Notes under the pieces: generated by a model | Database searches by the model: none | What the model was told of the DNA's origin: nothing | The model's input: only the letters and a program-made list of their open reading frames with translations | In this document: positions 1 to 64,000 of the stretch, one piece after another | Layout: each line of letters opens with the position of its first letter | Position numbering within the stretch: the stretch's first letter is position 1 | Source of the DNA: Bacteroidota bacterium | GTDB lineage: Bacteria > Bacteroidota > Ignavibacteria > UBA10030 > UBA8401 | Reading direction: 5' to 3' | Assembly (NCBI GenBank): GCA_035298825.1 | Contig: DATGXR010000208.1 | Coordinates: 22,473 to 86,472 of the forward strand | Length of the DNA stretch: 64,000 nt | Translations under genes and position numbers: made by a program

Positions 1-1358
1 AGCAGCAACACGTCGCCGGGCTCAAGCGTGACATCGTTCGATCCGTATGATTCATCGCGGAACATGCCGACCGCCATGCCGCTCGATTCGAGCTGCACAA
101 GCTCGCTCGTCTGTGCGCGCCACAGGATGCCCGGCGGATGGCCCGCGTTCACCGAATGCAGCGTCCGCGTCACATCGCTGTACGATGCCATGATGAGCGT
201 CGCGAAAAGTTCACTGTCCTCTGTGTCCTCGCACAACGTGTTGTTCGTTTCGCCGATGAGACATTCAAGATTCGTAAATCGCCGGCTCTCGGAACGGAGG
301 ATGCTCCTGAGCGACGCGAGAATGAACGCCGAGCCGAGTCCGTGTCCAGACACGTCGGCCACGCCAAAGATCCATTCGTTCCTGCCGCATTCGAAGCACG
401 AATACAAATCGCCTCCGACTTCGGCCGCCGGATGACATCGTGCCGCAATATCGAGTGTTGAAAACGCGGGCAGACGCTTCGGCAGAAGACTTTCCTGGAT
501 CTTTCGCGCAAAGTCAAATTCATGCCGCAGGGCTTCGGCCTCGCGAGCTTCCTTGATCAGAAGCGAGGATTTGATCGCGATGCCGAGATAGCCTGCCAGC
601 GCGGTCAGCGAAACACGGTCGCCCGTCGTGAATCTGCCCTCATGATGTTTCGACGCGACAAGCACCGCTCCCATCGATACATTGTCGGCGGCGACGGGCA
701 CGGCAAGCAGTCCAGGCTTGCCGCCCGATGATTCCGACGTCTCGGCATTTTTTTCTTCGACGATGATATGCGTATTCGCGGTGCAGACGTATTCGGCGTA
801 TCCGAGAATCTCGGTATCGCTCAGTCCGCCTGTGTCTCCGATCGAACAACGTTTCACCATGGCTGATATCGCATCGTCAATGAACGCCACAGCGCCGTAT
901 CCCACATCGAGGGTCTGCATCGCTTTCTGCAGCACCGCCATACAGATGCTGTCCTCGTCGAGCACCGAACTGACATCGTTGATGACATCGTACAACACAT
1001 GCAGTTCCTGATATCGCTCAAGGAGCTCGGTCGACAGGTTCTGCATCTCCTCTTCATTCTTGATGATGAAGACGATGACCTCGGTGGTGAAATCGAGCAC
1101 CTGTTCGCGCAACAGTTCGGTGCCCGGCAGCGGCTGGTCCAACGAATACAGATACCACTTTGAACCGTCGCGCAGCACGATCGCCCGTTCCGTTTCCTGC
1201 GCGATCTCGTTCAGGAACGGTTCGCTGCGATCCTCAACCGGTGTCTTCACAATCTCCGTCCGATCGCTGTCAAGCAGACAGAAGGGGATGCCGGTATATC
1301 TCGCGACATTGGTGAGAAATTTCGATACGGCTTCTTGTAATACTGTGCTTGCTATCAT
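1..1358 (-). CDS. PP2C-family serine phosphatase (SpoIIE/RsbU-like) with N-terminal GAF-like domain; partial, 3' end runs off the window start
   Basis: Absent from the ORF track because it has no stop inside the window. Hand translation of the minus strand gives ...CGRNEWIFGVADVSGHGLGSAFILASLRSIL... (the PP2C/SpoIIE GDVSGHG-type motif) and ...NDVTLEPGDVLLL at the window edge. The upstream half (MIASTVLQEAVSKFLTNVARYTGIPFCLLDS...NVSMGAVLVASKHHEGRFTTGDRVSLTALAGYLGIAIKSSLLIKEAREAEALRHEFDFARKIQESLLP) looks like GAF followed by the SpoIIE N-terminal region. The ATG (complement 1358-1356) lies 11 nt after the stop of the upstream gene. Confidence 0.8.
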   Translation of the reverse strand, partial: MIASTVLQEAVSKFLTNVARYTGIPFCLLDSDRTEIVKTPVEDRSEPFLNEIAQETERAIVLRDGSKWYLYSLDQPLPGTELLREQVLDFTTEVIVFIIKNEEEMQNLSTELLERYQELHVLYDVINDVSSVLDEDSICMAVLQKAMQTLDVGYGAVAFIDDAISAMVKRCSIGDTGGLSDTEILGYAEYVCTANTHIIVEEKNAETSESSGGKPGLLAVPVAADNVSMGAVLVASKHHEGRFTTGDRVSLTALAGYLGIAIKSSLLIKEAREAEALRHEFDFARKIQESLLPKRLPAFSTLDIAARCHPAAEVGGDLYSCFECGRNEWIFGVADVSGHGLGSAFILASLRSILRSESRRFTNLECLIGETNNTLCEDTEDSELFATLIMASYSDVTRTLHSVNAGHPPGILWRAQTSELVQLESSGMAVGMFRDESYGSNDVTLEPGDVLL

Positions 1359-1369
1359 CGGGGAATCGG

Positions 1370-3328
1370 TTACATGCGCTGCGATGCCACATCGGGATCG
1401 CGCAGTTGATAAATAATGATCGAATCATCGCTGTAAAAGACGCTCATATCGGCATGTGTCCGGATGTATGTCTCGCACCATTGGCGCGTGCGCCGCATGG
1501 CGTCCTTGTCGAGCGGAGCAATCTCGGAGCTGATTGCGCTGGCGTCTGAATTCTTTTCAATGAAAATAAACACAAGCGCCGTCGGAATGGAGCCGCGCTG
1601 TCCGTGCCGATATGTCGCCGGATCGTACAGCGATGTAAAATATTCATAATCGAGGAAGCGCCCGCGGTTCATTCCAGCCAGTAATATACCGCGATGCGCG
1701 ACAATTGTCCATTGATAGGGAATGTACGTCCGTTCGATCGCATACAGATTTTTGACGAATCCGTCGGGCTCTGCCGTGCTGCCGATTGCTGCGGGTGTTC
1801 CCGGAAACAACAAGATCACCGCGCCCAGCGCGCATATTGCTGCCGATGTTCGCACGCTCACGGCGAGCGCCTGCGAGAGACGGACTTTCGCCATCACCCA
1901 TTCGAACAAATCAAGGATGATTCCTGCGCAGAGTCCGATGGTGACGGCCGCGACGACACTGAGCAGGTATACCGATTGCGCTGCCGGCAGCGTTTCGGGA
2001 AGACCTGCGGCGAAGGGAGGGAGCATCGCAAGAAAGAGCATGCCCGTTGCGCCCCATCCAATCAGATGCATGTGCCAGGATTTCCGCGGACGCGGGATGA
2101 ACGCGACGGCAATGAGTACGACAAACATGCCGGCACAGCACTGGATAAACCATCCCTCGGGTATTGCAGTGATGTCGGCATAGCGATAAAAATGCGTGTC
2201 GTAGAAAATAATCTGAAGCACCGTTTGCATGGACGCATCGGCATAGGCATATGCCCATAACGCGCACGCCAAGAGGCCGAGCACGACAGTCAACATCGCA
2301 TGCAGGGCAAGCGTCCGGCCGCGAAGCCTCGGCAGCGAATGGAGAATGAAGATCGACGAGCACAGAATCGCCGCAGCGGCGAATAAACCAGCGCATCCCA
2401 CAAAAACATTGATCAGCGCGCTTGCCGCGAGTCCCGACAGGGAGGCGAAGAGTCGCAGGGGAGTTCCCTGCGTCACGTAGTTCATCAAAAATGTCAGCGA
2501 CGGGAGGAGAAAAACGAGCGCGAGCGTGAGGCTGTCCGCTTCAATCTGATGGTTCACGGAGATCGGCAGAAACGCATAGGCGCAGCCAAGAACCGCTGTT
2601 CCAATGGCAGCCTCGATGTGGCTCCGCACGGCGGCGAAAATCGTATAATAGATCGACGCGCACAGAAGGAGCGAGGAGATGAGACCGAAATAATGCACGG
2701 CGATTGTGGGATCGACCTGTGAAGCAATGCACAGGGCGCTGATGATTGCAGGCATGCCCATATACATGCGCGACGATCCGAGGTGGACCTGGTTGATCTG
2801 CAGACGCTTCACCTGTTCGAGCGTCTCGTAATATTCAGGCGACAGCGGCGCGGGATGCTCCCAGACGGGGCCGATGCGGATGATGATCGCCGCAATACAG
2901 ATTGCCAGAAACGTGCCGAGATACAACAAGCGGACGATGATCTCACGCTTCCACACGAAGGAGATCGACATGCCGAAGCGCTTCAGAATGGACGGCCGCG
3001 ACACGATTTCGACCCACCGCAGCAACACCGATTTGATCAGCACGAAACCGATATGCTTCCGCCGGTACATCATCCACCACTTGAATCCGACGATCCAGAG
3101 GCTCAGGATGACGATCGAAATATTATCGTTGATCTTCAGCTGCACGAAGATCTGCGTCATGACAATCGTCAGCAATCCCATGAACAGTCCCATCCCGAAT
3201 ACGCGCTCGGCGAGACTCTTCGAAGGGAACGCGGGGAAGAGCATCGCAGGCAGAACGGCGAACAGCATCGCGCATGCGGGCAGCATCCGGAGCATCGAAA
3301 TGATCAATATGGAATGATAGTCGCTCAT
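1370..3328 (-). CDS. large polytopic inner-membrane protein (about 14 or more hydrophobic helices, C-terminal soluble tail of about 110 aa); function unknown, candidate polymerase/export component of the EPS locus
   Basis: 652-aa ORF, almost entirely hydrophobic helices, with an AAGGA Shine-Dalgarno ahead of the ATG at 3328. It is packed 6 nt downstream of the preceding membrane-protein gene in the same operon. I see no recognisable family motif. Confidence 0.55.
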   Translation of the reverse strand: MSDYHSILIISMLRMLPACAMLFAVLPAMLFPAFPSKSLAERVFGMGLFMGLLTIVMTQIFVQLKINDNISIVILSLWIVGFKWWMMYRRKHIGFVLIKSVLLRWVEIVSRPSILKRFGMSISFVWKREIIVRLLYLGTFLAICIAAIIIRIGPVWEHPAPLSPEYYETLEQVKRLQINQVHLGSSRMYMGMPAIISALCIASQVDPTIAVHYFGLISSLLLCASIYYTIFAAVRSHIEAAIGTAVLGCAYAFLPISVNHQIEADSLTLALVFLLPSLTFLMNYVTQGTPLRLFASLSGLAASALINVFVGCAGLFAAAAILCSSIFILHSLPRLRGRTLALHAMLTVVLGLLACALWAYAYADASMQTVLQIIFYDTHFYRYADITAIPEGWFIQCCAGMFVVLIAVAFIPRPRKSWHMHLIGWGATGMLFLAMLPPFAAGLPETLPAAQSVYLLSVVAAVTIGLCAGIILDLFEWVMAKVRLSQALAVSVRTSAAICALGAVILLFPGTPAAIGSTAEPDGFVKNLYAIERTYIPYQWTIVAHRGILLAGMNRGRFLDYEYFTSLYDPATYRHGQRGSIPTALVFIFIEKNSDASAISSEIAPLDKDAMRRTRQWCETYIRTHADMSVFYSDDSIIIYQLRDPDVASQRM

Positions 3329-3334
3329 CGTTCC

Positions 3335-4999
3335 TTAGTAGGCGGCATAATAATAATAATCGAGCTTGTTGAAGAACTGGCGCGCATAGTTCATCGTCAT
3401 CAGCGCAAACACGAGCGAGCCGAACACGAGTCCTCCCACACCGTATTCATAATGGATCCAGCGGCTCAGCAGCAGACTCACCACCACATTGACGCCGAGT
3501 CCGGCGACGATCGAGCGGATCGCGAATTCGGGCCGCGAGAGCGTGAAGAAGAACAGGCAATTGTAGAGTCCGAGTGCGAGAAAAAAGTATCCGAATGCCG
3601 CCGCCCAAAAAACTTGGAATGTCACCACGTTGCTGAAAAATTCGCGTACCTCGCGGATGTAATCGAATCGCTGGAGCGAAAGGACGCCGAAGTACGTCAC
3701 CATGATGCTCAGGACGCCGATTGACAGGATGGCCGCAAGATGCCGCACAAAGAATTTTTTATAGAACATGATATACGCGCCCGCGTCGTCGTTGCGAACG
3801 CTGCGCTGCTGAAAGATCTGATGATATGAAAATTCATGAATCATATACTCGAGCGCGGCCATGGTGAGCACAAGCGAGAGCAGCGCCCAGTCCATGCCAA
3901 GTTCGTACGACGTCCTGAACCAGATGATGTACGGAGGCGGCTCCGGATTCGGCGCGGACCAGCTCACGATGCGGTCCACGAACAGATTGAAAAAGTACAG
4001 GAAGCCGTAAACGAAATACGGCGCCACCGTATACACACGCACGGGCGGATGCGGCAGCCGGCTCGATTTGAGGAACGTATCGGTCCGCTTCGCGCGGCGT
4101 CGCAGGATGAAGATCGTATAGGCGGCCGTGAGCACGATTGCAGTGCTCATGCCTGCCGCATGAGCAACGTAGATACCGAGGCGCGTGTATTCCATTACGA
4201 GATAGACGGGAATCACTCCCGCCATCGTGAAGACAAACACGGCAAATTGTTTGTCGAGCACGTAGGCCAGCGATGAAAACAGCCACAACTCGGACAGAAG
4301 CACGAAATACATGAGACTGATGAGGACGAGCCTGTTGTCGTAATAGGGAATGATGAGGTTCAGCAGGTAGAGCGCGGTGCCTGCAAGCAGAACCACGACA
4401 GTAGCCGCCGCGATGATCTTCAGCGTGATCTGCTGCGCCAGGAAATAATTCTTATGTCCCGCGTACCGTACACCTTCGCGTCCGATGCTTTGGATGAATC
4501 CTCCGGTCACGATGAAACTGAGTATCGTTCCGATTGCGACGACGGTGGCTTGCGCCTCGGTAAAGTCGACCCACGCCCAGAGCGAGTAGCGCAGGAGCAG
4601 CACGGAAGCGATCTGTCCCGCCATCGGAAGCGCAGCCCATGCGCCTTTGAAATAAAACAACAGTGCGCGGGCAAGCTTGTTCTCGCGCTTCGGTGGTTCC
4701 GGCGGTCCCTGTTCGGGCCGCGTGCGTTCGGCATCCACATGGATCAGGTACAGCACTCGTTCGGCGAGTGTGAACAGGTCGTGACGCTGGTACTGCTTGA
4801 TGGCATCGATATCGCGCAGACCGAGACTCTCGAGCGCAGCCGCCACAGCCCAGACGTCGAGCGGCTCGCCGATAAGATTGAAGACTTCGCGCGCCAGATG
4901 CACTTCCTGCTCGGCAAGAAGCGTCGAAAATACGCGCCGGGTCGTCGGGGCGACGCTCTTGATATCGTTCTGTATGTCTGTTGATTCGTCAGCGCTCAT
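3335..4999 (-). CDS. polytopic membrane protein with about 125-aa cytoplasmic N-terminal domain and about 12-13 TM helices; possibly PelG-like / MOP-superfamily polysaccharide exporter
   Basis: 554-aa ORF whose start codon overlaps the stop of the upstream GT4 gene (ATGA at 4996-4999). The TM count and position after PelF-like genes suggest an exporter, but I cannot show PelG homology by eye. Confidence 0.5.
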   Translation of the reverse strand: MSADESTDIQNDIKSVAPTTRRVFSTLLAEQEVHLAREVFNLIGEPLDVWAVAAALESLGLRDIDAIKQYQRHDLFTLAERVLYLIHVDAERTRPEQGPPEPPKRENKLARALLFYFKGAWAALPMAGQIASVLLLRYSLWAWVDFTEAQATVVAIGTILSFIVTGGFIQSIGREGVRYAGHKNYFLAQQITLKIIAAATVVVLLAGTALYLLNLIIPYYDNRLVLISLMYFVLLSELWLFSSLAYVLDKQFAVFVFTMAGVIPVYLVMEYTRLGIYVAHAAGMSTAIVLTAAYTIFILRRRAKRTDTFLKSSRLPHPPVRVYTVAPYFVYGFLYFFNLFVDRIVSWSAPNPEPPPYIIWFRTSYELGMDWALLSLVLTMAALEYMIHEFSYHQIFQQRSVRNDDAGAYIMFYKKFFVRHLAAILSIGVLSIMVTYFGVLSLQRFDYIREVREFFSNVVTFQVFWAAAFGYFFLALGLYNCLFFFTLSRPEFAIRSIVAGLGVNVVVSLLLSRWIHYEYGVGGLVFGSLVFALMTMNYARQFFNKLDYYYYAAY

Positions 5000-6501
5000 G
5001 CGTGTATCTGATTGTCGGCTGCAAGCCGTTCGTACGAAACTAAATATTCATTCATTGCGAGTGTTGTCCTGTATCGAAGCAGCACGCGGTCGCGCGAGAG
5101 CTTGCCGAGTCCCTGTCTGAGCTCGTGGTCGCGCAGCAGCGTCACAACGCCTTCGGCAAGACCCGCCGCATCGCGGGGACGCGCCAGAAGACCATAGGCC
5201 TCGACCGCTTCGCGCACTCCGCCTACGTCGGTCGCAACGACGGGCCGGGCGCATGCCATCGATTCGATGACGGTATAGGGAAATCCCTCGGAGATGCTCG
5301 AGAGAATACTGATGTCGCCCTCGTTATACACTTCGTGCGGCTTCGGATGAAACCCGCCGAAGATAAAATTTTTCTCAAGCGCATAATTACGGATGAGCGC
5401 CATGCATCGCTCCGTGTACGGCAGGTCCACATCCGCCGGACCGTAGACGATATATTGCACGTCCGGTATTTCCTTCCGCACCTCGGCACATGAATGGACC
5501 ATCGTTTCGATGTCCTTCAGCGGAAAGATGCGAGCCACGGCGACGACAGTCGGGCGATTCAGCGTCTTTTCCGGCTTCTGACGCGGCGTGAAGATTCCCG
5601 GATCGATGCCGTTGTAGATCGTCCTGATCCTGTCGCGCGATCCGCCGAATCGAAGCTCCCAGCGTTGATTGTATTCGCACACCGGCGAGATCTGATCGGC
5701 GCACGTATAGATCATGCGTGTCGCGTACGACGAGAGATTCAAGATGAACCGTTTCGCGAATCGGCTCAGCTTCTCGCTTGCAAGCGCGATATACCGTTCG
5801 CGGATGAAGATGCCATGATCCGTCACGACGATTCGCGCGCCGAATTCGTACTTCGCCGCCACTACCGCGAGACAGGAGGGACTGGCCAGCGTTGCATGGG
5901 CGATATCCACTCTGGGCAGTGCCACGCTCAACGGAAGCATGAAACTATACAGCCAGCGCAGCGCTGTCGTCACATCGAATAGGCTCGGCTGCTCTTCAGA
6001 CAAGTCACCCCATTGGCCGGCAGTCCTGAGCACCATCGCCCTGAACGTTTCCCACGTCAGACTCGAACGGAATGTCGTTTTATATTCATACTGTCTGAAA
6101 TATTTATAGAGCCGAAAAATTACCTCGGGACGCGGCGGCCGGCGGTTCGGATCGACGATGTCTTCGAGAAACTCCTCGAAGACGGGAATGAATTTTTCGC
6201 TGATGACCTCGTCCGTCGTTTCGGTCCTGTTTGTATAGATGTCGGCGAACGATCGTTCCGGCTGAATGTATTCTGACGGTTCCTCGCTGCCCCACATCGG
6301 CACCTGGCGCAGATACCGCACGTTCGACGGAAGCACATATTTCATCGTCGAGATGGGAGCGCCCGTTACCGCAATGATTGAAAAATGCACGGACTTCAAT
6401 TCGCGGATCAAACTGTCGCACCATGTGCTGACGCCGCCGCCGACGTACGGATACGTGCCTTCGGTGATGAGCAGTACGTTCAACTGGCGTTGTGCATTCA
6501 T
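4996..6501 (-). CDS. PelF-like glycosyltransferase (DUF3492 N-terminal domain + GT4 C-terminal domain)
   Basis: 501 aa. The N-terminus LNVLLITEGTYPYVGGGVSTWCDSLIRELKSVHFSIIAV matches the PelF/DUF3492 signature (P. aeruginosa PelF has CLLLEGTWPYVRGGVSSW). The C-terminal half carries a GT4 retaining-GT motif, ...ISILSSISEGFPYTVIESMACARPVVATDVGGVRE... Confidence 0.8.
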   Translation of the reverse strand: MNAQRQLNVLLITEGTYPYVGGGVSTWCDSLIRELKSVHFSIIAVTGAPISTMKYVLPSNVRYLRQVPMWGSEEPSEYIQPERSFADIYTNRTETTDEVISEKFIPVFEEFLEDIVDPNRRPPRPEVIFRLYKYFRQYEYKTTFRSSLTWETFRAMVLRTAGQWGDLSEEQPSLFDVTTALRWLYSFMLPLSVALPRVDIAHATLASPSCLAVVAAKYEFGARIVVTDHGIFIRERYIALASEKLSRFAKRFILNLSSYATRMIYTCADQISPVCEYNQRWELRFGGSRDRIRTIYNGIDPGIFTPRQKPEKTLNRPTVVAVARIFPLKDIETMVHSCAEVRKEIPDVQYIVYGPADVDLPYTERCMALIRNYALEKNFIFGGFHPKPHEVYNEGDISILSSISEGFPYTVIESMACARPVVATDVGGVREAVEAYGLLARPRDAAGLAEGVVTLLRDHELRQGLGKLSRDRVLLRYRTTLAMNEYLVSYERLAADNQIHA

Positions 6502-6505
6502 GAGA

Positions 6506-7708
6506 TCAATTCGATAATAATGTGCCGTACAATTGCCGATAGGTGCCGATCATCGCTTCGAGCGAATGTGTGCTCTCGACGATCGCCCTGCCCGCCTGCG
6601 AGCATGCCTCATAAAGCGGCCGGTCGGCAAGCAGTGACATCACGGCGCGCGCGCAGGCCGCATGATCGGCAGGGGGACAAAGAATTCCTGCATGGGCGAA
6701 GCCGGCGGGCGCAACGATCTCTGACACTCCGCCCACATCCGTTGCCACAACGGGAATGCCATACGACATCGCTTCAAGCAGTACAAGCGGCTGCGCTTCG
6801 CTTGCACTCGTGAGCACGGCCACATCGATCGACGGATAGAGGGCATGCACATCGGCCTCACCCGTAAACGAAAATTTTTTTAATCCGAGCGAATCGGCCA
6901 GTCGGACGCACTCCGCATAATACGCCGGATCGTGATGCGTGGGCCCGATGACGGACCATCGGGATTCGGGCATCGTCGTCTGCGCAACGGCGCATGCGCG
7001 TATGAACGTTGTAATATCCTTGAGCGGCGACACGCGTCCCACGAGCGCGATGTGTGCAGCTCCAGTTCTCGTTGTGTATGCCGAGATCTGCCGATCGATC
7101 GCCACGCCGTTTGGAATCACACGCGCCTTCCTCTCGCTTGCACCGAGTGCGATCTGGCTTCGACGGTTAAAATCGCAGACCGTCGTGATCGCATCGGCCG
7201 CCTCGTACGCATCGAGTGCGAGCGAGCGAAACGTTTCGCTCCAGCTTTCCCACGTGCGGCCGAGCGCGAGCGGTCCCGCTTCGGTTTCGACGATCTTGAA
7301 TCCGCATTCGAGTTCGCCGATGCCCAGTTCAGCCTCGCGCCAGTAGAGTCCGTGTTCAGTCAGCAGCATTGGTGCGCGGCGGCGCCGTTTCAGCGCCGTG
7401 CCGAGGTATCCCGCAAATCCCGTCGAAAGGGGATGATACATGCGCGCAACCGGCACCTGATCGAGCAGCGTATCGAGTCCAATTGTGAGCGGAGTGCCAT
7501 GCTCGGGTGCATTGAGCGAGATATCGACAACAGAACGGATATTCGACGGAACTCTGTAGCGTTTCTCTCGCGGTCTCTCTCCATAATACAAATGCGCCAC
7601 GCAAAACGTCAGTTCACTCAATCCGTTGACAAGCGCATCGACCCACGCTGCCACTCCTCCCGTTTTGTACGGGTACGTTCCTTCAAGCACGAGGCAGATA
7701 TCGGTCAT
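6506..7708 (-). CDS. second PelF-like GT4 glycosyltransferase (shorter paralogue)
   Basis: 400 aa. The N-terminus ICLVLEGTYPYKTGGVAAWVDALVNGLSELTFCV carries the same DUF3492-type motif, followed by a GT4 EX7E-type region (...LTSASEAQPLVLLEAMSYGIPVVATDVGGVSE...). The start overlaps the stop of the upstream kinase gene (ATGA at 7705-7708). Confidence 0.75.
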   Translation of the reverse strand: MTDICLVLEGTYPYKTGGVAAWVDALVNGLSELTFCVAHLYYGERPREKRYRVPSNIRSVVDISLNAPEHGTPLTIGLDTLLDQVPVARMYHPLSTGFAGYLGTALKRRRRAPMLLTEHGLYWREAELGIGELECGFKIVETEAGPLALGRTWESWSETFRSLALDAYEAADAITTVCDFNRRSQIALGASERKARVIPNGVAIDRQISAYTTRTGAAHIALVGRVSPLKDITTFIRACAVAQTTMPESRWSVIGPTHHDPAYYAECVRLADSLGLKKFSFTGEADVHALYPSIDVAVLTSASEAQPLVLLEAMSYGIPVVATDVGGVSEIVAPAGFAHAGILCPPADHAACARAVMSLLADRPLYEACSQAGRAIVESTHSLEAMIGTYRQLYGTLLSN

Positions 7709-8118
7709 GTCGACTGGGCCTGTTTGGTGGAGATGGACATTTTCAATTCGGTGCCAACCGGCTGCTGGATGAGCTGCACATCGTCCATCAGCGAACGGAT
7801 GAGGTAGATGCCGTATCCGCCTTCGCTTGCGATGTCGGTATCGGGCGAATCATATTGATCCATTCGCATCCCGATGCCGTAATCGCGAATGTTCAGTCGA
7901 ATTGTCGATCCATCGATTTCAAGCGACACATCCACGCGTCCCTCACGCGCCGGTTTGTATCCATGGACGATGCAGTTGGTCACCGCCTCGCTCGACGCAA
8001 GCAGTACACGATTCACGATGTCGGCATGGATGCCCGTGTCGATGAGCGTATCCGCGATCCAATTTCGGATCTCCTTTACTTTTTCAGGCGTGCAGTGGAA
8101 CGATGACTGTGCGTTCAT
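7705..8118 (-). CDS. anti-sigma regulatory factor / partner-switching serine kinase (RsbW/SpoIIAB-like, HATPase_c_2)
   Basis: 137 aa with ...SEAVTNCIVHGY...VDVSLEIDGSTIRLNIRDYGIGM...GGYGIYLIRSLMDDV, the N-box and G-box pattern of GHKL-type anti-sigma kinases. It sits inside the EPS operon. Confidence 0.75.
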   Translation of the reverse strand: MNAQSSFHCTPEKVKEIRNWIADTLIDTGIHADIVNRVLLASSEAVTNCIVHGYKPAREGRVDVSLEIDGSTIRLNIRDYGIGMRMDQYDSPDTDIASEGGYGIYLIRSLMDDVQLIQQPVGTELKMSISTKQAQST

Positions 8119-8199
8119 GCCGTTTTTTCTTTCGGTGATTGTAAAGATCGTGCGATGCTGTCCGCGATCGAAGGCGGTCGGTACACCGCGGTCCGTTAC

Positions 8200-9051
8200 T
8201 TATCGTGCCGGCAGGGTATTCAATTCGATCGTGCTGACAAACGATGAAAATCCATGGCTCCGTGACTGGTTGCGCGCATATGCGCGCGTCAGCGAATCGC
8301 CCTCAGGCGCATAATCGATCGCAAAAATCCTGAGTCCGTACGAGGTATGGAGCGCGGCGAGTTCGGCGCAGCGCGTCTCCGATGCGTCCTTCCGCACCGG
8401 GATGTACGTTTTATCCTTAAAATTATATGTGGCGAATACACTTTCAACAACAATGCCGTCGATCGCATCAGCGACTTCGGGAGCAAGAAACGTTCCATTG
8501 TTCATGAGTATGATCTTGTCGGGAAACTCCTCACGCATTGCATGGATGAGCTCGACCACGCCCGGCCGCAGCATCGGATAGAGGTCGGGTGATGCCACAT
8601 CCACCATATCGAGAAAAATTCCCTTGAATGATTTTCCAAAAATCACGGGAAGCACTTGGTCGATCAGCAGGGAATGCCAGCCGGATTTTGAGGCGTCGAC
8701 GTAAAAATGATCGGGCCAATTCGGATTCGCTCCCAACATCCATTCGGGACGGATATCCTTGTAATACCATCTGTACGATTCGGCCTCGCCGATGTTGATG
8801 TACGCGACGGGAATGATACCGCGTGCCGAGAGCGAATCGGCTTCATGCCTGCGGCTCTGGTCGGGATCGATGATCATCATCTGATACGGCAGCATCCGTG
8901 CGAGGCTGTAGTCGCCGGAAAACTGGACTCCGAAGTGATCGACAGAAGTAAGAGCGGTGCGTGGATTCGGATGACCCGGGCCGGACGATTCGCGACAGGC
9001 AAACGCAGTGATCAAACAAAGCAACAGCAGCGAAGCGAAGAGTGTGCGCAT
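8200..9051 (-). CDS. GH114-like glycoside hydrolase lipoprotein (PelA hydrolase-domain-like / TM1410 family; putative endo-alpha-1,4-polygalactosaminidase)
   Basis: Signal peptide plus lipobox (MRTLFASLLLLCLITAFAC) followed by a TIM-barrel-like region with ...GIIPVAYINIGEAESYRWYY...GIFLDMVDV...ILMNNGTFL...IDGIVVESVF, reminiscent of the GH114 family. Start taken at the internal ATG (9051); the ORF-track start is 9099. Confidence 0.6.
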   Translation of the reverse strand: MRTLFASLLLLCLITAFACRESSGPGHPNPRTALTSVDHFGVQFSGDYSLARMLPYQMMIIDPDQSRRHEADSLSARGIIPVAYINIGEAESYRWYYKDIRPEWMLGANPNWPDHFYVDASKSGWHSLLIDQVLPVIFGKSFKGIFLDMVDVASPDLYPMLRPGVVELIHAMREEFPDKIILMNNGTFLAPEVADAIDGIVVESVFATYNFKDKTYIPVRKDASETRCAELAALHTSYGLRIFAIDYAPEGDSLTRAYARNQSRSHGFSSFVSTIELNTLPAR

Positions 9052-9196
9052 TGATTGGTGATCGATTTTTCGTGTTATAATAGAGAATTTTCTAATCAAA
9101 AAATATACGATAAAACGTACTTACATACAATTGATCTCTGTATAATGAGGCAGAAAACGCCGAAAAAAATCCCGTCATCGGCCGAGGCTTCGCATG

Positions 9197-10663
9197 TCAA
9201 TTCGATCTGGAGATCCGGGCTGAAAGCGAGCCGACGGCGATCGTCGTCATCGAACCGATCACAGTGTGCCAGGTAAAATCGATCTTCGTCCAAAACACAA
9301 CATACACCATCACGAGAATGCCGCAGAGAAATCCGATCACGGCATCGCGCTGATCGGTTCGATGAAACAGGATTCCGAGAAAGAAGGTCCCGAGCAGTCC
9401 GCCGTATGTGAACGAGGCGATCTTCAGACCGATCTCGACAACCGGATTTGTCGTGTCGGTGAAGAGCATCGCTCCGCCGATGAGCACCACGCCCCAGAAG
9501 AGCGTGAACACCTTCGACCAGGTCATTTCTGTTTTGGCGTCGAGAGCTTTGCCTTTGGCGGTCATCCTGAACAGATCGAGGAATGTCGAAGACGCGAGCG
9601 AGTTGATCGATGACGACAGCGTTCCCATGGCCGATGCCAGCACGCCCGCCACAAGCAGTCCGGCCAGTCCCGTGGGCAGATTCTCGACGATGAATTTCGG
9701 AAAGATTTCATCGCTCGAATGAAGTCCCAATTGCTGAAAGGGGACGCCATGATAGAAGGCGAACAGGCAGAGGCCGAGGATGAGGAAAAACGCGAATTGC
9801 AGCACGATCATCGTCGCATCGAGCATCAATGCCCGCTGGCTGTCCCATTGTTTTCTGCATCCGAGCAGACGCTGTACGAGCAACTGATCGGTGCCGTGCG
9901 AGGCCATTGTGAGAAACGTGCCGCCCACGAATCCGCCGATGAGCGTATAGGGCGTGGTGAAGAATGAAAGGAGGTCTGAGGGCGCGCTCAGGTTGAAGAT
10001 CTCGAATTTGTTCGATCCGCCGGCGGTCGCATAGGCGAAGACGTCGGCCCAGCCGTTGGGAAGGTGCTGGATGATCAGGACCATCGAAGCCGCGGCGCCC
10101 GTCAGATAAATGCACATCTGCACCACATCCATCGCCACGACGGCCTTCAATCCGCCGACGTACGTATAGGCGAGCGTAAACGCGCCGATGAGAAGAATGC
10201 TGTGCGCGTACGAGAGTCCGGTGACCAGATGCACGGGGATGGCGGTGGCGAAGAGCCTCACGCCCGAGGCGAGCACGCGTGTGACGATGAAGACGCTCGA
10301 TGTAAATGTGCGCAGCGGAATTCCATAGCGCTTGCCGAGGAAATCGTATGCTGTTTCGAGATTGCCCTTGTAATAGGCCGGGATGAAGATGACGCTCACA
10401 AGCAGTCTGCCGATGAAATACCCGAAAACAAGCTGGAGAAAATGCATGTCGCTTCGATAGGCGAGGCCGGGGATGCTGATGAATGTGAGCGTGCTTGTTT
10501 CGCTTGCGACGATCGAGAATCCGACCGACCACCAGGACATCGATTTTCCGCCGAGAAAATAGTCACGCGTCGTTTGTTGCCGGCCTGCGATGATGGCGCC
10601 GATGACGGTGACGCCGAGGAGATAGATGATGACGATAACGTAATCGAGGAAGGCAAAACCCAT
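9197..10663 (-). CDS. sodium:solute symporter family (SSF/SLC5-like) transporter
   Basis: About 490 aa with 13-14 TM helices and SSF-like patterns (...GGKSMSWWSVGFSIVASETSTLTFISIPGLAY...). Start chosen at MGFAFLDYVIVIIY, which has an AAGGA Shine-Dalgarno 7 nt upstream. Confidence 0.8.
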   Translation of the reverse strand: MGFAFLDYVIVIIYLLGVTVIGAIIAGRQQTTRDYFLGGKSMSWWSVGFSIVASETSTLTFISIPGLAYRSDMHFLQLVFGYFIGRLLVSVIFIPAYYKGNLETAYDFLGKRYGIPLRTFTSSVFIVTRVLASGVRLFATAIPVHLVTGLSYAHSILLIGAFTLAYTYVGGLKAVVAMDVVQMCIYLTGAAASMVLIIQHLPNGWADVFAYATAGGSNKFEIFNLSAPSDLLSFFTTPYTLIGGFVGGTFLTMASHGTDQLLVQRLLGCRKQWDSQRALMLDATMIVLQFAFFLILGLCLFAFYHGVPFQQLGLHSSDEIFPKFIVENLPTGLAGLLVAGVLASAMGTLSSSINSLASSTFLDLFRMTAKGKALDAKTEMTWSKVFTLFWGVVLIGGAMLFTDTTNPVVEIGLKIASFTYGGLLGTFFLGILFHRTDQRDAVIGFLCGILVMVYVVFWTKIDFTWHTVIGSMTTIAVGSLSARISRSN

Positions 10664-10754
10664 GGACGATCCTTCTTCAGATGTCGGTGGCCGCATGTGA
10701 AACGGCGCTTGCGAGAGTGCGCCGTCTCACACGGGAAAAGTGCATGTGCAGAAG

Positions 10755-11087
10755 TCAGGCTTTTTCGGCTTTTGCAACAGAGTCGAAGACGGGGAAGACC
10801 TTGTCGAGCTGTGAGATCTTAAGCAGCGACAGAACTTTTTTATGCACGCCCACAAGCTTGACTTTGCCTCCTTGCTGGCGCATGAGGCGTTCGGCGATCA
10901 GCAGAGCACTGAGACCCGAGCTGTCGCAAAATTCGACGTCGCCCAAATCTACGATCAGTGTTTTGACTGTGGGACGGCACAAGAGGATGAACTCGCCTTT
11001 CAATTCCGGAGAGACGGACACATCCAGCTTCCGTTCCTTGACGACGAGCACGACACTGTTCGCATTCTTGGTCACCTCAAACTTCAT
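10755..11087 (-). CDS. STAS-domain anti-sigma-factor antagonist (SpoIIAA/RsbV-like)
   Basis: 110-aa product MKFEVTKNANSVVLVVKERKLDVSVSPELKGEFILL...LIVDLGDVEFCDSSGLSALLIAERLMRQQGGKVKLVGV is a classic STAS fold, with the DSSGL motif holding the phosphorylatable Ser. The ORF track extends upstream from a TTG; start chosen at the internal ATG. Confidence 0.75.
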   Translation of the reverse strand: MKFEVTKNANSVVLVVKERKLDVSVSPELKGEFILLCRPTVKTLIVDLGDVEFCDSSGLSALLIAERLMRQQGGKVKLVGVHKKVLSLLKISQLDKVFPVFDSVAKAEKA

Positions 11088-11106
11088 ACTTCCTCCGAAT
11101 GTGTAT

Positions 11107-11649
11107 TTAAAACATTGCAAGCGTGTTGACCAGCTGCTCGTATTGAAGTTTCGGCATACGCGCCGATGCTGTCTGCAGCTGTAGATTGTAGACCGTTTCG
11201 CTCTGCGGTGAACCGAATCCCGCTTTGAGCGGCACATCGAGCTGAGCGCAGACTGATGCGGCCAGCGGAGTGATGCCAAGATTGAGGTCGACGATCACGT
11301 CGTATGTCCGTTCGCGCAGCCGGGTGATGAGCGAGGCCTTCGGCAAAAAGAAATATCCGATCTGATCCTCGTGCACGGGCACCATCATGCATTGGTGAAG
11401 CTTGCCGGCGATCGAGTGCGAGGTCTCCGTCGACGAAAGGATCGTCATTGAATTCCCCTTAAACTGCATTTGAGCGTGCTGCACGACGGAGAGTGCGATT
11501 GAACGATGCGCTTCGTCGAACGGCATAATGAACAAGGCCGAGCGCGCCTTCGTATAGATGCCCCGAAAATTTATTTGTTTCGCGCGCAACCGGCGTCCCT
11601 GCACGCGCGCGATCATCATGCCGATATTTTTTCTCAAGTCTTCAAACAT
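11107..11649 (-). CDS. hypothetical protein (weak resemblance to the C-terminal half of GT9 heptosyltransferase-like proteins)
   Basis: 180 aa from the internal ATG (ORF track 11107..11703). The segment DVIVDLNLGITPLAASVCAQLDVPLKAGFG loosely resembles the GT9 ...G.MHLAAALGVP...FG... region. No confident family assignment. Confidence 0.4.
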   Translation of the reverse strand: MFEDLRKNIGMMIARVQGRRLRAKQINFRGIYTKARSALFIMPFDEAHRSIALSVVQHAQMQFKGNSMTILSSTETSHSIAGKLHQCMMVPVHEDQIGYFFLPKASLITRLRERTYDVIVDLNLGITPLAASVCAQLDVPLKAGFGSPQSETVYNLQLQTASARMPKLQYEQLVNTLAMF

Positions 11650-11772
11650 AACTGGAATTAAATTGCAAAAGGTTTGAATGAAAAGCAAGAACGGCCGGCT
11701 CAAAAAAATTACGGATCACGTATGTGTGCGACAGTTCGCGAGAGCAACCGCCCATGCGCTTCTGTGCGATGC

Positions 11773-14735
<2,963 letters not shown>

Positions 14736-14747
14736 AACGGTGATCCC

Positions 14748-16937
14748 TTATCCTAATTGCATGGTCAGAACCGCCTGCAGCTTCGATGCGAGCTCGTGCT
14801 CGACATACGGCTTGCGCAGAAATCCGTCGACATTCTTGACGAACGATTCATTCGTCGTTATCGCGTCGTTGTATCCGCTCGAGATGAGAATCCTGCCCGG
14901 AAATTTTTTTCGCTTGATCTTCTGGAACAATTTTTCTCCATTCATCTGCGGCATCGTCATATCGAGGATCATCAGATCGAAGCTGCGCTCGCCGAGCAGC
15001 TCGAGGGCCTCCTTGCCGCTCTGCACCGAATGCGGCGCATACCCGAGGTCCTTCAACATCGTCGAGAGCGTATAGCAGATCATCGCCTCATCGTCGACGA
15101 TGAGCACCGTCTCGCCGTTGCCTTTCGAAATTTTCACCGCGCTGTCGGACGGTTGTGCCGCCTGCTCCCAGAGCAGCGGAAACGTCAGCGCAAATGTCGA
15201 TCCCTTTCCCGGAGTCGATGTCACAGAGACGGATCCGTTATGCGATTTCATGACGCCGTACACGACGGAAAGCCCGAGCCCCGTTCCTTTGCCGCTTTCC
15301 TTCGTGGTATAGAACGGCTCGAAGATGTGCTGCTTCACGCTGACGTCCATGCCCGTGCCCGTGTCCGTTACAGAGAGCGTGACAGTCCGATCGTGCGGAT
15401 TCACGGCGGTTGAAATGGCGATGCTGCCGCCGTCGGGCATCGCATCACGTGCGTTGAGCAGGATGTTCAGGATGGATTGCTGAATCTGTCCCTCGTCTCC
15501 GTTGATGAACACCGGCATCGGTTCATCCTGCCGCGCGATCGTTACCGAGTCGGGGACGCCCGTCTCGAACAGCGCGAGTGTTTCGTCAAGAATGAGATGA
15601 AGGTCGACCGTGTGGAGTTCGGCCGGAGTGCGCCGCGCAAACGTCAGCAGCTGCGTGGTGAGCTTTGCTCCGCGCTGTGCCGCCAGTGTGATGATCTCGA
15701 TGAACGGAAAGAGCTTGTGCTGCGTCGTGACGCGCCGCTTCATGATGGCGGCGGCGTTGCCGATGGACGTCAGCAGGTTGTTGAAATCGTGCGCCACGCC
15801 GCCCGCAAGGTTGCCGATGCTGTCGATCTTCTGCGCCTGAATGATCTTCTCCTCGAACTTCTTCTTCTCGGTGATGTCGCGCACCACGCATCGGAGCGAG
15901 ACCGGCACTCCGATCTCGTTATAGACGAATGATGAATTCACGCTCACATCGATGCGTGTGCCGTCGCGCCGGATCATCTGATGTTCCTCGTCGCGCGCCT
16001 CGCGCTCGAGCTCGAACGTGCATCGGATGAATTCCTGTACCTTCGCATGCTGGTCCGACGGATAAATGCGCGTGAGATGCGTATTGACGATCTCCTGCTT
16101 GTCGTACCCGAGTGTGGCGGCCTCGGTCTGATTGCAGCCGATGATCGTTCCGCTGCGGTCGATCAGATGGTACATATCGGGGGAGTGTTCGAACAGATCG
16201 GCGTACTGCTCCTGAGATTTTTTGAGTTGAGAAAACATATGCGCGTTGTTGAGCGCGACGTTGATCTGATTGCCGAAGGCGGAGATAAGATTGATCTTGT
16301 TCTGCGAAAAAAAATCGGATGAGCTGCTTGCGAGGATGATGGCGCCGGCGCACCGGTCCGCCGTGCGCAGCGGCACAACGACCCAGGACGCGATGCGATG
16401 GGCGCCGACCTGCGGATGAAGCGGCGGCATCTCGTCCCGGCGGGTCTCCTTGCTCGTGTGGATCGACTGCAGCCACTGCAGCGACGCCTGCGAGTGCAGC
16501 GAGCCGGCGTCGAAAAACGTCGTGAGCACGCCGCTCGAGCGTTTCAGCACGAGCGTTTCGTTCTCGATGATGTAGAGCCATCCGTATTCGTTTTTAAGAA
16601 GACCGGTGACGGTGGTGAGCACGGTCTCGAAGATCGTTCCGAGTTCCATCATCCGGTTGACGGTCTGGGCCACTGTGTTCAACGCAACAAGCTCGCAGTT
16701 CTGCTCTTCAAACTGACGGCCGTACTTGAGTGAAAAATATACACCGGTGAATCCGATCACACCGACAGTCACGATGCTGATGAACTCGAAGAATCCGATT
16801 GTTTTATTCAGCACGATGTTGGCGCTGATGATCGTCACCATCATGACCACGACGCCGGTCGACGCGACGATTTGAGCCTGTTCGACGAGGCCGAGGTGGA
16901 ATGAAAACGCACGCAGACGGTGAAAAATTTTTTTCAT
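14748..16937 (-). CDS. hybrid sensor histidine kinase (TM region, GAF, PAS, HisKA, HATPase_c, C-terminal receiver)
   Basis: H-box ...GGVAHDFNNLLTSI..., N- and G-boxes ...DTGTGMD...GTGLGLSVVYGVM..., and a C-terminal REC ...VLIVDDEAMI...LMILDMTMPQMNGEKL.... Start placed at MKKIFHRL (16937), which leaves a 64-nt gap to the upstream response-regulator gene; the ORF-track start at 17039 would overlap that gene by 38 nt. Confidence 0.8.
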   Translation of the reverse strand: MKKIFHRLRAFSFHLGLVEQAQIVASTGVVVMMVTIISANIVLNKTIGFFEFISIVTVGVIGFTGVYFSLKYGRQFEEQNCELVALNTVAQTVNRMMELGTIFETVLTTVTGLLKNEYGWLYIIENETLVLKRSSGVLTTFFDAGSLHSQASLQWLQSIHTSKETRRDEMPPLHPQVGAHRIASWVVVPLRTADRCAGAIILASSSSDFFSQNKINLISAFGNQINVALNNAHMFSQLKKSQEQYADLFEHSPDMYHLIDRSGTIIGCNQTEAATLGYDKQEIVNTHLTRIYPSDQHAKVQEFIRCTFELEREARDEEHQMIRRDGTRIDVSVNSSFVYNEIGVPVSLRCVVRDITEKKKFEEKIIQAQKIDSIGNLAGGVAHDFNNLLTSIGNAAAIMKRRVTTQHKLFPFIEIITLAAQRGAKLTTQLLTFARRTPAELHTVDLHLILDETLALFETGVPDSVTIARQDEPMPVFINGDEGQIQQSILNILLNARDAMPDGGSIAISTAVNPHDRTVTLSVTDTGTGMDVSVKQHIFEPFYTTKESGKGTGLGLSVVYGVMKSHNGSVSVTSTPGKGSTFALTFPLLWEQAAQPSDSAVKISKGNGETVLIVDDEAMICYTLSTMLKDLGYAPHSVQSGKEALELLGERSFDLMILDMTMPQMNGEKLFQKIKRKKFPGRILISSGYNDAITTNESFVKNVDGFLRKPYVEHELASKLQAVLTMQLG

Positions 16938-17001
16938 AAAGACAGTAGAAAAAAAGAGAGAGGATGTGAAACGGTCACGAAGATGGCGCCCGGCCCGCCG
17001 C

Positions 17002-18288
17002 TTACAAACGATGGGGGGCAAGCCGCAACTGCACTTCATGAGACCGCTTGATCTTGCCTTCGATCGTCGCCAGGAACAATTCGAGATCGACCGGCTTCAG
17101 GAAGTACCCGTCCGCTCCCATTTGCATGCCCGTTCGCTGCACGGCTTCCTGCGCCATGCCGCTTAAAAAGAGGAAGGGACAATGGAAAAATTTTTCCATT
17201 GCACGGAACTTTTCATAGAACGCAAATCCGCTGATGTTCGGTTTCGAGAAATTGACGTCGCACACGACGATATCCGGAGTGAGCGACTCGAGCGTCTTCA
17301 ACGCATCTTCGCATGTGGGAACCGCAACACAGTACAGACCCGCATCGGTCAGCTGCCTGCCCGCCAATTCGAGGAATTCGGTGTCGTCGTCTACAAGCAG
17401 CACTGTGCCCACCGAGCGGAGCGACTGGAGCAGACGAAACACGCGTCCTTCGATCTGCAGATGTTCCTGGTCCGAGATCCTGAACTGCCGTCGAAGATCA
17501 TCGAAGTTCGTGATGCCTTTCTTCCAGGCATGTTCGATCGCATTCACATAGGCGTCGAAACGGACCTCGCGCTCGATTGAAAGATGCTCCTCGTTCGTAA
17601 TTGCAAACGAGTCGCGCATTGCGCGCACACGTTCGCGATCCTCATCCGTGATCACGCCATTCTCCCAGACCTCGCTGAGCAGCGTCTTGTAGGCCTGGAG
17701 GAGTGCCGGTGTATGCTTCATAAAATCGAACGGCGGTTGAAGCGGAACCTCGAGTGTGACCGGCGTCTGGGCCGCCGCAGTATCAACGGGAGACGGAGGG
17801 GGAGCCTCGTGTGTCAACGTTTCCGACACCGAATCATACGGCGCACTCTCGTCTTGTTCCGCGTTTGTCGCCGGGACCGCATCCGTCACAGGCGCCGCAT
17901 CAGTCGCGGGCTCCGGTTCGCGCATCTGCGGAAGTTCCTGCGACTGAGGTTCAGTTGATTCCGTTTCGGCCGGCTGAGGCTCCTGGGGCGCGGCGGATTC
18001 CGATTCGACAGCTTGAGCCTTCGCGGACTCCAGTTCCATTACGGCCTTCGCGTTTTCCGCCGCAAGTTTTTCGGCATGCGCCTTGGCGGCGATCTGCGAT
18101 TCTTTCAGCGAAAGAATGCGCTCCTGATACGCGCGCGCGTACACATTACGGGGATCGAATTCGAAAACCCGGCTGATGGCGGCGAGAGCAAGATCGAGGT
18201 TGCCATCTTTGATCGACTTATCCGCCGATCGGAGAAGTTCGCTCACCGCTCTTTGATTCTCTGGTGTCATATGTCTGTGGTCTGCCAT
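17002..18288 (-). CDS. atypical response regulator: N-terminal TPR-like segment, long Glu/Pro-rich acidic linker, two tandem ~30-aa repeats, C-terminal receiver (REC) domain
   Basis: The REC domain is at the C-terminus (...VLLVDDDTEFLELAGRQLTDAGLYCVAVPTCEDALKTLESLTPDIVVCDVNFSKPNISGF...LKP...), not the N-terminus. Internal repeats: ITDEDRERVRAMRDSFAITNEEHLSIEREV and ITNFDDLRRQFRISDQEHLQIEGRV. Confidence 0.7.
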   Translation of the reverse strand: MADHRHMTPENQRAVSELLRSADKSIKDGNLDLALAAISRVFEFDPRNVYARAYQERILSLKESQIAAKAHAEKLAAENAKAVMELESAKAQAVESESAAPQEPQPAETESTEPQSQELPQMREPEPATDAAPVTDAVPATNAEQDESAPYDSVSETLTHEAPPPSPVDTAAAQTPVTLEVPLQPPFDFMKHTPALLQAYKTLLSEVWENGVITDEDRERVRAMRDSFAITNEEHLSIEREVRFDAYVNAIEHAWKKGITNFDDLRRQFRISDQEHLQIEGRVFRLLQSLRSVGTVLLVDDDTEFLELAGRQLTDAGLYCVAVPTCEDALKTLESLTPDIVVCDVNFSKPNISGFAFYEKFRAMEKFFHCPFLFLSGMAQEAVQRTGMQMGADGYFLKPVDLELFLATIEGKIKRSHEVQLRLAPHRL

Positions 18289-18294
18289 TTCGTG

Positions 18295-19143
18295 TTACCG
18301 CATCCCCAATTCGCGAAGCACGCGTTCGCGCGGTGCTTGAACAGGAAATTTTTCTCCCGTCCAGAGTGTGAAGGCGCGCGCTCCCTGGTGTATGAACATG
18401 TCCATTCCGTTGATCACTGCGGCCCCGTCCGCCGCCGCCTTCCGCAACAGGGCGGTCTGAAGGGGAGTGTACACAATATCGAAAATAATTTGATGATTTG
18501 AAAATCTTGTCTCGTTGGGAAGAGGCATCGCGTCGGTGTCGGGCGTCATACCCACAGTCGTCGTGTTGACGATGAGGCGCGCCTGGGATGCGGCCTGGAC
18601 GAGGTTGGCGGCTTCGACAACGTCGAAGCGCACATCGGGAAACAGCGCCGCAAATATGGCCGCTGTCTGCCGCGCCCGCTCTGTATTCCTGTTGTGTATC
18701 ATGATCGTGCAGGGACGGAATTCCGCGGCCGCGTAGAGCGCTGCGCGCGAGGCCCCTCCGGCTCCGAGAACGAGCAACGGTTCGTTGCTCAGCATTGCGG
18801 CGTGAGGGACGAGCGATGCGCGCACTCCGTCGACATCCGTATTCTCTCCGCGCAGCACACCGTCTGTGTTCACGATCGTATTCACCGCGCCAAGCGCGGT
18901 CGCCTCGCCGCTCAGTTCATCGAGGAGCGGCATCACCGCTTCCTTGTGCGGCTTTGTGACATTCGCTCCGCGCACATGTTCACGGCGCATCGCCTCGAGC
19001 AGGCCCGGCAGCATCTCGCCGCTCACATCGAACACGCCATACGTATAGGGAAGTCCGAGTACGCGAATCGCTTCGTTGTGCAAGGCGGGAGACAGTGTAT
19101 AGCTGATATGATGACCGATGATGCCTAAGAGGCTCTGTTTCAT
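18295..19143 (-). CDS. aroE: shikimate dehydrogenase AroE
   Basis: ...LLGIIGHHISYTLSPALHNEAIRVLGLPYTY... and the NAD(P)-binding ...LVLGAGGASRAALYAAAE.... Start chosen at MKQSLLG; the ORF track extends to 19188. Confidence 0.85.
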   Translation of the reverse strand: MKQSLLGIIGHHISYTLSPALHNEAIRVLGLPYTYGVFDVSGEMLPGLLEAMRREHVRGANVTKPHKEAVMPLLDELSGEATALGAVNTIVNTDGVLRGENTDVDGVRASLVPHAAMLSNEPLLVLGAGGASRAALYAAAEFRPCTIMIHNRNTERARQTAAIFAALFPDVRFDVVEAANLVQAASQARLIVNTTTVGMTPDTDAMPLPNETRFSNHQIIFDIVYTPLQTALLRKAAADGAAVINGMDMFIHQGARAFTLWTGEKFPVQAPRERVLRELGMR

Positions 19144-19191
19144 AGGGTCCGCATTGTGTTCGATTGAGACGCTGCAGCGGGTCTGCATGAC

Positions 19192-19234
19192 AAAAAAAAC
19201 CTAATCCCGTGTGACACAAAGATTAGGTTTTTTT
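19192..19234 (-). terminator. bidirectional rho-independent terminator-like hairpin after the TPR gene
   Basis: AAAAAAAACCTAATC-ccgtgtgacacaaa-GATTAGGTTTTTTT has a 9-bp stem flanked by an A-run and a T-run. Confidence 0.6.
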
Positions 19235-19252
19235 ACATCCGTAGGAGATTCC

Positions 19253-20686
19253 TTACGAACGCAGCAATGAACCGACGAAGTCCTTGATCGATCGCACGCG
19301 GGCAAAATCATCGTCGAAGCGTTCGCGCATTGTACTGTCGAGTCCGAAGGCCGTCTTGAGCGAGTCGATGGCGTCCGTGATTTTTCTCGTCAGGAAGAAC
19401 AATTTGGCCTTGCTGTAATACGGTTCTGCGAATTTCGGATTGAGCTCGATGCTTTTTTCAAGAGCCGGAAGCGCTTCGTCGAGCTGGTTTAATTCCAGCA
19501 GTGTGTCGCCGTAGTCGAACCATGCCTCGGAGTTTGCCGGATCGAGCTGCACCACCATCTTGTAGCTCAGAATCGATTCCTTCTGCTTTCCCATGTTGTA
19601 TTCGCAGTCGGCCTTGGCATACCACAACTCGGGATATTCGCGGCACAATTCAAGGGCGCGATTGTAATCGCTCATCGCCTTGCCGAATTGCTCCATCGCG
19701 TCGAAGCAGCTGCCGCGTCCGAAGAATGATTCGTAATGTTCGCTGTCAAGTTGTATCGCGCGCGTGAAGCATTGCACCGCATCGGGATAATTTTCAGCCT
19801 CTTCGTAGGCGTTGCCGAGATTGTGCCATGCGGGCACATCGTTGGGCTCGTAGCGAAGCGTCTGCCTGTAGCATTCGATCGCTTCCTGAAGCTTGCCGGC
19901 CGACGCCATTGCATTGCCTTTGTTGTACCATGCGGAGGCGAAGTCCTCTTTGATCGCGATCGCCATATCATAGCTTTCGATCGATCGTTTCGAATCGCCG
20001 GAGCGGGCAAGGACGATGCCGCGGTTGTACCAGGCGTTGAAATTGTACGGATCGCGGTTGATGTGTTCGTCGTAGCATTTGAGCGATTCGTCGAGCCGGT
20101 CCATCAGATCGTAGCAGAATCCGAGCTCGAACCAGATGTCGCGATTGTCGCGGTGATCGTCAAGCAGGAAGTTCAGGATCTCGACCGCTTCGGCGTAGCG
20201 TTCCATCTTCTCGAGCGTGATCGCTTTATTAAACAACGCTTCGTCGTTGTTGGGCGAATATTCCAAAGCGCGATCGAAGTCGACGAGCGCCTCTTCGCCG
20301 CGGTTCGCATTGTCGAGCGTGATGCCGCGGTTGATGAACAGATCGCTGTCCGCCGGATTGAGCGAGAGCGCCTGATCGTAACAGAAAAGCGCTTCGTCGT
20401 ACCGGCACATGTTGTTGAGCAGCATGCCTTTGCACATCCAGGCATCGGAGCTGTACGGCGCGAATTCTACAAGCTGATCGGCGAATCCTAACGCTTCTTC
20501 AAACCGTTCCTGCTCAAAATAAAAATTGACAATCTCTTCGAGCGCCTCGATGCTGGAGATACCGTTGCCACCCTTCTTCAGCAGCTCCTTGAACCGCTCG
20601 ATATCTTCCTCTCGATGATTCTTCTTGGGAGAATGGCTGCTCTCCATATCATCTTCAAAAAAATTGTCGGAGTCGAAATAGGACAT
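19253..20686 (-). CDS. TPR-repeat protein (about 11 tetratricopeptide repeats)
   Basis: 477 aa with many repeats of the W..G..LA..G....A...Y..AL...P.. pattern (e.g. AWYNRGIVLARSGDSKRSIESYDMAIAIKEDFASAWYNKGNAMASAGKLQEAIECYRQTLRYEPND). Confidence 0.8.
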   Translation of the reverse strand: MSYFDSDNFFEDDMESSHSPKKNHREEDIERFKELLKKGGNGISSIEALEEIVNFYFEQERFEEALGFADQLVEFAPYSSDAWMCKGMLLNNMCRYDEALFCYDQALSLNPADSDLFINRGITLDNANRGEEALVDFDRALEYSPNNDEALFNKAITLEKMERYAEAVEILNFLLDDHRDNRDIWFELGFCYDLMDRLDESLKCYDEHINRDPYNFNAWYNRGIVLARSGDSKRSIESYDMAIAIKEDFASAWYNKGNAMASAGKLQEAIECYRQTLRYEPNDVPAWHNLGNAYEEAENYPDAVQCFTRAIQLDSEHYESFFGRGSCFDAMEQFGKAMSDYNRALELCREYPELWYAKADCEYNMGKQKESILSYKMVVQLDPANSEAWFDYGDTLLELNQLDEALPALEKSIELNPKFAEPYYSKAKLFFLTRKITDAIDSLKTAFGLDSTMRERFDDDFARVRSIKDFVGSLLRS

Positions 20687-20875
20687 AGGGGTGCTTCTTG
20701 ATGCGTTGTAAACTGAGAATGTGACTATGGATTAATTAACAAAAAAACAATAGTGAAGTCAATAGGGAGGGAGGGGATGGACGTAAATCGCTAAAAATAG
20801 CCGATTTACGGCGATTATTTGCATTTCAACTTCAGTCTCCGTACATTGGAAGAAACATTCAAACGGACAGCTTCT

Positions 20876-21328
20876 GTGGACGCACTAACGATACGAATTT
20901 CAGCGATACAGCCCCATGGAACGGGCCTCACACCTCCCGCATATGCAACCGCCGGATCGGCAGGGATGGACATTCTTGCCGCAGTCACAGATCCTGTGGT
21001 GATCGGACCCGGAGAAACGGCGCTGATTCCGTCGGGATTCTCGATCGAACTGCCAGCGGGCTTCGAGGCGCAGATCCGGCCGCGGTCCGGACTCGCGATC
21101 AAATCGAATATCGGAATTCTCAATGCCCCCGGTACGATCGATTCCGATTACCGGGGCGAGGTGAAGATCATACTGACAAATTTTGGACATGCCGGCTTCA
21201 CTGTGAATCGAGGCGACAGAATCGCACAGATGGTGATCGCACGGTACGCGCGCGTATCGTGGGAAGTCAGCGATTCGCTTGAAGAAACCAAACGCGGGGC
21301 GGGCGGATTTGGTCACACAGGCGTGTAA
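20876..21328 (+). CDS. dut: dUTP diphosphatase (dUTPase)
   Basis: ...[16 protein letters not shown]...[53 protein letters not shown]...[11 protein letters not shown] matches dUTPase motifs I-V. Start uncertain: GTG at 20876 (chosen by alignment to E. coli Dut) or TTG at 20819 (ORF track). Confidence 0.85.
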
Positions 21329-21361
21329 CGCTCACACAGATTCTCGAATATCCGGACAGGA

Positions 21362-22657
21362 ATGATGATGAACGATCGCGGCATACGGGACGACGGCCCG
21401 GGACATCCGATTCCTAAAATTTCATCGATTGAATTTGCGCTGACGATCGCGGGACTCGGAGTGCTGTACGTATTGCTCTATGCGACACAGATGATCTGGT
21501 CGCCGATGGTGCTGATCATCGCTCTTGTTGTGATCCTGTCGCCGTTGCGCACGATCCCCGCAATAAAAAATATCATCATCTTCGCATCGATCATCTTTGC
21601 GATCTGGCTTGTGAAAACGCTCCAAATGGTGCTTGCCCCCTTCGTCATTGCACTGCTGCTTTCATATTTGCTGCACCCGATCGTTTCCCGGCTGGAAAAA
21701 CGGAACATCCCGCGTTGGGCATCGACGCTGTTCATCATCATCTGCGCGCTTGCGATCATCGTGCTGCTGCTCATCGGGATCGTGCCGATGATCATCCAGC
21801 AGTTAGGCTCGATTCTCCAGACGTTCAGCGCGATCACGTCGCAATTTTCGAACTGGCTGCTGAACGGGAGCATGTTCCGGACACTGCACCGATTCGGCGT
21901 TTCGAACGGACAGCTGCACCAATTCCTCACAGATACAATCGCTCCTCGCGTGCAGGATGTGCTGAAGGCGATCCTGCAGGGCGCGTTCGGCCTCGTGAGC
22001 GAATTCAGCGCGGTGCTCACCGGCATCGTGAATATCGTCATCATTCCGTTCCTCACATTTTTCATGCTGAAGGATTTTCCGTTGATGAAGCATCGCGTCA
22101 AGATGCTCATTCCCCGCGCGCATCGCGAGAAGGCCGTCGTGTATTACTCGTACATCGAAGACATCCTCGGCCGCTATCTGCGCGGGGCGATGATCATCGC
22201 GATCTTCGATGGCATCACGGTCAGCACGCTCTTCTGGCTGATCGGCATTCCATATTCGATGGTGCTGGGATTGATGTCCGGATTTCTTTCGTTCATTCCG
22301 TATTTCGGATTCCTGACAATGCTTGCCATCACCACCGTTGCAAGCACGCTGGAGCCGGATCAGGTTTTGCTGCACATGCTGCTTGGCATGGGAGTCGTCT
22401 CCTCGCTTCACGTCATTGAAACCTACGTGCTTGCGCCCAAGATCATCGGCAGCAAACTGGGTCTCCATCCGGTCATTCTGATCCTTTCGTTGTTCGTATT
22501 CGGATATTTTTTCGGCTTTCTCGGATTCCTGATCGCTATTCCGCTGGCATCGATCATCATCACGCTTGTGACCGAATGGGAAAAAAAGCGTCGGGCAAAC
22601 GGAATACAGGAGGAGGATGCGGATGCCGGATCGCAGCCGTCGGAGACAACACTGTAA
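21362..22657 (+). CDS. AI-2E family transporter (PerM/UPF0118-like membrane protein)
   Basis: 431 aa with 8 TM helices and a central loop, architecture and composition typical of the AI-2E family (...FVIALLLSYLLHPIVSRLEKRNIPRWASTLFIIICALAII...). Confidence 0.8.
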   Translation: MMMNDRGIRDDGPGHPIPKISSIEFALTIAGLGVLYVLLYATQMIWSPMVLIIALVVILSPLRTIPAIKNIIIFASIIFAIWLVKTLQMVLAPFVIALLLSYLLHPIVSRLEKRNIPRWASTLFIIICALAIIVLLLIGIVPMIIQQLGSILQTFSAITSQFSNWLLNGSMFRTLHRFGVSNGQLHQFLTDTIAPRVQDVLKAILQGAFGLVSEFSAVLTGIVNIVIIPFLTFFMLKDFPLMKHRVKMLIPRAHREKAVVYYSYIEDILGRYLRGAMIIAIFDGITVSTLFWLIGIPYSMVLGLMSGFLSFIPYFGFLTMLAITTVASTLEPDQVLLHMLLGMGVVSSLHVIETYVLAPKIIGSKLGLHPVILILSLFVFGYFFGFLGFLIAIPLASIIITLVTEWEKKRRANGIQEEDADAGSQPSETTL

Positions 22658-22658
22658 C

Positions 22659-22688
22659 GGCCCGGTGAACCGTACCGGCCTTTTTTTT
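22659..22688 (+). terminator. rho-independent terminator after the AI-2E transporter gene
   Basis: GGCCCGGTgaaccgtACCGGCC followed by TTTTTTTT. Confidence 0.6.
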
Positions 22689-22704
22689 CATCATTATCCT
22701 GAGT

Positions 22705-23388
22705 ATGGATCAAACAGGTATCTTATATCTGGTCGCAACGCCGATCGGCAACTATGCAGATATTACTTTCAGAGCAGTCGATGTGTTGAAATCGGTCGAC
22801 GTCGTTGTCTATGAAGAGCGCAAGGAGGGCAACAGGCTCCTTCGCCATCTCGGCATCGAAAAGCCGGTCGAAAGCCTCAACGAGCACAACGAGCAGGCCG
22901 CAACATTCCACATCCTTGATTTTTTAAAAACGGGAAAGAACGTCGCCGTGATTTCCGACTGCGGCACGCCAGTGTTTTCAGATCCGGGACAGCTGCTTGT
23001 GCGCAAGGCGGTCGAACTGAAGATCAGGGTCGTGCCGATTCCCGGCGCCTCGTCGCTGATGCCGGCGCTCACGGTCTCGGGTTTCTCGATCGATCAGTTC
23101 ATTTATTACGGATGGCTGTCGCCGAAGCGCCCGCGACGGCTTGCAGAGCTGGAACAGCTCAGACGTGAACGCCGCACGATCGTACTGATGGACACGCCGT
23201 ACAGGCTTCTCGCGCTCCTGAAAGACATCGCCGACGTGTTCGGCACGGAACGGAAACTCTGCGTGGCGTTCGATCTGACGCTTCCGGGTGAGGAAATTTT
23301 CCACGGCACCGCAGTCTCGCTCTATCAAAAACTCTCGGCTGAAGAGAGGAAGGGCGAATTCGTCGTGGTGATCGACCGGTTGAAATGA
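22705..23388 (+). CDS. rsmI: 16S rRNA (cytidine1402-2'-O)-methyltransferase RsmI (tetrapyrrole-methylase fold)
   Basis: MDQTGILYLVATPIGNYADITFRAVDVLKSVDVVVYEERKEGNRLLRHLGIEKP...ISDCGTPVFSDPG... is diagnostic of RsmI. Confidence 0.85.
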   Translation: MDQTGILYLVATPIGNYADITFRAVDVLKSVDVVVYEERKEGNRLLRHLGIEKPVESLNEHNEQAATFHILDFLKTGKNVAVISDCGTPVFSDPGQLLVRKAVELKIRVVPIPGASSLMPALTVSGFSIDQFIYYGWLSPKRPRRLAELEQLRRERRTIVLMDTPYRLLALLKDIADVFGTERKLCVAFDLTLPGEEIFHGTAVSLYQKLSAEERKGEFVVVIDRLK

Positions 23389-23504
23389 TTTCGGATGCGT
23401 CGGCTATGCCACAGGATGTGCTCTGTGTGGTCACGTGTGTGTGCGTGTGCTGCGGCGCGCATGACGGGAGTTGCGTTCACCGCGCAATTTCATTATGTTA
23501 CACT

Positions 23505-24533
23505 ATGTTACTCTCACGCCACATAGAAAATGACCGCAGGGCGCCCGAGTTGTACGGCAGCTTCTGGTTTAACAGCAAACCGCTCACACTGCGCTCGATG
23601 CAGGGCGATGTGGTGCTGTTGTTTTTCTGGGATCACACTTCGATCAGTTCGCTTCGCATTCTGAAGCATATCAATCGTCTGCACGAGCAGTACGGATCGA
23701 TCGGATTGAGAGTCATCGGCGTGCAGGTCTCCGAATATGCCCTGATCCGCGATCCGGTGAAAAAGGAAGAGATCATCAAATCGTACGGCATCAAATTTCC
23801 GATTGTGGCGGACGATGAGCATCGCATCGCCGATTCGTACCGTATCGGACCGCTTCCGATCGTTGTCCTGATCGCACCGTCTGGCGACATCTACGACACG
23901 CAGGAACCGAAAGGATCGATCTCGCGCCTCGAACGCTCGGTTCAGTATCTGATGCGCCAGGCTGGATATTTCGGCGAGCTGCCGTTCGTTGAATACACCG
24001 ACTATCCGTCGCGCGATTTTTCTGTCGGGATGATCACTCCTGATTTCGATCTCGGATACATACGAGGATCGCTCGGCAACAGCGAGGGATACAGTCCCGA
24101 GCTGCCTGCCGAATATCACGATCCCGAGGTCTATGTGGATGGAAAATTTTACGCCGAGGGTGTCTGGATTGCGGGGCGCACATCATTTGCGTTTGCGGGC
24201 GAAAGTCCCGGCTATCTGTTGTTTTCGTACACGGGCAACGATGTGGGCATCGTCATAGGAAATGAAAACGGCGTCGATACAGTCGCTGTGACAGTTGATG
24301 GCAGTCCGATTGAGGCCGGACTCTGGGGATCAGATATCCGCCTCGACGATGCGGGATCGACCGTGGTTCGCTCGGGACTGCTCCGGTCCCAACATCTCAT
24401 CAGCAGCCGTGCGGTGAGCAGTCATATTGTGAAGCTGATCCCGAAACGCAGCGGGACGACGTTTTACGGAGTCGCGTTCGTCCCGTTTGAACCTATCAGC
24501 GAAGCAGACAAAGCATCGTTCCGTAACAATTGA
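23505..24533 (+). CDS. thioredoxin-fold (redoxin/AhpC-TSA-like) protein with degenerate active site, plus C-terminal domain of unknown function
   Basis: ...LRSMQGDVVLLFFWDHTSISSLRILKHINRLHEQYGSIGLRVIGVQVSEYA...KFPIVADDEHRIADSYRIGPLPIVVLIAPSGDI has the thioredoxin-like fold with the CxxC position replaced by DHTS. Start uncertain: ATG 23505 (chosen) or ATG 23385 coupled to the rsmI stop; the 23385 start would add a Cys-rich stretch encoded by a (GT)n-like repeat. Confidence 0.6.
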   Translation: MLLSRHIENDRRAPELYGSFWFNSKPLTLRSMQGDVVLLFFWDHTSISSLRILKHINRLHEQYGSIGLRVIGVQVSEYALIRDPVKKEEIIKSYGIKFPIVADDEHRIADSYRIGPLPIVVLIAPSGDIYDTQEPKGSISRLERSVQYLMRQAGYFGELPFVEYTDYPSRDFSVGMITPDFDLGYIRGSLGNSEGYSPELPAEYHDPEVYVDGKFYAEGVWIAGRTSFAFAGESPGYLLFSYTGNDVGIVIGNENGVDTVAVTVDGSPIEAGLWGSDIRLDDAGSTVVRSGLLRSQHLISSRAVSSHIVKLIPKRSGTTFYGVAFVPFEPISEADKASFRNN

Positions 24534-24592
24534 CAGTCGGACGATGTACAGGATGTCGAGGCTCGTACCGGCTCGCGTCTTCTTAATGGTGT

Positions 24593-24618
24593 TGCGGCCT
24601 GCGCCGCATTTTTTTTTT
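24593..24618 (+). terminator. rho-independent terminator
   Basis: TGCGGC-ctgc-GCCGCA followed by T10. Confidence 0.7.
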
Positions 24619-24635
24619 ATTATCGATGGAAGAAT

Positions 24636-25577
24636 ATGGCGATACGTACGCGGATTACTGAACTGTTTGGAATTGACTATCCGTTGAATCAGGCGGGAAT
24701 GGTATGGGTCTCGGGATGGAAGCTTGCGGCGGCCGTCTCGAATGCAGGCGGATTGGGATTGATCGGTGCGGGTTCGATGAAACCGGAACTGCTGCGCGAA
24801 CATCTGCGAAAGATGACTTCCGCCACCTCGAAACCGTGGGGAGTGAATCTGCCGCTCACGCGCGGTGATGTGGAAGAGCTGCTTTCGGTGATCGTTGAAG
24901 AAGGAGTGAAGATCATCTTCACGTCATCCGGAAATCCGGCGGTGTTCGCGCCCCGGTTGAAAGAAAAAGGAATGACTGTCGTACACGTGGTTGCGGCCGT
25001 AAAGCATGCGAAGAAGGCCGAAGCCGCGGGATGCGATGCAATTGTGGCGGAGGGATTCGAAGCCGGGGGACACAACGGATTCGACGAGATCACGACGCTC
25101 TCGCTTGTGCCTCAGGTTGTCGACGCGGTGAAGATTCCCGTAATCGCGGCCGGAGGCATTGCAGACGGCAGGCAGATGCTTGCCGCAATGGTGCTCGGCG
25201 CCGAAGGCGTGCAGATCGGCACGGCGTTCGCTGCGGCCGTCGAATCGTCGGCGCACGAACGCTACAAACACGCCGTCATCGACGCCGACGACGGGGCAAC
25301 AGTCCTCGCATTCAAGAAACTCTCTCCGCTTCGCATGCTCAAGACGCCGTTCGCGCTGAAGGTGCTCGAGGCGGAAGCCGCCGGATCGTCGAAGGACGAA
25401 CTCCGCACACTGAACGGCAAGGGGAGGGAACGTCTTGGCATCTTCGAGGGCAATTGGGAGGAGGGTGAATTCGAGATGGGACAGAGCGCCGGCCTCGTCA
25501 GGGAAATTCTTCCGGCAGCGGAAGTGATTGAACGAATCATACGCGGATACGAAGAGGCGAAACGAACGATCGTCTGA
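24636..25577 (+). CDS. nitronate monooxygenase / FabK-like enoyl-ACP reductase II family (NMO, FMN TIM barrel)
   Basis: MAIRTRITELFGIDYPLNQAGMVWVSGWKLAAAVSNAGGLGLIGAGS...AGGIADGRQMLAAMVLGAEGVQIGTAF is the NMO/FabK signature. Confidence 0.8.
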   Translation: MAIRTRITELFGIDYPLNQAGMVWVSGWKLAAAVSNAGGLGLIGAGSMKPELLREHLRKMTSATSKPWGVNLPLTRGDVEELLSVIVEEGVKIIFTSSGNPAVFAPRLKEKGMTVVHVVAAVKHAKKAEAAGCDAIVAEGFEAGGHNGFDEITTLSLVPQVVDAVKIPVIAAGGIADGRQMLAAMVLGAEGVQIGTAFAAAVESSAHERYKHAVIDADDGATVLAFKKLSPLRMLKTPFALKVLEAEAAGSSKDELRTLNGKGRERLGIFEGNWEEGEFEMGQSAGLVREILPAAEVIERIIRGYEEAKRTIV

Positions 25578-25645
25578 CGCCGGCTCGTCTGCCGCCACAG
25601 TGCTGCTCATGGCGGCGAATCAGGATTCATAACTTAACGGGGCAT

Positions 25646-28600
25646 ATGAAATCATTTCTTGAAACACTGAACGAAAAGATCATCGTCTTCGACGGGGCGA
25701 TGGGAACAAATATCCAGACGCAACATCTCACCGCGGATGATTTCGGCGGCGAACAGTACAACGGATGCAATGAATACCTTCTGATCACAAAACCTTCGGC
25801 CATTGAAAAAGTCCATGCCGACTTCCTGACGGCAGGCGTTGACGTGATCGAAACCGATTCATTCGGTTCGGCTCCCATTGTGCTTGCGGAATACATTCTT
25901 CAGGACCGGGCATACGAGTTGAATGTGAAATCGGCACAGCTTGCAAAAAAGGTCGCGCGCGATTTTTCGAAGCCGGGACATGTGCGCTACGTGGCCGGGT
26001 CGATCGGACCCACCACAAAACTTCCGTCGCTCGGACATATCTCGTTCAAAGAAATGAGTGCCAGTTATTATCTCCAGGTATCCGGTCTGATCGACGGCGG
26101 AGTCGATCTGTTGATGGTTGAAACATGCCAGGATATCCTTCAGACGAAAGCATGTTTAAGCGCTGTTTTTCAATGCTTTAGGGACAAGAAAGTAAAGCTT
26201 CCTGTCGTGGCATCGGTGACGATCGAGCAGACCGGAACCATGCTCATGGGCACAGAGGTCGCCGCGGCGCTCACGGCGCTCGAGCCGTTCGATATCAGCG
26301 TGATCGGCATGAACTGCGCCACCGGACCGAAGGAAATGTCGGAGAACATCCGCTACCTCTGCTCGAACTCGCCGATCCCGGTTTCATGCATTCCGAATGC
26401 GGGCCTGCCCGAAAACGTCGGCGGTCATGCGCATTATCATCTGTCGCCCGAAGATTTTTCGGGCTATCTGAAACATTTCGTGAAGGACCTTGGCGTGAGC
26501 GTCGTGGGCGGATGCTGCGGTACGCGGCCCGAACATCTGCGCGCGCTCGTTGAATCGGTCGGCACACTGTCTCCCCGCAAGCGCACTGTCGAGTTCACGC
26601 CGTCCGCATCCTGTATGTATTCCACATCCCCATTCTATGTCAATCCCGCTCCGGTGATTGTCGGCGAGCGGGCGAATGCGAACGGCTCGAAGAAATTCCG
26701 TGAGCTGCTTCAGGCCGAAGATTACGATTCGATCGTCAACATCGGCAAGGAACAGGTGAAGGAAGGAGCGCACATCCTCGATCTTTGCGTGGCGTACGTC
26801 GGGCGCGACGAGGTTCGCGACATGCACGAGGCGGCATTCCGATACAACACGCAGGTCGCCCTGCCGGTCATGATCGATTCGACCGAGACACCGGTGATTG
26901 AAGAGGCGCTGCAATTGTTTGCCGGAAAATGCATCGTGAACTCCGTCAACATGGAAGACGGCGAGGAGCGCATCAATTCGATCGTTCCGCTCTGCAAGCG
27001 GTACGGCGCGGCTGTCGTGGCGCTCACGATCGATGAAGCGGGCATGGCAAAGACCGCCGAAAAGAAAGCAGCGATCGCCTCGAGGATCTACGATCTTGTC
27101 ATTGGCACATATGGACTGAAGCCGCATGACCTCATCTTCGATACGCTTACGTTCACACTCGGCTCGGGCGAAGAGGAGTTCCGCAAGGCGGGCATCGAAA
27201 CGATCGAAGGCATACGACTGATCAAGAAAAAATTCCCCGAGGTGAAGACTCTGCTCGGCGTGAGCAACATCTCGTTCGGACTCGGCGCGCACATGCGCCA
27301 CGTGCTGAATTCAGTGTTTCTTCATTATGCGATCGAAGCCGGTCTCGATATGGCGATCGTGAATGCGCAAAAAATTCTGCCCCTCTACAAAATCGACGAG
27401 AAGGGACGCGAGCTGTGCCGCCAGTTGATCTTCGACGAGAGGAAATTCGACGGCGATCGATGCGTGTTCGATCCGCTCAGGGAGCTCATGGCGCATTATG
27501 CCGACAAGAAGCACGCGCTGAAAGAGGAGAAGAAGGAACGCGCCGGCACGATTGAGGAGATTTTAAAAAGCAGAATCGTCGACGGTGACAAGCAGGGACT
27601 CAACGAGGATCTCGAGACCGCGCTCAAGACGTACACGCCGCTGGACATCATCAACACGATTCTGCTCGACGGCATGAAGGTCGTGGGCGACCTCTTTGGG
27701 CGCGGCGAGATGCAGCTGCCGTTCGTGCTGCAGTCGGCCGAGGTGATGAAGACGGCAGTGGCGTATCTCGAGCAGTACATGGAAAAATCGGAGACGACGT
27801 CCAAAGGATCGATGGTGCTGGCAACCGTGAAGGGTGATGTGCATGACATCGGCAAGAATCTGGTGGACATCATTCTCACCAATAACGGATATACGGTCCA
27901 CAATATCGGCATCAAGCAGCCAATCGAGAACATCATCAAGAAGCTCGAGGAAACGAATGCCGATGCGATCGGCATGAGCGGACTCCTCGTGAAGTCGACG
28001 CTCGTGATGAAGGAAAATCTCGAGGTGTTGAACGAACGCGGCCTCATGCCGCCGATCGTGCTTGGCGGCGCTGCGCTCACGCGGCGCTACGTGGAAAATG
28101 ATCTTCGGGCGATCTACAAGGGCGTCGTCAGTTATGCAGGCGATGCGTTCGACGGTTTGCATTTCATGGAAAAACTGAAGACGGAAGGCGCCGGAACGTT
28201 CGGGATATCGGCGGTAGCCGACGCGTCGTCTGTAGACGGCGATGAGTTGCTCACGGGTTCGGAAGCGAAGATCGCGCTTTCGCTCAACGAGGAAACACGA
28301 GGATCGAGCGCAGCCGCGGCAGCGCCGAAGGCCGGAGCGACCACATCGCATGTGAAACCGGCCGAAGAAATTCCCGAACCTCCGTTCTGGGGAACACGGG
28401 TGGTGACGGATCTTTCACTCGACGATATTTATCCGTACATCAACGAGTCGGCGCTGATCAAGGGACAGTGGCAGGTGAGGAAGGGGAAGCGCACCGAGGA
28501 TGAATACAGAACGCAGCTCGAAACGTCGATCTATCCCGATCTGCGCGAATTGAAGGAATTGTGCAAGCGAGAACATCTGCTGAAACCGAAAGTCGTCTAC

Positions 28601-29164
28601 GGCTATTTCCCTTGCCAGTCGTCGGGCGACGATCTGATCATCTACGGCGACGACAAAAAAACAGAGCGCACGCGATTCACGTTCCCGCGCCAGACGGACG
28701 ATCGCTTTCTCTGCCTCGCCGATTTTTTCGCCTCTGTCTCGTCAGGCAGGATGGATGTGGTGGCATTTCATATGGTGACGATGGGCCGCGAGGCATCCGA
28801 TTATTCGGCGAAGCTGTTCGCGGCGAACGATTACAAAAAGTATCTCTACTTTCATGGATTGAGCGTCGAAACGACTGAGGCGCTCGCCGAGCTTTGGCAT
28901 AAAAAGATCCGCGAAGAGCTCGGCATCGCATCGCAGGATGCCCCCGAGATCAAACGTCTCTTCAGTCAGGGATATCGGGGATCGCGATACAGTTTCGGAT
29001 ATGCGGCATGCCCGAATCTCGAGGACCATGTGAAACTGTTCGCGCTGCTCGATCCGGGGCAAATCGGAGTGAAGCTGACCGAGGAGTTCATGCTCGAACC
29101 CGAGCAGTCGACAGATGCGATCATCGTGCATCATCCCCAGGCGAAATATTTCAACATCAAATAA
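25646..29164 (+). CDS. metH: cobalamin-dependent methionine synthase MetH (Hcy-binding, pterin-binding, B12-binding, AdoMet activation domains)
   Basis: 1172 aa. Carries ...IVFDGAMGTNIQ..., the B12-binding ...KGDVHDIGKNLVDIIL...SGLL... motif and a C-terminal reactivation domain. Confidence 0.95.
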   Translation: MKSFLETLNEKIIVFDGAMGTNIQTQHLTADDFGGEQYNGCNEYLLITKPSAIEKVHADFLTAGVDVIETDSFGSAPIVLAEYILQDRAYELNVKSAQLAKKVARDFSKPGHVRYVAGSIGPTTKLPSLGHISFKEMSASYYLQVSGLIDGGVDLLMVETCQDILQTKACLSAVFQCFRDKKVKLPVVASVTIEQTGTMLMGTEVAAALTALEPFDISVIGMNCATGPKEMSENIRYLCSNSPIPVSCIPNAGLPENVGGHAHYHLSPEDFSGYLKHFVKDLGVSVVGGCCGTRPEHLRALVESVGTLSPRKRTVEFTPSASCMYSTSPFYVNPAPVIVGERANANGSKKFRELLQAEDYDSIVNIGKEQVKEGAHILDLCVAYVGRDEVRDMHEAAFRYNTQVALPVMIDSTETPVIEEALQLFAGKCIVNSVNMEDGEERINSIVPLCKRYGAAVVALTIDEAGMAKTAEKKAAIASRIYDLVIGTYGLKPHDLIFDTLTFTLGSGEEEFRKAGIETIEGIRLIKKKFPEVKTLLGVSNISFGLGAHMRHVLNSVFLHYAIEAGLDMAIVNAQKILPLYKIDEKGRELCRQLIFDERKFDGDRCVFDPLRELMAHYADKKHALKEEKKERAGTIEEILKSRIVDGDKQGLNEDLETALKTYTPLDIINTILLDGMKVVGDLFGRGEMQLPFVLQSAEVMKTAVAYLEQYMEKSETTSKGSMVLATVKGDVHDIGKNLVDIILTNNGYTVHNIGIKQPIENIIKKLEETNADAIGMSGLLVKSTLVMKENLEVLNERGLMPPIVLGGAALTRRYVENDLRAIYKGVVSYAGDAFDGLHFMEKLKTEGAGTFGISAVADASSVDGDELLTGSEAKIALSLNEETRGSSAAAAAPKAGATTSHVKPAEEIPEPPFWGTRVVTDLSLDDIYPYINESALIKGQWQVRKGKRTEDEYRTQLETSIYPDLRELKELCKREHLLKPKVVYGYFPCQSSGDDLIIYGDDKKTERTRFTFPRQTDDRFLCLADFFASVSSGRMDVVAFHMVTMGREASDYSAKLFAANDYKKYLYFHGLSVETTEALAELWHKKIREELGIASQDAPEIKRLFSQGYRGSRYSFGYAACPNLEDHVKLFALLDPGQIGVKLTEEFMLEPEQSTDAIIVHHPQAKYFNIK

Positions 29165-29439
29165 AACGAATCGCGGCGCACCACTGAGTCCGTGCGGAAA
29201 AGAAAACGAACGATAACACGCGGCGCGTAATGGCGGCTGAAAAAAAACGAGCGATAACACGCGGGCGCGGCGCGCGTGCAGATTATTTGTGCAGAGTTGT
29301 AAATTTGTGCCGGATTTAGTATTTTATCGGCGCTTCATGCCCATTGGGCATGGAAACCGCTCTGCCAGGCCGGACGTGCGTTCCGGCTGATATGATCACG
29401 CAACAATCACAAACACAAAAAAAAGGGATCGGACGAATC

Positions 29440-30075
29440 ATGGGAAATCTCGTATTAGTGCGCCACGGCGAATCACAATGGAATCTTGAAAACCGTTTTA
29501 CCGGATGGGTCGATGTGCCCCTGTCCCCGAAGGGCGAACAGGAAGCGCGCGCGGCCGGCGAGAAGCTCAAGGGCTATAAATTCGACAAGGCATTCACATC
29601 CGTGCTGCAGCGCGCCAACAATACGCTGAAGGCGATCCTCGAGGCGACAGGGCAGGCAAATATTCCGGTCGAATACGATCAGGCGCTGAACGAGAGGCAT
29701 TACGGGGCGCTTCAGGGACTGAACAAGGCCGAAACTGCCGAAAAATACGGCGATGCGCAGGTGAAGATCTGGCGCCGCAGCTACGATGTTCCGCCCCCGG
29801 CAGACAAGACTGAATTGAATCCGGACGGCATCAGCGAGAGCCTCAAGGACACGGCTGCGCGAACGCTTCCGTACTATGAAAAGCATATTCTTCCCGAGAT
29901 CCTGGCCGGAAAAAACATCATCATTGCGGCGCACGGCAACAGCCTTCGCTCGATCGTCATGTATCTCGAGGACCTCACGAAGGAGCAGGTGCTTGAGCTG
30001 AACATTCCGACGGGCGCGCCGCTGCTCTATGTCTTTGATGCGAACGGGGCGATTGTAGACCACAAATATCTGTAA
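29440..30075 (+). CDS. gpmA: 2,3-bisphosphoglycerate-dependent phosphoglycerate mutase
   Basis: [29 protein letters not shown]...[12 protein letters not shown]...[12 protein letters not shown].... Start at the internal ATG 29440; the ORF track begins at 29344. Confidence 0.9.
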
Positions 30076-30237
30076 TATTTTTCTCGCTGTATTGATATTC
30101 GGTCTTGTTTTTACTATCATAGGAAATACGACGATCAAGTCCGATCTGAGGCGATCCGGAAGCAGGAACCGCCGACCATCCGAATTTCAGACAGATTCAA
30201 CCCTCATTACTTTTTTTTTGTTTAAGGAGACTTTCTC

Positions 30238-30576
30238 ATGGCAACAAAGATCACAGAAGAATGCATCAACTGCGGTGCATGCGAGCCCGAATGTCCGAAC
30301 ACAGCCATCTATGCCGGCGGCGCGCAGTACGAATTGAACGGCACAACATCCGACGCTTTGTCGAATGATTTTTATTATATCGTTCCCGAGAAATGCACCG
30401 AATGCGTCGGCCACTTCGATCAGGAGCAATGCGCCTCGGTATGTCCTGTTGACTGCTGCGTACCCGATGAATCGCGTGTTGAAACAGAAGACGCTCTTCT
30501 CGAACGCGCCAAACAGATTCATCCGGAACGCGCATTCACAGAGTTAAGCGCGGCGAATTCGCACTTCCGCAAATAA
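30238..30576 (+). CDS. 4Fe-4S dicluster ferredoxin
   Basis: CINCGACEPECP and CTECVGHFDQEQCASVCP cysteine clusters, with a strong Shine-Dalgarno (AAGGAG). Confidence 0.85.
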   Translation: MATKITEECINCGACEPECPNTAIYAGGAQYELNGTTSDALSNDFYYIVPEKCTECVGHFDQEQCASVCPVDCCVPDESRVETEDALLERAKQIHPERAFTELSAANSHFRK

Positions 30577-30642
30577 TCTCGTGTTCCACTTGTAAATGAA
30601 GTCGGTTCGTCGCATTCGATGGACCGGCTTTCTTTATTTTAA

Positions 30643-30966
30643 ATGCGAACGATGGCACGAATCAGAATTGCCGGTGTTGAAGAGTTAAAGGGCCGCCGTG
30701 GCATTCTCCGCAACGCGGCCGGAGAAGAGATCGCGCTGTTCAGCGTGGAGGGGACGGTGTATGCCGTGAGCAATTATTGTCCTCATCAGCATGCATCGAA
30801 ATTGCATGAGAGTCTCGTCGAGGGAACAATCATTACCTGTCCGATGCATGGCTGGTCGTTCGATCTCTGCACGGGAGCGCCCGTGAATGCGAGTGGGAGA
30901 CTGAAAAAATTTCCGATCGAAGTGAAGGGATCCGATGTGTACGTGACGATCGATGACGAACAGTGA
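30643..30966 (+). CDS. Rieske [2Fe-2S] domain protein (NirD-like small subunit)
   Basis: ...YCPHQHASKL...CPMHGW..., i.e. Rieske CxH...CxxH ligands. Confidence 0.8.
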   Translation: MRTMARIRIAGVEELKGRRGILRNAAGEEIALFSVEGTVYAVSNYCPHQHASKLHESLVEGTIITCPMHGWSFDLCTGAPVNASGRLKKFPIEVKGSDVYVTIDDEQ

Positions 30967-31882
30967 ACACATAAAGCGACGGGCGCTTGAGCTTGGATTT
31001 GTGAAAGCGGGAATCGCGCGCGCCGATGCGCTCGACGCTGAACGCGCGCACCTGCGCGAATGGCTCGGCCGCGGATATCATGCGTCGATGAGGTGGATGG
31101 AGCGTCGGGTCGATGAACGCACCGATCCGCGATTGCTCGTGCCGGGCGCGAAGAGCGTGATCGTCACTGCCGATAACTATTATGCGCCCATCGAGCACAG
31201 CCAGGATGCCGATTGCGGCAAGGTCTCGCGGTATGCCTGGGGCGACGACTATCACCTGCACACGACAAAAAGAATCGAATCGCTCTTTGAGCGCATCAAA
31301 CAGATAGCACCCGAGTCCGAGGGGCGGTACTATGTGGATACCGGACCGGTGATGGAAAAAGCCTGGGCGGTTCGGGCGGGACTCGGATGGCAGGGCAGGC
31401 ACACGAATCTGATCACGCGCGAATACGGATCGTGGGTGTTTCTTGCCGTGATCATCACGACACTCGAACTCGAGTACGACGAGCAGATGGAAGATCTCTG
31501 CGGCACTTGCACGGCATGCATCGATGCATGTCCCACGGTTGCAATCACGGAGCCGTATATGGTCGATGCAACCAAATGCATTTCGTATCAGACGATCGAA
31601 CACCGGGGAGAGATCGATCCCGGCCTTGCCGAAAAATTCGGTCAGTGGGTCTACGGATGCGATATCTGCCAGGATGTGTGTCCCTGGAATCGGTTTGCAC
31701 GCGAAACCGAACGGAAAGAATTTTTTCCGCGTGAAGCGAACATCGCTCCGAATCTGGACGAGCTTGGCGCGATAACTCAGGAAGAATTCTCGCGCCGATT
31801 TTCGAAGAGCCCGATCAAGCGGACGAAAGTGGCAGGCCTTGTGCGCAACGCGCGGATTGCGAAAAAAAACAGTCATGCATAA
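30953..31882 (+). CDS. queG: epoxyqueuosine reductase QueG
   Basis: ...CGTCTACIDACPT...YGCDICQDVCPWNRFA... are the QueG ferredoxin-like clusters, on a B12-binding-like core. The start overlaps the Rieske gene by 14 nt. Confidence 0.9.
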   Translation: MTNSEHIKRRALELGFVKAGIARADALDAERAHLREWLGRGYHASMRWMERRVDERTDPRLLVPGAKSVIVTADNYYAPIEHSQDADCGKVSRYAWGDDYHLHTTKRIESLFERIKQIAPESEGRYYVDTGPVMEKAWAVRAGLGWQGRHTNLITREYGSWVFLAVIITTLELEYDEQMEDLCGTCTACIDACPTVAITEPYMVDATKCISYQTIEHRGEIDPGLAEKFGQWVYGCDICQDVCPWNRFARETERKEFFPREANIAPNLDELGAITQEEFSRRFSKSPIKRTKVAGLVRNARIAKKNSHA

Positions 31883-31907
31883 ATCAATCACTCCATTAAG
31901 GGAAACC

Positions 31908-32852
31908 ATGGAATCAAATCATCGAAATGTCATCATCATCGGCTCCGGACCGGCGGGACTCACGGCTGGCATCTATACGGGACGCGCAAATCTCTCTCCG
32001 ATCATCTTTGAAGGCATGCAGCCGGGAGGGCAGCTCACGATCACCACGGAAGTCGAGAACTATCCCGGTTTTCCGAACGGCATCATGGGTCCCGAGATGA
32101 TGGAAGTGATGCGGGCGCAGGCGCTGAAGTTCGGAGCCGAATCGTTCTTCAAGGAAGTCACCTCCGTCGATTTCTCGTCCCGGCCCTTCAAGGTTATCGC
32201 CGACGACGAGCAGTATACGGCATCGGCCGTGATCGTTGCCACGGGCGCCTCGGCAAAGCTGCTCAACATCGGATCGGAAGCTGAATATATGGGATACGGT
32301 GTGAGCGCATGCGCCACCTGCGACGGATTTTTTTATCGCGGCAAGGAAGTGTATGTGGTGGGCGGAGGAGACACGGCGCTTGAAGAGGCCACATTCCTCA
32401 CACGCTTCGCCTCAAAGGTTACGATCGTGCACAGACGCGATGAGTTCCGCGGATCGAAGATCATGCAGGAACGCGCCCTGAAGAATCCGAAGGTGAGCGT
32501 CATTTGGGATACTGTCGTCGACGAGGTGCTGGGAAAGAACGAGGAGGGTCGGAAATTCGTGACCGGACTGAAATTGAAGAACGTGAAGACCGGTGCAATA
32601 ACGGACGTTCAGACAGACGGCCTCTTCGTGGCGATCGGGCATCAGCCGAACACGAAGCTCTTCCGCGGCGTCCTGGACATGGACGACAAGGAATACCTGA
32701 TCGTGAAGCCCGGATCGACGCGCACGAACATCGATGGCGTCTTCGCCGCCGGCGATGTGGCGGATTCCTATTACAGACAGGCCGTTACCGCGGCCGGGTC
32801 GGGGTGTATGGCGGCGATCGACGCGGAGCGATATTTGGAAACGCTTGATTAA
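31908..32852 (+). CDS. trxB: thioredoxin-disulfide reductase
   Basis: ...VIIIGSGPAGLTAGIY...ACATCDGFFYRGKEVYVVGGGDTALEEATFL...FAAGDVAD.... The CATC redox centre confirms it. Start at ATG 31908, which has an AAGGGA Shine-Dalgarno; the ORF track starts at 31839. Confidence 0.9.
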   Translation: MESNHRNVIIIGSGPAGLTAGIYTGRANLSPIIFEGMQPGGQLTITTEVENYPGFPNGIMGPEMMEVMRAQALKFGAESFFKEVTSVDFSSRPFKVIADDEQYTASAVIVATGASAKLLNIGSEAEYMGYGVSACATCDGFFYRGKEVYVVGGGDTALEEATFLTRFASKVTIVHRRDEFRGSKIMQERALKNPKVSVIWDTVVDEVLGKNEEGRKFVTGLKLKNVKTGAITDVQTDGLFVAIGHQPNTKLFRGVLDMDDKEYLIVKPGSTRTNIDGVFAAGDVADSYYRQAVTAAGSGCMAAIDAERYLETLD

Positions 32853-32894
32853 CGCGTATATCTGTTATTGCAATCTGCTGAATTGTTCAATTGA

Positions 32895-32927
32895 GGCTCT
32901 CTGCTTGTTCGCAGAGGGCCTTTTTTT
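32895..32927 (+). terminator. rho-independent terminator after trxB
   Basis: GGCTCTCTGC-ttgttc-GCAGAGGGCC (10-bp stem) followed by TTTTTTT. Confidence 0.7.
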
Positions 32928-33066
32928 ATTGCAAAATTGTCACACCGCATTGCCAATTTTTCAGCAAAGACGATGCATTCTGGCAGGGACCGTGACAAAT
33001 TGACGAGCGCAATGCAACGGTCGGAATCAACAATCGAAAAATTTTATAAATTCGGGGAATTTAAAG

Positions 33067-33093
33067 TTGGCACGCCTTTTGAAAAACTATATC
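33067..33093 (+). promoter_or_regulatory. candidate promoter for the Hsp20 operon: sigma-54-like -24/-12 element (TGGCACG-N4-TTGA) or alternatively a weak sigma-70-like TTGGCA-N15-TATATC
   Basis: TTGGCACGCCTTTTGAAAAACTATATC lies about 60 nt upstream of the first hsp20 start. It matches the TGGCAC-N5-TTGC consensus except that the -12 GC is GA. Confidence 0.3.
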
Positions 33094-33144
33094 ACGTAAC
33101 CGACACAGCAAATACACAACTTAAAAAATTAAAAGGAGTTTGCC

Positions 33145-33579
33145 ATGCTTGTACGATTTGAATCGACGCCGATCACAGTTTCCCCACTCGAAGTGTTGTT
33201 CGACAGAAGCCGAATGCTGCCGGATATGCTCTGGCGTGGATTTGCCCCGCAGACAGAAGCATACCCGTACGTGAACATCGCCGATATCAAGGACACGCTT
33301 CATGTGGTGGCCGAAGTTCCCGGCGTGCCGAAGAACGAAATTAAAATCCATCTGCAAGACGACCTGCTCACGATCAGCGGCGAGCGGAAGATACCGGAAC
33401 AGAAGGAGGGAGGCGCATACGTGCGGCAGGAAATCCAGTATGGGCCGTTTGAGCGGACGTTCAAGCTTCCGTACGAGGTCGATGCATCGCGCGTGAGTGC
33501 GGAATACACCGACGGAATTTTACGCATACAGCTTCCGAAAACTGAAGCTGCGAAACCCAAGGCAATTGTCATCCAGTAA
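33145..33579 (+). CDS. Hsp20/alpha-crystallin family small heat-shock protein (copy 1)
   Basis: ACD pattern ...VAEVPGVPKNEIKIHLQDDLLTISGERK...FERTFKLPYEVDASRVSAEYTDGILRIQLPK, with a strong Shine-Dalgarno (AAAAGGAG). Confidence 0.9.
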   Translation: MLVRFESTPITVSPLEVLFDRSRMLPDMLWRGFAPQTEAYPYVNIADIKDTLHVVAEVPGVPKNEIKIHLQDDLLTISGERKIPEQKEGGAYVRQEIQYGPFERTFKLPYEVDASRVSAEYTDGILRIQLPKTEAAKPKAIVIQ

Positions 33580-33598
33580 GTGAAAGGAGAGAACTCGT

Positions 33599-33952
33599 AT
33601 GGAGAACAATCAGACACGGCCTGCAGTGCGGCGGATCGCGCCGTCGGCCGATATCCAGGAACTTCCACAGTCATATGTCGTCCGTTTGGACATGCCAGGC
33701 GCAGCGAAAGACAAGATCAAGGCGCAGATTGAAGAGGGCGTGCTGACAGTTGAAGTGACAGTCAGCGCCTATTTCGAAAAAGATGCGACGCTGTTGCTCG
33801 ATGATTCGCTCCCGATCGAATATCACAGGAAGTTTTCGCTCGCCGAGGATGTGGACCAGCAGGCCATCGATGCGGCGTATGAACTGGGCGTGCTCACAAT
33901 CACGCTGAATAAGAAACAGCATTTTTTACCGCGTTCAATTTCAATACAATAA
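33599..33952 (+). CDS. divergent Hsp20-like alpha-crystallin-domain protein (copy 2)
   Basis: ...YVVRLDMPGAAKDKIKAQIEEGVLTVEV...RKFSLAEDVDQQAIDAAYELGVLTITLNK, Shine-Dalgarno GAAAGGAG. Confidence 0.75.
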   Translation: MENNQTRPAVRRIAPSADIQELPQSYVVRLDMPGAAKDKIKAQIEEGVLTVEVTVSAYFEKDATLLLDDSLPIEYHRKFSLAEDVDQQAIDAAYELGVLTITLNKKQHFLPRSISIQ

Positions 33953-33984
33953 TTCACAGACCAATTCATTACAAGGAGGATCGT

Positions 33985-34476
33985 ATGGCACTCATGAAAA
34001 GAAATCCGGCTGGTGAGCTGGATGTGTGGAACCGCGACTTTCCTGTCGCGCGCAGTCTTCATTCGTTCCAGCGCGAAATGAATCGCATGCTCGATAATTT
34101 CTTCCACGGCGATGTGTTCGATGAAGGACGCTTCGGCGGTTCGGAAGCGTTCGCGCCCATGGTTGATGTGTCCGAAACGAAGGATACGTATGTGATCAAG
34201 GCGGAGCTTCCCGGTTTGAAGAAGGAAGATGTGAAGGTGACGATGAACAACAACATCGTGACAATCGCAGGCGAGAAGAAGATCGAGGAGGAAAAGAGGG
34301 AGGGCAACTTCTATCGCATGGAGCGTTCGTTCGGATCGTTCGAACGGTCGATTGCAATACCGGGACCGATCAAAGCCGACGCAATCGAATGCAAATATGC
34401 CGACGGACTGCTGACCCTTTCGCTTCCTAAGACTGAAGAAGCCAAGCAGAAGGTGATTGATGTGAAGGTGAAATAA
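33985..34476 (+). CDS. Hsp20/alpha-crystallin family small heat-shock protein (copy 3)
   Basis: ...YVIKAELPGLKKEDVKVTMNNNIVTIAGEKK...FERSIAIPGPIKADAIECKYADGLLTLSLPK, Shine-Dalgarno CAAGGAGG. Confidence 0.9.
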   Translation: MALMKRNPAGELDVWNRDFPVARSLHSFQREMNRMLDNFFHGDVFDEGRFGGSEAFAPMVDVSETKDTYVIKAELPGLKKEDVKVTMNNNIVTIAGEKKIEEEKREGNFYRMERSFGSFERSIAIPGPIKADAIECKYADGLLTLSLPKTEEAKQKVIDVKVK

Positions 34477-34555
34477 ACATTAACACAACGATCACCTGAC
34501 GATCATACACTCGATGCGGAGAATACCCTTGCTGATCAAACGGCAGGGGCAAGCG

Positions 34556-34586
34556 GGGAGAACAACCTCGTCGTTCACACGGCGAG
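34556..34586 (+). terminator. strong rho-independent terminator after the hsp20 cluster
   Basis: CCTCGTCG-ttcacac-GGCGAGG (7-bp stem) followed by T9. Confidence 0.8.
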
Positions 34587-34594
34587 GTTTTTTT

Positions 34595-34984
34595 TTACCC
34601 CACGTGCGCTGCGGCCTCGAGAGGCGCGGTTGATTCAATCGACGCTGCGTGTTCGTCAGTGAAGCGGGCGGTAATATTCGTTCGGAATCTTGCATTGACA
34701 TCTCTGAGCGATCGCATCACCTGGAATCGTGATGTCCGTGAGGCAGCGGCTGTCGTGACGATCACGATTGTCAGGTAGGAATTAGGAACAAGATTATCCC
34801 GGAGTTGAACGGACCAACCAACAATTGCATCGACGCTCCGGAAATCGTCCAGCACACTGTGGATATAGTCGAGCGCCTTGCTTTCTCGCCATGCAACATC
34901 CATCTCGTGCAGCGGCCTGATCAATCCGGATGCGGCGGCCTTCGATCGCAGGGATCCGACCCATTGTGTCAACATCGCATACAT
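34595..34984 (-). CDS. hypothetical protein (129 aa)
   Basis: ORF downstream of kdpE. The C-terminal third is low-complexity, and I recognise no family. Confidence 0.3.
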   Translation of the reverse strand: MYAMLTQWVGSLRSKAAASGLIRPLHEMDVAWRESKALDYIHSVLDDFRSVDAIVGWSVQLRDNLVPNSYLTIVIVTTAAASRTSRFQVMRSLRDVNARFRTNITARFTDEHAASIESTAPLEAAAHVG

Positions 34985-35226
34985 TGTCGTCTCGGTAAAT
35001 ACTCATCATGGTGATTGTGTGTATGCAATGTGACGATTGAAGACGGGAATGTAAATTCAGGAACTATCAAATGATCGGTCTAAAGTATTAAAAAAAGATA
35101 AAGAACCACGGAGATTGAGAAGGGGACACTACTCATGAAAGAAGAAAACACAATTCATGGGATCCGGCACGGCAAGCGCCGAAGGATGCGCACACTCGGC
35201 GCCCTGATGTGTACAGGCGTTGTTCT

Positions 35227-35916
35227 TTATGATGCGGATGCGAATCTATATCCGATTCTCGATTCCGTGACGATGCGCCGGGGAAGAGCCGGATCGGCTT
35301 CGATTTTTTTACGGAGCTGGGCGATGTAGACACGCAGATACTGCCGCTCTTCGTCGAATGCAGGGCCCCAGATTTTCTGAAGAATAAAATTATGCGTGAG
35401 CACTCGCCCGGCGTTCTGCACGAACAGCGCAAGAATCGAATATTCGGTCGATGTGAGTTTCACCGGCTCGCCGCTGAGCGTGACGGTTCGCGACGAGAGG
35501 TCGATGTGAAGATCGCCGAATGTGTATACGGGTTCGACGTGAGGGGATTGATTGTGACGCATTGCCATGCGCAGCCGGGCAAGCAGCTCTCCGGTCCTGA
35601 ACGGTTTCACGAGATAATCGTCGGCGCCGGCATCGATGCAGGCGATGATGCCGTCCTCGGCGTTCCGCGCAGAGAGGATCACGACCGGAATCGTCGACCA
35701 TTCGCGCAGCTGCTTCAGCACGTCGCACCCTTCGATGTCGGGCAGTCCCAGATCGAGAATGATGAGATCGGGCATCTGCATCGATGCCTGCGTCAATCCG
35801 TCTTTCCCCGTTTCGGCGAGGACCACGCGATATCCGTTCGATTCGAGTGTCATTTGCAGCAGACGGCGAATCTGTTGTTCGTCGTCGACGACCAATATCA
35901 ATGGCTCCGTGCTCAT
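35227..35916 (-). CDS. kdpE: KDP operon response regulator KdpE (OmpR family)
   Basis: LILVVDDEQQIRRLL...LIILDLGLPD...YLVKPF..., with a winged-helix C-terminus ...RVYIAQLRKKIE...IVTESRIGYRF. Confidence 0.9.
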   Translation of the reverse strand: MSTEPLILVVDDEQQIRRLLQMTLESNGYRVVLAETGKDGLTQASMQMPDLIILDLGLPDIEGCDVLKQLREWSTIPVVILSARNAEDGIIACIDAGADDYLVKPFRTGELLARLRMAMRHNQSPHVEPVYTFGDLHIDLSSRTVTLSGEPVKLTSTEYSILALFVQNAGRVLTHNFILQKIWGPAFDEERQYLRVYIAQLRKKIEADPALPRRIVTESRIGYRFASAS

Positions 35917-38603
35917 GGCGTCCGTTCCCGGTCTGATTGTTGTTGGATGATCGACGGGATTCGAATCGTGAATGAGGCGCCCGACGGACTGAGATTGGCC
36001 GCTTCGATGGTTCCCTTGTGCGCCTCGATGAATCCCTTTGCAATCGAGAGTCCGAGTCCCGTGCCCCCGGTCTTCGTTCCCGGAATCCGATAGAATTTTT
36101 CGAACAGGAGAGGGATCGATGCGACGGGGAAGCCCGGACCGTTGTCTGCCACGACAAATTCAAGATCGTTCGAGTCGATGCATGCGTTGATCGTGATGCG
36201 GGAACCCGCGGGCGTATACACCGAGGCGTTGAACAACAGGTTGATGAGCACCTGTTCGATCAATCCGGAATCGAGCTTCACCAGTGGCAGTGTCTGCGGG
36301 ATCGAGACTTCCACACGATGGCGGGACAATTCAGTGGACAGACGAGCAAGGGCCGTATTCACAACATCGTGGATGTCGCACCAATCAATGTTCGGACGGA
36401 TGAGCCCCGATTCGATCCGCGTCATATCAAGAAGATTCTCCGCAATGCGATTCAGCCGTTCGGCGGCCAAATGGATTTCACCGGAGAGTTCCCTGCGCGT
36501 CATCTCATCGGCGGCGAGCTTTTCGTTCTGAAGATTTTCCGCCGCCGTCATGATGGACGTGATCGGCGTGCGGAGTTCGTGCGAGATCGAGTTGAATAAC
36601 GTCTTGTATAATTTTTGCGACTCCTCGACAGCGATCGACTCCTTCGCCATTTCGTTGAGGAACTCCCGTTCCATCGCGGAGGCAATCTGGCGGATGAAAT
36701 TATCGAGAAACACCTCCTGGTCGATCGACAGTTTGATTTCCTTATCCATTCTCACGCCGATGACGCCGAGCGGATAGCGCGGACCCGACAGCGGGAAGTA
36801 CGTTGCCTGGGCGAAGGGGAGCGTCTCGGTTCCCGCGCCCGCTTTCTTTTCGTTCCAGTACGTCCAGGCCGCCACGCTGAATTCCTTCTGGTCGATCGCG
36901 AATGTGCTTGCGATGTGCGGTGTCGGCGAGATTTCACCGTCCGCATCGCTCAAAAATGCGATCACATCGGCCGAAAAATACTTCTTCACATTCACGATCG
37001 ACACACGCATCACTTCGTCGCGCGTCTGTGCGGCTGCCAGTTCTTTCGTCAGTCCGTACAACGCGATCGCGCGATCTTCGCGCTGCCTGACTGCTTTCTC
37101 CTGCGCGCGGATGCGTGTCGACAACACACTCGTCACGGTGGCGACGCTGAAATAAGTGAGCAGCATCAGTCTGTCTTCAAGCAGCGCGATCCACATGGTA
37201 TATTTCGGAGGGATGAAGAAAAAATCCCAGCACAGCGCGCTCAGGAGCGCCGCGGTGATCACGGGTCCCGAACTGAACATCAACGGCATGGCCGAGACTG
37301 TCAGGAGGAGCACCATGGCGATGCCGTGGTATGACACTCCGCCCAGGAAGACGGCACAGAACGTCACGACTGCGATGATGATCCCGGCGGCAAGCGCATA
37401 CTGTCCGATGCCCGAGTGTGTTTCGGGAATCGAAAATAATCGCATGGGACGCGCTGACTGCGTGTCGGCGCCGACTACGTAGATGTCGATTCCTCCGCTG
37501 TGCGCGATGAGATCGTCGAGAAGATTTTTCTTCCACAAAAATCTTCGTCCGCCCGATTTGCCGATAATCAATTGCGAAATGTTGTGCTGCCGCGCGACTC
37601 GCAACAACGCGCTCACGATATTTTCATCCGATGTGGAAATGACTTCCGCTCCGAGCTCACGCGCCAATTTGATATTCCTGGCGAGCTGATCGCGCGATGC
37701 GCCGTCCAGTGCCGCCGACGTTTCGACATAGACCACAATCCACGATGCCCCCATCGAATACGACATGCGGCGGGCCCAACGAATGAGCTCTTCAGAGTGG
37801 GGATTGCTGCTGATTGCGACCATGAGACGCTGCCCCGATTTCCAGGGACCCGCGATCTGTTCGGTCTGCATATAATCGCGCAGCTGCTGGTCAACGCGTT
37901 CGGCCGTGAGACGCAGCGCCATCTCGCGCAGTGCGGTGAGATTGCCCTTGCGGAAAAAATTCTGCACGGCCGCCTGAGATCGGTCCGACGTATAGACTTT
38001 CCCTTCAGCGAGGCGCTTCAACAATTCCTCGGGCGAAATGTCGATCAACTCCACCTCATCCGCCATTTCGACGATCGAGTCCGGAACCGTCTCGCGAATT
38101 GCCGTACCCGTGATCTGTGCAACCGTGTCGGCGCGGCTCTCCAGATGCTGTATGTTGAGCGCCGTGTAAACGTCGATGCCGTTGTCGAGCAGCTCGATGA
38201 CGTCGTTATACCGCTTTGTGTGGCGGCTTCCCGGAGCGTTCGTGTGGGCGAGTTCGTCGACAAGCACGACAGTCGGCCGGCGCGCAATGATCGCATCAAG
38301 ATCCATCTCCTCGAGCGGCGCGCCGCGGTACTCCTGACGCTTGCGCGGGATGAGAGGAAGGCCGGTGGCAAGGGCCTCCGTTTCGCGGCGGCCATGCGTC
38401 TCGACATACCCGATGACGACATCGATCTGCTTATTCACGAGCTCATGCGCCGCTTTGAGCATTTCGTACGTCTTGCCCGTTCCGGCGCACATGCCGAGAA
38501 AGATCTTCAGCTTGCCCTTCCGCTCTTTCTCCGCCTCGCGATTGATGCGTTGAAGCAGGGCGTCGGGATCGGGACGTTCATGATCTGAGTGTGCGATGTT
38601 CAT
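35913..38603 (-). CDS. kdpD: sensor histidine kinase KdpD (KdpD N-terminal P-loop domain, Usp-like, 4 TM, GAF, HisKA/HATPase)
   Basis: ...GKLKIFLGMCAGTGKTYEML..., the H-box ...SHELRTPITSI... and ATPase motifs ...DNGPGFP...GTGLGLSIAKGFIEAHKG.... Overlaps kdpE by 4 nt. Confidence 0.95.
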   Translation of the reverse strand: MNIAHSDHERPDPDALLQRINREAEKERKGKLKIFLGMCAGTGKTYEMLKAAHELVNKQIDVVIGYVETHGRRETEALATGLPLIPRKRQEYRGAPLEEMDLDAIIARRPTVVLVDELAHTNAPGSRHTKRYNDVIELLDNGIDVYTALNIQHLESRADTVAQITGTAIRETVPDSIVEMADEVELIDISPEELLKRLAEGKVYTSDRSQAAVQNFFRKGNLTALREMALRLTAERVDQQLRDYMQTEQIAGPWKSGQRLMVAISSNPHSEELIRWARRMSYSMGASWIVVYVETSAALDGASRDQLARNIKLARELGAEVISTSDENIVSALLRVARQHNISQLIIGKSGGRRFLWKKNLLDDLIAHSGGIDIYVVGADTQSARPMRLFSIPETHSGIGQYALAAGIIIAVVTFCAVFLGGVSYHGIAMVLLLTVSAMPLMFSSGPVITAALLSALCWDFFFIPPKYTMWIALLEDRLMLLTYFSVATVTSVLSTRIRAQEKAVRQREDRAIALYGLTKELAAAQTRDEVMRVSIVNVKKYFSADVIAFLSDADGEISPTPHIASTFAIDQKEFSVAAWTYWNEKKAGAGTETLPFAQATYFPLSGPRYPLGVIGVRMDKEIKLSIDQEVFLDNFIRQIASAMEREFLNEMAKESIAVEESQKLYKTLFNSISHELRTPITSIMTAAENLQNEKLAADEMTRRELSGEIHLAAERLNRIAENLLDMTRIESGLIRPNIDWCDIHDVVNTALARLSTELSRHRVEVSIPQTLPLVKLDSGLIEQVLINLLFNASVYTPAGSRITINACIDSNDLEFVVADNGPGFPVASIPLLFEKFYRIPGTKTGGTGLGLSIAKGFIEAHKGTIEAANLSPSGASFTIRIPSIIQQQSDRERTP

Positions 38604-38650
38604 AGACTATCGGCTGATTTGGTACATTGTCATAAAAATCTGTTCCAATA

Positions 38651-39250
38651 TCAAGGGCGCCGTGAGGCGGCGAATCCTTTTTCCATATCGATCGCAAGAT
38701 TCAATTGAAGCACGTTCACGCGCGCCTGACCAAGGAATCCGAACTGCGGCGGTTCGATGTGACTGCGCACCAGGAGCTCGAGTGATCTTCTCTGCAGCGA
38801 ATCGAATCCGCGCGCCTTTGCCACTCGGTCAACCTGCAGCAATGCCGCGTCTGGACTGATATGCGGATCGAGCCCGCTCGCGGATGCGCTGATCATCTCA
38901 AGGGGCACGGAAGTGCCGGGACCGATTCCATTTTCAGTCGTAAACCGTTTTCTTCGCGCTGCCATGGAATCCTGCAGAGTTTGATTCGTGGGCGAGGCAT
39001 TCGAAGCTCCGGATGGCAGCGTGGTATATGCCGCGGCCGAGGGACGATTGTGAAAATAAACGGATGAATCGGTCAGCTGGCCGATCAGCCCGGAGCCTAC
39101 CGTTGTGCCATGCCGCTCGATGAGACTGCCGCCTGCTTTGCTTGGGAAGACGGCCGATGCGAAGAGTGTCATCATGAGGGGATAGAGGAATCCGGTCATG
39201 AGTGTCAGCACACAGAGAAGCCTGATTGCAATTGCGATGTTCTGTTTCAT
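38651..39250 (-). CDS. kdpC: K+-transporting ATPase subunit KdpC
   Basis: [25 protein letters not shown]...[18 protein letters not shown]... are KdpC hallmarks. Confidence 0.9.
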
Positions 39251-41361
39251 ATGAGTCCCAGGAATGCAACGATGATGTCGATGATCTTGATGCCGATGAA
39301 AGGAATAATAATGCCGCCTGCTCCGTAGATCAGAAGATTTCGGCGCAGCACGATTGTGGCGCCTTCCGGACGATATTTCACGCCGCGCAACGCAAGCGGG
39401 ATAAGCGCGATGATGACAAGTGCGTTGAAGATGACCGCGCTCAGGATCGCGCTTTCGGGCGACGCGAGGTGCATGATATTCAGCGCGGCGAGCGGTCCAG
39501 CGCCAGGTGCGGCGGCATAGAGCGATCCGGCCAGAGCGGGAATGATCGCGAAATATTTTGCGACGTCATTGGCGATGCTGAACGTCGTGAGCGATCCGCG
39601 CGTCATGAGGAGTTTCTTTCCGGTTTCAACAACTTCGATCAGCTTCGTGGGATTGCTGTCGAGATCGACCATGTTCCCGGCCTCACGCGCCGCCTGTGTG
39701 CCCGAATTCATGGCGATGCCGACGTCGGCTTGCGCGAGCGCCGGAGCGTCGTTCGTTCCGTCGCCGATCATTCCGACGAGTCTGCCCTGCGACTGCTCCT
39801 CGCGAATCCGGTTCAGCTTGTCTTCGGGTTTCGCTTCAGCGATGAAGTCGTCGACACCGGCCTCCGCTGCGATCGCGGCGGCGGTCAGAGGATTATCGCC
39901 GGTGATCATGATCGTGCGAATTCCCATGGCGCGCAGCTGACTGAAGCGTTCCTTGATGCCGCCCTTGACAATATCCTTTAATTCGATCACTCCAAGCACA
40001 TCGGTGTTCTCGCAGACGACGAGCGGTGTGGACCCTTTGCGCGCAATCTCGTCAACTGCCGTGAGCACTTCCTTCGGGAATGCTGAGCCCTGCAGCGTTA
40101 CCAGTTTCCTGATCGCCTCAGACGAGCCCTTGCGAATGATGCGTTGCGGCTGGTCCTCGACGCAAGGGATATCCACGCCGCTGATGCTTGTCTGCGCGGA
40201 AAATTGAATGAACTGTCCGGCGATCTCGGATACATGGCGTCCGCGCAGGCCGTATTTTTCTTTCGCCAACACGACGATCGAACGTCCTTCCGGCGTCTCA
40301 TCGGCGAGAGAGGAGAGCTGAGCCGCGTCGGCCAACCGCTCATGCGAGATGCCGGGCGCCGGAATGAATTCAGTCGCCATCCTGTTGCCGAGTGTGATCG
40401 TGCCTGTCTTGTCAAGCAACAGTACATCGACGTCGCCGGCCGCTTCGGCTGCGCGGCCACTCGTTGCGATCACATTCTGACGGATGAGCCGGTCCATGCC
40501 GCTGATGCCGATCGCGCTCAGCAATCCGCCGATCGTTGTCGGGATGAGGCACACGAGCAGCGCCACAAGCACGGGGACGGTCATGAAATCCGTTCCCGGA
40601 AACGGGGATGCGCTCCTGGCATAGTTAACGAATGATGGCAGCGATCCCACCGCGAACAGGAAGATGATTGTGAATGCCGACAGCAGAATCGTCAGTGCGA
40701 TCTCGTTCGGTGTTTTCTGCCGCTTCGATCCCTCGACGAGCGAGATGATCCGGTCGAGGAATGAACTGCCGGGTTCCGACACGACGCGGATAACGATGCG
40801 GTCGCTCAGCACTTTCGTGCCGCCAGTGACGGCGCTTCTGTTGTCGCCGCTTTCGCGTATCACGGGCGCCGATTCGCCGGTGATGGCAGACTCGTCGACA
40901 CTCGCGATGCCTTCGATGATGATGCCGTCGGCGGGAATGAGATCGCCGGTTTCGCAGACGACTGTATCGCCTTTTTTCAGGAGCGTTGCGGAGACTGTTT
41001 GTTCCGTCGTTCCGTCAAGCTTGCGTGCCGTGAGCATCGACCGGTTCTTCCTGAGCGATTCGGCCTGGGCCTTGCCTCGGCCTTCGGCGATCGCCTCGGC
41101 GAAATTGGCAAAGAGCACAGTGAACCACAGCCATGCCATGACCTGGATGTTGAAGGCGGAGACGACGCCGGCTGCAATTTCGGCGCACACAATGTATGTC
41201 GTCATGAGCGAGCCGATCGCGACGATGAACATCACCGGATTTTTGGCGAGTACCTTCGGATTGAATTTCCTGAACGAGTCGATGAGCGCCTGTATGGCGA
41301 TCTCGCGCGTCATAAACGATAATGCAGTGCGGTTTGATCGCATGTTCATTTGTGAGTTCAT
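39247..41361 (-). CDS. kdpB: K+-transporting P-type ATPase subunit KdpB
   Basis: [10 protein letters not shown] phosphorylation motif, TGES, and [19 protein letters not shown]. Confidence 0.95.
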
Positions 41362-43055
41362 TAGAATGTCCGTCCGCTGATCATGAGGAGATGTTCGATA
41401 ACCGGACCAAGCGACAACGCCGGGAAATATGTGAGTGCGCCGACGATGAGAATTGTCCCGACGAGGAGCACGGCGAACATCGTCGTGTCCGTGGGGAATG
41501 TGCCGGACGATGCCGGCGTGATTTTCTTTTTGGCAAGACTGCCGGCGATTGCAAGCATCGGCACGATAAACGCAAAGCGGCCGATCAGCATGGCGATGCC
41601 GAGTGTCACATTATAGAATGGCGTGTTCGCATTCAGTCCGGCGAATGCGCTGCCGTTATTGTTCGACGCGGATGTGAACGCGTACAGGATCTGCGAAAAG
41701 CCATGCGGTCCCGCGTTGCTGAGCGACGACAATCCCGCATTGGACGACGTCGCTGCGGCCGTCAGAATGAGCACGATCCCATTGACGAGGATCATGGCGA
41801 TCATCGCCATCTTTACTTCGTACGCCTCGATTTTTTTTCCGAGATACTCGGGCGTCCGTCCCACCATCAATCCCGCGATGAAGACGGTGAGCAGGATGAA
41901 TGCGATCATCCCATAGAGACCGGAACCGACGCCGCCGAAGATGATTTCGCCGAGTTTCATATTGACCATCGCGACCATGCCCGAAAGGGGCGAGAGGCTG
42001 TCGTGCATAGCATTGACCGATCCGTTCGACGCATCGGTCGTCGCCACAGACCAGAGCACGCTGTTCGTCACACCGAAGCGTGTCTCCTTGCCTTCCATGT
42101 TTCCGGCGACAGAGGTGACGGGATCGGGTTGATATTCAGACCAAAGCGACACGCCGAGGCCCGCAAGAAAGAGGAAGAGCATCACCCCCCAGACGACCCA
42201 GGCATGCCGCTTGGCATTGACGAGGATTCCGTACGTATAGACAAGCGCCGATGCGATGAGAAGAATCGAAAGCATCTCAAGAAAATTCGTGAACGGTGTC
42301 GGATTTTCGAACGGATGGGCGCTGTTGGCGCCGAAGAATCCGCCTCCGTTCGTGCCGAGCTGCTTGATCGCAATCTGGGAGGCGACCGGACCGAGCGGTA
42401 TGGTCTGCGTCGCGCCTTGCAGCGTCGTTGCCGTTGCCGACGAAGCGAATGTCTGCACGACGCCCTCGGAGATCAAAACGGCAGAAAGCAGAATGCTCAG
42501 CGGGAGCAGGACGTACACAGTCGAGCGGACAAGGTCCACCCAAAAATTTCCGATCTCATCAGTCATGCGGCGACTGAGTCCCCGGGCGAGCGCAAGCAGC
42601 ACGGCGATGCCTGTTGCGGCGCTCACGAAATTCTGCACAGTGAGTCCCGCCATTTGCACGAAGTTGCTCAATGTGACCTCGCCCGAGTACGATTGCCAGT
42701 TTGTATTCGTCATGAAGCTGACCGCCGTGTTGAATGCGAGATGCCACGACACGTTCGGCAGATGCGCGGCGTTCATCGGCAGCGACTCCTGAAAGAGCTG
42801 CATGAAAAAGAGGACGATGAATCCCGCGGCATTGAACGCGAACAACGACCACATGTACGTTTTCCAATTCATTTCGCGTCCGGGATCGATGCCCGAGATT
42901 TTGTATGTGATGGACTCCATCCATCCGAACACAGGATGCAGCACCGTTCGTTGTCCGCTGAACACCGTGGCGAAAAAGCGTCCGAGCAGCGGAGTGAGTG
43001 CAATCAGCGCCGCGACATATGCGGCGATCTGTATGATGTCGAGTGGCGTGAACAT
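41361..43055 (-). CDS. kdpA: K+-transporting ATPase subunit KdpA
   Basis: [27 protein letters not shown]...GLEDREILG.... 564-aa, 10-TM KdpA with selectivity-filter-like GTNGGG. Confidence 0.95.
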
Positions 43056-43056
43056 G

Positions 43057-43134
43057 TTAGAAGTTCTCCGGCTTGATCAATGTGTAGATCAGATATCCGA
43101 GAACAAGTGCAGCGATAATCGATGTCAGAATCAT
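43057..43134 (-). CDS. kdpF: KdpF small hydrophobic subunit (25 aa)
   Basis: Hand-translated, below the ORF-track size cutoff: MILTSIIAALVLGYLIYTLIKPENF. Its stop lies 1 nt before the kdpA ATG, and an AAGGA Shine-Dalgarno sits upstream. The ...LGYL.Y.L..PE.F pattern matches known KdpF peptides. Confidence 0.6.
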   Translation of the reverse strand: MILTSIIAALVLGYLIYTLIKPENF

Positions 43135-43405
43135 GAGGTGTCGTCCTTTGGCGTTGTTGATGGACGAAATATACTCCGACACGTGAGGAATGGCAATCAG
43201 CAGTGTATCAAAAGGCAGTGACGTTCCATAAAGATATTATCAAGGGAAAACCGGACGAAATAGGGGGAATACGATGTGTCGGGGTGATTGGAAAAAAACC
43301 GGGTGTGAGCGCGGCGGAGTGTGGGGATGAAGCATGACGATGGCGAAAATCGCACGCACTGCGTGTATCGATGAGGAGACACTGCCGAAGGATGGCGGGG
43401 TGTAT

Positions 43406-43690
43406 TTACACTGTCGTGTCGATATTCGGTTCAGGGATCGCGGTCACTTTCTTGCCTTTGACCGTGTAGCGCAGCGTACGTTTTTCTTTCGGCGTCGTCT
43501 CGCGCTTGACGGTGCGCTCCGGCTTCTCCTTTGGAACGATCTGTTCGAGGATCATTTGCACCTTGTGCTGCGTCTGTTTTTCGAGATAGGCGTGATGGGG
43601 CAGAGACTGTGTGCCGAGCTGCTGCTTTGCAGCATCGGCCTGGTTCACTGTCTGCGTCAAGGCGCTTCCGACTGAAGTTCCAACATTCAT
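43406..43690 (-). CDS. hypothetical small Lys/Glu/Thr-rich protein (94 aa) upstream of kdpF
   Basis: ORF with an AGGAG Shine-Dalgarno 9 nt upstream. Low-complexity C-terminus and no recognisable domain. Confidence 0.3.
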   Translation of the reverse strand: MNVGTSVGSALTQTVNQADAAKQQLGTQSLPHHAYLEKQTQHKVQMILEQIVPKEKPERTVKRETTPKEKRTLRYTVKGKKVTAIPEPNIDTTV

Positions 43691-43792
43691 AGTGACACTC
43701 CTGTATCATCACTATCGGCCTCTGGCGGGAATACTTGAGTCCCGAACACGAAAAAAAAAGATGAGAATGTAAAAAATTTTCGCGTCAGGGAC

Positions 43793-43821
43793 TTGACAAT
43801 CGGCCCTGTGTTTCGTATAAT
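43793..43821 (+). promoter_or_regulatory. sigma-70 consensus promoter for the tetR-efflux operon (TTGACA-N17-TATAAT)
   Basis: Exact TTGACA (43793-43798), a 17-nt spacer, and exact TATAAT (43816-43821), about 40 nt upstream of the TetR start. Confidence 0.6.
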
Positions 43822-43845
43822 GAATAGTGAATCATTATTCATTAT
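43817..43845 (+). promoter_or_regulatory. palindromic operator-like element overlapping the -10/+1 region (candidate TetR autoregulatory site)
   Basis: ATAATGAATA-gtgaatcat-TATTCATTAT with 10-bp perfect inverted arms. Confidence 0.5.
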
Positions 43846-43860
43846 AACAACGAGCATTCC

Positions 43861-44472
43861 ATGCGCACACTCGATCTCAACAAACGCAAGGCGATTCTTC
43901 AGGCTGGCATCAGCGTCTTTGCAGATGACGGATACCACACCGCCAAAATCGCAAAGATCGCGGAACTCGCCGGCGTCGCCACCGGCAGCATCTATCGCTA
44001 TTATCCGAACAAGGAGGCGATCATCGTCGTGATTCTGGAGCAGCTCTGGGAGCAGCTGGCGGATGAGGTCCGGCAGCTTATCCATCGGACGGACCTCCAG
44101 CCGGTCGAGAAGCTCGAACTCATCATCGATCAGGTGTTCGATATCTTCACCGCCAATCCGTCTCTCGCCATCATTTTCGTGAACGAGCATCATCAGTTCA
44201 TGATGAAGGGCGCGGGTCGCGTCAAGGCGCTCTACGACGCATTTCTCGACTCATGCGAGCAGATCGTCCGAGAAGGCGTCGCGAGGCACATCTTCAATGC
44301 AAACGTCGACATCAAGATCTTCCGACACTATATCATCGGCGCATTCCGCCATCTGCTTCAGCAGTGGACGATGGATCCCGAGGGATTTCCGTTGAACAAG
44401 CTGCGGCAGAATCTGAAATTCATCATCAAGAACGGCATCATGCAGCATGCCGCTGCACACGCACACCGCTGA
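43861..44472 (+). CDS. TetR/AcrR family transcriptional regulator
   Basis: N-terminal HTH ...ILQAGISVFADDGYHTAKIAKIAELAGVATGSIYRYYPNKEAII..., which is the TetR_N signature. Confidence 0.9.
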   Translation: MRTLDLNKRKAILQAGISVFADDGYHTAKIAKIAELAGVATGSIYRYYPNKEAIIVVILEQLWEQLADEVRQLIHRTDLQPVEKLELIIDQVFDIFTANPSLAIIFVNEHHQFMMKGAGRVKALYDAFLDSCEQIVREGVARHIFNANVDIKIFRHYIIGAFRHLLQQWTMDPEGFPLNKLRQNLKFIIKNGIMQHAAAHAHR

Positions 44473-44564
44473 TCCGGTTTTTCGGATCAGAAATTGGTCA
44501 CACTGAAAAAAAAACGCTCCACGCAGTGAATGGCATCGTCAACAAGAAAAAGGGAACAACGCTC

Positions 44565-46046
44565 ATGAACTTGAGAAACATCCGGCGTCTCGCACTCGGT
44601 GCGGCGCTCGCCCTGATAGCATCGGACGCGGCTCCGGCCCAGACGCTCACACTCGACGAGGCGATACGATCGGCGCTTCAGAAGAACGAACGCATCGGCC
44701 AGTATGAGGAACGACTTGAACAGAAGGAATACGGCAACAAGGAAGCGTGGGGCAATTTTCTGCCCTCGCTGAATTTTACGGCAAGCTACACGCATCTGAA
44801 CGATCCGATTAAAATCGATCTTGAACCGGTGCGCCAGGCGATGATGACGTTGCAGGCCGGCACGCAGACCGAGTTCGCGAATGTCTATAACCTCCTGCAG
44901 GGCAAGCCCGCCCTCACACCGGCGCAGCGCGCGGCCGTGACCGAGGCGAATTTCAAGGGCCTCGACCAGAAACTCCCGCTGTTTGTCGAGCAGGTGAAGG
45001 CGCAGGATTACAAGACCGGCACATTCGTCGCGACGCAGCCGCTGTTTCTCGGCGGCAAGCTGCTTGCGGCAAAGCGGTATGCGTCGTCCGAATTGCGCTC
45101 GGCCGAATACGATCTTCAAAAGACGCGCAATGAGATCGTGCAGGAAACCGTCACGAATTATCTCGCTGTCGTGCTGCTGACTGAGGTCGTGGCGACAAGG
45201 GAGGAAGTGCTCGCCGGCATGACGCGCCACGAGACGCAGGCGAAAAAATTGTTCGCCGAAGGACTCATCGCCAATCATCAGGTGATGCGCGCCGAAGTCG
45301 CCGTGGCCGATGCGGAACGGAATCTGATGGACGATTCGAACAGGCTCGAGCTTGCCCGCATCGCGCTTCGCGCCTCGATCGGCATGCAGCCCGACGAACC
45401 CGTCACCGTGATGGAGTCGCTGTCGTACCGCAAGACGGACGATACGCTCTCGACGTATGAGGCGGGTGCGATGACGCATCATCCCATCTTGCTGATGCTG
45501 GCCGAGAAGCGTGAAGCGGCCGCGCAGAATTACAACGTTCAGCGTTCCGAATTCCTGCCGCAGATTGCGGCGTTCGGGAAGTACGAAGTGTATCCCCAAT
45601 ATCTCTCGATCCTCGAGCCCCGGTGGGCGGTCGGCGTGCAGCTGAGCGTGAATCTCTTCAGCGGGTTTAAAAAATATTCGAAACTCGAATCGGCCGTGCA
45701 TCTCGAACGCGAGGTGGAACATCTCGAAGCCGATACGAAGCGGAAGATCGATCTGCTCGTCAACAAGAATTATCGCGAACTGACGAACGCGCGCAGCCGG
45801 TACATCCGGCTCAGGAAAAATATCCGCCTTGCCGAAGAGAATCTGCGCCTCATGCAGAACCGGTTCGAAACAGGGCTCGGCACGTCGCTCGATGTCATCG
45901 ATGCTCAGCTCGTGCTCGAAAAGAACCGCATCGAGAGCAAGACATCGCTCTTCGAGTATTACAAGGCGATGACTGAATTGTATGCCGCCGTCGGCGAACC
46001 CGAAAAAGTATTAACAATCTGGAATGCAAAAGGAGAAGAGCAATGA
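44565..46046 (+). CDS. TolC-like outer-membrane efflux protein (OEP family)
   Basis: Signal peptide MNLRNIRRLALGAALALIASDAAPAQTLTLDEAIRSALQKNERI... and two OEP repeats. Start at the internal ATG 44565, which has an AAGGGA Shine-Dalgarno; the ORF track starts at 44253 inside tetR. Confidence 0.85.
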   Translation: MNLRNIRRLALGAALALIASDAAPAQTLTLDEAIRSALQKNERIGQYEERLEQKEYGNKEAWGNFLPSLNFTASYTHLNDPIKIDLEPVRQAMMTLQAGTQTEFANVYNLLQGKPALTPAQRAAVTEANFKGLDQKLPLFVEQVKAQDYKTGTFVATQPLFLGGKLLAAKRYASSELRSAEYDLQKTRNEIVQETVTNYLAVVLLTEVVATREEVLAGMTRHETQAKKLFAEGLIANHQVMRAEVAVADAERNLMDDSNRLELARIALRASIGMQPDEPVTVMESLSYRKTDDTLSTYEAGAMTHHPILLMLAEKREAAAQNYNVQRSEFLPQIAAFGKYEVYPQYLSILEPRWAVGVQLSVNLFSGFKKYSKLESAVHLEREVEHLEADTKRKIDLLVNKNYRELTNARSRYIRLRKNIRLAEENLRLMQNRFETGLGTSLDVIDAQLVLEKNRIESKTSLFEYYKAMTELYAAVGEPEKVLTIWNAKGEEQ

Positions 46047-47023
46047 AACTGAAAAAGCATCACATGATTCTGGCGGTCCCCGCGCTCATCGTTACAACTG
46101 CACTGATCGTTCTGCTCGTGAAGGCCGCATCGCCCGAAGAGACAATCATCACCGGCATGGCCGAAGCCACAGAGATCGATGTGGCATCGAAGATACCCGG
46201 CCGCATCGACACCGTTCTCGTACGCGAAGGCGATGTTGTCACGAAAGGCCAGCTCCTCGCCGTGCTCGAAAGCAAGGAAGTTGCCGCGAAGGTCGAACAG
46301 GCGCGCGGTGCGATGGACGCGGCGCGTGCGCGTATGTCAATGGCACAGCGCGGCGCCCGTCCCGAGGAAAAGGAAGCGGTGAAGAAGCTCTACGAACAGG
46401 CGACGTCGCAGTTCGAACTTGCGCAAAAAACCTGGAAGCGCGTCGAGAAGGTGTACAAAGACAGTCTCATCAGCACGCAGGAACGCGATCAGGCCGAATT
46501 CCAGTTCAAGGCTGCGCGCGACCAGATGGACGCGGCCAAGGCGAAATACGACATGGTGATGAACGGCGCGCGCCCCGAAGAGATCGACGGCGCCCGGTCG
46601 CTCTTCCATCAGGCCGAAAATGCGTACAACGAAGCCATGGCATACAACGGTGAGACACGCATCGTCAGCCGGACGAACGGCGAAATCACGAAACGAATCG
46701 TCGATGCGGGAGAAATGGCCGCCGCCGGTTATCCGATCTTCACCATCCTCGATCCGACAGATATCTGGATCACGCTGCAGGTGCGCGAGGACCAGATGGG
46801 ACGGATCAAAAAAGGCATGAGCATGAAAGGATCCGTCCCCGCGCTCGGCAACCTGACGTGCGAATTCGAAGTCACGTCAATCGCCGCAATGGGCGAGTAC
46901 GCGTCGTGGCGTCCCACACGGCAAAAGGGCGAATTCGATCTCAAGACATTCGAGATCAGGCTGCGCCCGACATCGCCGCTTGCCGGACTCCGTCCCGGAA
47001 TGTCGGTCAATATCGCATTGTGA
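46043..47023 (+). CDS. HlyD-family membrane-fusion / periplasmic adaptor protein
   Basis: N-terminal TM anchor, coiled-coil hairpin (...KVEQARGAMDAARARMSMAQRGARPEEKEAVKKLYEQATSQFELAQK...) and a beta-barrel C-terminus. Overlaps the tolC-like gene by 4 nt. Confidence 0.9.
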   Translation: MKLKKHHMILAVPALIVTTALIVLLVKAASPEETIITGMAEATEIDVASKIPGRIDTVLVREGDVVTKGQLLAVLESKEVAAKVEQARGAMDAARARMSMAQRGARPEEKEAVKKLYEQATSQFELAQKTWKRVEKVYKDSLISTQERDQAEFQFKAARDQMDAAKAKYDMVMNGARPEEIDGARSLFHQAENAYNEAMAYNGETRIVSRTNGEITKRIVDAGEMAAAGYPIFTILDPTDIWITLQVREDQMGRIKKGMSMKGSVPALGNLTCEFEVTSIAAMGEYASWRPTRQKGEFDLKTFEIRLRPTSPLAGLRPGMSVNIAL

Positions 47024-47049
47024 TCAAATTTTTTTTCGAAGGCCTTGTT

Positions 47050-48249
47050 ATGATGCTCGATGCTTCGTCACCCATTGTGCGCGTGATGCGAAGGGAATTC
47101 ACACGCATCACTGAACGGAAAACACTTTCGCTGCTCTCGATCGGACTGCCCATCGTGCTGTTCGTGCTCCTCGCGTCCATCTACAAGAACGCGCTTGTGC
47201 GCGATCTGCCGGTGGCGGTCTGCGACGACGATCGCTCGGAACTGTCTCGCCTCGTGATCCGCTCCATTGAGTCGACAAGCTCGATGAGCGTCGTGCTGCA
47301 AGCCGGATCAATGGCCGAAATGAGCGAGTTCATTCGTCAGGGAAAAGTTCAGGCGGGATTTTATATTCCGCGAAGGTTCGAATCCGACGTGAAGGGCGGC
47401 TCCTACTCGACAGTCACTGTCGTGAAAAACACGTTCAATCTCATCATCGGCAACATGATCCTGAAGGATGCCGCGACGATCCTCAAGACAATCTCCGGCG
47501 GCGTCGTGCTGAAGAAAATGAAATCGAAGGGCATGAGCGACGAGCAGGCGATGAACATCGTGAGTCCGATCCGGCTCGACACGCAGGTGCTCTACAATCC
47601 GAATTACAGTTATTTGAATTTTCTCATTCCGCCGCTGCTGCCTGTCGTGCTGCAGATGGTCATCATGGTCGCCGGAGCGCTCATTATCAGTTCCGAATTT
47701 ACGCATGGCACGTTTTCAGAACTTGTCGAAGCGGGCAAGGGCAGCGTGTGCGCTGTCTATTTCGGGAAGGCGCTTCCTCATCTCGCGCTGCATTCGGCCA
47801 CGGCACTCGGCATCCTTGGCATCATCTTCCCGCTCTTTGGCGTCGAGATTGCCGGCTCGCTCGCGCTTGCCCTCGGCCTTCTTCTCTACTTCACGGCCGC
47901 ATCGCTTGCTCTTGCGCTTGCCGTGTCGAGTCTGTTTCAGGATCAGCAGAAGGCGACTGAGATTTCAGTATTTCTCGTCACTCCGGCATTCGCATTCAGC
48001 GGACTCACATTTCCGCTTTGGGCGATGCCTGCTCTGCCCGCGTGGTACGCGCAGACGATGCCGTTCACGCCGTTCCTCAATGCATTTTTAAAACTTTCTC
48101 AGATGAATACGCCGATCGCATATATCGTTCCCGAACTGCTTCACCTCTCCGCATTTTTATTCATCTCGATGGCCGTCTCGATGTTCGCGATACGCCGACA
48201 GATCCGTCTGCTCACGGCAGCAGACGTGAAGAAGGAGGCTGTCGCATGA
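47050..48249 (+). CDS. ABC-2 type transporter permease (YhhJ/YbhS-like)
   Basis: 6 TM helices after a large extracytoplasmic N-terminal loop, the typical ABC2_membrane_3 architecture. Confidence 0.8.
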   Translation: MMLDASSPIVRVMRREFTRITERKTLSLLSIGLPIVLFVLLASIYKNALVRDLPVAVCDDDRSELSRLVIRSIESTSSMSVVLQAGSMAEMSEFIRQGKVQAGFYIPRRFESDVKGGSYSTVTVVKNTFNLIIGNMILKDAATILKTISGGVVLKKMKSKGMSDEQAMNIVSPIRLDTQVLYNPNYSYLNFLIPPLLPVVLQMVIMVAGALIISSEFTHGTFSELVEAGKGSVCAVYFGKALPHLALHSATALGILGIIFPLFGVEIAGSLALALGLLLYFTAASLALALAVSSLFQDQQKATEISVFLVTPAFAFSGLTFPLWAMPALPAWYAQTMPFTPFLNAFLKLSQMNTPIAYIVPELLHLSAFLFISMAVSMFAIRRQIRLLTAADVKKEAVA

Positions 48250-49427
48250 AACGCAAACTGACCGGCTTCGCCGCCGTGTTCGTGCGCGAAATGCGCTCGC
48301 TCATCGGCGATATGAACATCCGCATGATCGTGCTTGTGGCCCCTCTGTTGTATCCGCTCATGTACGGTTCCGTGTATTGGAACAAGACCGAAACCGATGT
48401 GCCGATCGTCGTTGTCGATCAGGACCGCTCCGCGCTGTCGCGCGAATTCATACGCGACCTCGACGCGCATCAGCTCATCCGCGTGAGCGAAGTCGTGCAG
48501 GATGTTTCCGAAGCGCGCGACCGTCTCTATCGAATGGACGCGCAGGGGATCGTCATCCTTTCCGACAAATTTTCTTCGTCGCTGAAACAGGGGAAGGGCG
48601 CCGATGTGAAGGTGCTGCTGAATACGACGAAATTTCTTCCATCGAATGATCTGAACAAGGCGATCACATCGGTCGCGATGGCGCATGCGATCGGGATGCG
48701 CGTGAACGTCCTGCGCACGGCCGGCTACAGCCGTAAGCAGGCCGAGGAAATGTCCGATCCGGTGCGCGACGACATCCGTCCGCTGTTCAATGTGAACGAG
48801 ACATACGGCGACTTCCTCGTTCCCGGATTGTTCATCCTCATTCTCCAGCAGACGCTGCTGATCGGATTGTCCGAGTCGATCGCGAAGGAACGCGAGAACG
48901 GCACACTGGGAGAATTATTTCATACGGCGAACAACAGTCTGTGGGCCACGATGTCGGGCAAGGGGGCCATCTATCTGCTCCTGTATGCCGCGTATGCCGT
49001 GCTCTATGGCGTGGTGTATTTCCCGCTCTTTTCACTGCCGATGGCCGGAAGCATTTCGGCGCTCGTCGTCTCGACGGTGCTCTTTCTGCTGTCGGTCGTG
49101 TATCTCAGCATCTTTGTCTCGTCGTTCTTCACGCGCAAGATCATTGCGTTGCAGACGATCACATTTACGACATATCCATTCTTTTTCCTCTCCGGCTACA
49201 GCTGGCCCAAGACCGGACTGCCCGCGCCACTGCAGTGGTTCACAGAACTGCTCCCGAGCACGCATTATCTCACGGCAGCTGTGCGTCTCACACAGATGAA
49301 TGGCGGTTGGGGAGATGTCAGATCCGAGATTCTGTGGATGGCCGCGCTTGCAGCAGCCGGTTTCCTCTTCACGCGCATGCGCATGCGTGCGTTGCTGCGC
49401 TCCGAACTTCAGAAAAATCCCGCCTGA
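48246..49427 (+). CDS. ABC-2 type transporter permease (second paralogue)
   Basis: MKRKLTGFAAVFVREMRSLIGDMNIRMIVLVAPLLYPLMYG... with the same architecture. Start overlaps the previous stop (ATGA). Confidence 0.8.
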   Translation: MKRKLTGFAAVFVREMRSLIGDMNIRMIVLVAPLLYPLMYGSVYWNKTETDVPIVVVDQDRSALSREFIRDLDAHQLIRVSEVVQDVSEARDRLYRMDAQGIVILSDKFSSSLKQGKGADVKVLLNTTKFLPSNDLNKAITSVAMAHAIGMRVNVLRTAGYSRKQAEEMSDPVRDDIRPLFNVNETYGDFLVPGLFILILQQTLLIGLSESIAKERENGTLGELFHTANNSLWATMSGKGAIYLLLYAAYAVLYGVVYFPLFSLPMAGSISALVVSTVLFLLSVVYLSIFVSSFFTRKIIALQTITFTTYPFFFLSGYSWPKTGLPAPLQWFTELLPSTHYLTAAVRLTQMNGGWGDVRSEILWMAALAAAGFLFTRMRMRALLRSELQKNPA

Positions 49428-49691
49428 CCGGGCCAGAATCCGGTGGTTTTAAAAAAGTTGCTTTTGTGAAAATAAATACCGTAGTTTCCCATTCCATAGG
49501 GGGCGGTGAGAATTACAGACACAGGTGACATTTGGTGCCGATTTTCACCGGTTTTCAGCGGAGCGGTAACCGGTGCCGTACGATTGAACGGGAATGCGAA
49601 TGAAGGATGCGGCGGCTTGATAGAATGCCGCGAGTGGGGCAGGCGATGTTGCAGGGAGTCATTTATTCATTCACATTCAAGAGGAGGATGT

Positions 49692-50450
49692 ATGAAATTC
49701 GTATGCGCATTGCTCATCTTCGCCGTATTCCTGCCGGGAGCGGCATATTCAAGTGCAAACGGTATTACGGGACGGACTTTAAAGTCATCGGCGAACGGTT
49801 GCAGCTGCCATAATGCGACAGCGGCAAGCAGCGTGCTGGTGCTGATCTCGGGACCTGCTTCGCTTGCGCCGGGGAAGTCGGGAACATATACAGTCACCGT
49901 CGCCGACACAGTCGGGACAAAAGGAGGGGTGGATATCGCAACATCGGCAGGTACGCTTGCCCCGGTATCCACAATCCTGAAACTCAGCGGGGGTGAACTC
50001 ACTCATTCCGCCCCTGGTCCGGTGCCCTCTGTCTACACATTCACACTGACAGCGCCGGCAACAACCGGCCCGGTCACACTGTATGCGACAGCGAAAGGAT
50101 CCGCATTCTCCAATTGGAACTTCGCGCCGAATCTGACAGTGACCGTTTCTTCGACGACTGCGGTGTCGCCCGTCGGTTCCTTACCGACGTCGTACGCGTT
50201 GGAACAGAACTTTCCGAATCCCTTCAATCCCTCGACACAGATCCGGTTTTCTGTTCCGGAAGAACAGCAGGTTCGCCTGGCCGTCTATGACATTCAGGGA
50301 CGCCAGGTCGCACTGCTTGTCAACTCACGATTGCAGCCCGGCACGTACGCGGCAGAATGGAACGCACAGCATGCTTCAACCGGCGTGTACTTCTACAGGC
50401 TGACAGCAGGAACATTCACTGAAACCAAAAAACTTCTTCTGAACAAATAA
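49692..50450 (+). CDS. secreted protein with N-terminal signal peptide and C-terminal T9SS (Por-secretion) sorting domain; function unknown
   Basis: The C-terminal ~80 aa (LEQNFPNPFNPSTQIRFSVPEEQQVRLAVYDIQGRQVALLVNSRLQPGTYAAEWNAQHASTGVYFYRLTAGTFTETKKLLLNK) is a textbook Por_Secre_tail/TIGR04183 CTD. The N-terminus is MKFVCALLIFAVFLPGAAYSS with an AGAGGAGGA Shine-Dalgarno. The ORF track starts at 49506. Confidence 0.8.
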   Translation: MKFVCALLIFAVFLPGAAYSSANGITGRTLKSSANGCSCHNATAASSVLVLISGPASLAPGKSGTYTVTVADTVGTKGGVDIATSAGTLAPVSTILKLSGGELTHSAPGPVPSVYTFTLTAPATTGPVTLYATAKGSAFSNWNFAPNLTVTVSSTTAVSPVGSLPTSYALEQNFPNPFNPSTQIRFSVPEEQQVRLAVYDIQGRQVALLVNSRLQPGTYAAEWNAQHASTGVYFYRLTAGTFTETKKLLLNK

Positions 50451-50748
50451 TCATGCCCGCTCGTCCGCCGTCCACATGTCCGCTGCACAAGCGCATCTGA
50501 ACGGCGGACGCGGTGAATTTCAATAAAGACTATTTCATCGCCGCGCATCATGCAGGGCGAAATGCAATGTCGCCCATTCTTTTTAATACACGCCTCCACA
50601 TCGCAGATGCGCCTGCGCGGGAGCAACTTTCAGCCGTCAGATTCGTCATAATAAAGATGACGGATGAAACAAGTCCCCGTGCGATTCGTATATCTAACGA
50701 TTGTGCCACGGCACACACCTGTACACCGATGTTCAATTTCGCATACGT

Positions 50749-51597
50749 ATGAATAAACACCAGGACGCCGAATCGGCCCTCGAACGCCTTGCGATGACGC
50801 ATTATGAAAATTTTCCGGTCGCGTCGCGTTTCATTCCCCGGCGATACAGGCGGCCGATCCACCTCATCTACGCATTCGCGCGGACGGGTGACGATATCGC
50901 CGACGAATGGCCCGATCCGAAAGAGGAGCGTCTGCGCGCGCTTGAAGAATGGTTCGCCCGTCTGCAAACGGCCGTTGAGAAGAATCAGGGGACTGCATTT
51001 TTCATGGAACTCGCTTCGGTCATCCGGACGTACGGTCTCGACCTCCAATTATTCGCCGATCTCATCACGGCCTTCCGCATGGATATCTGCCATAACGGCT
51101 ACCGGACATATCATGATTTGCTGGGATATTGCCGCTACTCGGCCAACCCGGTTGGCCGTCTGATGCTTCAGGTCTTCGGCAGCGTGACGGAAGAAAATTA
51201 TGTGTTGTCGGACGCTTTCTGCACGGCGCTTCAACTTGCAAATTTCTGGCAGGATTTGTTTATTGATACAGCGCGCGGCCGGTTCTATATTCCCGACGAA
51301 GACTACGCGCGATTCGGCATAGACGGGAGCAAGCAGAGCCGGACATCAACGTCTGAGGCGTTACGCACGCTCATGAAATTCGAGGTGGAAAGAACGAGAC
51401 AATTGTTCTCGACAGCCTCGCCGCTTCCGCAACGCGTGTCCGCATCGTTGGGCTTTGAACTCAAGCTCATCTGGCACGGAGGGATGAGGATCCTCGAAAA
51501 AATTGAACGCGGCGGATATGATACGCTGGCATCGCGGCCTGCATTGGGAATGGCCGACAAGATGCTCATTGCGTATCGCGCGTGTGTGTTCGGATAA
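50749..51597 (+). CDS. hpnC: squalene/phytoene-synthase family protein, HpnC-like (hydroxysqualene synthase candidate)
   Basis: ...YENFPVASRFIPRRYRRPIHLIYAFARTGDDIADEW... and ...YCRYSANPVGRLMLQVFG...LQLANFWQDL... are trans-IPPS head-to-head motifs. Which of the two paralogues is HpnC versus HpnD is inferred from gene order only. Confidence 0.75.
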   Translation: MNKHQDAESALERLAMTHYENFPVASRFIPRRYRRPIHLIYAFARTGDDIADEWPDPKEERLRALEEWFARLQTAVEKNQGTAFFMELASVIRTYGLDLQLFADLITAFRMDICHNGYRTYHDLLGYCRYSANPVGRLMLQVFGSVTEENYVLSDAFCTALQLANFWQDLFIDTARGRFYIPDEDYARFGIDGSKQSRTSTSEALRTLMKFEVERTRQLFSTASPLPQRVSASLGFELKLIWHGGMRILEKIERGGYDTLASRPALGMADKMLIAYRACVFG

Positions 51598-51616
51598 TGC
51601 TCACCAACGGTTGGTT

Positions 51617-52474
51617 ATGGAAAATCTCGCACTCTACGACACATTCGAAAAAAACAAGCGAAGCAGCTTTTATTATTCATTCCTGCTGCTGCCCAAGCAG
51701 AAGCGTGAGGCGATCAATGTCGTGTACGCCTGGTGCCGCCTCACGGACGACATCGTCGACGAGGAACACACCATCAGCAACAAACACGCGCTGCTGCGCC
51801 AGTGGACGTACGAGTTCGAGCAGGCGATGCAGGGCGTCTCGCGCTATCCGCTCTTGAACAGACTCAGCCAGACCGTGCGCCGATTCAACATCCCGCTGAA
51901 TCCGTTTCGCGATCTGCTCATCGGCATGGAGATGGATCTCGTGAAGATGCGCTATGCGACGTTCGAGGAGCTTCGCGAATACTGCTATCGCGCCGCATCC
52001 ACAGTCGGATTGATGTGCACCGAGATTTTCGGCTACAAGCATGAAGGCGCGAAGGAATATGCGGTAAATCTCGGCATCGCGCTGCAGCTCACAAACATCC
52101 TTCGCGACGTCGCTGTCGACGCCGACAAAGGCCGCGTCTATCTTCCGCAGGAAGACCTCGTTCGATTCGATTATTCGGACGAGGACATTGCGGCCCGCCG
52201 CTACAACACGCAGTTCCGATCGCTCATGAATTTCGAATGTGAACGCGCGCGCTCCTTTTTCACCAAGGCGATCGCCTGTCTCTCTGAGGATGACAAGCCG
52301 TTGTTTCTCGCCGCACGTATCATGGAGGCGATCTACTTCCGCATTCTGCAGGATATCGAGCGCGCCGATTACAATGTGTACGAACGACGTGTGCGGTTGT
52401 CCGCATTCAAGAAGATCATGATCACCGCCGATGTCTGGTGGCATAATCCCGCTGCTCGTGCCCAACACACCTGA
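51617..52474 (+). CDS. hpnD: squalene/phytoene-synthase family protein, HpnD-like (presqualene diphosphate synthase candidate)
   Basis: ...SFYYSFLLLPKQKREAINVVYAWCRLTDDIVDE... and ...YCYRAASTVGLMCTEIFG...LQLTNILRDVAVD.... Confidence 0.75.
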   Translation: MENLALYDTFEKNKRSSFYYSFLLLPKQKREAINVVYAWCRLTDDIVDEEHTISNKHALLRQWTYEFEQAMQGVSRYPLLNRLSQTVRRFNIPLNPFRDLLIGMEMDLVKMRYATFEELREYCYRAASTVGLMCTEIFGYKHEGAKEYAVNLGIALQLTNILRDVAVDADKGRVYLPQEDLVRFDYSDEDIAARRYNTQFRSLMNFECERARSFFTKAIACLSEDDKPLFLAARIMEAIYFRILQDIERADYNVYERRVRLSAFKKIMITADVWWHNPAARAQHT

Positions 52475-53828
52475 TGCACTCGTCATCGGCGGCGGCATCG
52501 CGGGTCTCTGCGCAGCCGTCGATCTCATTGAACGAGGATGGACCGTCACGCTTGCAGAACAGAAGCCGCGCCTTGGCGGCCGCGCCTATTCGTTCATCCA
52601 TCCGGACTCGGGCGACGAAGTGGACAATGGCCAGCATCTGATGCTCGGCTGTTACCACCACACGCTCCGTCTCATCGAAACGCTCGGAACAATGGAGCAC
52701 TGTTCCATCCTCGAACCGCTCGCAATCAATTTTAAAAATGTCTCCGATACATTCGACATGCGCGCCCCTGCGCTGCCTGCGCCTCTTCACATGCTCGGCG
52801 CGCTGGCCGGACTCCGCACGCTCACACTGCGCGAACGAGTTGGACTGCTTCGCATTCTTCCATCGTTGATGAACACAACGCGGTCCGATGCGCGCTTCGC
52901 CGCGATGACGGTGAGCGACTGGCTCGATGCGACGCATCAGTCCGATGCCGCGAGGCAGCGACTCTGGAATATTCTTGCAGTCGGCATGCTCAACGAACGG
53001 CCCGATCGCGCGAGCGCCGCGTACTTCATTCGCATTTTACGGACGATCCTCTTCGGCAGCCGGCGCGACGCGTCGGTGGTGCTGCCGCGCCGCGGACTGA
53101 GCCGCATTTTCGCAGATCCCGCCGCACAATTCATCCGATCGCACAGGGGACGTGTGCTGCTGAAGACGCCGGTGTCCGATCTGCGCATCGAAAAAGGCCG
53201 GGTGGTGTCGGCGCGGGTGGGGAATGAGATGATTGAACCCCGCGTCGTGATTTCGGCCGTTCCGCACTCCGCCATCTTCCGGTGTTTCGCCGACGGCAGC
53301 CGGTCATTTCCGGAGGGACTTGTTCAGGCCGGAAGCTTCGAGGATGTTCCCATTGTCTCGATCAATCTCTGGTTCGATACGTTCTTCATGCACGAAGAGT
53401 TCACGGCGCTGCTCGATTCGCCGATCGACTGGGTGTTCAACCGGACGATGATCGCCGCACCGGATGCACGAAGGAAGGGAGGAACCGAAGGACCGATGAT
53501 GCTGTCGCTTGTTGTGAGCGCGGCCCGGCCGTTGGCGGCCCTTTCAAAACAGGCGATCATCGAAACCGCGCTTTGCGAAGTGCGAAGACAGTACCCGGGC
53601 GCGACGAATGCGCGGCTCAGACACGCGCTTGTGGTGAAGGAAAAACGGGCGACGTTTTCGCCGGTTCCCGGCATCGACCGTGTGCGGCCACCGACAGTGA
53701 CCAGCGTCGGGAATTTTTTTCTTGCGGGGGATTGGACGGACACGAAGCTGCCCGCGACAATCGAAGGCGCAGCGCAGAGCGGATACAGGGCGGCCGCGGA
53801 GGCGGACGCCTGGCTTTCATTGCGATAG
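52431..53828 (+). CDS. hpnE: FAD-dependent amine-oxidase family protein, HpnE-like (hydroxysqualene dehydroxylase candidate)
   Basis: Dinucleotide-binding DALVIGGGIAGLCAAVDLIERGWTVTLAEQKPRLGGRAYSF and a C-terminal ...FFLAGDWTDTKLPATIEGAAQSGYRAA.... Overlaps the hpnD end if the ATG at 52431 is used; a GTG at 52455 is an alternative. Confidence 0.8.
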   Translation: MSGGIIPLLVPNTPDALVIGGGIAGLCAAVDLIERGWTVTLAEQKPRLGGRAYSFIHPDSGDEVDNGQHLMLGCYHHTLRLIETLGTMEHCSILEPLAINFKNVSDTFDMRAPALPAPLHMLGALAGLRTLTLRERVGLLRILPSLMNTTRSDARFAAMTVSDWLDATHQSDAARQRLWNILAVGMLNERPDRASAAYFIRILRTILFGSRRDASVVLPRRGLSRIFADPAAQFIRSHRGRVLLKTPVSDLRIEKGRVVSARVGNEMIEPRVVISAVPHSAIFRCFADGSRSFPEGLVQAGSFEDVPIVSINLWFDTFFMHEEFTALLDSPIDWVFNRTMIAAPDARRKGGTEGPMMLSLVVSAARPLAALSKQAIIETALCEVRRQYPGATNARLRHALVVKEKRATFSPVPGIDRVRPPTVTSVGNFFLAGDWTDTKLPATIEGAAQSGYRAAAEADAWLSLR

Positions 53829-55451
53829 GGGAAGGAATAATTTGATCGCGGTACCTTTGCCCAGCTCCGATTCGATCTCGATCTTTCCGTTGTGATCGTC
53901 CATGATCTTCTTCACGATCGACATGCCCAGACCGGTTCCGTGTTTCTTTCCGTGCGTGACGAAAGGCTCGAATATTTTCCGCTTCACTTCTTCGGGCATG
54001 CCGATGCCCGTATCCGCAAATTCAATCATCAGCATCGTGCCGAGATTCTCTGTCGTGATTGTGAGCGAGCCGCCTTTCGGCATCGCGTCGGCTGCATTGA
54101 TTGCAATATTGTAGAACGCGCGCATCATCTTCTCGGGATCGATGCGTACGGGTCCGCTGTAATTCAAATGCGTGGTGAGTGTGATGTTGCGTTTCGTGAG
54201 ATCTCGTTCGATGAAGACAAGCGCACTGTCGAGCACTTCGTTGCACTCCATCTCGCGGATATTGGTGGCGTTCACGCCCCGGCTAAAGTCGAGGATCTCC
54301 TGCGTCATCGTGACAAACCGGTCGACCTGCGTGATCATTTCGTCGGCAAGCTTCGACGCCTCTTCGTTCCCTGATTTCTTCTTCATGACCTGCGCGTACA
54401 CGCGCAGTGTGCCCATCGGATTCTTAATGTCGTGGATGATCGTGCTCGCCATGCGTCCCACGGCGGTGAGCCGTTCGTTGTTCACCATTTCCTTGGCGAT
54501 GCGCGCGTTTTCAATCGCGATCGATGCGTGCATCGAAAGCGCATTGATGAATTCTTCGTCGGCCTTTGTGAACGCGGAATCTTTTTTGTTCAGCAGCTGG
54601 AAGACGCCGATCAGCTTTCCGTCCCGGTTGCGCATCGGCATGCAGAGCATGTTGTGCGTGCGATACCCGGTGCGCTTGTCTACGTCCGGATTGAAGCGCG
54701 AATCGTTGTAGGCGTCGGGAATGTTAATCGTCTCGCCGGTTTTTGCGACGTAACCGGCAAGTCCCTTGCCGATCGGCAGGCGGATCTCGACCACCTCCGC
54801 TCCATGCAGCACGGTGGACCAGATCTCGTTCTTCGATTCGTCGAGCAGATACAGCGTGCCGCGGTCGGCATTAATCGAATTGACGGCGGTGTCGAGAATG
54901 ATTTCAAGCAGGCGGTCGAGGTCAAGCGTCGAATTCACAGACTTGGTGGCCTCGATGAGCAGGTTCAGACGGTTGATGTGCTGTTTCGAAATGTCGACAG
55001 TCCGGTCGAGCTCGTGGACGATCGTCTGATCGGCGATGCGGAGACGCCGCACGATCGCCTTGAGCATGTTGAGCGCGATGATGTGATTGGTCTTCACGAG
55101 CGCGTCGAAATCCTGCTGCGACATGCCTGCAACGACCGTATGCTCGAGCGCCGTGGTGCGCGCAGAGCGCGGAAGCTCGTCGAGCAATTCCATCTCTCCG
55201 AAAAAATCGCCTTTCGACAGTGTCGCGAGCACTGTTTCGATGCCGAATCGCGTGACCTTCGAAATTTTGATCTTCCCCTCGAGAATGAGATACAGTTTCT
55301 CGCCTTTTGTGTTCTCCTGGAATATCACACTGTCGGCCGGATACGATTCTTCCTTGAAGATTTTAAGAATCGTCTGCAGAGTAGCGTCACTCAGATATTT
55401 AAAAAGGAGATTAGCTTTGAGGCTCTCGATGGTGAGCAGAGAATTTTCCAT
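53817..55451 (-). CDS. cytoplasmic sensor histidine kinase with N-terminal cyclic-nucleotide-binding (cNMP/CAP-like) domain, GAF domain, HisKA and HATPase_c
   Basis: cNMP-binding ...IFQENTKGEKLYLILEGKIKISKVTRFGIETVLATLSKGDFFGEMELL...RSARTTA..., then a GAF domain, the H-box ...ASTIIHDIKNPMG... and G-boxes ...DTGIGMP...GTGLGMSIVKKIM.... Start chosen at MENSLLT; the ORF track starts 10 codons earlier. No TM segments, and the 3' end overlaps hpnE by 12 nt (convergent). Confidence 0.8.
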   Translation of the reverse strand: MENSLLTIESLKANLLFKYLSDATLQTILKIFKEESYPADSVIFQENTKGEKLYLILEGKIKISKVTRFGIETVLATLSKGDFFGEMELLDELPRSARTTALEHTVVAGMSQQDFDALVKTNHIIALNMLKAIVRRLRIADQTIVHELDRTVDISKQHINRLNLLIEATKSVNSTLDLDRLLEIILDTAVNSINADRGTLYLLDESKNEIWSTVLHGAEVVEIRLPIGKGLAGYVAKTGETINIPDAYNDSRFNPDVDKRTGYRTHNMLCMPMRNRDGKLIGVFQLLNKKDSAFTKADEEFINALSMHASIAIENARIAKEMVNNERLTAVGRMASTIIHDIKNPMGTLRVYAQVMKKKSGNEEASKLADEMITQVDRFVTMTQEILDFSRGVNATNIREMECNEVLDSALVFIERDLTKRNITLTTHLNYSGPVRIDPEKMMRAFYNIAINAADAMPKGGSLTITTENLGTMLMIEFADTGIGMPEEVKRKIFEPFVTHGKKHGTGLGMSIVKKIMDDHNGKIEIESELGKGTAIKLFLPLSQ

Positions 55452-55539
55452 GCGCGTTACATGAGAAATGTGAAACTGCAATCAACAAATAAGGAAAAAG
55501 TTACAATATCCCTTTCTCAGAATCAAGCAGGCCGATGTG

Positions 55540-56610
55540 CTACGATGCCGGCGGGGGATCGAACAGCGTTCCCTTGTCGGATTTCGATGGCGCGATGTTA
55601 CAGTGTGCATATGCGCGCTGCGTCGCTTCGCGGCCCCGCGGCGTGCGGATAATGAAGCCTTCCTGAATCAGATACGGTTCGTACACTTCTTCGATCGTGC
55701 CGGGCTCTTCGCCGACAGCGACGGCGAGCGTGTTGACGCCCACGGGTCCGCCGTTGTACTTTTCGATGAGGGCATGGAGAATGCGTTTATCCATCTCGTC
55801 AAGACCGAATTCGTCCACCTCGAGCGCCCGAAGCGCATGCGCGGCGACTTCCTGCGTGATGACGCCCTTGTACTGTGAAAGTTTCTTGTCCGCTTCCGCA
55901 AAATCGCGGCAGCGCTTGAGCAAACGGTTGGCGATGCGAGGCGTCCCGCGCGAGCGTTTGGCGATTTCCATTGCGCCCGTGTCGTCGATCTTCACATTGA
56001 GAATCGACGCCGAGCGCATGATGATCGTGTAGAGGATATCGGGCGTGTAATAGTCGAGGCGGTTCGTCACGCCGAAACGGGCCCGAAGCGGCGCGGTGAG
56101 AAGTCCCGCCCGTGTCGTGGCGCCGACGAGCGTGAATCGGGGGAGCGAGAGCTGGATGCTTCGCGCATTCGGTCCCGAGTCGACCATGATATCGAGACGG
56201 AAATCTTCCATGGCCGAATACAGATATTCCTCGACGACGGCGTTGAGGCGATGGATCTCGTCGATGAACAGCACATCGCCCTCCTCGAGATTCGTGAGGA
56301 TGCCGGCGAGATCCCCCGGCTTATCGAGCACCGGACCCGACGTGATCTTGATGTTCGCTCCCATCTGATTGGCAATGATGTGTGAGAGCGTTGTCTTGCC
56401 GAGACCGGGAGGTCCCGTGAGCAGCACATGATCGAGTGTCTCATGCCGTTGTTGTGCCGCGGCAATGAAGATCTTCAAATTGTCGACGATCTTTTTCTGA
56501 CCATAGAATTCAGTGAACGCGCTTGGCCGCAATGCGCGATCGAATTCCGGCTCGTTGTCGGCCCGCTCGGGGATGACAATTTCTTTTTTCCGTTTCTCGG
56601 ATTTTGCCAT
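55540..56610 (-). CDS. ruvB: Holliday junction branch-migration helicase RuvB
   Basis: ...[19 protein letters not shown]...[24 protein letters not shown]...DEIHRL... (Walker A/B, sensor motifs). Confidence 0.95.
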
Positions 56611-56650
56611 GGCATAATCTACAAAGAACCCCCGTGAAATTCAATTTCAA

Positions 56651-56679
56651 TTGACTTTCGCGCGGCAAGTCAGTATACT
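56651..56679 (+). promoter_or_regulatory. near-consensus sigma-70 promoter (TTGACT-N17-TATACT)
   Basis: TTGACT at 56651-56656, a 17-nt spacer, and TATACT at 56674-56679. It would give a ~125-nt leader for the CDS at 56806. Confidence 0.45.
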
Positions 56680-56805
56680 TTTTCACGTCCGCGATCGACG
56701 TCATGCAATCGGCTATTCTGTACGAAGCGCACACACTGAGATCGATGCAGAAATCCATGCCGAAGATGACCATCGCACTTTCACCTTTCATTTAATTCAA
56801 CCCCT

Positions 56806-57357
56806 ATGGATTCACGAAAATACCGGCTGATTGTCTGGGGACTCGGCTGTGTGTTCATGGCCTATGTCTTTGCGTTGCTTCCCGACGCATTTTACGAACC
56901 CTCGCGCGTTCCGAAATTAAACGGACCGCTCTGGCTCATTCATCTGATTTTTCTCTACATACACGAAGCCGGACATGCGATCTTCAAGCCATTCGGCAGC
57001 ACGATGTATTTTCTTGGCGGATCGATCCTTCAGGTGTTGGCGCCCGCAGTGTGGATCGCCGTGGCCGCGCGCGAACGATCGAGGTTGACTGTGCCCGCTG
57101 TCTTCTTCACCGGGTACAGCATCGTCGATGTGAGCGTTTATGTGAAGGACGCCGAATCGCGCGTGCTTCCGCTGATCGGCGGCAAGTCGACGCTGCACGA
57201 CTGGTGGACGGTGCTCTCGAGACATGATGCGCTTGACCTTGCGTTGCCGCTCGGTGAAACGATGTTCTGGGTCGGGATCCTGACATCGGCGGGTGCGATC
57301 GTATGGGCAGTCTATCTCGCCGTACGCGACTTTCAGGAAGTACCTGCGGCCGATTAA
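56806..57357 (+). CDS. small integral membrane protein with HExxH motif (putative membrane-embedded zinc metallopeptidase-like protein)
   Basis: 183 aa with 4-5 TM helices. IHEAGHAIF lies at the end of TM2, with the motif in or next to the membrane as in S2P/M50-like or DUF3267-like proteins. Confidence 0.55.
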   Translation: MDSRKYRLIVWGLGCVFMAYVFALLPDAFYEPSRVPKLNGPLWLIHLIFLYIHEAGHAIFKPFGSTMYFLGGSILQVLAPAVWIAVAARERSRLTVPAVFFTGYSIVDVSVYVKDAESRVLPLIGGKSTLHDWWTVLSRHDALDLALPLGETMFWVGILTSAGAIVWAVYLAVRDFQEVPAAD

Positions 57358-57416
57358 AGTTTTTACAGACGGCTGCCGATAATTGTTGAGACGGCAATGT
57401 AGAGTCACGAACGACG

Positions 57417-57620
57417 ATGGAGGTATCTATGGAACTGAGCGGAGTGGAAGCGTTGGCAAAGGCAGAGGTGTCGACGGAGATTGCGGTGAAAGTCGTGAAG
57501 GATCAATTGAAGGGCCAGGAGCAGATGGTGGCTGCGCTCATGCAGCCGACGCTTGTCTACGATTCGGAGGGAAGGGTGCATGCGGCTCCGCCGCATTCAT
57601 CGTTCGATGTGCGGATGTAA
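57417..57620 (+). CDS. YjfB-like small protein (putative motility-associated protein family)
   Basis: The 67-aa product ...AKAEVSTEIAVKVVKDQLKGQEQMVAALMQ...FDVRM resembles the YjfB family (...SV.KKAMD..E..G..LL.ML......LG.NIDV.V). Confidence 0.5.
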   Translation: MEVSMELSGVEALAKAEVSTEIAVKVVKDQLKGQEQMVAALMQPTLVYDSEGRVHAAPPHSSFDVRM

Positions 57621-57643
57621 TACCATACATTGCATTCATAACA

Positions 57644-57682
57644 GGCGCATTGGCACCGTGGGGGTGTCGATGCGCCTTTTTT
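57644..57682 (+). terminator. rho-independent terminator-like hairpin
   Basis: GGCGCAT...ATGCGCC arms around a 19-nt loop, followed by TTTTTT. Confidence 0.55.
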
Positions 57683-57766
57683 ATTGTGCGCCCTTTCATT
57701 TTTCGAGTCGATTTCACATATTATTTTTAATTTACTGGAATAGCCTGCAGTAAGACAGGAGCGGTA

Positions 57767-59335
57767 TTGACAATTATCGGACGGAGCCGGAAAAAGAAAG
57801 GCGCTCGCGGTACCGCCAGGCATCATTCGGGCCGCAAGCCGGAGGTGGCGCAGGAGGCCGAATGTACCGAGTTGAGGCTGAAAGTGGGGGTGCTCAGACG
57901 CGAGCTGAGGTCGGCTGAAGAAACACTGCGCGAAAGCAGAGAGGCCGCGCGGTCCCTTCTTGCGCAGATTGAGGATATGGTTTTCTTCTTCAATTTGGAA
58001 TCAAGACGGCTGACCGGGGGCAACGAGGCATTTCATAAACTGACGGGATATTCGGCCGAAGAGCTGAACGTGTATTCGGTCTACGATATCATTGTCGAGG
58101 ACCGCGCATCGATCGACGAGCGGATCCGATCCGTGGAACAACAGCGCCGCGTGAATTTTTCTGAACGCTACCTGCGATGCAAGGATGGACGGATCCTCAC
58201 CGTCGACATCAGCGCGCGCGTCTATGGAACTGAAAACCGAAAGCTCATCTGCTTTATCGCCCGCGATGTGACCGATCACACGCGGCTCGTGCAGGCGCTG
58301 AAGCGCAGCGAGGAGCTCTACAGAACGCTGTATGAAAACAACACAGCGGCGATGCTCCTCATCAATCCGCTGACCTCGACGATCATCGATGCGAATCCGA
58401 CTGCATGCGCGTTCTATGGATGGGATAAAAAAACGTTTCGGGGAAAGAGTCTCACCGATATCGTCGCGTCGCCGAATGACGAGAAACAGGGCGAGATCGC
58501 CTTTTCGATGCATGGGAGTTCGGATCATTTTTTCATGCGGCAGCGGGCGGCCAATGGCAACACGCGCGAAGTCGAGGTCTATACGAGTCCGGTCCGCCTT
58601 CGCCATACGCATCTGATGTACGCGATCATCCACGATGTGACTGAAAAGATGCGTACTGAAGAAGAGCTGAAGCAGTCGCAGGAGAATCTCCGCCGCCTCG
58701 CGCTCCACGTCGAAAGCGTGCGAGAGGAGGAACGGACACATATCGCGCGCGAAGTGCACGATGAGCTTGGTCAGGCGCTCACGGCGCTGAAGATGGACAC
58801 GAGATGGATCGAAAATTTGTACGGCGGATTGGACGCTCTCCTGAAAAACAAGACAGTCTCGATGCAGAAGCTGATCGATGCGACGGTGAAGTCGGTTCAG
58901 CGAATTTCATCGGAACTGCGGCCTGGCATGCTCGACGATCTCGGACTCGCCGCGGCGATCGAGTGGCAGACTGAGGAGTTCGAGATGAGAACGGGCGTGC
59001 ATTGTCTGCTGAGGATCGTCCCGGAAGAAATCGACGTCGAGAAGAAAACAGCAACGACCGTTTTTCGGGTGTTCCAGGAAACGCTCACGAACATTGCCCG
59101 GCATGCACAGGCGAGCGTTGTCCAGATTACGCTGCTGCGGAACGAGCGCATGCTGTCTCTCACCGTTCGCGACAACGGCAAGGGAATTTATGACACGGAG
59201 ATCAACGATCCGAAATCGATCGGCCTCATGGGCATACGCGAGCGCGTACGCAGCCATCAGGGCGTCGTGAATATCATCGGAAGGGACGGTATCGGAACGG
59301 CGATCATTGTGAAGATACCGCTCGACGATCACTGA
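57767..59335 (+). CDS. cytoplasmic PAS-PAS sensor histidine kinase of the NarL/DegS type (HisKA_3 + HATPase_c)
   Basis: HisKA_3 H-box ...RTHIAREVHDELGQALTALKMD... and a C-terminal HATPase (...LTVRDNGKGI...). Two PAS-like segments precede, and there is no TM. TTG start at 57767 with an AGGAG Shine-Dalgarno. Confidence 0.8.
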   Translation: MTIIGRSRKKKGARGTARHHSGRKPEVAQEAECTELRLKVGVLRRELRSAEETLRESREAARSLLAQIEDMVFFFNLESRRLTGGNEAFHKLTGYSAEELNVYSVYDIIVEDRASIDERIRSVEQQRRVNFSERYLRCKDGRILTVDISARVYGTENRKLICFIARDVTDHTRLVQALKRSEELYRTLYENNTAAMLLINPLTSTIIDANPTACAFYGWDKKTFRGKSLTDIVASPNDEKQGEIAFSMHGSSDHFFMRQRAANGNTREVEVYTSPVRLRHTHLMYAIIHDVTEKMRTEEELKQSQENLRRLALHVESVREEERTHIAREVHDELGQALTALKMDTRWIENLYGGLDALLKNKTVSMQKLIDATVKSVQRISSELRPGMLDDLGLAAAIEWQTEEFEMRTGVHCLLRIVPEEIDVEKKTATTVFRVFQETLTNIARHAQASVVQITLLRNERMLSLTVRDNGKGIYDTEINDPKSIGLMGIRERVRSHQGVVNIIGRDGIGTAIIVKIPLDDH

Positions 59336-59367
59336 CAATTTATTTTTTCCCGGGAACACGAAGACCT

Positions 59368-59994
59368 ATGATCAGAGTATTGCTGGCAGACGACCACAAG
59401 ATCGTTCGCGAGGGATTGCGGATGATGCTTGAACAAACCGACGATATCCGTGTGACGGATGAAGCGGCCAACGGAGACGACGCGCTTGAAAAGCTGCAGA
59501 CGAACGAATTCGATGTCGTCGTGCTCGATATTGCGATGCCCGGGCAGAACGGGATCGAGGTGTTGAAGCGCATCAAGACAGACCATCCCTCTGTGCACGT
59601 GATGATGCTCAGCACATATCCGGAAAAACAATACGCGCTGCGCGCGTTGAAAGCGGGCGCTTCGGGATATCTCACGAAGGACAGCGCCACAGAGGAGCTC
59701 ATTGTCGCGATCCGCCGCGCGGCACAAGGGCGCAAGTACCTGAGCGCGGAGATCGCCGAGAGAATCGCAGATCATTTTGATGATTCGATGAAGGCGCCTC
59801 ACGAACGGCTGTCGGACCGCGAATATGAGGTGATGGTGCAGCTGGGCAAAGGCAATTCTGTTTCAATGGTCGCCGAAATACTGTCGATTTCGGTGCCGAC
59901 AGTCAGTACATACAGGGCGCGCATCCTGCACAAACTGAATCTCGTGAGCAATTCGGAGCTCATCCACTACACGATCGAGAATCAACTCATCTAA
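59368..59994 (+). CDS. NarL/LuxR-family response regulator (REC + HTH_LuxR)
   Basis: MIRVLLADDHKIVREGL...VVVLDIAMPGQNGIEVLKRIK...LTKD... and the C-terminal ...LSDREYEVMVQLGKGNSVSMVAEILSISVPTVSTYRARILHKLNL.... Confidence 0.9.
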   Translation: MIRVLLADDHKIVREGLRMMLEQTDDIRVTDEAANGDDALEKLQTNEFDVVVLDIAMPGQNGIEVLKRIKTDHPSVHVMMLSTYPEKQYALRALKAGASGYLTKDSATEELIVAIRRAAQGRKYLSAEIAERIADHFDDSMKAPHERLSDREYEVMVQLGKGNSVSMVAEILSISVPTVSTYRARILHKLNLVSNSELIHYTIENQLI

Positions 59995-60199
59995 CGGACA
60001 ATTTAGTCCTATTAACTACGCGGTAAAGCGTAATTGTTTCAATGGCAATCCTGTCATAGGATTCGTGACAAAAAAATCATAAGACCAACGATACCGCGGA
60101 AACAACTTCCTGCCTATCTTACTGCTGCAGTCCAAACGCATCGGTTCTGCGTACGCTTCCACAGACCGCATGTTTCTGAATTTTTTTTGCAGACAGCTT

Positions 60200-60595
60200 A
60201 TGGCACGAATATTCCTCGGTTATCATTCCTCGCTCGTTGGAACCCGGCTCTGTGAAATGATTGCTGAGCTTGACGGGGTCGATCTGACGGGCGTCGTGTT
60301 CGAGAGCGACAAGCTCGAACATTCCCTCGATTCGGCATCGCCGGACATCGCGATTCTCGATATCCGGCTGCTCATCGCGTCGCGCATCGGCGGTATGAAT
60401 CGTTTAAAGACGCGATATCCCGCTACTCAATTCATCCTGCTGTACGATCATCCGTATAATCAGTACTCGCGCGAATGTAAACGGCTTGGAGCGGAGTATT
60501 GTCTTGACACGCTTCATCAGTTTGCGGATATCGGCACATTGATTGCCGATTACAATCGCGGGTACCGACGCGCGGGCCGCATCCTCCCGTCATAG
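60200..60595 (+). CDS. stand-alone receiver-like domain protein with degenerate acidic pocket
   Basis: MARIFLGYHSSLVGTRL...DIAILDIRLL...FILLYDHP... has the REC fold pattern and a conserved phospho-acceptor Asp (ILDIRL), but the N-terminal DD pair is replaced by YH. Confidence 0.55.
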   Translation: MARIFLGYHSSLVGTRLCEMIAELDGVDLTGVVFESDKLEHSLDSASPDIAILDIRLLIASRIGGMNRLKTRYPATQFILLYDHPYNQYSRECKRLGAEYCLDTLHQFADIGTLIADYNRGYRRAGRILPS

Positions 60596-60611
60596 CATCG
60601 GAGAAATGTAA

Positions 60612-60659
60612 GTGAAGTCAGACCGCTGTGGGGGAGACGGTCTGGCTTCACTTTTTTTT
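60612..60659 (+). terminator. strong rho-independent terminator
   Basis: GTGAAGTCAGACCG-ctgtgggggaga-CGGTCTGGCTTCAC gives a 14-bp stem with one G-U pair, followed by T8. It also lies directly downstream of the minus-strand lipoprotein gene, so it may act partly in both directions. Confidence 0.8.
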
Positions 60660-60670
60660 ATGTGCGGGCT

Positions 60671-61498
60671 TCAGAATTTTCCGGAAGCCATTTGCACTTT
60701 CATGAACAAGTCGATCGCATTCGGACGTTGCATCGTGCCGCGCGGCGAACCGCCGGCCCTGTGCCCCCCCGCTCGTTCCTGGCGTTCTCCGTTCTGCGAT
60801 CCGAAGCCTTCGCTTCCGTCAGACATTCCTTCCTCGGGCTTCGTCTTTCCCGTTGCTTTCCGGAGATCGACGTCGACAGTTTCGAATCGCACGCCCAGGA
60901 CGTTCGAAGCCGGAATGCGCAGCATGCGTCCGTCAGCGATGTCGGCATCGAGCGGGATCTTCAATTCAACCACGAACACTCCCGGTGTGAATCCGATGCG
61001 CGCTTCGAGTCCGTTCTTGCCGGGGAGCAGCACTTCCGTGCGATCGTTCTCGCCGGGGCCGACGAGTGCAAGTTTCGAGGTCTCTCCCGTCATCCGTTTC
61101 ATCCACTCGTCGTGTCCGTGCGGCTGGTCCGACTCAGGCTCGGGCGGTGCAGATTCCGCCATACCGAGCGGGTAGCGGATGCCGAACGTTTTTTTCTTGC
61201 CGCCAGTCGTATCGAACCAGACGGTGAATCCTTTCATCATCAGCGAACGATACACATTTTCATCCGAGCTCATCACGCACAATGACAAAAACCGGCTGTC
61301 GTTTGCGATACCGATCGTAAGTTTGGCATCGCGGTAATACAACAGATGACCCTGCCAGTCATCAGCGCTGCCGTCGATGCGAAGGTGCTCGGGCAGACGC
61401 GTCGATTGGGTTTCATAGGCCGTGCTGCATCCCGCCGCAACGATCGCCAATGCGGCTGTGGCAAGGAATGCAAATGTGTTCAGTCGGATCTTCATCAT
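60671..61498 (-). CDS. hypothetical lipoprotein (signal peptide + lipobox AAGC)
   Basis: MMKIRLNTFAFLATAALAIVAAGCSTAY..., with an AAAGGA Shine-Dalgarno ahead of the ATG at 61498. The ORF track extends to 61762. Confidence 0.55.
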   Translation of the reverse strand: MMKIRLNTFAFLATAALAIVAAGCSTAYETQSTRLPEHLRIDGSADDWQGHLLYYRDAKLTIGIANDSRFLSLCVMSSDENVYRSLMMKGFTVWFDTTGGKKKTFGIRYPLGMAESAPPEPESDQPHGHDEWMKRMTGETSKLALVGPGENDRTEVLLPGKNGLEARIGFTPGVFVVELKIPLDADIADGRMLRIPASNVLGVRFETVDVDLRKATGKTKPEEGMSDGSEGFGSQNGERQERAGGHRAGGSPRGTMQRPNAIDLFMKVQMASGKF

Positions 61499-61748
61499 TG
61501 TCCTTTTCATGGTCTGAAAATATTCGGTGGAGATGTCGCGCAGAAGCGGCGACTGTCTTAGTGACGTATAATAATAAAATTTGTTCGACGATGCATCAGC
61601 AGGCCGACTGAAAAATTTTGTAGCAACTTTTATACCGTGGAGGAGTTGTACGGCGTGAAGAAAGAGGAGTTCCTCACAAAGGTGAAGCAGCGAATGATAT
61701 CGCGACCATGCGACCGAGCCGAACCGTGATGTCGGTGACTGAGGAATA

Positions 61749-61783
61749 AAAAAAGGCGGCACTCGTCAAGTGCCGCCTTTTAA
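61749..61783 (-). terminator. terminator hairpin immediately 3' of tRNA-Leu
   Basis: AAAAAAGGCGGCACT-cgtca-AGTGCCGCCTTTTAA. Read on the minus strand, the hairpin is followed by a U-run. Confidence 0.6.
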
Positions 61784-61804
61784 TGTTTGTGACCCGCAAG
61801 TCTG

Positions 61805-61890
61805 TGGTGCCCGAAGGGAGACTTGAACTCCCATGCGCTCACGCGCGCCGCCTCCTGAAGACGGTGTGTCTGCCATTTCACCATTCGGGC
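61805..61890 (-). tRNA. tRNA-Leu (anticodon CAG), class II with long variable arm
   Basis: The reverse complement GCCCGAATGGTGAAATGGCAGACACACCGTCTTCAGGAGGCGGCGCGCGTGAGCGCATGGGAGTTCAAGTCTCCCTTCGGGCACCA folds as a cloverleaf: 7-bp acceptor stem GCCCGAA/UUCGGGC, D-arm GUG...CAC, anticodon stem CCGUC/GGCGG with loop UUCAGGA (anticodon CAG), long variable arm, T-arm GGGAG-UUCAAGU-CUCCC and an encoded CCA. Confidence 0.85.
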
Positions 61891-62060
61891 ATATGCAGAT
61901 ATTCTACAGCGAAATCAAAATACGAAATCTTCGGGCACAAATCAAGGCGGATGAAAAAATTATTTTCCCATGAGACGGTTCACTCGAGTTCGGGGGCGGA
62001 TGCGAAAATTATTTTCCCCTACGGCGATGCATTCGGGCACAAGAACGGATCGGCATACGT
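61885..62060. repeat. degenerate tandem repeats (about 43-59 nt period) upstream of tRNA-Leu, each starting with a TTCGGGCA-like copy of the tRNA 5' end
   Basis: TTCGGGCA(C/T) occurs at about 61885, 61930 and 62032, with TTCGGGGG at about 61989. The 24-nt direct repeat GGCGGATG(A/C)GAAAA(A)TTATTTTCCC occurs at about 61946-61969 and 62005-62027. On the minus strand the first unit reads TTGATT-N17-TATTTT about 27 nt before the tRNA 5' end, which is promoter-like. Confidence 0.4.
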
Positions 62061-62192
62061 CTACACTTCGCAGGGAGCGCCGGAATGGGAGCGAAATTTG
62101 TGCGCGTGAATATCATTCCTTGTTTTTCAAGCGGCGTTTAGCTATTTTTATAGTATTACCTCAAGTATAACCTTATAAGGAGACGATCTCGA

Positions 62193-62801
62193 ATGAAATC
62201 AAAAGGACTTATCATCGCACTCGCCATTGTCGGCGGTATCATACTGCTTGGCATCATGACGATTTCGTGGGGCGTCAGCACATACAACACGCTTGTCGGC
62301 ATGGATGAATCTGTCAACGGCGCGTGGTCGCAGGTGCAAAACCAGTATCAACGCCGGTTCGACCTCATCCCAAATCTTGTGGAAACGGTGAAGGGATATG
62401 CGACACATGAAAAGGAAACGCTCGAGAACGTGACGAATGCGCGTGCGAAGGTGGGCCAGATGGTGATCTCTCCGGAAGTGTTGAAGAATCCGCAGGCGTT
62501 TCAAATGTTCGAGAAGGCGCAGGGAGAATTGACCTCGGCATTGACCCGGCTGATGGCGGTTTCCGAAAATTATCCGAATCTGAAGGCGAACGAAAATTTC
62601 CTTCAGCTTCAGGCGCAGCTTGAAGGCACCGAGAATCGGATTTCCGTGGAACGCAAGCGCTTCAATGAGGTGGTGCAGGCATATAACACGAAGATCAAGA
62701 CTGTCCCGACTTCTCTCGTCGCGGGATTCGGAGGCTTCACGGCGAAGCAGTATTTCCAGGCGGCAGCGGGGGCCGAATCGGCGCCAAAGGTGAAATTCTA
62801 A
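62193..62801 (+). CDS. lemA: LemA family protein
   Basis: N-terminal TM followed by ...NTLVGMDESVNGAWSQVQNQYQRRFDLIPNLVETVKGYATHEKETLENVTNAR.... Strong Shine-Dalgarno TAAGGAG. Confidence 0.85.
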   Translation: MKSKGLIIALAIVGGIILLGIMTISWGVSTYNTLVGMDESVNGAWSQVQNQYQRRFDLIPNLVETVKGYATHEKETLENVTNARAKVGQMVISPEVLKNPQAFQMFEKAQGELTSALTRLMAVSENYPNLKANENFLQLQAQLEGTENRISVERKRFNEVVQAYNTKIKTVPTSLVAGFGGFTAKQYFQAAAGAESAPKVKF

Positions 62802-62802
62802 C

Positions 62803-63582
62803 ATGATACGCGTACGCAGAATTCGTTCGCTGTGCGTCGTCGCCGTTGCACTTGCGATGCTCGCCGTGACTGGAGCGGCACAGACCGTCTCCATTCCCAA
62901 ACTGACATCTCCCGTCTACGATGCCACATCGACGCTTGATGCAGCGGAAACATCGGCATTGGTGCGCGAAATTCGGCGTTTCGAAGACAGCACATCGAAT
63001 CAAATCGCTGTCATCTTGTTGCCGACAATCGGCGATGCGGAGATACGCGAATTCGGCATCGACGTCCTGAAGCAGAATGCAATCGGGCAGAAAGGCCGCG
63101 ACAACGGTGTGCTGATTCTTGTCGCAAAGGACGACAGAAAAGTGTCGATCGAGGTTGGCTACGGGTTGGAAGGAGTGCTTCCCGATGCGATCTGCGACGA
63201 CATTATTCGAAATGAGGTCCGTCCGCGCTTCAAGGCTGGCGATTACTTCGGCGGCATTGCAGCGGCAGTCCAGTCGATCGAACAGGTGACACGCGGAGAG
63301 TACACGGGCACGGGAAAAAAATCGAAGAACGGAAAAAAATCCATTCCGTTTCTGCTCGTGATTTTCGTGATCGTCGCGATCGTCATGTCGCTTTTTCGGC
63401 GGGGATCGCAGACTTCGATCACGGGCAGGGGCTATCGTTCGTCGGGATGGTGGGGCGGCGGATTCGGCGGCGGCGGGTTTGGAGGAGGTTTCGGCGGAGG
63501 AGGATTTGGAGGCGGCGGAGGGGGAGGCTGGTCCGCAGGAGGCGGGTCCTTCGGCGGAGGCGGCGCAAGCGGAAGCTGGTAG
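62803..63582 (+). CDS. TPM-domain protein (YgcG-like) with TM helix and C-terminal Gly-rich tail
   Basis: Signal/TM segment, TPM domain (...VYDATSTLDAAETSALVREIRRFEDSTSNQIAVILLPTIGDAEIREFGIDVLKQNAIGQKGRDNGVLILVAKDDRKVSIEVGYGLEG...), a TM helix and a GGGFGGGGFGGGFGGGGFGGGGGGGWSAGGGSFGGGG tail. The pairing with lemA is a classic arrangement. Confidence 0.85.
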   Translation: MIRVRRIRSLCVVAVALAMLAVTGAAQTVSIPKLTSPVYDATSTLDAAETSALVREIRRFEDSTSNQIAVILLPTIGDAEIREFGIDVLKQNAIGQKGRDNGVLILVAKDDRKVSIEVGYGLEGVLPDAICDDIIRNEVRPRFKAGDYFGGIAAAVQSIEQVTRGEYTGTGKKSKNGKKSIPFLLVIFVIVAIVMSLFRRGSQTSITGRGYRSSGWWGGGFGGGGFGGGFGGGGFGGGGGGGWSAGGGSFGGGGASGSW

Positions 63583-63669
63583 ACACGAACACGCAGGACG
63601 AAGCTCTGAACCGCCAGATCCGAAAATGTTTCGGCACTCAACACAGGATCACGCGGATAACCAATAAGG

Positions 63670-64000
63670 ATGAAAGTGAAGATGGCAGACTCGATCAAAG
63701 TGCTGGTAGTGGATGACGATCCGCAATTTACGAGATTCATCGAGATGTTGCTGATTCAAAGCGGCAAAGGCAGATTCACCGTTGTCATGTGCGGCGATGC
63801 ATCCGCGGCGCTTGCCACGCTGAAAAAAGATGCCACGTTCGACATCATTCTTCTCGACTATTATCTGCCCGGCATGAACGGAGACGCGCTCATCAAGACG
63901 CTCATCGAGAACGGCGTGTTCGTTCCGGTGATCTTCGTCACGGTCATCAAGGAATTTCGTCTGGCGGTCGAAGCGATGAAACTCGGCGTGTACAATTATC
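63670..64000 (+). CDS. response regulator receiver domain protein; partial, 3' end beyond the window
   Basis: Hand-translated: MKVKMADSIKVLVVDDDPQFTRFIEMLLIQSGKGRFTVVMCGDASAALATLKKDATFDIILLDYYLPGMNGDALIKTL..., a canonical REC domain with an AAGGA Shine-Dalgarno. Confidence 0.7.
   Translation, partial: MKVKMADSIKVLVVDDDPQFTRFIEMLLIQSGKGRFTVVMCGDASAALATLKKDATFDIILLDYYLPGMNGDALIKTLIENGVFVPVIFVTVIKEFRLAVEAMKLGVYNY

Follow-up and report, generated by a model that had tools for sequence, protein, structure and literature searches.

How might a Pel-type exopolysaccharide operon without PelD be controlled when its genes encode, among other things, a serine kinase, a PP2C phosphatase and a STAS protein? 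The locus lies at one end of the window, the 64-kb stretch of DNA analysed here, as a co-directional row of minus-strand genes running from 11703 down to the window start. As the window edge falls inside the PP2C gene, the operon is cut; the part in the window amounts to two-thirds, counted from the upstream end, of a variant Pel-type exopolysaccharide operon, probably of an Ignavibacteria-class (FCB group) bacterium. The first-pass annotation had described ten tightly packed genes. Their co-directionality stands, whereas tight packing (-4 to +11 nt) is limited to the run from the kinase through two PelF genes, PelG and a 652-aa membrane protein to the PP2C phosphatase, the STAS, SSF and GH114 genes being spaced by gaps of 58-145 nt. 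Both ATGA overlaps that it pointed out, at 7705-7708 and 4996-4999, are real, and its domain calls (STAS, SSF, GH114, HATPase_c_2, DUF3492+GT4 twice, SpoIIE and a weak GAF) all hold against Pfam and NCBIfam.

The Pel-type character of the locus is well founded: two PelF paralogues, PelG and a PelA-hydrolase-like GH114 protein are all present. The short PelF (400 aa, 6506-7708) and the long PelF (501 aa, 4996-6501) combine DUF3492 with GT4 and score 286 and 167 bits, respectively, against the NCBIfam PelF model NF038011 (cut-off 100 bits), in agreement with their earlier description as PelF-like. In the short paralogue DUF3492 is matched in two stretches and is missing about 85 model positions; homologues of this length (~400 aa) occur widely among Ignavibacteria, Anaerolineae and Kryptonia. 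The long paralogue has a complete DUF3492 (159.8 bits) and is the one to which the only PelF of L015, a distant locus, is most similar. Both retain the catalytic EX7E motif, which is found together with RxxxxK in all orthologues of the short PelF and takes the form EGFPYTVIE in nearly all orthologues of the long one. A UDP-sugar 4-epimerase-type gene stands between the two PelF genes in L008, L013 and the P0135 contig. The 554-aa polytopic membrane protein at 3335-4999, previously listed as unknown, is PelG: it matches positions 63-452 of the PF16933 profile with 44 bits (cut-off 29 bits), and its orthologues occupy the same position in all related loci. The product of 8200-9051, rightly assigned to GH114 (Glyco_hydro_114, PF03537, 80.7 bits), belongs to the GH114/TM1410 family; a phmmer search of the PDB returned TM1410 (E 2e-17) and the Pseudomonas aeruginosa PelA structures 9cgy (E 5e-11) and 5tcb (E 9e-10). 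Its start is the ATG at 9051, the ORF itself reaching a TTG at 9099, and it is a probable lipoprotein, since a Cys closes the hydrophobic signal peptide in six of seven orthologues. Because the locus encodes two GT4 enzymes and a GT-C-type enzyme (see below), the polymer need not be Pel-like GalNAc/GalN.

Only the first 452 aa of the GAF-PP2C phosphatase (SpoIIE/RsbU-type; PF07228, 103 bits, and a weak GAF match) lie in the window, at 1-1358; full-length orthologues of 516-518 aa occur at the same position in L002, L004, L005-L009 and L016-L018. In all relatives whose sequence reaches past this point, the next genes of the operon encode a stand-alone receiver (response regulator), a GAF-HD-GYP protein, another STAS protein (STAS2) and a DUF2194+TPR protein, genes seen only in relatives whose 652-aa protein is 33-64% identical to that of the window. 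The DUF2194+TPR protein, four genes further on, is secreted, has 1,250-1,340 aa and a beta-rich C-terminus, matches PDB entry 9zau (E 2e-51), and looks like a fusion of the PelA deacetylase with PelB; DUF2194 is the domain that marks the PelA deacetylase protein of Gram-positive bacteria (PMC7890745). Since the operon continues in relatives beyond the window edge, the lack of a deacetylase and a PelB-like exporter reported from the window is an edge artefact. The case of PelD is different. The window contains no GGDEF/PelD match, and none of the related loci encodes a PelD (GAF-GGDEF), so its reported absence was confirmed, but the suggestion that the partner switch takes its place holds only in part: as the operon of these relatives also includes genes for GAF-HD-GYP and STAS2, a cyclic-dinucleotide (c-di-GMP) link probably persists. 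The GAF-HD-GYP protein bears the HHExxDGxGYP signature and is homologous to solved HD-GYP phosphodiesterases. STAS2 is found in all Ignavibacteria-type loci that extend far enough and in the Kryptonia-like locus L014, where it is fused to GAF-HD-GYP in one protein.

About a dozen independent contigs show this gene order again, and the arrangement is therefore not due to chance. The series kinase, short PelF, long PelF, PelG, 652-aa protein, PP2C (followed by receiver, GAF-HD-GYP, STAS2 and DUF2194/TPR) is found in the Ignavibacteria-type contigs L001, L002, L004-L009 and L016-L018, and holds down to 33-35% identity of the 652-aa protein. The same parts are present in L014, in L013 (an Anaerolineae MAG) and in the metagenome contigs L019 and P0135. 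Balneolaceae keep the biosynthetic core with two-component regulators in place of the partner switch; since partner-switch genes are absent from the Balneolaceae loci, L012 and L015 despite the same core, the switch is an optional layer upon it. The locus is a real, conserved variant of the Pel cluster that lacks PelD and has a kinase, a phosphatase, STAS proteins and a membrane glycosyltransferase-like protein of a previously unnamed family in its operon. In line with the earlier remark that it had not been described as a unit, the searchable literature yielded no earlier account of it.

A clue to what the switch might act upon comes from the kinase. This 137-aa RsbW/SpoIIAB-type protein (7705-8118; PF13581, 94 bits) shows the N-box (EAVTN), DYGIG and GGYG motifs, and its stop codon overlaps the start of the short PelF gene in an ATGA, which couples the two genes in translation. 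In each of the ten loci where the kinase gene is visible, including Ignavibacteria, Kryptonia-like and Anaerolineae loci, it immediately precedes short PelF, and in nine of them the two genes overlap or are at most 10 nt apart. That a partner-switching set is embedded in the operon has been borne out, and the set is conserved alongside Pel genes in several lineages.

From these observations we infer a Pel-type operon variant whose output is gated post-translationally by a partner switch, an overall explanation that we rate somewhat above an even chance. The two PelFs and PelG would form the cytoplasmic and inner-membrane core for polymerisation and translocation, and the 652-aa protein, as a putative enzyme of the periplasmic face, would draw on a polyprenyl-phosphate-linked sugar for decorating or lengthening the polymer, which the GH114 lipoprotein would trim and the DUF2194-TPR protein deacetylate and export. 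The PP2C phosphatase, itself under the influence of its GAF domain and the adjacent receiver, would dephosphorylate the STAS protein; unphosphorylated STAS would then capture the kinase and release whatever partner the kinase holds. Judging by gene adjacency only, that partner would most likely be short PelF, cast in the role that the sigma factor plays in RsbW/SigB. STAS2 may report to the GAF-HD-GYP protein and so tie the switch to cyclic-di-GMP. Given such a switch and the HD-GYP link, the GAF-HD-GYP/STAS/kinase/PP2C set would fill the regulatory place of PelD.

The textbook role of STAS/kinase/PP2C triads such as RsbV/W/U and SpoIIAA/AB/E is sigma-factor control, and the kinase could accordingly sequester a sigma factor encoded elsewhere, with transcription of the operon or of a wider regulon as the controlled output. 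The kinase does resemble the SpoIIAB and RsbW models, albeit below their cut-offs, and the STAS protein passes the anti-sigma-antagonist superfamily model. We nevertheless regard classical anti-sigma control as unlikely: no sigma factor gene was seen in the approximately 15 loci examined or among the scanned proteins of the 64-kb window, the conserved feature is the kinase-short-PelF overlap and not linkage to a sigma gene, and non-sigma outputs are known for many STAS/RsbW modules, SypA/SypE, HsbA and All4160 (the last in PMC13555669) among them.

A second question is which STAS protein the kinase answers to. STAS1 (110 aa, 10755-11087; PF01740, 60.5 bits; TIGR00377, 61.7 bits against a cut-off of 53.45) is a single-domain protein of the anti-sigma-antagonist type whose DSSGL motif coincides with the position of the phosphorylated serine. 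Its identity in L001 and L004 is 98%, against 55-85% for the neighbouring genes there, and it shares only 24% identity with the downstream STAS2 of relatives. The hypothetical gene that the first-pass annotation placed between STAS and SSF, where the gap of 58-91 nt is gene-free, is a 198-aa ORF upstream of STAS1, at 11107-11703, a conserved neighbour between ligA and STAS. It has no match in Pfam or NCBIfam, orthologues are likewise placed in L001 (66% identity) and L004 (55%), and translation probably begins at an internal ATG near 11616-11649. Immediately 3' of the STAS1 stop codon is a GC-rich stem-loop (10697-10745, minus strand; MFE -30.5 kcal/mol, z -4.2 versus shuffles) with no U-tract 3' of it, possibly a terminator, an attenuator or a processing site; L001 and L004 have a hairpin with a different stem sequence at the equivalent place. 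Since this strong hairpin follows STAS1 and the SSF and GH114 genes intervene before the kinase, STAS1 may be transcribed apart from the kinase operon.

The SSF sodium:solute symporter (9197-10696; PF00474, 138.8 bits; TIGR00813, 209 bits) probably starts at the ATG at 10663, its orthologues aligning from residue 12. It is found in L001, L002 and L004 at ~85% identity, is absent upstream of the L008 cluster, and searches of L013, L014 and L019 detected no SSF gene; far from being a component of the conserved unit, as had been supposed, it is a lineage-specific insertion, a passenger or accessory gene. STAS1 could serve this adjacent symporter, as STAS domains do in SulP/SLC26 carriers, leaving STAS2 beyond the window edge as the true partner of the kinase. 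L001 and L004 conserve the adjacent STAS1 and SSF genes as a pair, neither gene occurs upstream of L008 although that locus still has STAS2, and the paralogue shared by all far-extending Ignavibacteria-type loci and L014 is STAS2 rather than STAS1. We doubt this assignment all the same, as a STAS1-type gene (37% identity) directly precedes and overlaps the kinase gene in L019 with no SSF nearby, STAS1 carries the phospho-motif, and the hairpin separates it from the SSF gene. Roles of STAS1 with the symporter and with the kinase are not mutually exclusive.

The 652-aa protein (1370-3328) bears on how the polymer is made. The earlier label of an unknown giant membrane protein no longer applies: it is a member of an unnamed family of GT-C-fold glycosyltransferase-like proteins, with about 13-14 TM helices, a C-terminal alpha/beta domain, and conserved acidic and basic residues (D68, E107, R151, K174). 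The fold is confident, its nearest neighbours being en-bloc oligosaccharyltransferases and polyprenyl-P-sugar transferases, while no sequence similarity was detected to any Pfam/NCBIfam model. The gene adjoins PelF and PelG in every sampled context, including the most distant, L015 (~17-21% identity). These features, along with two GT4s whose intact catalytic motifs fit a repeat-unit logic and the GT2, DUF2304 and MurJ-like genes of L015, would suit, in place of a synthase-type Pel machine, a lipid-carrier pathway in which the GT4s would assemble an oligosaccharide on a polyprenyl carrier, PelG would flip it, and the GT-C protein would either polymerise it or hand it over to a periplasmic acceptor (polymer, lipid or protein). 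Such a pathway seems to us distinctly improbable, since no locus encodes an initiating phosphoglycosyltransferase, the TPR/beta-rich exporter, PelA-like hydrolase and DUF2194 deacetylase-type module are standard parts of synthase-dependent Pel systems, and the HlyD-type adaptor domains fused to two GT-C family members hint at a role in export. A polyprenyl-phosphate sugar synthase (GT2) is absent from the window locus and was seen only in L015.

That the regulators are unrelated neighbours clustered by coincidence is hardly credible: the 58-145 nt gaps at STAS, SSF and GH114 could hold promoters, but overlapping start and stop codons join the genes from kinase to PP2C, and the association reappears in loci of the Ignavibacteria-type, Kryptonia-like and Anaerolineae groups as well as on two metagenome contigs of no assigned group.

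How does this putatively switch-gated Pel-type operon compare with known systems? It shares with P. aeruginosa pelABCDEFG a GT4 of the PelF family (scoring above the NCBIfam equivalog cut-off), PelG and a domain resembling the PelA hydrolase, to which relatives add an export protein containing TPRs and a module of the deacetylase type. The operon differs in lacking PelD (TM-GAF-degenerate GGDEF) and any recognisable PelE or PelC, in its duplicated PelF (short and long), in having the hydrolase as a separate lipoprotein and the deacetylase-type DUF2194 module fused to the TPR/beta-rich exporter, and in the addition of the GT-C-fold protein, an HD-GYP protein, a receiver and the STAS/kinase/PP2C set. 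To our knowledge, no GT-C enzyme has been described in a Pel-type locus; the 652-aa protein, embedded in one, is set apart by this from known GT-C glycosyltransferases, and it has no detectable sequence similarity to periplasmic enzymes of that fold (ArnT, PglB/AglB/STT3, AftA, PMT) or to polymer decorators of the GtrC/YfhO type. The pelDEA(DA)FG cluster of Bacillus cereus likewise has PelA split into a glycoside hydrolase and a DUF2194 deacetylase protein around a PelF-PelG core, and it keeps PelD and PelE, with c-di-GMP control via PelD (Whitfield et al. 2020, PMC7112168; PMC7890745). It has one PelF and lacks the GT-C protein, the partner switch and a TPR or outer-membrane part.

On the regulatory side, an RsbW-like kinase and a PP2C phosphatase determine the phosphorylation state of the STAS protein SypA of Vibrio fischeri, which controls polysaccharide output with no known sigma factor. 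As the first-pass annotation remarked, the present locus resembles SypA/SypE, with which it shares a STAS/kinase/PP2C set encoded inside a polysaccharide locus; however, Syp is a Wzx/Wzy-type locus with unrelated enzymes, and SypE fuses kinase, receiver and phosphatase, whereas here they are three genes, with the kinase gene coupled to that of PelF. The nearest demonstrated precedent for enzyme-level control is Anabaena HenR/All4160/Alr3423, in which a PP2C and serine kinases acting on a STAS domain directly switch a polysaccharide glycosyltransferase (PMC13555669, 2026). The Anabaena glycosyltransferase carries the STAS domain as a fusion, and the genes are dispersed; in the present system STAS is free-standing, or fused to HD-GYP in one relative, and the glycosyltransferase is PelF.

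On the minus strand of the window, the gene row starts with an ORF of 198 aa (11107-11703) and continues with the STAS protein (STAS1; 10755-11087, 110 aa), the SSF sodium:solute symporter (9197-10696 with the start likely at 10663, 499 aa), the GH114-type hydrolase (8200-9051/9099, 283-299 aa), the HATPase_c_2 serine kinase (7705-8118, 137 aa), the short (6506-7708, 400 aa) and the long (4996-6501, 501 aa) PelF-like glycosyltransferases, two membrane proteins of 554 aa (3335-4999) and 652 aa (1370-3328) and, finally, a GAF-PP2C phosphatase gene which begins at 1358 and is interrupted by the window edge, with 452 aa visible. All the domains named in the first-pass annotation are borne out by Pfam and NCBIfam, and the two ATGA overlaps that it reported are real. 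The tight packing that it described holds from the kinase gene through the PP2C gene (-4 to +11 nt) and does not extend to the STAS1, SSF and GH114 genes, which are separated by gaps of 58-145 nt. No hypothetical gene lies between the STAS1 and SSF genes, where the annotation had put one; the ORF in question is located upstream of STAS1 instead. An ORF of 170-198 aa is kept at this position, in the interval between ligA and STAS1 (11107-11703, minus strand), in the two related loci L001 and L004, and no Pfam or NCBIfam family matches it.

The core of the locus is recognisably Pel-like. The NCBI equivalog model for PelF (NF038011, cut-off 100) scores 286 bits for the short and 167 bits for the long paralogue, the DUF3492 N-domain (PF11997) scores 150 and 160 bits, respectively, and both proteins retain the EX7E and RxxxxK motifs in all of the loci compared, all of which is in good agreement with both being cytoplasmic GT4 enzymes of the PelF type. 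The 554-aa membrane protein, previously listed as unknown, is PelG: PF16933 (gathering score 29) matches it with 44 bits over profile positions 63-452; the NCBIfam search gave no match. The GH114 protein is a PelA-type hydrolase (PF03537, 80.7 bits) which matches the Pseudomonas aeruginosa PelA structures by sequence (9cgy, E = 5e-11; 5tcb, E = 9e-10), and six of seven orthologues keep a cysteine where the signal peptide ends, as would suit a lipoprotein.

Using the 652-aa protein as a marker, we gathered related loci and compared their gene order by tblastn. The order GH114, kinase, short PelF, long PelF, PelG, 652-aa protein, GAF-PP2C is common to the Ignavibacteria-type contigs (L001, L002, L004-L009 and L016-L018; marker identity 33-64%), the closest relative being L001, the LigA of which is 84% identical; L004 is a MAG labelled "Ignavibacteriae". 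One syntenic contig, L005 (JBLMZA010000067.1), is labelled Acidobacteriota while sharing 56-85% protein identity with the Ignavibacteria-type loci, and is probably mis-binned or mislabelled. On the longer contigs the operon runs on past the PP2C gene with four further genes, which encode a stand-alone receiver, a GAF-HD_5 protein of approximately 515 aa, a second STAS protein (STAS2) and a DUF2194+TPR protein of 1,250-1,340 aa. The last of these takes the fourth place after the PP2C gene in L004, L006-L009 and L016, and L014 and L019 likewise encode DUF2194 proteins. In the relatives it carries a signal peptide, TPR repeats, a beta-strand-rich C-terminus and an aromatic end (...SYRY), and its N-terminal part matches PDB entry 9zau with E = 2e-51. 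DUF2194 is the companion of the CE4 deacetylase domain in Gram-positive PelA (PMC7890745). Since the relatives carry this protein farther downstream in the operon, the lack of CE4 and PelB noted in the first-pass annotation is probably an effect of the window edge.

The absence of PelD, in turn, has held up: neither GGDEF nor PelD_GGDEF is matched in any window protein or in the Pfam lists of the related loci. No PelE- or PelC-like gene was recognised by the general domain annotation. The HD_5 proteins of the relatives bear the HHExxDGxGYP signature and are similar to solved HD-GYP phosphodiesterases; with such a GAF-HD_5 gene lying downstream in the relatives, a cyclic-dinucleotide component is therefore probably retained in the system. 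We considered the GAF-HD-GYP protein as a membrane-anchored analogue of PelD and dropped this candidate because its transmembrane segments are not convincing. As to the polymer, a gene for an NAD-dependent epimerase, which recalls the UDP-GlcNAc 4-epimerase PelX, lies between the two pelF genes in L008 (5863-6777), L013 (11273-12199) and the metagenome contig that encodes P0135 (5809-6723), and not in the window. This gene is the sole pointer, and an indirect hint only, towards a partially deacetylated alpha-1,4-GalNAc product.

The 652-aa protein has no match in Pfam, in NCBIfam or, by sequence, in the PDB. While a word-based search with five matches suggested that its family is very rare, the exhaustive HMM search recovered 603 clusters (447 of them at E ≤ 1e-10, nearly all 600-700 aa long; clusters of the marker, about 600, were counted at 50% identity), and rarity was therefore rejected; a metagenome scan with a narrow alignment of the family yielded three loci. 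AlphaFold2 run on a 128-sequence alignment gave a confident model (pLDDT 92, pTM 0.93), remedying a first model on six sequences that was discarded at pLDDT 49. The model predicts the polytopic module with juxtamembrane helices that defines a GT-C fold. Among the 128 members, position D68 is D/E in 95% and E107 is D/E in 99%, and R151, K174 and G191 are conserved as well. Because no known family matches, the model is confident and these positions are conserved, we assign the protein, on the strength of the model, to a new family of predicted GT-C fold. D68 and E107 are candidate acidic catalytic residues, which a positive-inside reading of the sequence tentatively places on the extracytoplasmic side.

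The GT-C protein accompanies PelF and PelG in every context sampled, including the very distant L015, where the genes encode HD_5, GH114, a single PelF, a PelG-like protein, the GT-C protein, ATP-grasp, CE4 and MurJ-like proteins. Two roles can be weighed for it: decoration or extension of a Pel-like polymer, which we favour, and service as the polymerase or transferase of a lipid-carrier pathway. A GT-C enzyme would be expected to use a polyprenyl-phosphate-linked sugar as donor; no GT2 polyprenyl-phosphate-sugar synthase was found in the window locus, and a GT2 and DUF2304 pair is present only in L015. Two GT-C-like members, P0170 (1379 aa) and P0177 (1264 aa; L020, 71-3865), carry a C-terminal HlyD/membrane-fusion-protein domain; these fusions hint at a connection with trans-envelope export.

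By sequence, the regulatory genes make up a partner-switching set of the RsbV/RsbW/RsbU type. STAS1 scores 60.5 bits with PF01740 and 61.7 bits with TIGR00377 (cut-off 53.45) and has a readable DSSGL motif, which would hold the phosphorylatable serine; the kinase scores 94 bits with PF13581 (cut-off 27.4) and possesses the N, G1 and G2 motifs, with scores under the cut-offs of the SpoIIAB and RsbW equivalog models; and PF07228 gives 103 bits on the 452 aa of the phosphatase that lie in the window. In each of the ten loci with a visible kinase gene, the short pelF follows it immediately, and in nine of them the two genes overlap or are at most 10 nt apart. Homologues of the short PelF are widespread, and the surroundings of such homologues and of distant GT-C members were compared. 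In the Kryptonia-like L014, the short PelF of which is identical to a protein named "Candidatus Chrysopegis kryptomonas" by NCBI, the order is Hpt, GH114, kinase, short PelF, long PelF, PelG-like, diverged GT-C, GAF-PP2C, receiver, GAF-HD_5-STAS fusion and DUF2194; in the Anaerolineae MAG L013 it is cNMP-PP2C, GAF-HD_5, STAS, kinase, short PelF, epimerase, long PelF and a PelG-like protein of 1,023 aa. L019 reads GAF-PP2C, receiver, sensor kinase, receiver, STAS1-type (37% identical to the window STAS), kinase, short PelF, GT4, DUF2194, GT-C, GAF-HD_5, STAS2-type, long PelF and PelG, and the P0135 contig reads kinase, short PelF, ankyrin, epimerase, long PelF, PelG-like, GT-C, PP2C and receiver. 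In L014 a single protein of 691 aa (18015-20090) combines the GAF-HD-GYP protein with the second STAS, a Rosetta-stone fusion that ties partner switch and HD-GYP module together. The biosynthetic core also occurs free of the switch, in the Balneolaceae loci (L003, L010 and L011) and in L012 and L015; in place of the switch, the Balneolaceae carry two-component genes together with a degenerate HD-GYP protein. This protein (7574-9136 in L010, and also in L003 and L011) has GSP for GYP and no recognisable GAF domain, and could be a degenerate receptor rather than an enzyme.

STAS, kinase and phosphatase of these families could also, though less likely, form a classical anti-sigma switch with its sigma factor encoded elsewhere in the genome. 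Against this, no sigma factor gene is seen in the locus, in the gene lists of the related loci or among the scanned window proteins. Another less likely reading is that STAS1 serves the SSF transporter, the gene of which is its neighbour in the window. In L019 the STAS1-type gene adjoins the kinase gene; in the window lineage SSF and GH114 lie in between.

STAS1 and STAS2 are 24% identical and share the DSS serine motif. STAS1 is 98% identical among the window, L001 (2103-2429) and L004 (2236-2562), where the flanking genes are 55-85% and LigA 73-84% identical; as judged from these identities, it appears to be under purifying selection that is unusually strong for a 110-aa regulator. A GC-rich hairpin (10697-10745, minus strand; dG -30.5 kcal/mol, z -4.2) with no U-tract after it lies directly 3' of the STAS1 stop, and a hairpin with a differing stem sequence occupies the same place in L001 (approximately 2458-2492) and L004 (approximately 2596-2623). 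It is possibly a terminator, an attenuator or an RNA-processing site between STAS1 and SSF. Given the position of STAS1 and this strong, recurrent hairpin, STAS1 may be transcribed apart from the rest. A scan for sigma-70 promoters and terminators gave nothing above background, the sigma-70 model being ill-suited to this phylum, and Rfam detected neither a riboswitch nor any other RNA in the window.

The remainder of the window is ordinary chromosome. It contains ligA, aroE, metH and ruvB, a RodZ-like gene, genes for a hybrid sensor kinase, a receiver protein, a TPR protein, dUTPase and squalene/phytoene synthase, a kdp operon that includes kdpDE, a TolC/HlyD/ABC-2 set and a single tRNA-Leu. 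One encoded protein bears a T9SS sorting tail, as fits an FCB-group origin. The hybrid kinase (GAF-PAS, 763 aa) and a protein of 428 aa whose C-terminal part is a receiver are encoded on the same strand upstream of ligA (14748-18288, minus strand) and are possible inputs to the receiver or the PP2C of the exopolysaccharide operon. Their membership in the unit itself was set aside: ligA and the RodZ-like gene intervene, and the region falls outside the relatives' contigs. A plus-strand ORF of 584 aa without a Pfam match (41322-43076), at the expected minus-strand site of kdpA upstream of kdpB (39247-41361), is probably a shadow ORF.

With this parts list, the coupling of the kinase and short pelF genes, the STAS2-HD-GYP fusion of one lineage and the lack of both PelD and a sigma factor in the locus as the observed base, a mechanism can be proposed. 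The two PelF proteins and PelG would synthesise and translocate a Pel-like polymer, which the GT-C protein would decorate or extend at the periplasmic face, the GH114 lipoprotein would trim and the DUF2194-TPR protein would deacetylate and export. The PP2C, receiving input via its GAF domain and the neighbouring receiver, would dephosphorylate the STAS protein; unphosphorylated STAS would then capture the kinase and free the other partner of the kinase, presumably the short PelF or else the synthase complex. Through STAS2, the GAF-HD-GYP protein, and with it c-di-GMP, would be joined to this switch. An older analogue of such PP2C/kinase/STAS control over a polysaccharide is Vibrio SypA/SypE. 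Direct control of a polysaccharide glycosyltransferase by such a module has recently been demonstrated in Anabaena (PMC13555669).

Taken to its end, the proposal casts the kinase as an "anti-glycosyltransferase factor" that blocks the short PelF and is displaced from it by unphosphorylated STAS, whereupon the freed PelF pair would feed the PelG flippase and a GT-C polymerase or transferase, a cytoplasmic PelF core thus being combined with a lipid-linked, GT-C-dependent periplasmic step; the partner switch would be branched, with STAS1 acting on the enzymes and STAS2 on the GAF-HD-GYP c-di-GMP module, all without PelD. We regard it as unlikely that this chain is right in every link. If it is, a widespread Pel-like machine is a hybrid.

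Pel is counted among the most widespread polysaccharide systems of biofilms, and its regulation is described as running almost invariably from c-di-GMP to PelD (PMC7890745). The present loci, which occur in Ignavibacteria, Kryptonia, Balneolaceae, Anaerolineae and other lineages, make up an entire branch of Pel-like clusters that have neither PelD nor a recognisable PelE. In many members the place of PelD is taken by an HD-GYP protein together with a putative partner switch based on serine phosphorylation. The branch is a natural test case for the activation of a PelF-PelG machine and for the passage of the polymer through the membrane, the latter being still open for Pel. It is also a probable further example of partner-switch modules acting on enzymes, not on sigma factors. 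The putative GT-C enzyme, not previously linked to Pel, would add a new GT-C family with a clear genomic context.

Surveys of pel diversity cover duplications and Gram-positive variants (PMC7112194; PMC7112168) and not this architecture, and the pel-like cluster families of the epsSMASH preprint belong to other lineages and still contain distant PelD and PelE. The arrangement is undescribed in the searchable literature on PelF/PelG with partner switching, GT-C, DUF3492 or Ignavibacteria, most subscription journals being outside this coverage. Set against canonical Pel, the locus has PelF, PelG and the PelA hydrolase and lacks PelD. The apparent division of PelA between a separate hydrolase and, in the relatives, a DUF2194 protein recalls the Gram-positive layout; in contrast to that layout, the hosts are diderms of the FCB group and DUF2194 is fused to a putative TPR/beta-rich export module.

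Follow-up and report, generated by a model that had tools for sequence, protein, structure and literature searches.

The gene truncated by the edge of the window, the 64,000-nucleotide stretch of DNA analyzed here, probably encodes the phosphatase arm of a partner switch that operates, together with a kinase (positions 7705 to 8118) and a single-domain STAS protein, in a Pel-like EPS cluster without PelD. The same joint judgment, at the same level of confidence, covers the layout of the protein and the composition of the cluster. From the N to the C terminus, the protein comprises a small N-terminal domain, a long helix, a GAF domain, a helical linker, and a PP2C domain. The cluster comprises a GH114 protein, two PelF proteins, PelG, and an orphan protein with 13 transmembrane (TM) segments, to which relatives add a DUF2194-TPR protein resembling PelA and PelB. 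The gene, its domains, catalytic residues, and fold, the synteny, and the intact state of the motifs in the kinase and the STAS protein were established directly.

The window edge truncates a genuine gene for a sensor-linked protein phosphatase. Like all cluster features and protein segments given below, the reading frame lies on the minus strand; it runs from an ATG at positions 1358 to 1356 to the window edge and includes 452 codons. The start codon is backed by an MIAST N terminus that is conserved among orthologs. A near-identical contig (L001, encoding protein P0001), which differs from the window by one mismatch in 1,358 nt, revealed a full length of 518 amino acids (aa), 66 of which are absent from the window. 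Based on its translation, its Pfam SpoIIE match, and this contig, positions 1 to 1358 hold the 5' 87% of the gene (aa 1 to 452). The sequence-only reading had predicted 60 to 80 missing residues, in good agreement with this result. It should be noted that the final third of the catalytic domain was taken from L001 and not from the window, and that L001 was the sole source of sequence 3' of the window (198 plus 106 nt). When the 3' end of the phosphatase gene was searched for in JGI metagenomes as an exact 24-nt string, there were zero matches, and an exact-sequence lookup of the neighboring 652-aa protein, aimed at extending the contig, returned no record. The phosphatase was assigned to the soluble, cytoplasmic type.

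The part of the PP2C/SpoIIE catalytic domain present in the window (aa 297 to 452, positions 3 to 470) corresponds to its first 70%, approximately, and was delimited by Pfam, invariant Asp residues, and Foldseek. Pfam SpoIIE (PF07228) spans aa 327 to 452 with an E value of 2e-29, covering profile positions 3 to 127 of 192. Against a cutoff of 25 bits, the window fragment scored 103 bits and full-length P0001 scored 163 bits. Only the SpoIIE-type model matched, whereas eukaryote-like PP2C models did not. Inspection of the GGD, DxxGHG, TDG, and DDxT motifs identified all five metal-binding Asp residues in the full sequence: D317 (positions 408 to 410) and D335 (positions 354 to 356) in the window, and D456, D508, and D509 in the missing part seen in P0001. 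Each of them is invariant in 28 of 28 orthologs. The domain was modeled by AF2 with a pLDDT of about 81 to 96, and Foldseek matched it to Rv1364c, RssB, SpoIIE, and SiaA at E values of about 1e-13, with target TM scores of up to 0.86. RssB of Pseudomonas aeruginosa was the best sequence match among solved structures. Judged by sequence, assignment to the PPM/PP2C phosphatases, within the STAS-directed RsbU/SpoIIE subfamily and with a sensor-type GAF domain, is supported, and activity on a phosphorylated STAS protein is predicted.

The N-terminal domain (aa 1 to 80, positions 1119 to 1358) consists of one helix and four strands in the AF2 model (pLDDT of about 75 to 90) and is family specific. 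When aa 1 to 132 were compared by phmmer with 1.84 billion representatives, the genuine matches were confined to phosphatases of 513 to 526 aa from the same family; three further matches (P0126, P0129, and P0130) were dismissed as multi-stretch alignments to unrelated proteins. A PocR-like identity was also dropped, as Pfam scans of the N-terminal 125 to 134 aa of four orthologs at E values of up to 10 gave only noise. The highly conserved long helix that leads into the GAF domain (aa 81 to 133, positions 960 to 1118, ELLERYQELHVLYDVI; AF2 helix 81 to 129) has a mean column conservation of 0.74, versus 0.50 for the N-terminal domain. The most conserved segment is the helical linker between the GAF and PP2C domains (aa 263 to 296, positions 471 to 572, AREAEALRHEFDFARKIQESLLP; AF2 helix 245 to 291), with a value of 0.77, and it aligns to the linker of RssB. 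These two helices are the best-conserved noncatalytic parts of the protein. Linker-mediated regulation has been described for PPM phosphatases (PMC12143880).

The GAF domain, which had been placed at the N terminus by the sequence-only reading, is present but occupies aa 134 to 262 (positions 573 to 959), where it is preceded by the 80-aa alpha/beta domain and a helix of 50 residues. In the window protein itself, all GAF scores fell below the Pfam gathering thresholds (GAF_2, 23.8 versus 28.6 bits; GAF, 19.2 versus 22.4 bits; GAF_3, 19.2 versus 27 bits). At the family level, GAF_2 matched at an E value of 0.001 or less in 28 of 28 orthologs (best, 5e-12), the GAF scores of L009, P0127, and P0128 passed the Pfam cutoffs, and the family profile matched GAF-A of DevS at 5e-10. 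The domain has the GAF fold and is kept, with invariant core residues, in all 28 family members. Its likeness to GAF-A of DevS prompted us to consider a heme sensor of the DevS/DosT type. The idea was abandoned for want of a conserved His in the family; comparison of the 28 orthologs revealed no invariant or near-invariant His within aa 134 to 262.

The signature of cNMP-binding GAF domains (PDE2/5/6 and CyaB type) is the NKFDE motif. A check for this sequence motif, which is not a direct test of binding, found only K237, F243, and D247. The family consensus is (A/S)-K-x5-F-x3-D-R, with N and E replaced, and the full signature is therefore absent. Among the polar pocket residues, D247 alone is invariant, and the pocket loop (residues 195 to 216) is the least conserved part of the domain (0.37), with a pLDDT below 50. 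Given the incomplete motif, the lack of an invariant His, and the poorly conserved pocket loop, the earlier proposal of defined small-ligand control through the GAF domain is unsupported. The analogy with PelD fared no better. The GAF domain shows no special similarity to that of PelD, and the phosphatase lacks the combination of a DUF4118 TM region, a GAF domain, and a degenerate GGDEF domain with an I-site by which PelD-type receptors are recognized.

Immediately upstream of the phosphatase gene lies the gene for a 652-aa polytopic membrane protein (positions 1370 to 3328). Its TAA stop codon (positions 1372 to 1370) is followed by an 11-nt spacer (positions 1359 to 1369), exactly the distance that had been reported; the same spacer measures 9 nt in L001. 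The neighbor had correctly been called a membrane protein, as it contains about 13 hydrophobic segments, presumed TM helices, and a soluble C-terminal domain. Its family is unassigned: it matched nothing in Pfam or NCBIfam, and a homolog search returned only five homologs, none of them annotated or with a Pfam domain. Its gene is found directly 5' of the phosphatase gene in every ortholog locus with a visible upstream gene. Further upstream are a PelG-like exporter gene (positions 3335 to 4999; Pfam PelG, 44 bits, cutoff 29) and two genes for PelF-like GT4 glycosyltransferases, paralog 2 (positions 4996 to 6501; NCBIfam PelF, 167 bits; DUF3492) and paralog 1 (positions 6506 to 7708; NCBIfam PelF, 286 bits), the NCBIfam cutoff being 100 bits for both. 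They are followed by the gene for the 137-aa RsbW/SpoIIAB-like serine kinase introduced above (HATPase_c_2, E value of 9e-27, 94 bits) and a gene for a GH114 (PelA-hydrolase-like) glycosidase (positions 8200 to 9099; Pfam GH114, E value of 1e-22, 80.7 bits) with a signal-like N terminus and an N-terminal hydrophobic segment. From kinase to phosphatase, the genes are tightly spaced (-4, 4, -4, 6, and 11 nt), and the 4-nt overlap between the kinase stop and the start of PelF paralog 1 is conserved in relatives. Beyond the GH114 gene are a sodium:solute symporter gene (SSF; positions 9197 to 10696; Pfam SSF, E value of 3e-40), an accessory of the closest clade that also occurs in L009, and a gene for a 110-aa STAS protein (positions 10755 to 11087; Pfam STAS, E value of 5e-16), the upstream paralog, with Ser56 in a DSSG motif.

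The Pel machinery of PelF, PelG, and a PelA-type hydrolase is present in the window cluster, and Pfam and NCBIfam profiles for PelD and PelE matched no open reading frame in the operon. No sigma factor gene was found among the annotated open reading frames of the window or in the gene tables returned for the orthologous loci. Promoter and terminator scans of window positions 1 to 12000 and of the L001 tail gave nothing above shuffled expectation. Elsewhere in the window, a kinase with cNMP_binding and GAF domains is encoded at positions 53817 to 55481. In L009, a CHASE2 cyclase gene adjoins the cluster.

The best family matches of the kinase were the anti-sigma factors SpoIIAB and RsbW. Aligned to RsbW (6m36_A), it has an intact N-box (SEAVTNCIVHGY), G1 box (DYGIG), and G2 box (GGYG). 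On alignment, the DSSG motif of the window STAS protein falls on the segment of RsbV and SpoIIAA (DSTG/DSSG) that contains the phosphorylatable Ser (Ser56/Ser58). There are two STAS paralogs in the closest clade. The upstream one, which accompanies the SSF symporter, is an accessory restricted to that clade and is distinct from the conserved downstream STAS protein of relatives, which has a DSS(C/G) context. By comparison with these loci, the conserved STAS partner is probably encoded beyond the window edge. The earlier view of a partner switch in an EPS operon is supported by the RsbW-like kinase, a STAS protein with the Ser, and the co-operonic PelF, PelG, and GH114 genes, but it is the downstream STAS protein that is conserved in the cluster. 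A single open reading frame joining GH114 and kinase in L005 was considered as a "Rosetta stone" for the kinase target and rejected as weak, since the fusion is limited to a single MAG and GH114 has an export signal.

Outside this type of cluster, the full-length family does not occur; its 11 distinct loci are labeled Ignavibacteriae, Acidobacteriota, Bacteroidota, Cytophagia, and Actinomycetota, and a cognate kinase and STAS protein co-occur with the phosphatase in every complete locus. The window cannot show whether the phosphatase gene is the last of the operon, as had been claimed, and this is unlikely because co-directional genes follow it in 11 of 11 orthologous loci. These encode a stand-alone receiver, a GAF-HD-GYP protein, a STAS protein, and the DUF2194-TPR protein. 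In the 106 nt after the phosphatase stop codon in L001, no terminator was found. Judging from relatives, the phosphatase gene would be internal to the cluster and not its end. The receiver gene begins 13 to 105 nt after the phosphatase gene in 10 of the 11 loci, L013 being the exception, and its product keeps the acceptor Asp, the Thr, and the Lys. Phosphatase and receiver are also paired in distant GAF-PP2C homologs without EPS genes (L015, L016, L018, L020, L030, and L066). The L001 tail resembles the sequence just 5' of the receiver start in L089. On alignment, the phosphatase-receiver intergenic regions were too divergent to define a common element.

With the substrate inferred from family and synteny, and with a presumed direction of control and type of signal, the switch could operate as follows. 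The kinase would phosphorylate the Ser of the STAS protein and render it inactive, and the phosphatase, when its sensory half is "on," would strip the phosphate off again. The two strongly conserved helices may relay the signal to the switch region of the PP2C domain, a route that has been proposed for RsbU, RsbP, and RsbZ. Unphosphorylated STAS protein might then titrate the kinase off its target or act directly on the synthase or the neighboring HD-GYP enzyme, and polysaccharide output would be altered at a step later than transcription, in the manner of SypA/SypE. That polysaccharide synthesis is under post-translational control is a reasonable reading because no sigma factor gene was found beside the cluster in the window or in the annotated loci and because SypA/SypE (PMC10120452) and HenR/All4160 (PMC13555669) offer precedents. 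The phosphatase, earlier regarded as the signal input, may serve in this role but is one of several candidates, the receiver and the GAF-HD-GYP protein being equally plausible; as the point of signal entry, the downstream stand-alone receiver is at least as likely as the GAF domain. A more elaborate version of the mechanism appears doubtful: the kinase, translationally coupled to PelF paralog 1, would sequester or inhibit it in the manner of an anti-sigma factor until dephosphorylated STAS protein released it, PelD having been lost, and two-component and c-di-GMP signals would reach this switch as well, through the receiver and the GAF-HD-GYP protein.

A serious alternative, though we consider it somewhat less than even in probability, is that the GAF and N-terminal domains form a dimerization or docking scaffold and that the signal enters via the downstream receiver, as in a SypE-like system split over several genes. 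In this scheme, a histidine kinase would phosphorylate the receiver, whose binding to the phosphatase or to the RsbW-like kinase would then flip the switch. Such a scaffold would account for the position of the receiver gene and its persistence beside distant homologs that lack EPS genes, for the retained acceptor Asp, Thr, and Lys, and for the variable, low-confidence pocket loop, and it is in line with the similarity between the L001 tail and the region upstream of the L089 receiver. SypE itself is controlled through its own receiver domain (PMC10120452). However, sequence from the window's own genome shows no receiver gene so far, L013 is without one, and a GAF domain with an invariant core throughout the family would be expected of a functional sensor no less than of a scaffold. 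Receiver input and a ligand-binding GAF domain would in fact be compatible with each other. That the GAF domain is a PelD-like small-ligand sensor, for cNMP or c-di-GMP, with the last gene of the operon as the input for polysaccharide output, seems unlikely. Although the cNMP_binding-GAF kinase and the CHASE2 cyclase point to cNMP signaling in these organisms, the reading has to contend with three of five signature residues, a single invariant polar residue in the pocket, a variable, low-confidence loop, and a phosphatase gene that is last in no ortholog locus.

The switch could also be a canonical one, in which the kinase acts as the anti-sigma factor of a sigma factor whose gene lies elsewhere, and the phosphatase controls transcription, perhaps of this operon, and not enzyme activity. 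The top family matches of the kinase, SpoIIAB and RsbW, and the classical role of STAS/RsbW/RsbU trios in sigma factor control agree with this. We nevertheless regard it as improbable in view of the lack of a sigma factor gene among the annotated open reading frames of the window and in the gene tables returned for the orthologous loci, the conserved translational coupling of the kinase to PelF paralog 1, and the sigma-independent switches already documented (PMC10120452, PMC13555669, and PMC8457831). Even less credible, and very unlikely in our estimate, is an RssB-like pseudo-phosphatase or adaptor, or a phosphatase with a non-STAS substrate (PelF, PelG, or the 13-TM protein). RssB is indeed the top match among solved structures, but every metal-binding Asp is invariant in the 28 orthologs, and a cognate kinase and STAS protein are present in every complete locus.

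Few biofilm polysaccharides are as widespread as Pel, for which the post-translational control known to date is the binding of c-di-GMP to PelD. The phosphatase is an ordinary enzyme type with a routine architecture, another member of the GAF-linker-PP2C phosphatases, which are already known, as are partner switches in polysaccharide loci (Vibrio fischeri SypA/SypE and Anabaena HenR). What is mildly novel is a PelD-less Pel-like cluster carrying a complete partner switch. Conservation of such a cluster with a kinase, STAS protein, phosphatase, receiver, and HD-GYP protein suggests an alternative way of gating the synthase. If so, it would join the few cases (Syp and Hep) of partner switching on polysaccharide enzymes instead of sigma factors. 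Should gating of PelF paralog 1 by the kinase hold true in this FCB/Acidobacteriota lineage, it would represent a new mode of regulation for a widespread biofilm machine. The value of the phosphatase itself is as a handle on a PelD-less Pel-like system.

Among known GAF-PPM phosphatases are RsbZ of Clostridioides difficile and OsaC of Streptomyces coelicolor (PMC12143880). With these, and with the mechanistic models RsbU and RsbP of Bacillus subtilis, the present protein shares an N-terminal sensor (tandem GAF domains in RsbZ), a helical linker, and a SpoIIE-type PP2C domain, which in the known phosphatases acts on a STAS protein (PMC12143880) and would do so here, and the model of aa 1 to 296 aligns with tandem-GAF structures over 340 to 400 columns. 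In contrast to these proteins, the first domain here is a truncated, family-specific 80-aa fold that is not recognizable as GAF, the output is apparently not sigma-B, and the gene lies inside a polysaccharide cluster. The cluster resembles canonical Pel loci (P. aeruginosa and Bacillus cereus) in PelF, PelG, and GH114 and in the relatives' DUF2194 PelA-like protein with PelB-like TPR (PMC7890745). It differs from them in that PelD and PelE were undetected here, their place being taken by two PelF proteins, the 13-TM orphan, the partner switch, the receiver, and an intact HD-GYP enzyme. PelD has a DUF4118-GAF-degenerate GGDEF architecture with an I-site (PMC7890745), and the GAF domain of the phosphatase is unrelated to that of PelD in context and function.

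P. aeruginosa has two systems, SiaABCD and HsbR/HsbA/HsbD, in which biofilm formation and an enzyme of c-di-GMP metabolism are governed by a PP2C phosphatase together with a kinase and a STAS-like protein (PMC8457831 and PMC6482189). Structurally, the PP2C domain of SiaA comes close to the present one (6k4e; TM score, 0.86), and the STAS gene of relatives likewise adjoins a gene for a c-di-GMP enzyme (HD-GYP). SiaA, in contrast, is membrane anchored and the target is a diguanylate cyclase, whereas the neighbor here is a phosphodiesterase-type HD-GYP protein, and any link between it and the STAS protein is speculative. In Anabaena HenR/All4160/Alr3423, a STAS domain directly governs a glycosyltransferase required for a polysaccharide layer, and its phosphorylation depends on a PP2C phosphatase and a Ser kinase (PMC13555669). 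There the STAS domain is fused to the glycosyltransferase and a single cluster was not shown, whereas here the STAS protein is free-standing and the parts are clustered. In V. fischeri, an RsbW-like kinase and a PP2C phosphatase determine whether the STAS protein SypA is phosphorylated at Ser56 (PMC10120452). As in the present case, the switch genes lie inside a polysaccharide locus and a receiver is involved, and Syp controls biofilm formation below the level of transcription (PMC10120452). SypE is a single kinase-REC-PP2C polypeptide without a GAF domain, whereas here the kinase, the phosphatase, and the receiver of relatives are encoded by separate genes, the phosphatase has a GAF domain and a novel N-terminal domain, and the machinery is Pel-like and not Syp.

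The phosphatase gene lies on the minus strand, with its ATG at 1358-1356 and a reading frame of 452 codons that is open through base 1. The co-directional gene directly upstream (1370-3328), encoding the 652-aa 13-TM protein, ends with TAA at 1372-1370, which bears out the 11-nt gap between these two genes. Over the 1358 nt of shared gene, Logan contig L001 has a single mismatch to the window; it carries the complete gene, whose product (P0001) is 518 aa long. The window copy is thus 66 residues short at its C terminus, which agrees with the 60 to 80 aa estimated earlier. Taken together, the observation made in the sequence-only reading was largely confirmed and its interpretation was partly supported.

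Pfam SpoIIE (PF07228) matched the phosphatase at aa 327-452 (E = 2e-29), and the full-length protein scored 163 bits against the same model. In an alignment of 28 orthologous phosphatases of about 513 aa each, five Asp residues were invariant throughout: D317 (GGD), D335 (ADVxGHG), D456 (TDG), and D508/D509 (DDxT). The codons of D317 (nt 408-410) and D335 (nt 354-356) are carried by the window. An AlphaFold2 model built from this alignment reached a mean pLDDT of 85, and Foldseek grouped the catalytic half of the predicted structure with Rv1364c, RssB, SpoIIE, and SiaA (E of about 1e-13). The absence of metal-binding Asp residues, which would have refuted the sequence-only reading, is therefore not what is seen. 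Judged from alignment and model, the protein is a STAS-type PP2C phosphatase that looks catalytically competent.

By itself, the window phosphatase reached the cut-off of none of the three Pfam GAF models; GAF_2 scored highest (23.8 versus 28.6 bits; E = 5e-5). At the family level, GAF_2 was matched by all 28 orthologs at E <= 0.001 (best, 5e-12), curated GAF cut-offs were passed by the relatives' proteins P0127, P0128, and that of locus L009, and the family profile matched the solved structures of DevS GAF-A (5e-10) and PDE2A GAF-B (8e-6). On this clear family evidence, the GAF domain at aa 134-262 is judged genuine. Its proposed N-terminal position did not hold, since the AlphaFold2 model places two elements ahead of it: an 80-aa domain made up of one helix and four strands, and then a helix about 50 residues long. 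A Pfam scan of the 80-aa domain at E values up to 10 gave no match, and phmmer against 1.84 billion representative proteins found it only in 513- to 526-aa phosphatases of the same family. Mean column conservation was 0.50 for the N-terminal domain (aa 1-80), 0.74 for the first helix (aa 81-133), 0.59 for the GAF (aa 134-262), 0.37 for a GAF loop (aa 195-216) with pLDDT below 50 in the model, 0.77 for the GAF-PP2C linker (aa 263-296), and 0.69 for the PP2C domain (aa 297-518). The two helices are thus the best-kept noncatalytic parts, a pattern that fits the proposed activation of RsbU, RsbP, and the tandem-GAF phosphatase RsbZ through their linkers (PMC12143880).

A DevS-like heme site is disfavored by the lack of any conserved His in the GAF across the 28-ortholog alignment. 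In the same alignment, the NKFDE motif typical of cNMP-binding GAFs was incomplete, reading (A/S)-K-x5-F-x3-D-R. Small-ligand control had been proposed by analogy with PelD; for the GAF this analogy carries no weight, because the c-di-GMP site of PelD is the I-site of its degenerate GGDEF domain and not its GAF (PMC7890745). The sequence signatures point to no defined small ligand, and the GAF may or may not bind one. As a separate observation, a histidine kinase encoded in the window (53817-55481, minus strand) combines cNMP_binding, GAF, HisKA, and HATPase domains, and in L009 a gene for a CHASE2 adenylate/guanylate cyclase (18596-20800, minus strand) borders the end of the cluster; cyclic-nucleotide signaling is therefore present in these organisms.

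Within the window, the operon on the minus strand comprises, from 5' to 3', genes for a STAS protein (10755-11087), an SSF symporter (9197-10696), GH114 (8200-9099), an RsbW-like kinase (7705-8118), PelF paralog 1 (PelF1; 6506-7708), PelF paralog 2 (4996-6501), a PelG-like protein (3335-4999), the 13-TM protein and, ninth and at the window edge, the phosphatase (1-1358). Intergenic distances from the kinase onward to the phosphatase are -4, 4, -4, 6, and 11 nt; at the operon head (9197-11087, minus strand), 58 nt separate STAS and symporter genes. Aligned to RsbW, the kinase keeps its N, G1, and G2 boxes and looks competent as a Ser kinase. Ser56 of the STAS protein lies within DSSG, aligned to the DSTG/DSSG segment that carries the phosphorylated Ser in RsbV and SpoIIAA. 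Upstream of the operon are ligA and rodZ-like genes, and a putative gene, a 198-aa ORF lacking a family match (11107-11703, minus strand), separates ligA from the STAS gene. The annotated window ORFs included no sigma factor gene.

The kinase stop and PelF1 start share 4 nt in the window (7705-7708) and in the relatives' loci L002 (1138-1141) and L005 (2581-2584), which suggests that the kinase is translationally coupled to one of the two PelF paralogs. In L005, from one Ignavibacteriales MAG, GH114 and the kinase form a single 383-aa ORF (1433-2584), either a true fusion or the result of a stop codon lost in the MAG; its GH114 has a signal- or lipoprotein-like N terminus despite being joined to the kinase. 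The 13-TM protein has about 13 hydrophobic segments and, at its C terminus, a soluble region; it matched nothing in Pfam or NCBIfam, and a search of 5.8 billion sequences returned only five homologs, all unannotated. Its gene directly precedes that of the phosphatase in every ortholog locus with a visible upstream gene, and the protein could be a stand-in for PelD/PelE.

Eleven distinct orthologous loci (L002/L010, L003/L004, L005/L006, L007/L008, L009, L011, L012, L013, L014/L019, L089, and L090), in records labeled as Ignavibacteriae, Acidobacteriota, Bacteroidota, Cytophagia, and Actinomycetota MAGs, extend the view beyond the window edge. Downstream of the phosphatase and on the same strand, they encode a stand-alone receiver (124 to 126 aa, 13 to 105 nt from the phosphatase, and missing in L013 only), a GAF-HD-GYP protein of about 500 aa, a conserved second STAS protein of about 113 aa with DSS(C/G), and a DUF2194 and TPR-repeat protein of about 1320 aa. 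DUF2194 is a feature of PelA in Gram-positive bacteria (PMC7890745). Past the phosphatase stop, the 106 nt from the window's own strain hold no terminator-like element and end in a T-rich stretch similar to what immediately precedes the receiver start in L089, the closest relative. On this evidence, the claim that the phosphatase is the last gene of the operon is unsupported and probably wrong.

The receiver and GAF-HD-GYP genes directly follow the phosphatase in L009 (11588-13577), L004, L005, L007, L011, L012, and L089. In L009, the receiver retains its acceptor residues, and the HD and GYP motifs are intact. These neighbors link two-component and c-di-GMP signaling to the cluster. More distant GAF-PP2C homologs without EPS genes (L015, L016, L018, L020, L030, and L066) still have the receiver downstream, pointing to a phosphatase and a receiver that function as a pair. 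Upstream of the rodZ-like and ligA genes, the window (14748-18288, minus strand) encodes a 763-aa GAF-PAS-HisKA-HATPase-REC hybrid kinase, a possible partner of the cluster's receiver, overlapping a 428-aa protein with a C-terminal receiver. Housekeeping context (25646-29164, 35227-43055, 49506-50450, and 50701-53828) includes metH, a kdpABC-kdpDE operon, an hpnCDE-like set of two squalene/phytoene-synthase genes and an amine oxidase, and a protein bearing a T9SS C-terminal sorting domain; the last of these fits an FCB-group (Ignavibacteriota/Bacteroidota-like) organism.

Since L009 (258-2125) shares the upstream STAS/SSF pair with the window and also has the conserved downstream STAS, this clade has two STAS paralogs. 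The pair is absent from L005, L007, and L012; in L090, a cut, unannotated gene (2-1348) stands upstream of GH114 in the symporter's place. The kinase and phosphatase may act on the upstream STAS as a second substrate, or it may belong to a STAS-regulated transporter.

The PP2C, the kinase, and the phosphorylatable STAS proteins are all locked into a Pel-like cluster without PelD. Modeled on SypA/SypE (PMC10120452) and HenR/All4160 (PMC13555669), the RsbW-like kinase would phosphorylate STAS, the phosphatase would remove the phosphate once its sensory half is "on," and unphosphorylated STAS would alter polysaccharide output posttranscriptionally. Candidate signals are a GAF ligand, the receiver, or both; either STAS paralog is a candidate substrate; and candidate output targets are PelF1, its start overlapped by the kinase stop, and the HD-GYP enzyme, its gene adjoining that of the conserved STAS.

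The architecture of the phosphatase is already known, GAF-linker-PPM phosphatases being documented and common (RsbZ, OsaC, and InterPro examples; PMC12143880), and so are partner switches within polysaccharide loci. No paper combining Pel components with partner-switch terms was found in the open literature, for which coverage was incomplete. The cluster as a whole, Pel-like with neither PelD nor PelE and with a split "SypE-like" switch and an HD-GYP enzyme, is mildly novel. More interesting than the phosphatase gene itself is the idea, put forward here as such, that the partner switch might gate the Pel synthase in place of PelD-type control by c-di-GMP.

What the first reader, a model, noticed from the sequence alone, without database searches (positions are those of the whole stretch)
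1370..4999. Two large uncharacterised polytopic membrane proteins translationally coupled to the PelF-like GTs
The 554-aa protein has a ~125-aa soluble N-terminal domain followed by ~12-13 helices, which fits a PelG-like/MOP exporter by position and topology. The 652-aa protein is 14 or more helices plus a ~110-aa C-terminal soluble tail. I could match neither to a family by eye. Together they are the likely polymerisation/export machinery of the locus, replacing PelD/E/G, and either could be a new family. Their start codons overlap or abut the upstream genes, which implies stoichiometric co-expression.
Basis: inference. Interest (0 to 1): 0.55.

Follow-up and report, generated by a model that had tools for sequence, protein, structure and literature searches.

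The report
PelG exporter plus unannotated GT-C protein
Of the two membrane proteins, one is an ordinary, if divergent, PelG polysaccharide exporter. The other belongs to an unannotated family with the fold of lipid-dependent (GT-C) glycosyltransferases that sits in nearly every Pel-like biofilm-sugar gene cluster of this type, which hints at an unrecognised step in how that polymer is made.

Summary
The 554-aa protein (3335-4999, minus strand) is a PelG-family MOP-type translocase. It scores 44 bits on PF16933 against a 29-bit cut-off, and NCBI already names the identical protein PelG. It has about 118 cytoplasmic N-terminal residues followed by 12 TM helices.

X lies in 64 of 80 PelG-centred genome loci from several phyla, and 15 of the other 16 are cut short. 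The shared gene set is PelF-PelF-PelG, GH114, X and DUF2194 (PelA-deacetylase-like).

My best reading is that X acts on the outer face of the membrane, downstream of PelG, as a lipid-phosphate-dependent transferase. That step is inferred. A non-catalytic scaffold role remains open.

The parts
3335..4999 (-). PelG-family (MOP-type) polysaccharide translocase, 554 aa, from a divergent subfamily with an N-terminal extension
   Evidence: PF16933 PelG scores 44 bits against a 29-bit cut-off over residues 151-551. It is 100% identical to an NCBI protein named 'exopolysaccharide Pel transporter PelG' from a Bacteroidota MAG. 24 of 38 subfamily members hit PF16933. It has 12 TM segments with both ends inside.
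4646..4999 (-). Cytoplasmic N-terminal extension of PelG (residues 1-118), specific to this subfamily, function unknown
   Evidence: The extension is conserved across alignment A3, with invariant P46, E57, G60, R62 and D65. It has no Pfam hit, and a PDB profile search with the full-length A3 alignment found nothing. It is rich in K+R, which places it in the cytoplasm. In L019 a PelF-like GT is fused in frame upstream of it, which also fits a cytoplasmic location.
1370..3328 (-). X: a 652-aa GT-C-fold membrane protein from an unannotated family, with 14 TM helices and an extracytoplasmic C-terminal domain
2711..2857 (-). X residues 158-206: a long extracytoplasmic loop with two short helices (165-177, 191-203), the candidate EL1-like catalytic loop. 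It carries K174 (92% conserved), G191 (98%), Y167 and D/E165 (70%), with R151 (96%) just before it.
   Evidence: Secondary structure of the model, column counts and loop charge of net -1.0, which places it outside. Equivalence to GT-C EL1 is an inference, because no superposition could be made.
3125..3127 (-). Codon of D68 in X: an acidic residue (D or E) in 97 of 99 family members, in the short loop between helices 2 and 3, predicted to face outward
   Evidence: Column counts are D49/E48 of 99. Topology comes from the K+R distribution.
1373..1807 (-). X residues 508-652: a small alpha/beta C-terminal domain, predicted to be extracytoplasmic
   Evidence: Model secondary structure. It has no Pfam hit. 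In X-HlyD fusion proteins no TM segment lies between this domain and the periplasmic-type membrane-fusion domain.
4996..6501 (-). PelF-like GT4 glycosyltransferase (501 aa, DUF3492 + GT4). Its stop overlaps the PelG start as ATGA.
   Evidence: PF11997 E=1.5e-46 and NF038011 PelF 167 bits. Junction read.
6506..7708 (-). Second PelF-like GT4 glycosyltransferase (400 aa)
   Evidence: NF038011 PelF scores 286 bits, and PF11997 also hits.
7705..8118 (-). RsbW/SpoIIAB-like anti-sigma serine kinase (the partner-switching kinase)
   Evidence: PF13581 E=9e-27.
8200..9099 (-). GH114 glycoside hydrolase (endo-alpha-1,4-polygalactosaminidase family), probably a lipoprotein. The likely true start is at 9051.
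   Evidence: PF03537 E=1.3e-22. Relatives are called at 283 aa. The N-terminus LLLLCLITAFAC is visible.
9197..10696 (-). Sodium:solute symporter encoded inside the operon
   Evidence: PF00474 E=2.9e-40 and TIGR00813 at 209 bits. It is conserved in the closest loci L002, L005 and L008.
10755..11087 (-). STAS anti-sigma-factor antagonist (the partner-switching substrate)
   Evidence: PF01740 E=5e-16. Relatives are called at 110 aa.
1..1358 (-). 5' part of a GAF-SpoIIE (PP2C) phosphatase gene, starting 11 nt after the X stop and cut by the window edge
   Evidence: Translation. Full-length orthologues of 516 aa carry GAF + SpoIIE. The gene follows X in L003, L007, L008, L010, L011, L013, L014, L082, L087 and L088.

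Best explanation
The region encodes two consecutive membrane components of a Pel-like exopolysaccharide machine of the type built around an alpha-1,4-GalNAc/GalN polymer.

(1) The 554-aa protein is PelG, the MOP-superfamily inner-membrane translocase. It belongs to a subfamily with a cytoplasmic extension of about 118 aa that probably docks the cytoplasmic PelF glycosyltransferases. Family membership is shown. The docking role is inferred.

(2) The 652-aa protein X is a GT-C-fold protein. This rests on a high-confidence model and on fold searches. Its core is roughly helices 4-14, with three extra N-terminal helices and a small extracytoplasmic C-terminal domain. X is inherited as a unit with PelF, PelG, a GH114 hydrolase and a DUF2194 (PelA-deacetylase-like) protein across several phyla, and this linkage is shown.

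(3) Most likely mechanism, which is inferred. X works on the outer face of the cytoplasmic membrane, directly downstream of PelG. Like other GT-C enzymes, it would use a polyprenyl-phosphate-linked saccharide as donor, with its near-invariant outward-facing acidic and basic residues (D/E68, R151, K174) forming the site. It would transfer that sugar or glycan to the emerging Pel-like chain, acting as elongator, ligase or anchor-forming enzyme. The chain would then pass to the DUF2194 deacetylase and the GH114 hydrolase.

My confidence in each step:
- 554-aa protein is PelG: about 0.9
- X has the GT-C fold: about 0.95
- X is an integral part of the Pel-like system: about 0.9
- X is a catalytically active lipid-dependent transferase: about 0.55
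- The donor is a glycan that PelG has flipped: about 0.25
For: PelG identity: the Pfam PelG score is above the gathering cut-off, the identical NCBI protein is named PelG, and the protein has 12 TM segments with both ends inside.

X fold: the AF2 model built from 99 sequences has pLDDT 91.6 and pTM 0.92.
- Foldseek against PDB: hits 1-18 are all GT-C enzymes (DPY19, STT3, AftA, ALG12, ArnT, PglB, Emb, Pmt4), with E from 7e-6 and probability 0.99-1.00. Transporters reach probability 0.15 or less.

Weak sequence bridges to GT-C families:
- A YfhO/PMT_2 protein at E=2e-8; the hhalign probability for that pair is only 63%.
- 2 of 72 members hit DUF6541 and 1 hits PMT_2.
- One UniRef entry for a homologue is named Dol-P-Man protein mannosyltransferase.

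Functional site: D/E68 is acidic in 97 of 99 members, R151 is kept in 95 of 99, K174 in 91 of 99 and G191 in 97 of 99. All are predicted to lie at the outer face. The C-terminal domain is outside, as shown by X-HlyD fusions with no intervening TM segment.

Linkage to the Pel-like system:
- X is present in 64 of 80 PelG-centred genome loci. Of the 16 without it, 15 are truncated.
- The nine X-centred loci also carry PelF/PelG, DUF2194 or, in one truncated contig, the operon's phosphatase gene.
- Pairwise identities of X and PelG correlate with r=0.976.

Partners: DUF2194 is the domain found in Gram-positive PelA_DA (PMC7890745). PelA_DA is a de-N-acetylase predicted to bind PelG (PMC13254593).
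Against: - Nothing here demonstrates catalysis, and the fold rests on a predicted structure.
- I could not obtain model coordinates. Whether D/E68, R151 and K174 coincide with the catalytic site of GT-C enzymes is therefore untested.
- None of the loci examined encodes a polyprenyl-phosphate glycosyltransferase (GT2), a priming phosphoglycosyl transferase or a GtrA-like flippase. A lipid-linked donor has no cluster-encoded source.
- The canonical Pel systems pelABCDEFG and pelDEA_DAFG, as described in the papers read, work without such a protein.
- One invariant acidic residue (D/E107) lies in a loop predicted to be cytoplasmic.
- The orientation of the three N-terminal helices rests only on the positive-inside rule.
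Confidence: 0.5

Rival explanations
1. X is a non-catalytic GT-C-fold scaffold. In this reading it replaces PelD/PelE. Its cytoplasmic loop would help hold PelF at the membrane next to PelG, and its periplasmic face would guide the emerging chain to the DUF2194 deacetylase. This would resemble PIGU in the GPI transamidase, which keeps the fold only to bind a lipid or glycan.
Against: Most near-invariant polar residues (D/E68, R151, K174, and Q261 at 77%) are on the predicted outer face, in loops that look like GT-C EL1/EL2. That pattern is what an active site or a phosphate-binding site would produce.
Confidence: 0.25
2. X is a decorating GT-C enzyme of the ArnT, YfhO or GtrC type. It would add a side-chain sugar from a polyprenyl-monophosphate sugar to the already exported Pel-like polymer, or to another envelope acceptor.
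Against: Such enzymes normally come with a dedicated GT2 polyprenyl-phosphate sugar synthase, often with a small flippase as well. None is present in any of the conserved clusters. A strict 1:1 inheritance with PelG and PelF is more than a dispensable decoration step would predict.
Confidence: 0.15
3. X is a Wzy-like polymerase or WaaL-like ligase of the SEDS/WaaL structural class.
Confidence: 0.04
4. X is a membrane transporter or exporter, as the first reader proposed (MOP, MFS-like or a new exporter family).
For: It has 14 TM helices and sits beside PelG. MFS and SLC transporters appear far down the Foldseek list, and SLC37A4 appears at E=0.02 in the PDB sequence-profile search.
Against: Those Foldseek matches have probability 0.15 or less and TM-scores of about 0.1. 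The SLC37A4 hit covers only 130 hydrophobic residues at 16 bits. All strong structural matches are GT-C.
Confidence: 0.03

Closest known systems
PelG (Pfam PF16933), the MOP-superfamily component of the Pel exopolysaccharide system of Pseudomonas aeruginosa and Bacillus cereus
   Same: The 554-aa protein passes the family threshold, has 12 TM segments with both ends inside, and is encoded immediately after a PelF-like GT4 with overlapping stop and start codons.
   Different: It is a divergent subfamily: the score is only 44 bits, the first 62 positions of the model are unmatched, and 14 of 38 relatives miss the model at E<=0.01. It carries a conserved cytoplasmic extension of about 118 aa with no known family. 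It is partnered with X rather than with PelD/PelE.
GT-C glycosyltransferases of the OST/ArnT/PMT/AftA structural group (AglB 3WAJ, STT3, PglB 5OGL, ArnT 5F15, Pmt1/2 6P2R, AftA 8IF8)
   Different: Identity is only 6-11%, and X hits no curated GT-C sequence family. X has three additional N-terminal helices. Its C-terminal domain is small, at about 145 aa. The OST motif WWDYG is absent in 0 of 99 members. The genomic context is a synthase-type Pel-like cluster, not an N-glycosylation, lipid A or arabinan pathway.
Gram-positive pel cluster pelDEA_DAFG (Bacillus cereus ATCC 10987; PMC7112168, PMC7890745, PMC13254593)
   Same: Both have PelF, PelG, a DUF2194-containing PelA_DA-like protein and a separately encoded alpha-1,4-(N-acetyl)galactosaminidase-type hydrolase.
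   Different: In this type of cluster:
- There is no PelD or PelE.
- There are two PelF paralogues.
- The hydrolase is GH114.
- The GT-C protein X is present.
- Regulation appears to go through STAS/RsbW/SpoIIE partner-switching proteins and a GAF-HD protein rather than a c-di-GMP-binding PelD.
- In diderm relatives the DUF2194 protein is fused to TPR repeats.
Wzx-flippase pathways that end in a lipid-dependent transferase (for example PglK/PglB N-glycosylation, Wzx/Wzy/WaaL O-antigen assembly)
   Same: The same logic of parts: cytoplasmic GT4 enzymes, a MOP-family membrane protein, and a polytopic outer-face transferase-like protein encoded together.
   Different: No priming phosphoglycosyl transferase is encoded in the cluster, X is not an OST, Wzy or WaaL family member, and a lipid-linked intermediate has never been shown for Pel. 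The resemblance is an inference, not a tested property.

Membership tests
PelG (PF16933) | Sequence match to the family model above the curated gathering score | tested here: met
   44 bits against a 29-bit cut-off, E=1.9e-11, residues 151-551 matched to model positions 63-452. 24 of 38 subfamily members match. No NCBIfam model matched.
PelG (PF16933) | 12-TM MOP-type topology | tested here: met
   Family-averaged hydropathy gives 12 segments, and K+R-rich loops alternate to give both ends inside.
PelG (PF16933) | Encoded with a PelF (DUF3492-GT4) glycosyltransferase | tested here: met
   PelF501 lies directly upstream with an ATGA overlap. The same holds across the 80 related loci.
PelG (PF16933) | [quoted passage not shown] | not testable with these tools
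   This role is only predicted even for the canonical protein (PMC13254593).
GT-C glycosyltransferase superfamily (for X) | GT-C membrane fold | tested here: met
GT-C glycosyltransferase superfamily (for X) | Long first extracytoplasmic loop of the core, with juxtamembrane helices and a conserved acidic catalytic residue | tested here: inconclusive
   Loop 158-206 has two short helices and is predicted to be outside. Acidic residues are D/E165 (70%) and D/E68 (98%, in a different outer loop). No residue-level superposition was possible, so equivalence to the catalytic Asp is unproven.
GT-C glycosyltransferase superfamily (for X) | Conserved basic residues that bind the phosphate of the polyprenyl donor | tested here: inconclusive
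   R151 (96%) and K174 (92%) lie at the predicted outer interface. Their position relative to a donor pocket was not checked.
GT-C glycosyltransferase superfamily (for X) | Match to a curated GT-C sequence family (PMT_2, YfhO, DUF6541 and others) | tested here: not met
   The window protein has no hit at E<=0.1 in Pfam or NCBIfam. Only 3 of 72 relatives show weak hits, to DUF6541 twice and PMT_2 once. hhalign to a YfhO/PMT_2 protein gives a probability of 63%.
GT-C glycosyltransferase superfamily (for X) | Uses a polyprenyl-phosphate-linked sugar donor | not testable with these tools
   No donor-synthesis gene is present in the clusters. Biochemistry is needed.
Oligosaccharyltransferases STT3/PglB/AglB (for X) | WWDYG motif in a large C-terminal extracytoplasmic domain | tested here: not met
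   No W[WYF]D[YWF]G or WWD in any of 99 family members. The C-terminal domain is only about 145 aa.
Wzy / WaaL / SEDS polymerase-ligase class (for X) | Fold similarity to WaaL, RodA or FtsW stronger than to other classes | tested here: not met
MOP / other exporters (for X) | Transporter fold | tested here: not met
   Transporter matches in Foldseek have probability 0.15 or less and TM-scores of about 0.1.
Canonical Pel system (pelABCDEFG / pelDEA_DAFG) | PelD (GAF + degenerate GGDEF c-di-GMP receptor) and PelE (TM + TPR) present | tested here: not met
   No such domains appear in the operon genes of the window or of L008 and L036. Only the Pfam and NCBIfam libraries were used.

The most novel reading that the evidence does not exclude
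In this large clade of Pel-like systems the polymer is not made by a purely synthase-type route. The two PelF GT4 enzymes would build a GalNAc oligomer on a polyprenyl-(pyro)phosphate carrier. PelG would act as a true Wzx-like flippase. The OST-like GT-C protein X would then polymerise the glycan, or ligate it to an acceptor, on the outer face. This would be a previously unknown 'MOP flippase + GT-C polymerase/ligase' pathway. It would also explain why Pel systems carry a Wzx-like protein at all.
Probability: 0.2. Interest if true: 0.85.

Novelty: new variant of a known kind. Interest (0 to 1): 0.6.

Why it matters
Pel is one of the most widespread bacterial biofilm polysaccharides. How the chain crosses the inner membrane, and why the system uses a Wzx-like MOP protein (PelG), is unresolved.

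This window shows that a large, multi-phylum set of Pel-like clusters almost always includes an unannotated GT-C-fold protein. The set covers Balneolaceae, Ignavibacteria, Kryptonia, Calditrichota, KSB1, Chloroflexota, Myxococcota and Actinomycetota, and the X family has 603 representatives at 50% identity. In these clusters X is inherited together with PelF and PelG.

This has three consequences:
- It defines a candidate new GT-C family with no Pfam or NCBIfam model, labelled 'hypothetical protein' in RefSeq.
- It points to lipid-phosphate-dependent chemistry, or at least a lipid- or glycan-binding module, at the outer face of a pathway thought to be synthase-dependent.
- It is directly testable, because cultured Gracilimonas, Fodinibius and Balneola strains carry the cluster.

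The PelG half of the finding is ordinary.

Tried and rejected
- A word-indexed homologue search with X alone found only 5 relatives. With the 99-sequence profile it again found only those 5, plus one YfhO/PMT_2 protein. The index is unsuited to this fast-evolving family. The window's own X was missed because the representative of its 90% cluster is a 55-aa fragment.
- The first AF2 model, built from the 6-sequence alignment, was unusable (pLDDT 49) and was not used for fold searches.
- Profile searches against PDB sequences gave nothing meaningful for X or for PelG.
- The afdb50 fold library was not available.
With the 6-sequence alignment it gave only 3 loci.
- An apparent PelG-X fusion ORF in L086, and the long 'PelG' ORFs in L016 and L085, are start-codon artefacts of my stop-to-stop ORF calling in GC-rich DNA. 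I did not count them. Only L019 is a genuine in-frame PelF-PelG fusion.
- I considered an alternative X topology: N-terminus inside, 13 TM segments, loop 92-127 outside. I rejected it because that loop carries on average 7.3 K+R across the family.
- Literature searches (PelG with PelF or GH114, PelG with GT-C, DUF2194, DUF3492, pel operon with Bacteroidota or PelG) found no description of a GT-C protein in pel loci. Only the open-access library was searched.


Full report
OBSERVATION. On the minus strand the window carries a tight gene row:
- STAS, 10755-11087
- sodium:solute symporter, 9197-10696
- GH114 hydrolase, 8200-9099
- RsbW-like kinase, 7705-8118
- PelF-like GT4 of 400 aa, 6506-7708
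- PelF-like GT4 of 501 aa, 4996-6501
- the 554-aa ORF, 3335-4999
- the 652-aa ORF, here called X, 1370-3328
- the start of a GAF-SpoIIE phosphatase, 1358 running down to the window edge

PelF501 and the 554-aa gene overlap as ATGA. Six nucleotides separate the 554-aa stop from the X start, and eleven separate the X stop from the phosphatase start. Both ORFs are real genes with many homologues, and their starts agree with those of their relatives.

THE 554-aa PROTEIN. It matches Pfam PelG (PF16933) at 44 bits against a gathering score of 29, over residues 151-551. It is 100% identical to an NCBI protein from a Bacteroidota MAG that is already named 'exopolysaccharide Pel transporter PelG'. Family-averaged hydropathy and charge give about 118 soluble, K+R-rich N-terminal residues and 12 TM segments, with both ends in the cytoplasm. 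This is the MOP-type layout reported for PelG (PMC13254593).

The N-terminal extension is conserved within a subfamily found in Ignavibacteria, Balneolaceae, Calditrichota, KSB1, Anaerolineae, Myxococcota and Actinomycetota. It matches no Pfam family. In one Caldilineae MAG a PelF-like enzyme is fused in frame to it (L019), which fits a cytoplasmic role in docking PelF. This half of the finding is a divergent member of a known family.

THE 652-aa PROTEIN X. X has no hit in Pfam, NCBIfam or PDB sequences. The word-indexed search found only five relatives at 64-25% identity. A profile of those, scored against 1.84 billion representatives, found 603 at E<=1e-3 and 122 at E<=1e-30, almost all 630-700 aa and matched end to end. 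Ten sampled members also lack Pfam domains, apart from two in which a HlyD-type membrane-fusion domain is fused to the C-terminus. Public records call these proteins 'hypothetical protein'. The window's copy is HLP16110.1. One UniRef entry is named Dol-P-Man protein mannosyltransferase.

A model from the shallow alignment failed (pLDDT 49). A model from a 99-sequence alignment is confident (pLDDT 91.6, pTM 0.92). In Foldseek against the PDB, the first 18 hits are all GT-C glycosyltransferases: DPY19, STT3, AftA, ALG12, ArnT, PglB, Emb and Pmt4. Transporters appear only at probability 0.15 or less.

TOPOLOGY AND CONSERVED SITES OF X. Across the family, loop 92-127 carries 7.3 K+R on average (net +3.2). 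The short loops 332-337 and 410-415 are also basic, whereas loop 158-206 is net -1.0. This places 158-206 and the C-terminal domain outside. The X-HlyD fusions have no TM segment between the X C-terminal domain and the periplasmic-type HlyD domain, which supports that placement independently.

Helices 4-14 (residues 128-507) then look like an 11-TM GT-C core. The first outer loop of that core (158-206) has two short helices, as in EL1 of GT-C enzymes. Three further helices precede the core. Assigning helices 4-14 as the core is an inference, because no residue-level superposition was available.

The near-invariant residues are an acidic residue at position 68 (D49/E48 of 99), an acidic residue at 107 (98 of 99), R151 (95), K174 (91), G191 (97), G215, P276 and F587. 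Most of the polar ones lie at the predicted outer face. The OST motif WWDYG is absent in all 99 members, so X is not an oligosaccharyltransferase family member.

CONTEXT. I scanned one genome per GTDB species with the PelG-subfamily profile and obtained 80 loci. I annotated them with profiles of X and PelG and with single-sequence queries for the neighbouring genes. A recurrent set emerges: PelF(400)-PelF(501)-PelG, a GAF/HD_5 protein, GH114, X and a DUF2194 protein. Partner-switching genes (STAS, RsbW, SpoIIE) are added in the Ignavibacteria, Calditrichota, KSB1 and Kryptonia type.

X is present in 64 of the 80 loci. Of the 16 without it, 15 end within 6.5 kb downstream of PelG, and only one (Solirubrobacterales, L085) has 8 kb of downstream sequence without X. 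Loci reached from X itself all show X next to PelF/PelG, DUF2194 or (in L089) the phosphate gene. This includes the X-HlyD fusion, which is followed by two DUF2194 genes.

Pairwise identities of X track those of PelG (r=0.976) and PelF501 (r=0.967), so the genes have been inherited as a unit. X diverges fastest, with mean identity of 35% against 50% for PelG and 58% for PelF501. That explains why simple searches miss it.

DUF2194 is the domain of the Gram-positive Pel deacetylase PelA_DA (PMC7890745), which is predicted to bind PelG through its TM helix (PMC13254593). In the closest long contig (L008, Ignavibacteriae), the order after X is GAF-SpoIIE, GAF-HD_5, STAS and then a 1342-aa DUF2194-TPR protein. 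In the present window those genes would lie beyond the left edge.

No PelD- or PelE-like domains were found. No GT2 polyprenyl-phosphate sugar synthase, priming phosphoglycosyl transferase or GtrA-like flippase was found in the clusters examined either. Some loci carry a sugar nucleotidyltransferase between the PelF genes.

MECHANISM. Three things are shown. The 554-aa protein is a PelG-family member. X has the GT-C fold, on a predicted structure. X is an integral, co-inherited part of a Pel-like cluster of a particular architecture.

The rest is inferred. X probably sits beside PelG and acts at the outer face, using a polyprenyl-phosphate-linked saccharide as GT-C enzymes do. It would elongate, ligate or anchor the emerging GalNAc-type polymer before the DUF2194 deacetylase and the GH114 hydrolase act on it.

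Three observations favour a functional site over a pure scaffold: the outer-face invariant acidic and basic residues, the best structural matches being to enzymes that transfer from lipid-(pyro)phosphate donors, and the pairing of X with a Wzx-like MOP protein.

COMPARISON AND NOVELTY. The cluster is closest to the Gram-positive pelDEA_DAFG type, sharing PelF, PelG, a DUF2194 deacetylase and a separate hydrolase. It differs in five ways:
- It lacks PelD and PelE.
- It has two PelF paralogues.
- It uses a GH114 hydrolase.
- It carries X.
- It is wired to partner-switching and GAF-HD regulators.

I found no paper describing a GT-C protein in pel loci, though only the open-access library was searched. 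I rate this a new variant of a known kind. The PelG part is already known and annotated. The X family is an undescribed GT-C family in an unexpected pathway.

LIMITS.
- The fold assignment rests on a predicted model.
- I could not inspect coordinates, so the active-site mapping is unverified.
- The co-occurrence statistic comes from loci selected by similarity to this PelG subfamily.
- The absence of X from canonical pel loci is taken from published operon descriptions. I did not search for it.
- The PelG fold was not modelled.

Noticed in passing
window 7705-8118, 10755-11087 and 1-1358 (all minus strand): A complete partner-switching set is embedded in the polysaccharide operon: an RsbW-like kinase, a STAS antagonist and a GAF-SpoIIE PP2C phosphatase. 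It is conserved in the Ignavibacteria, Calditrichota, KSB1 and Kryptonia-type loci. This suggests control by phosphorylation-based partner switching rather than by a PelD c-di-GMP receptor.
   Followed up: partly
window 9197-10696 (-): A sodium:solute symporter (SSF family) is encoded inside the operon, between the STAS and GH114 genes. It is conserved in the closest relatives (L002, L005, L008). Its substrate and its role in the system are unknown.
   Followed up: no
window 8200-9099 (-): The hydrolase of the cluster belongs to GH114 (the endo-alpha-1,4-polygalactosaminidase family), not to the GH166 domain of PelA. It has a lipoprotein-like N-terminus (LLLLCLITAFAC). This supports a GalN/GalNAc-type polymer.
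   Followed up: partly
L008 17586-21614, homologous gene beyond the left edge of the window: In the nearest long contig the DUF2194 (PelA_DA-like) protein is 1342 aa and is fused to a long run of TPR repeats, reminiscent of the TPR scaffold of PelB. It may provide the periplasmic or outer-membrane leg of export in these diderm bacteria.
   Followed up: partly
P0170 (1379 aa; L090 620-4759) and P0177 (1264 aa): Two X-family members carry a C-terminal HlyD-type membrane-fusion domain after a Pro/Ala-rich linker, with no intervening TM segment. In L090 two DUF2194 genes follow the fusion. This hints that X is physically linked to a trans-envelope conduit.
   Followed up: partly
L019 3482-7243: A single 1253-aa ORF in a Caldilineae MAG joins a PelF-like GT4 (residues 6-523) in frame to the PelG-like protein (residues 706-1253). 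This is an apparent PelF-PelG fusion.
   Followed up: partly
L023 2997-5129 (Nannocystaceae MAG): In a myxobacterial locus a BcsB-like protein (the cellulose synthase subunit B family) is encoded next to X. No DUF2194 gene is present within the 21-kb locus.
   Followed up: no
L010 7447-8361, L067 7527-8330, L022 7216-7950, L041 6241-7035: Several related clusters carry a gene between or beside the PelF genes that is absent from the window. Pfam identifies it as a sugar nucleotidyltransferase (NTP_transferase) in L067, L022 and L041; the 304-aa ORF at the matching position in L010 was not scanned.
   Followed up: no
window 11107-11703 (-): A conserved small protein of about 180-198 aa at the head of the operon matches no family. 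Its L008 orthologue gives only a sub-threshold DUF6913 hit (E=0.003).
   Followed up: no
window 1370-3328 (database artefact): The window's X protein (HLP16110.1) is in the public collection, but it is filed in a 90%-identity cluster whose representative is a 55-aa fragment. As a result, the homologue search could not return a self-hit.
   Followed up: yes
window 21362-47023: The sampled remainder of the window is housekeeping and unrelated to the finding: an AI-2E family transporter, a thioredoxin-like protein, MetH (25646-29164), KdpD/KdpB/KdpA (35913-43055), and an outer-membrane efflux protein with a HlyD-like adaptor (44253-47023).
   Followed up: partly
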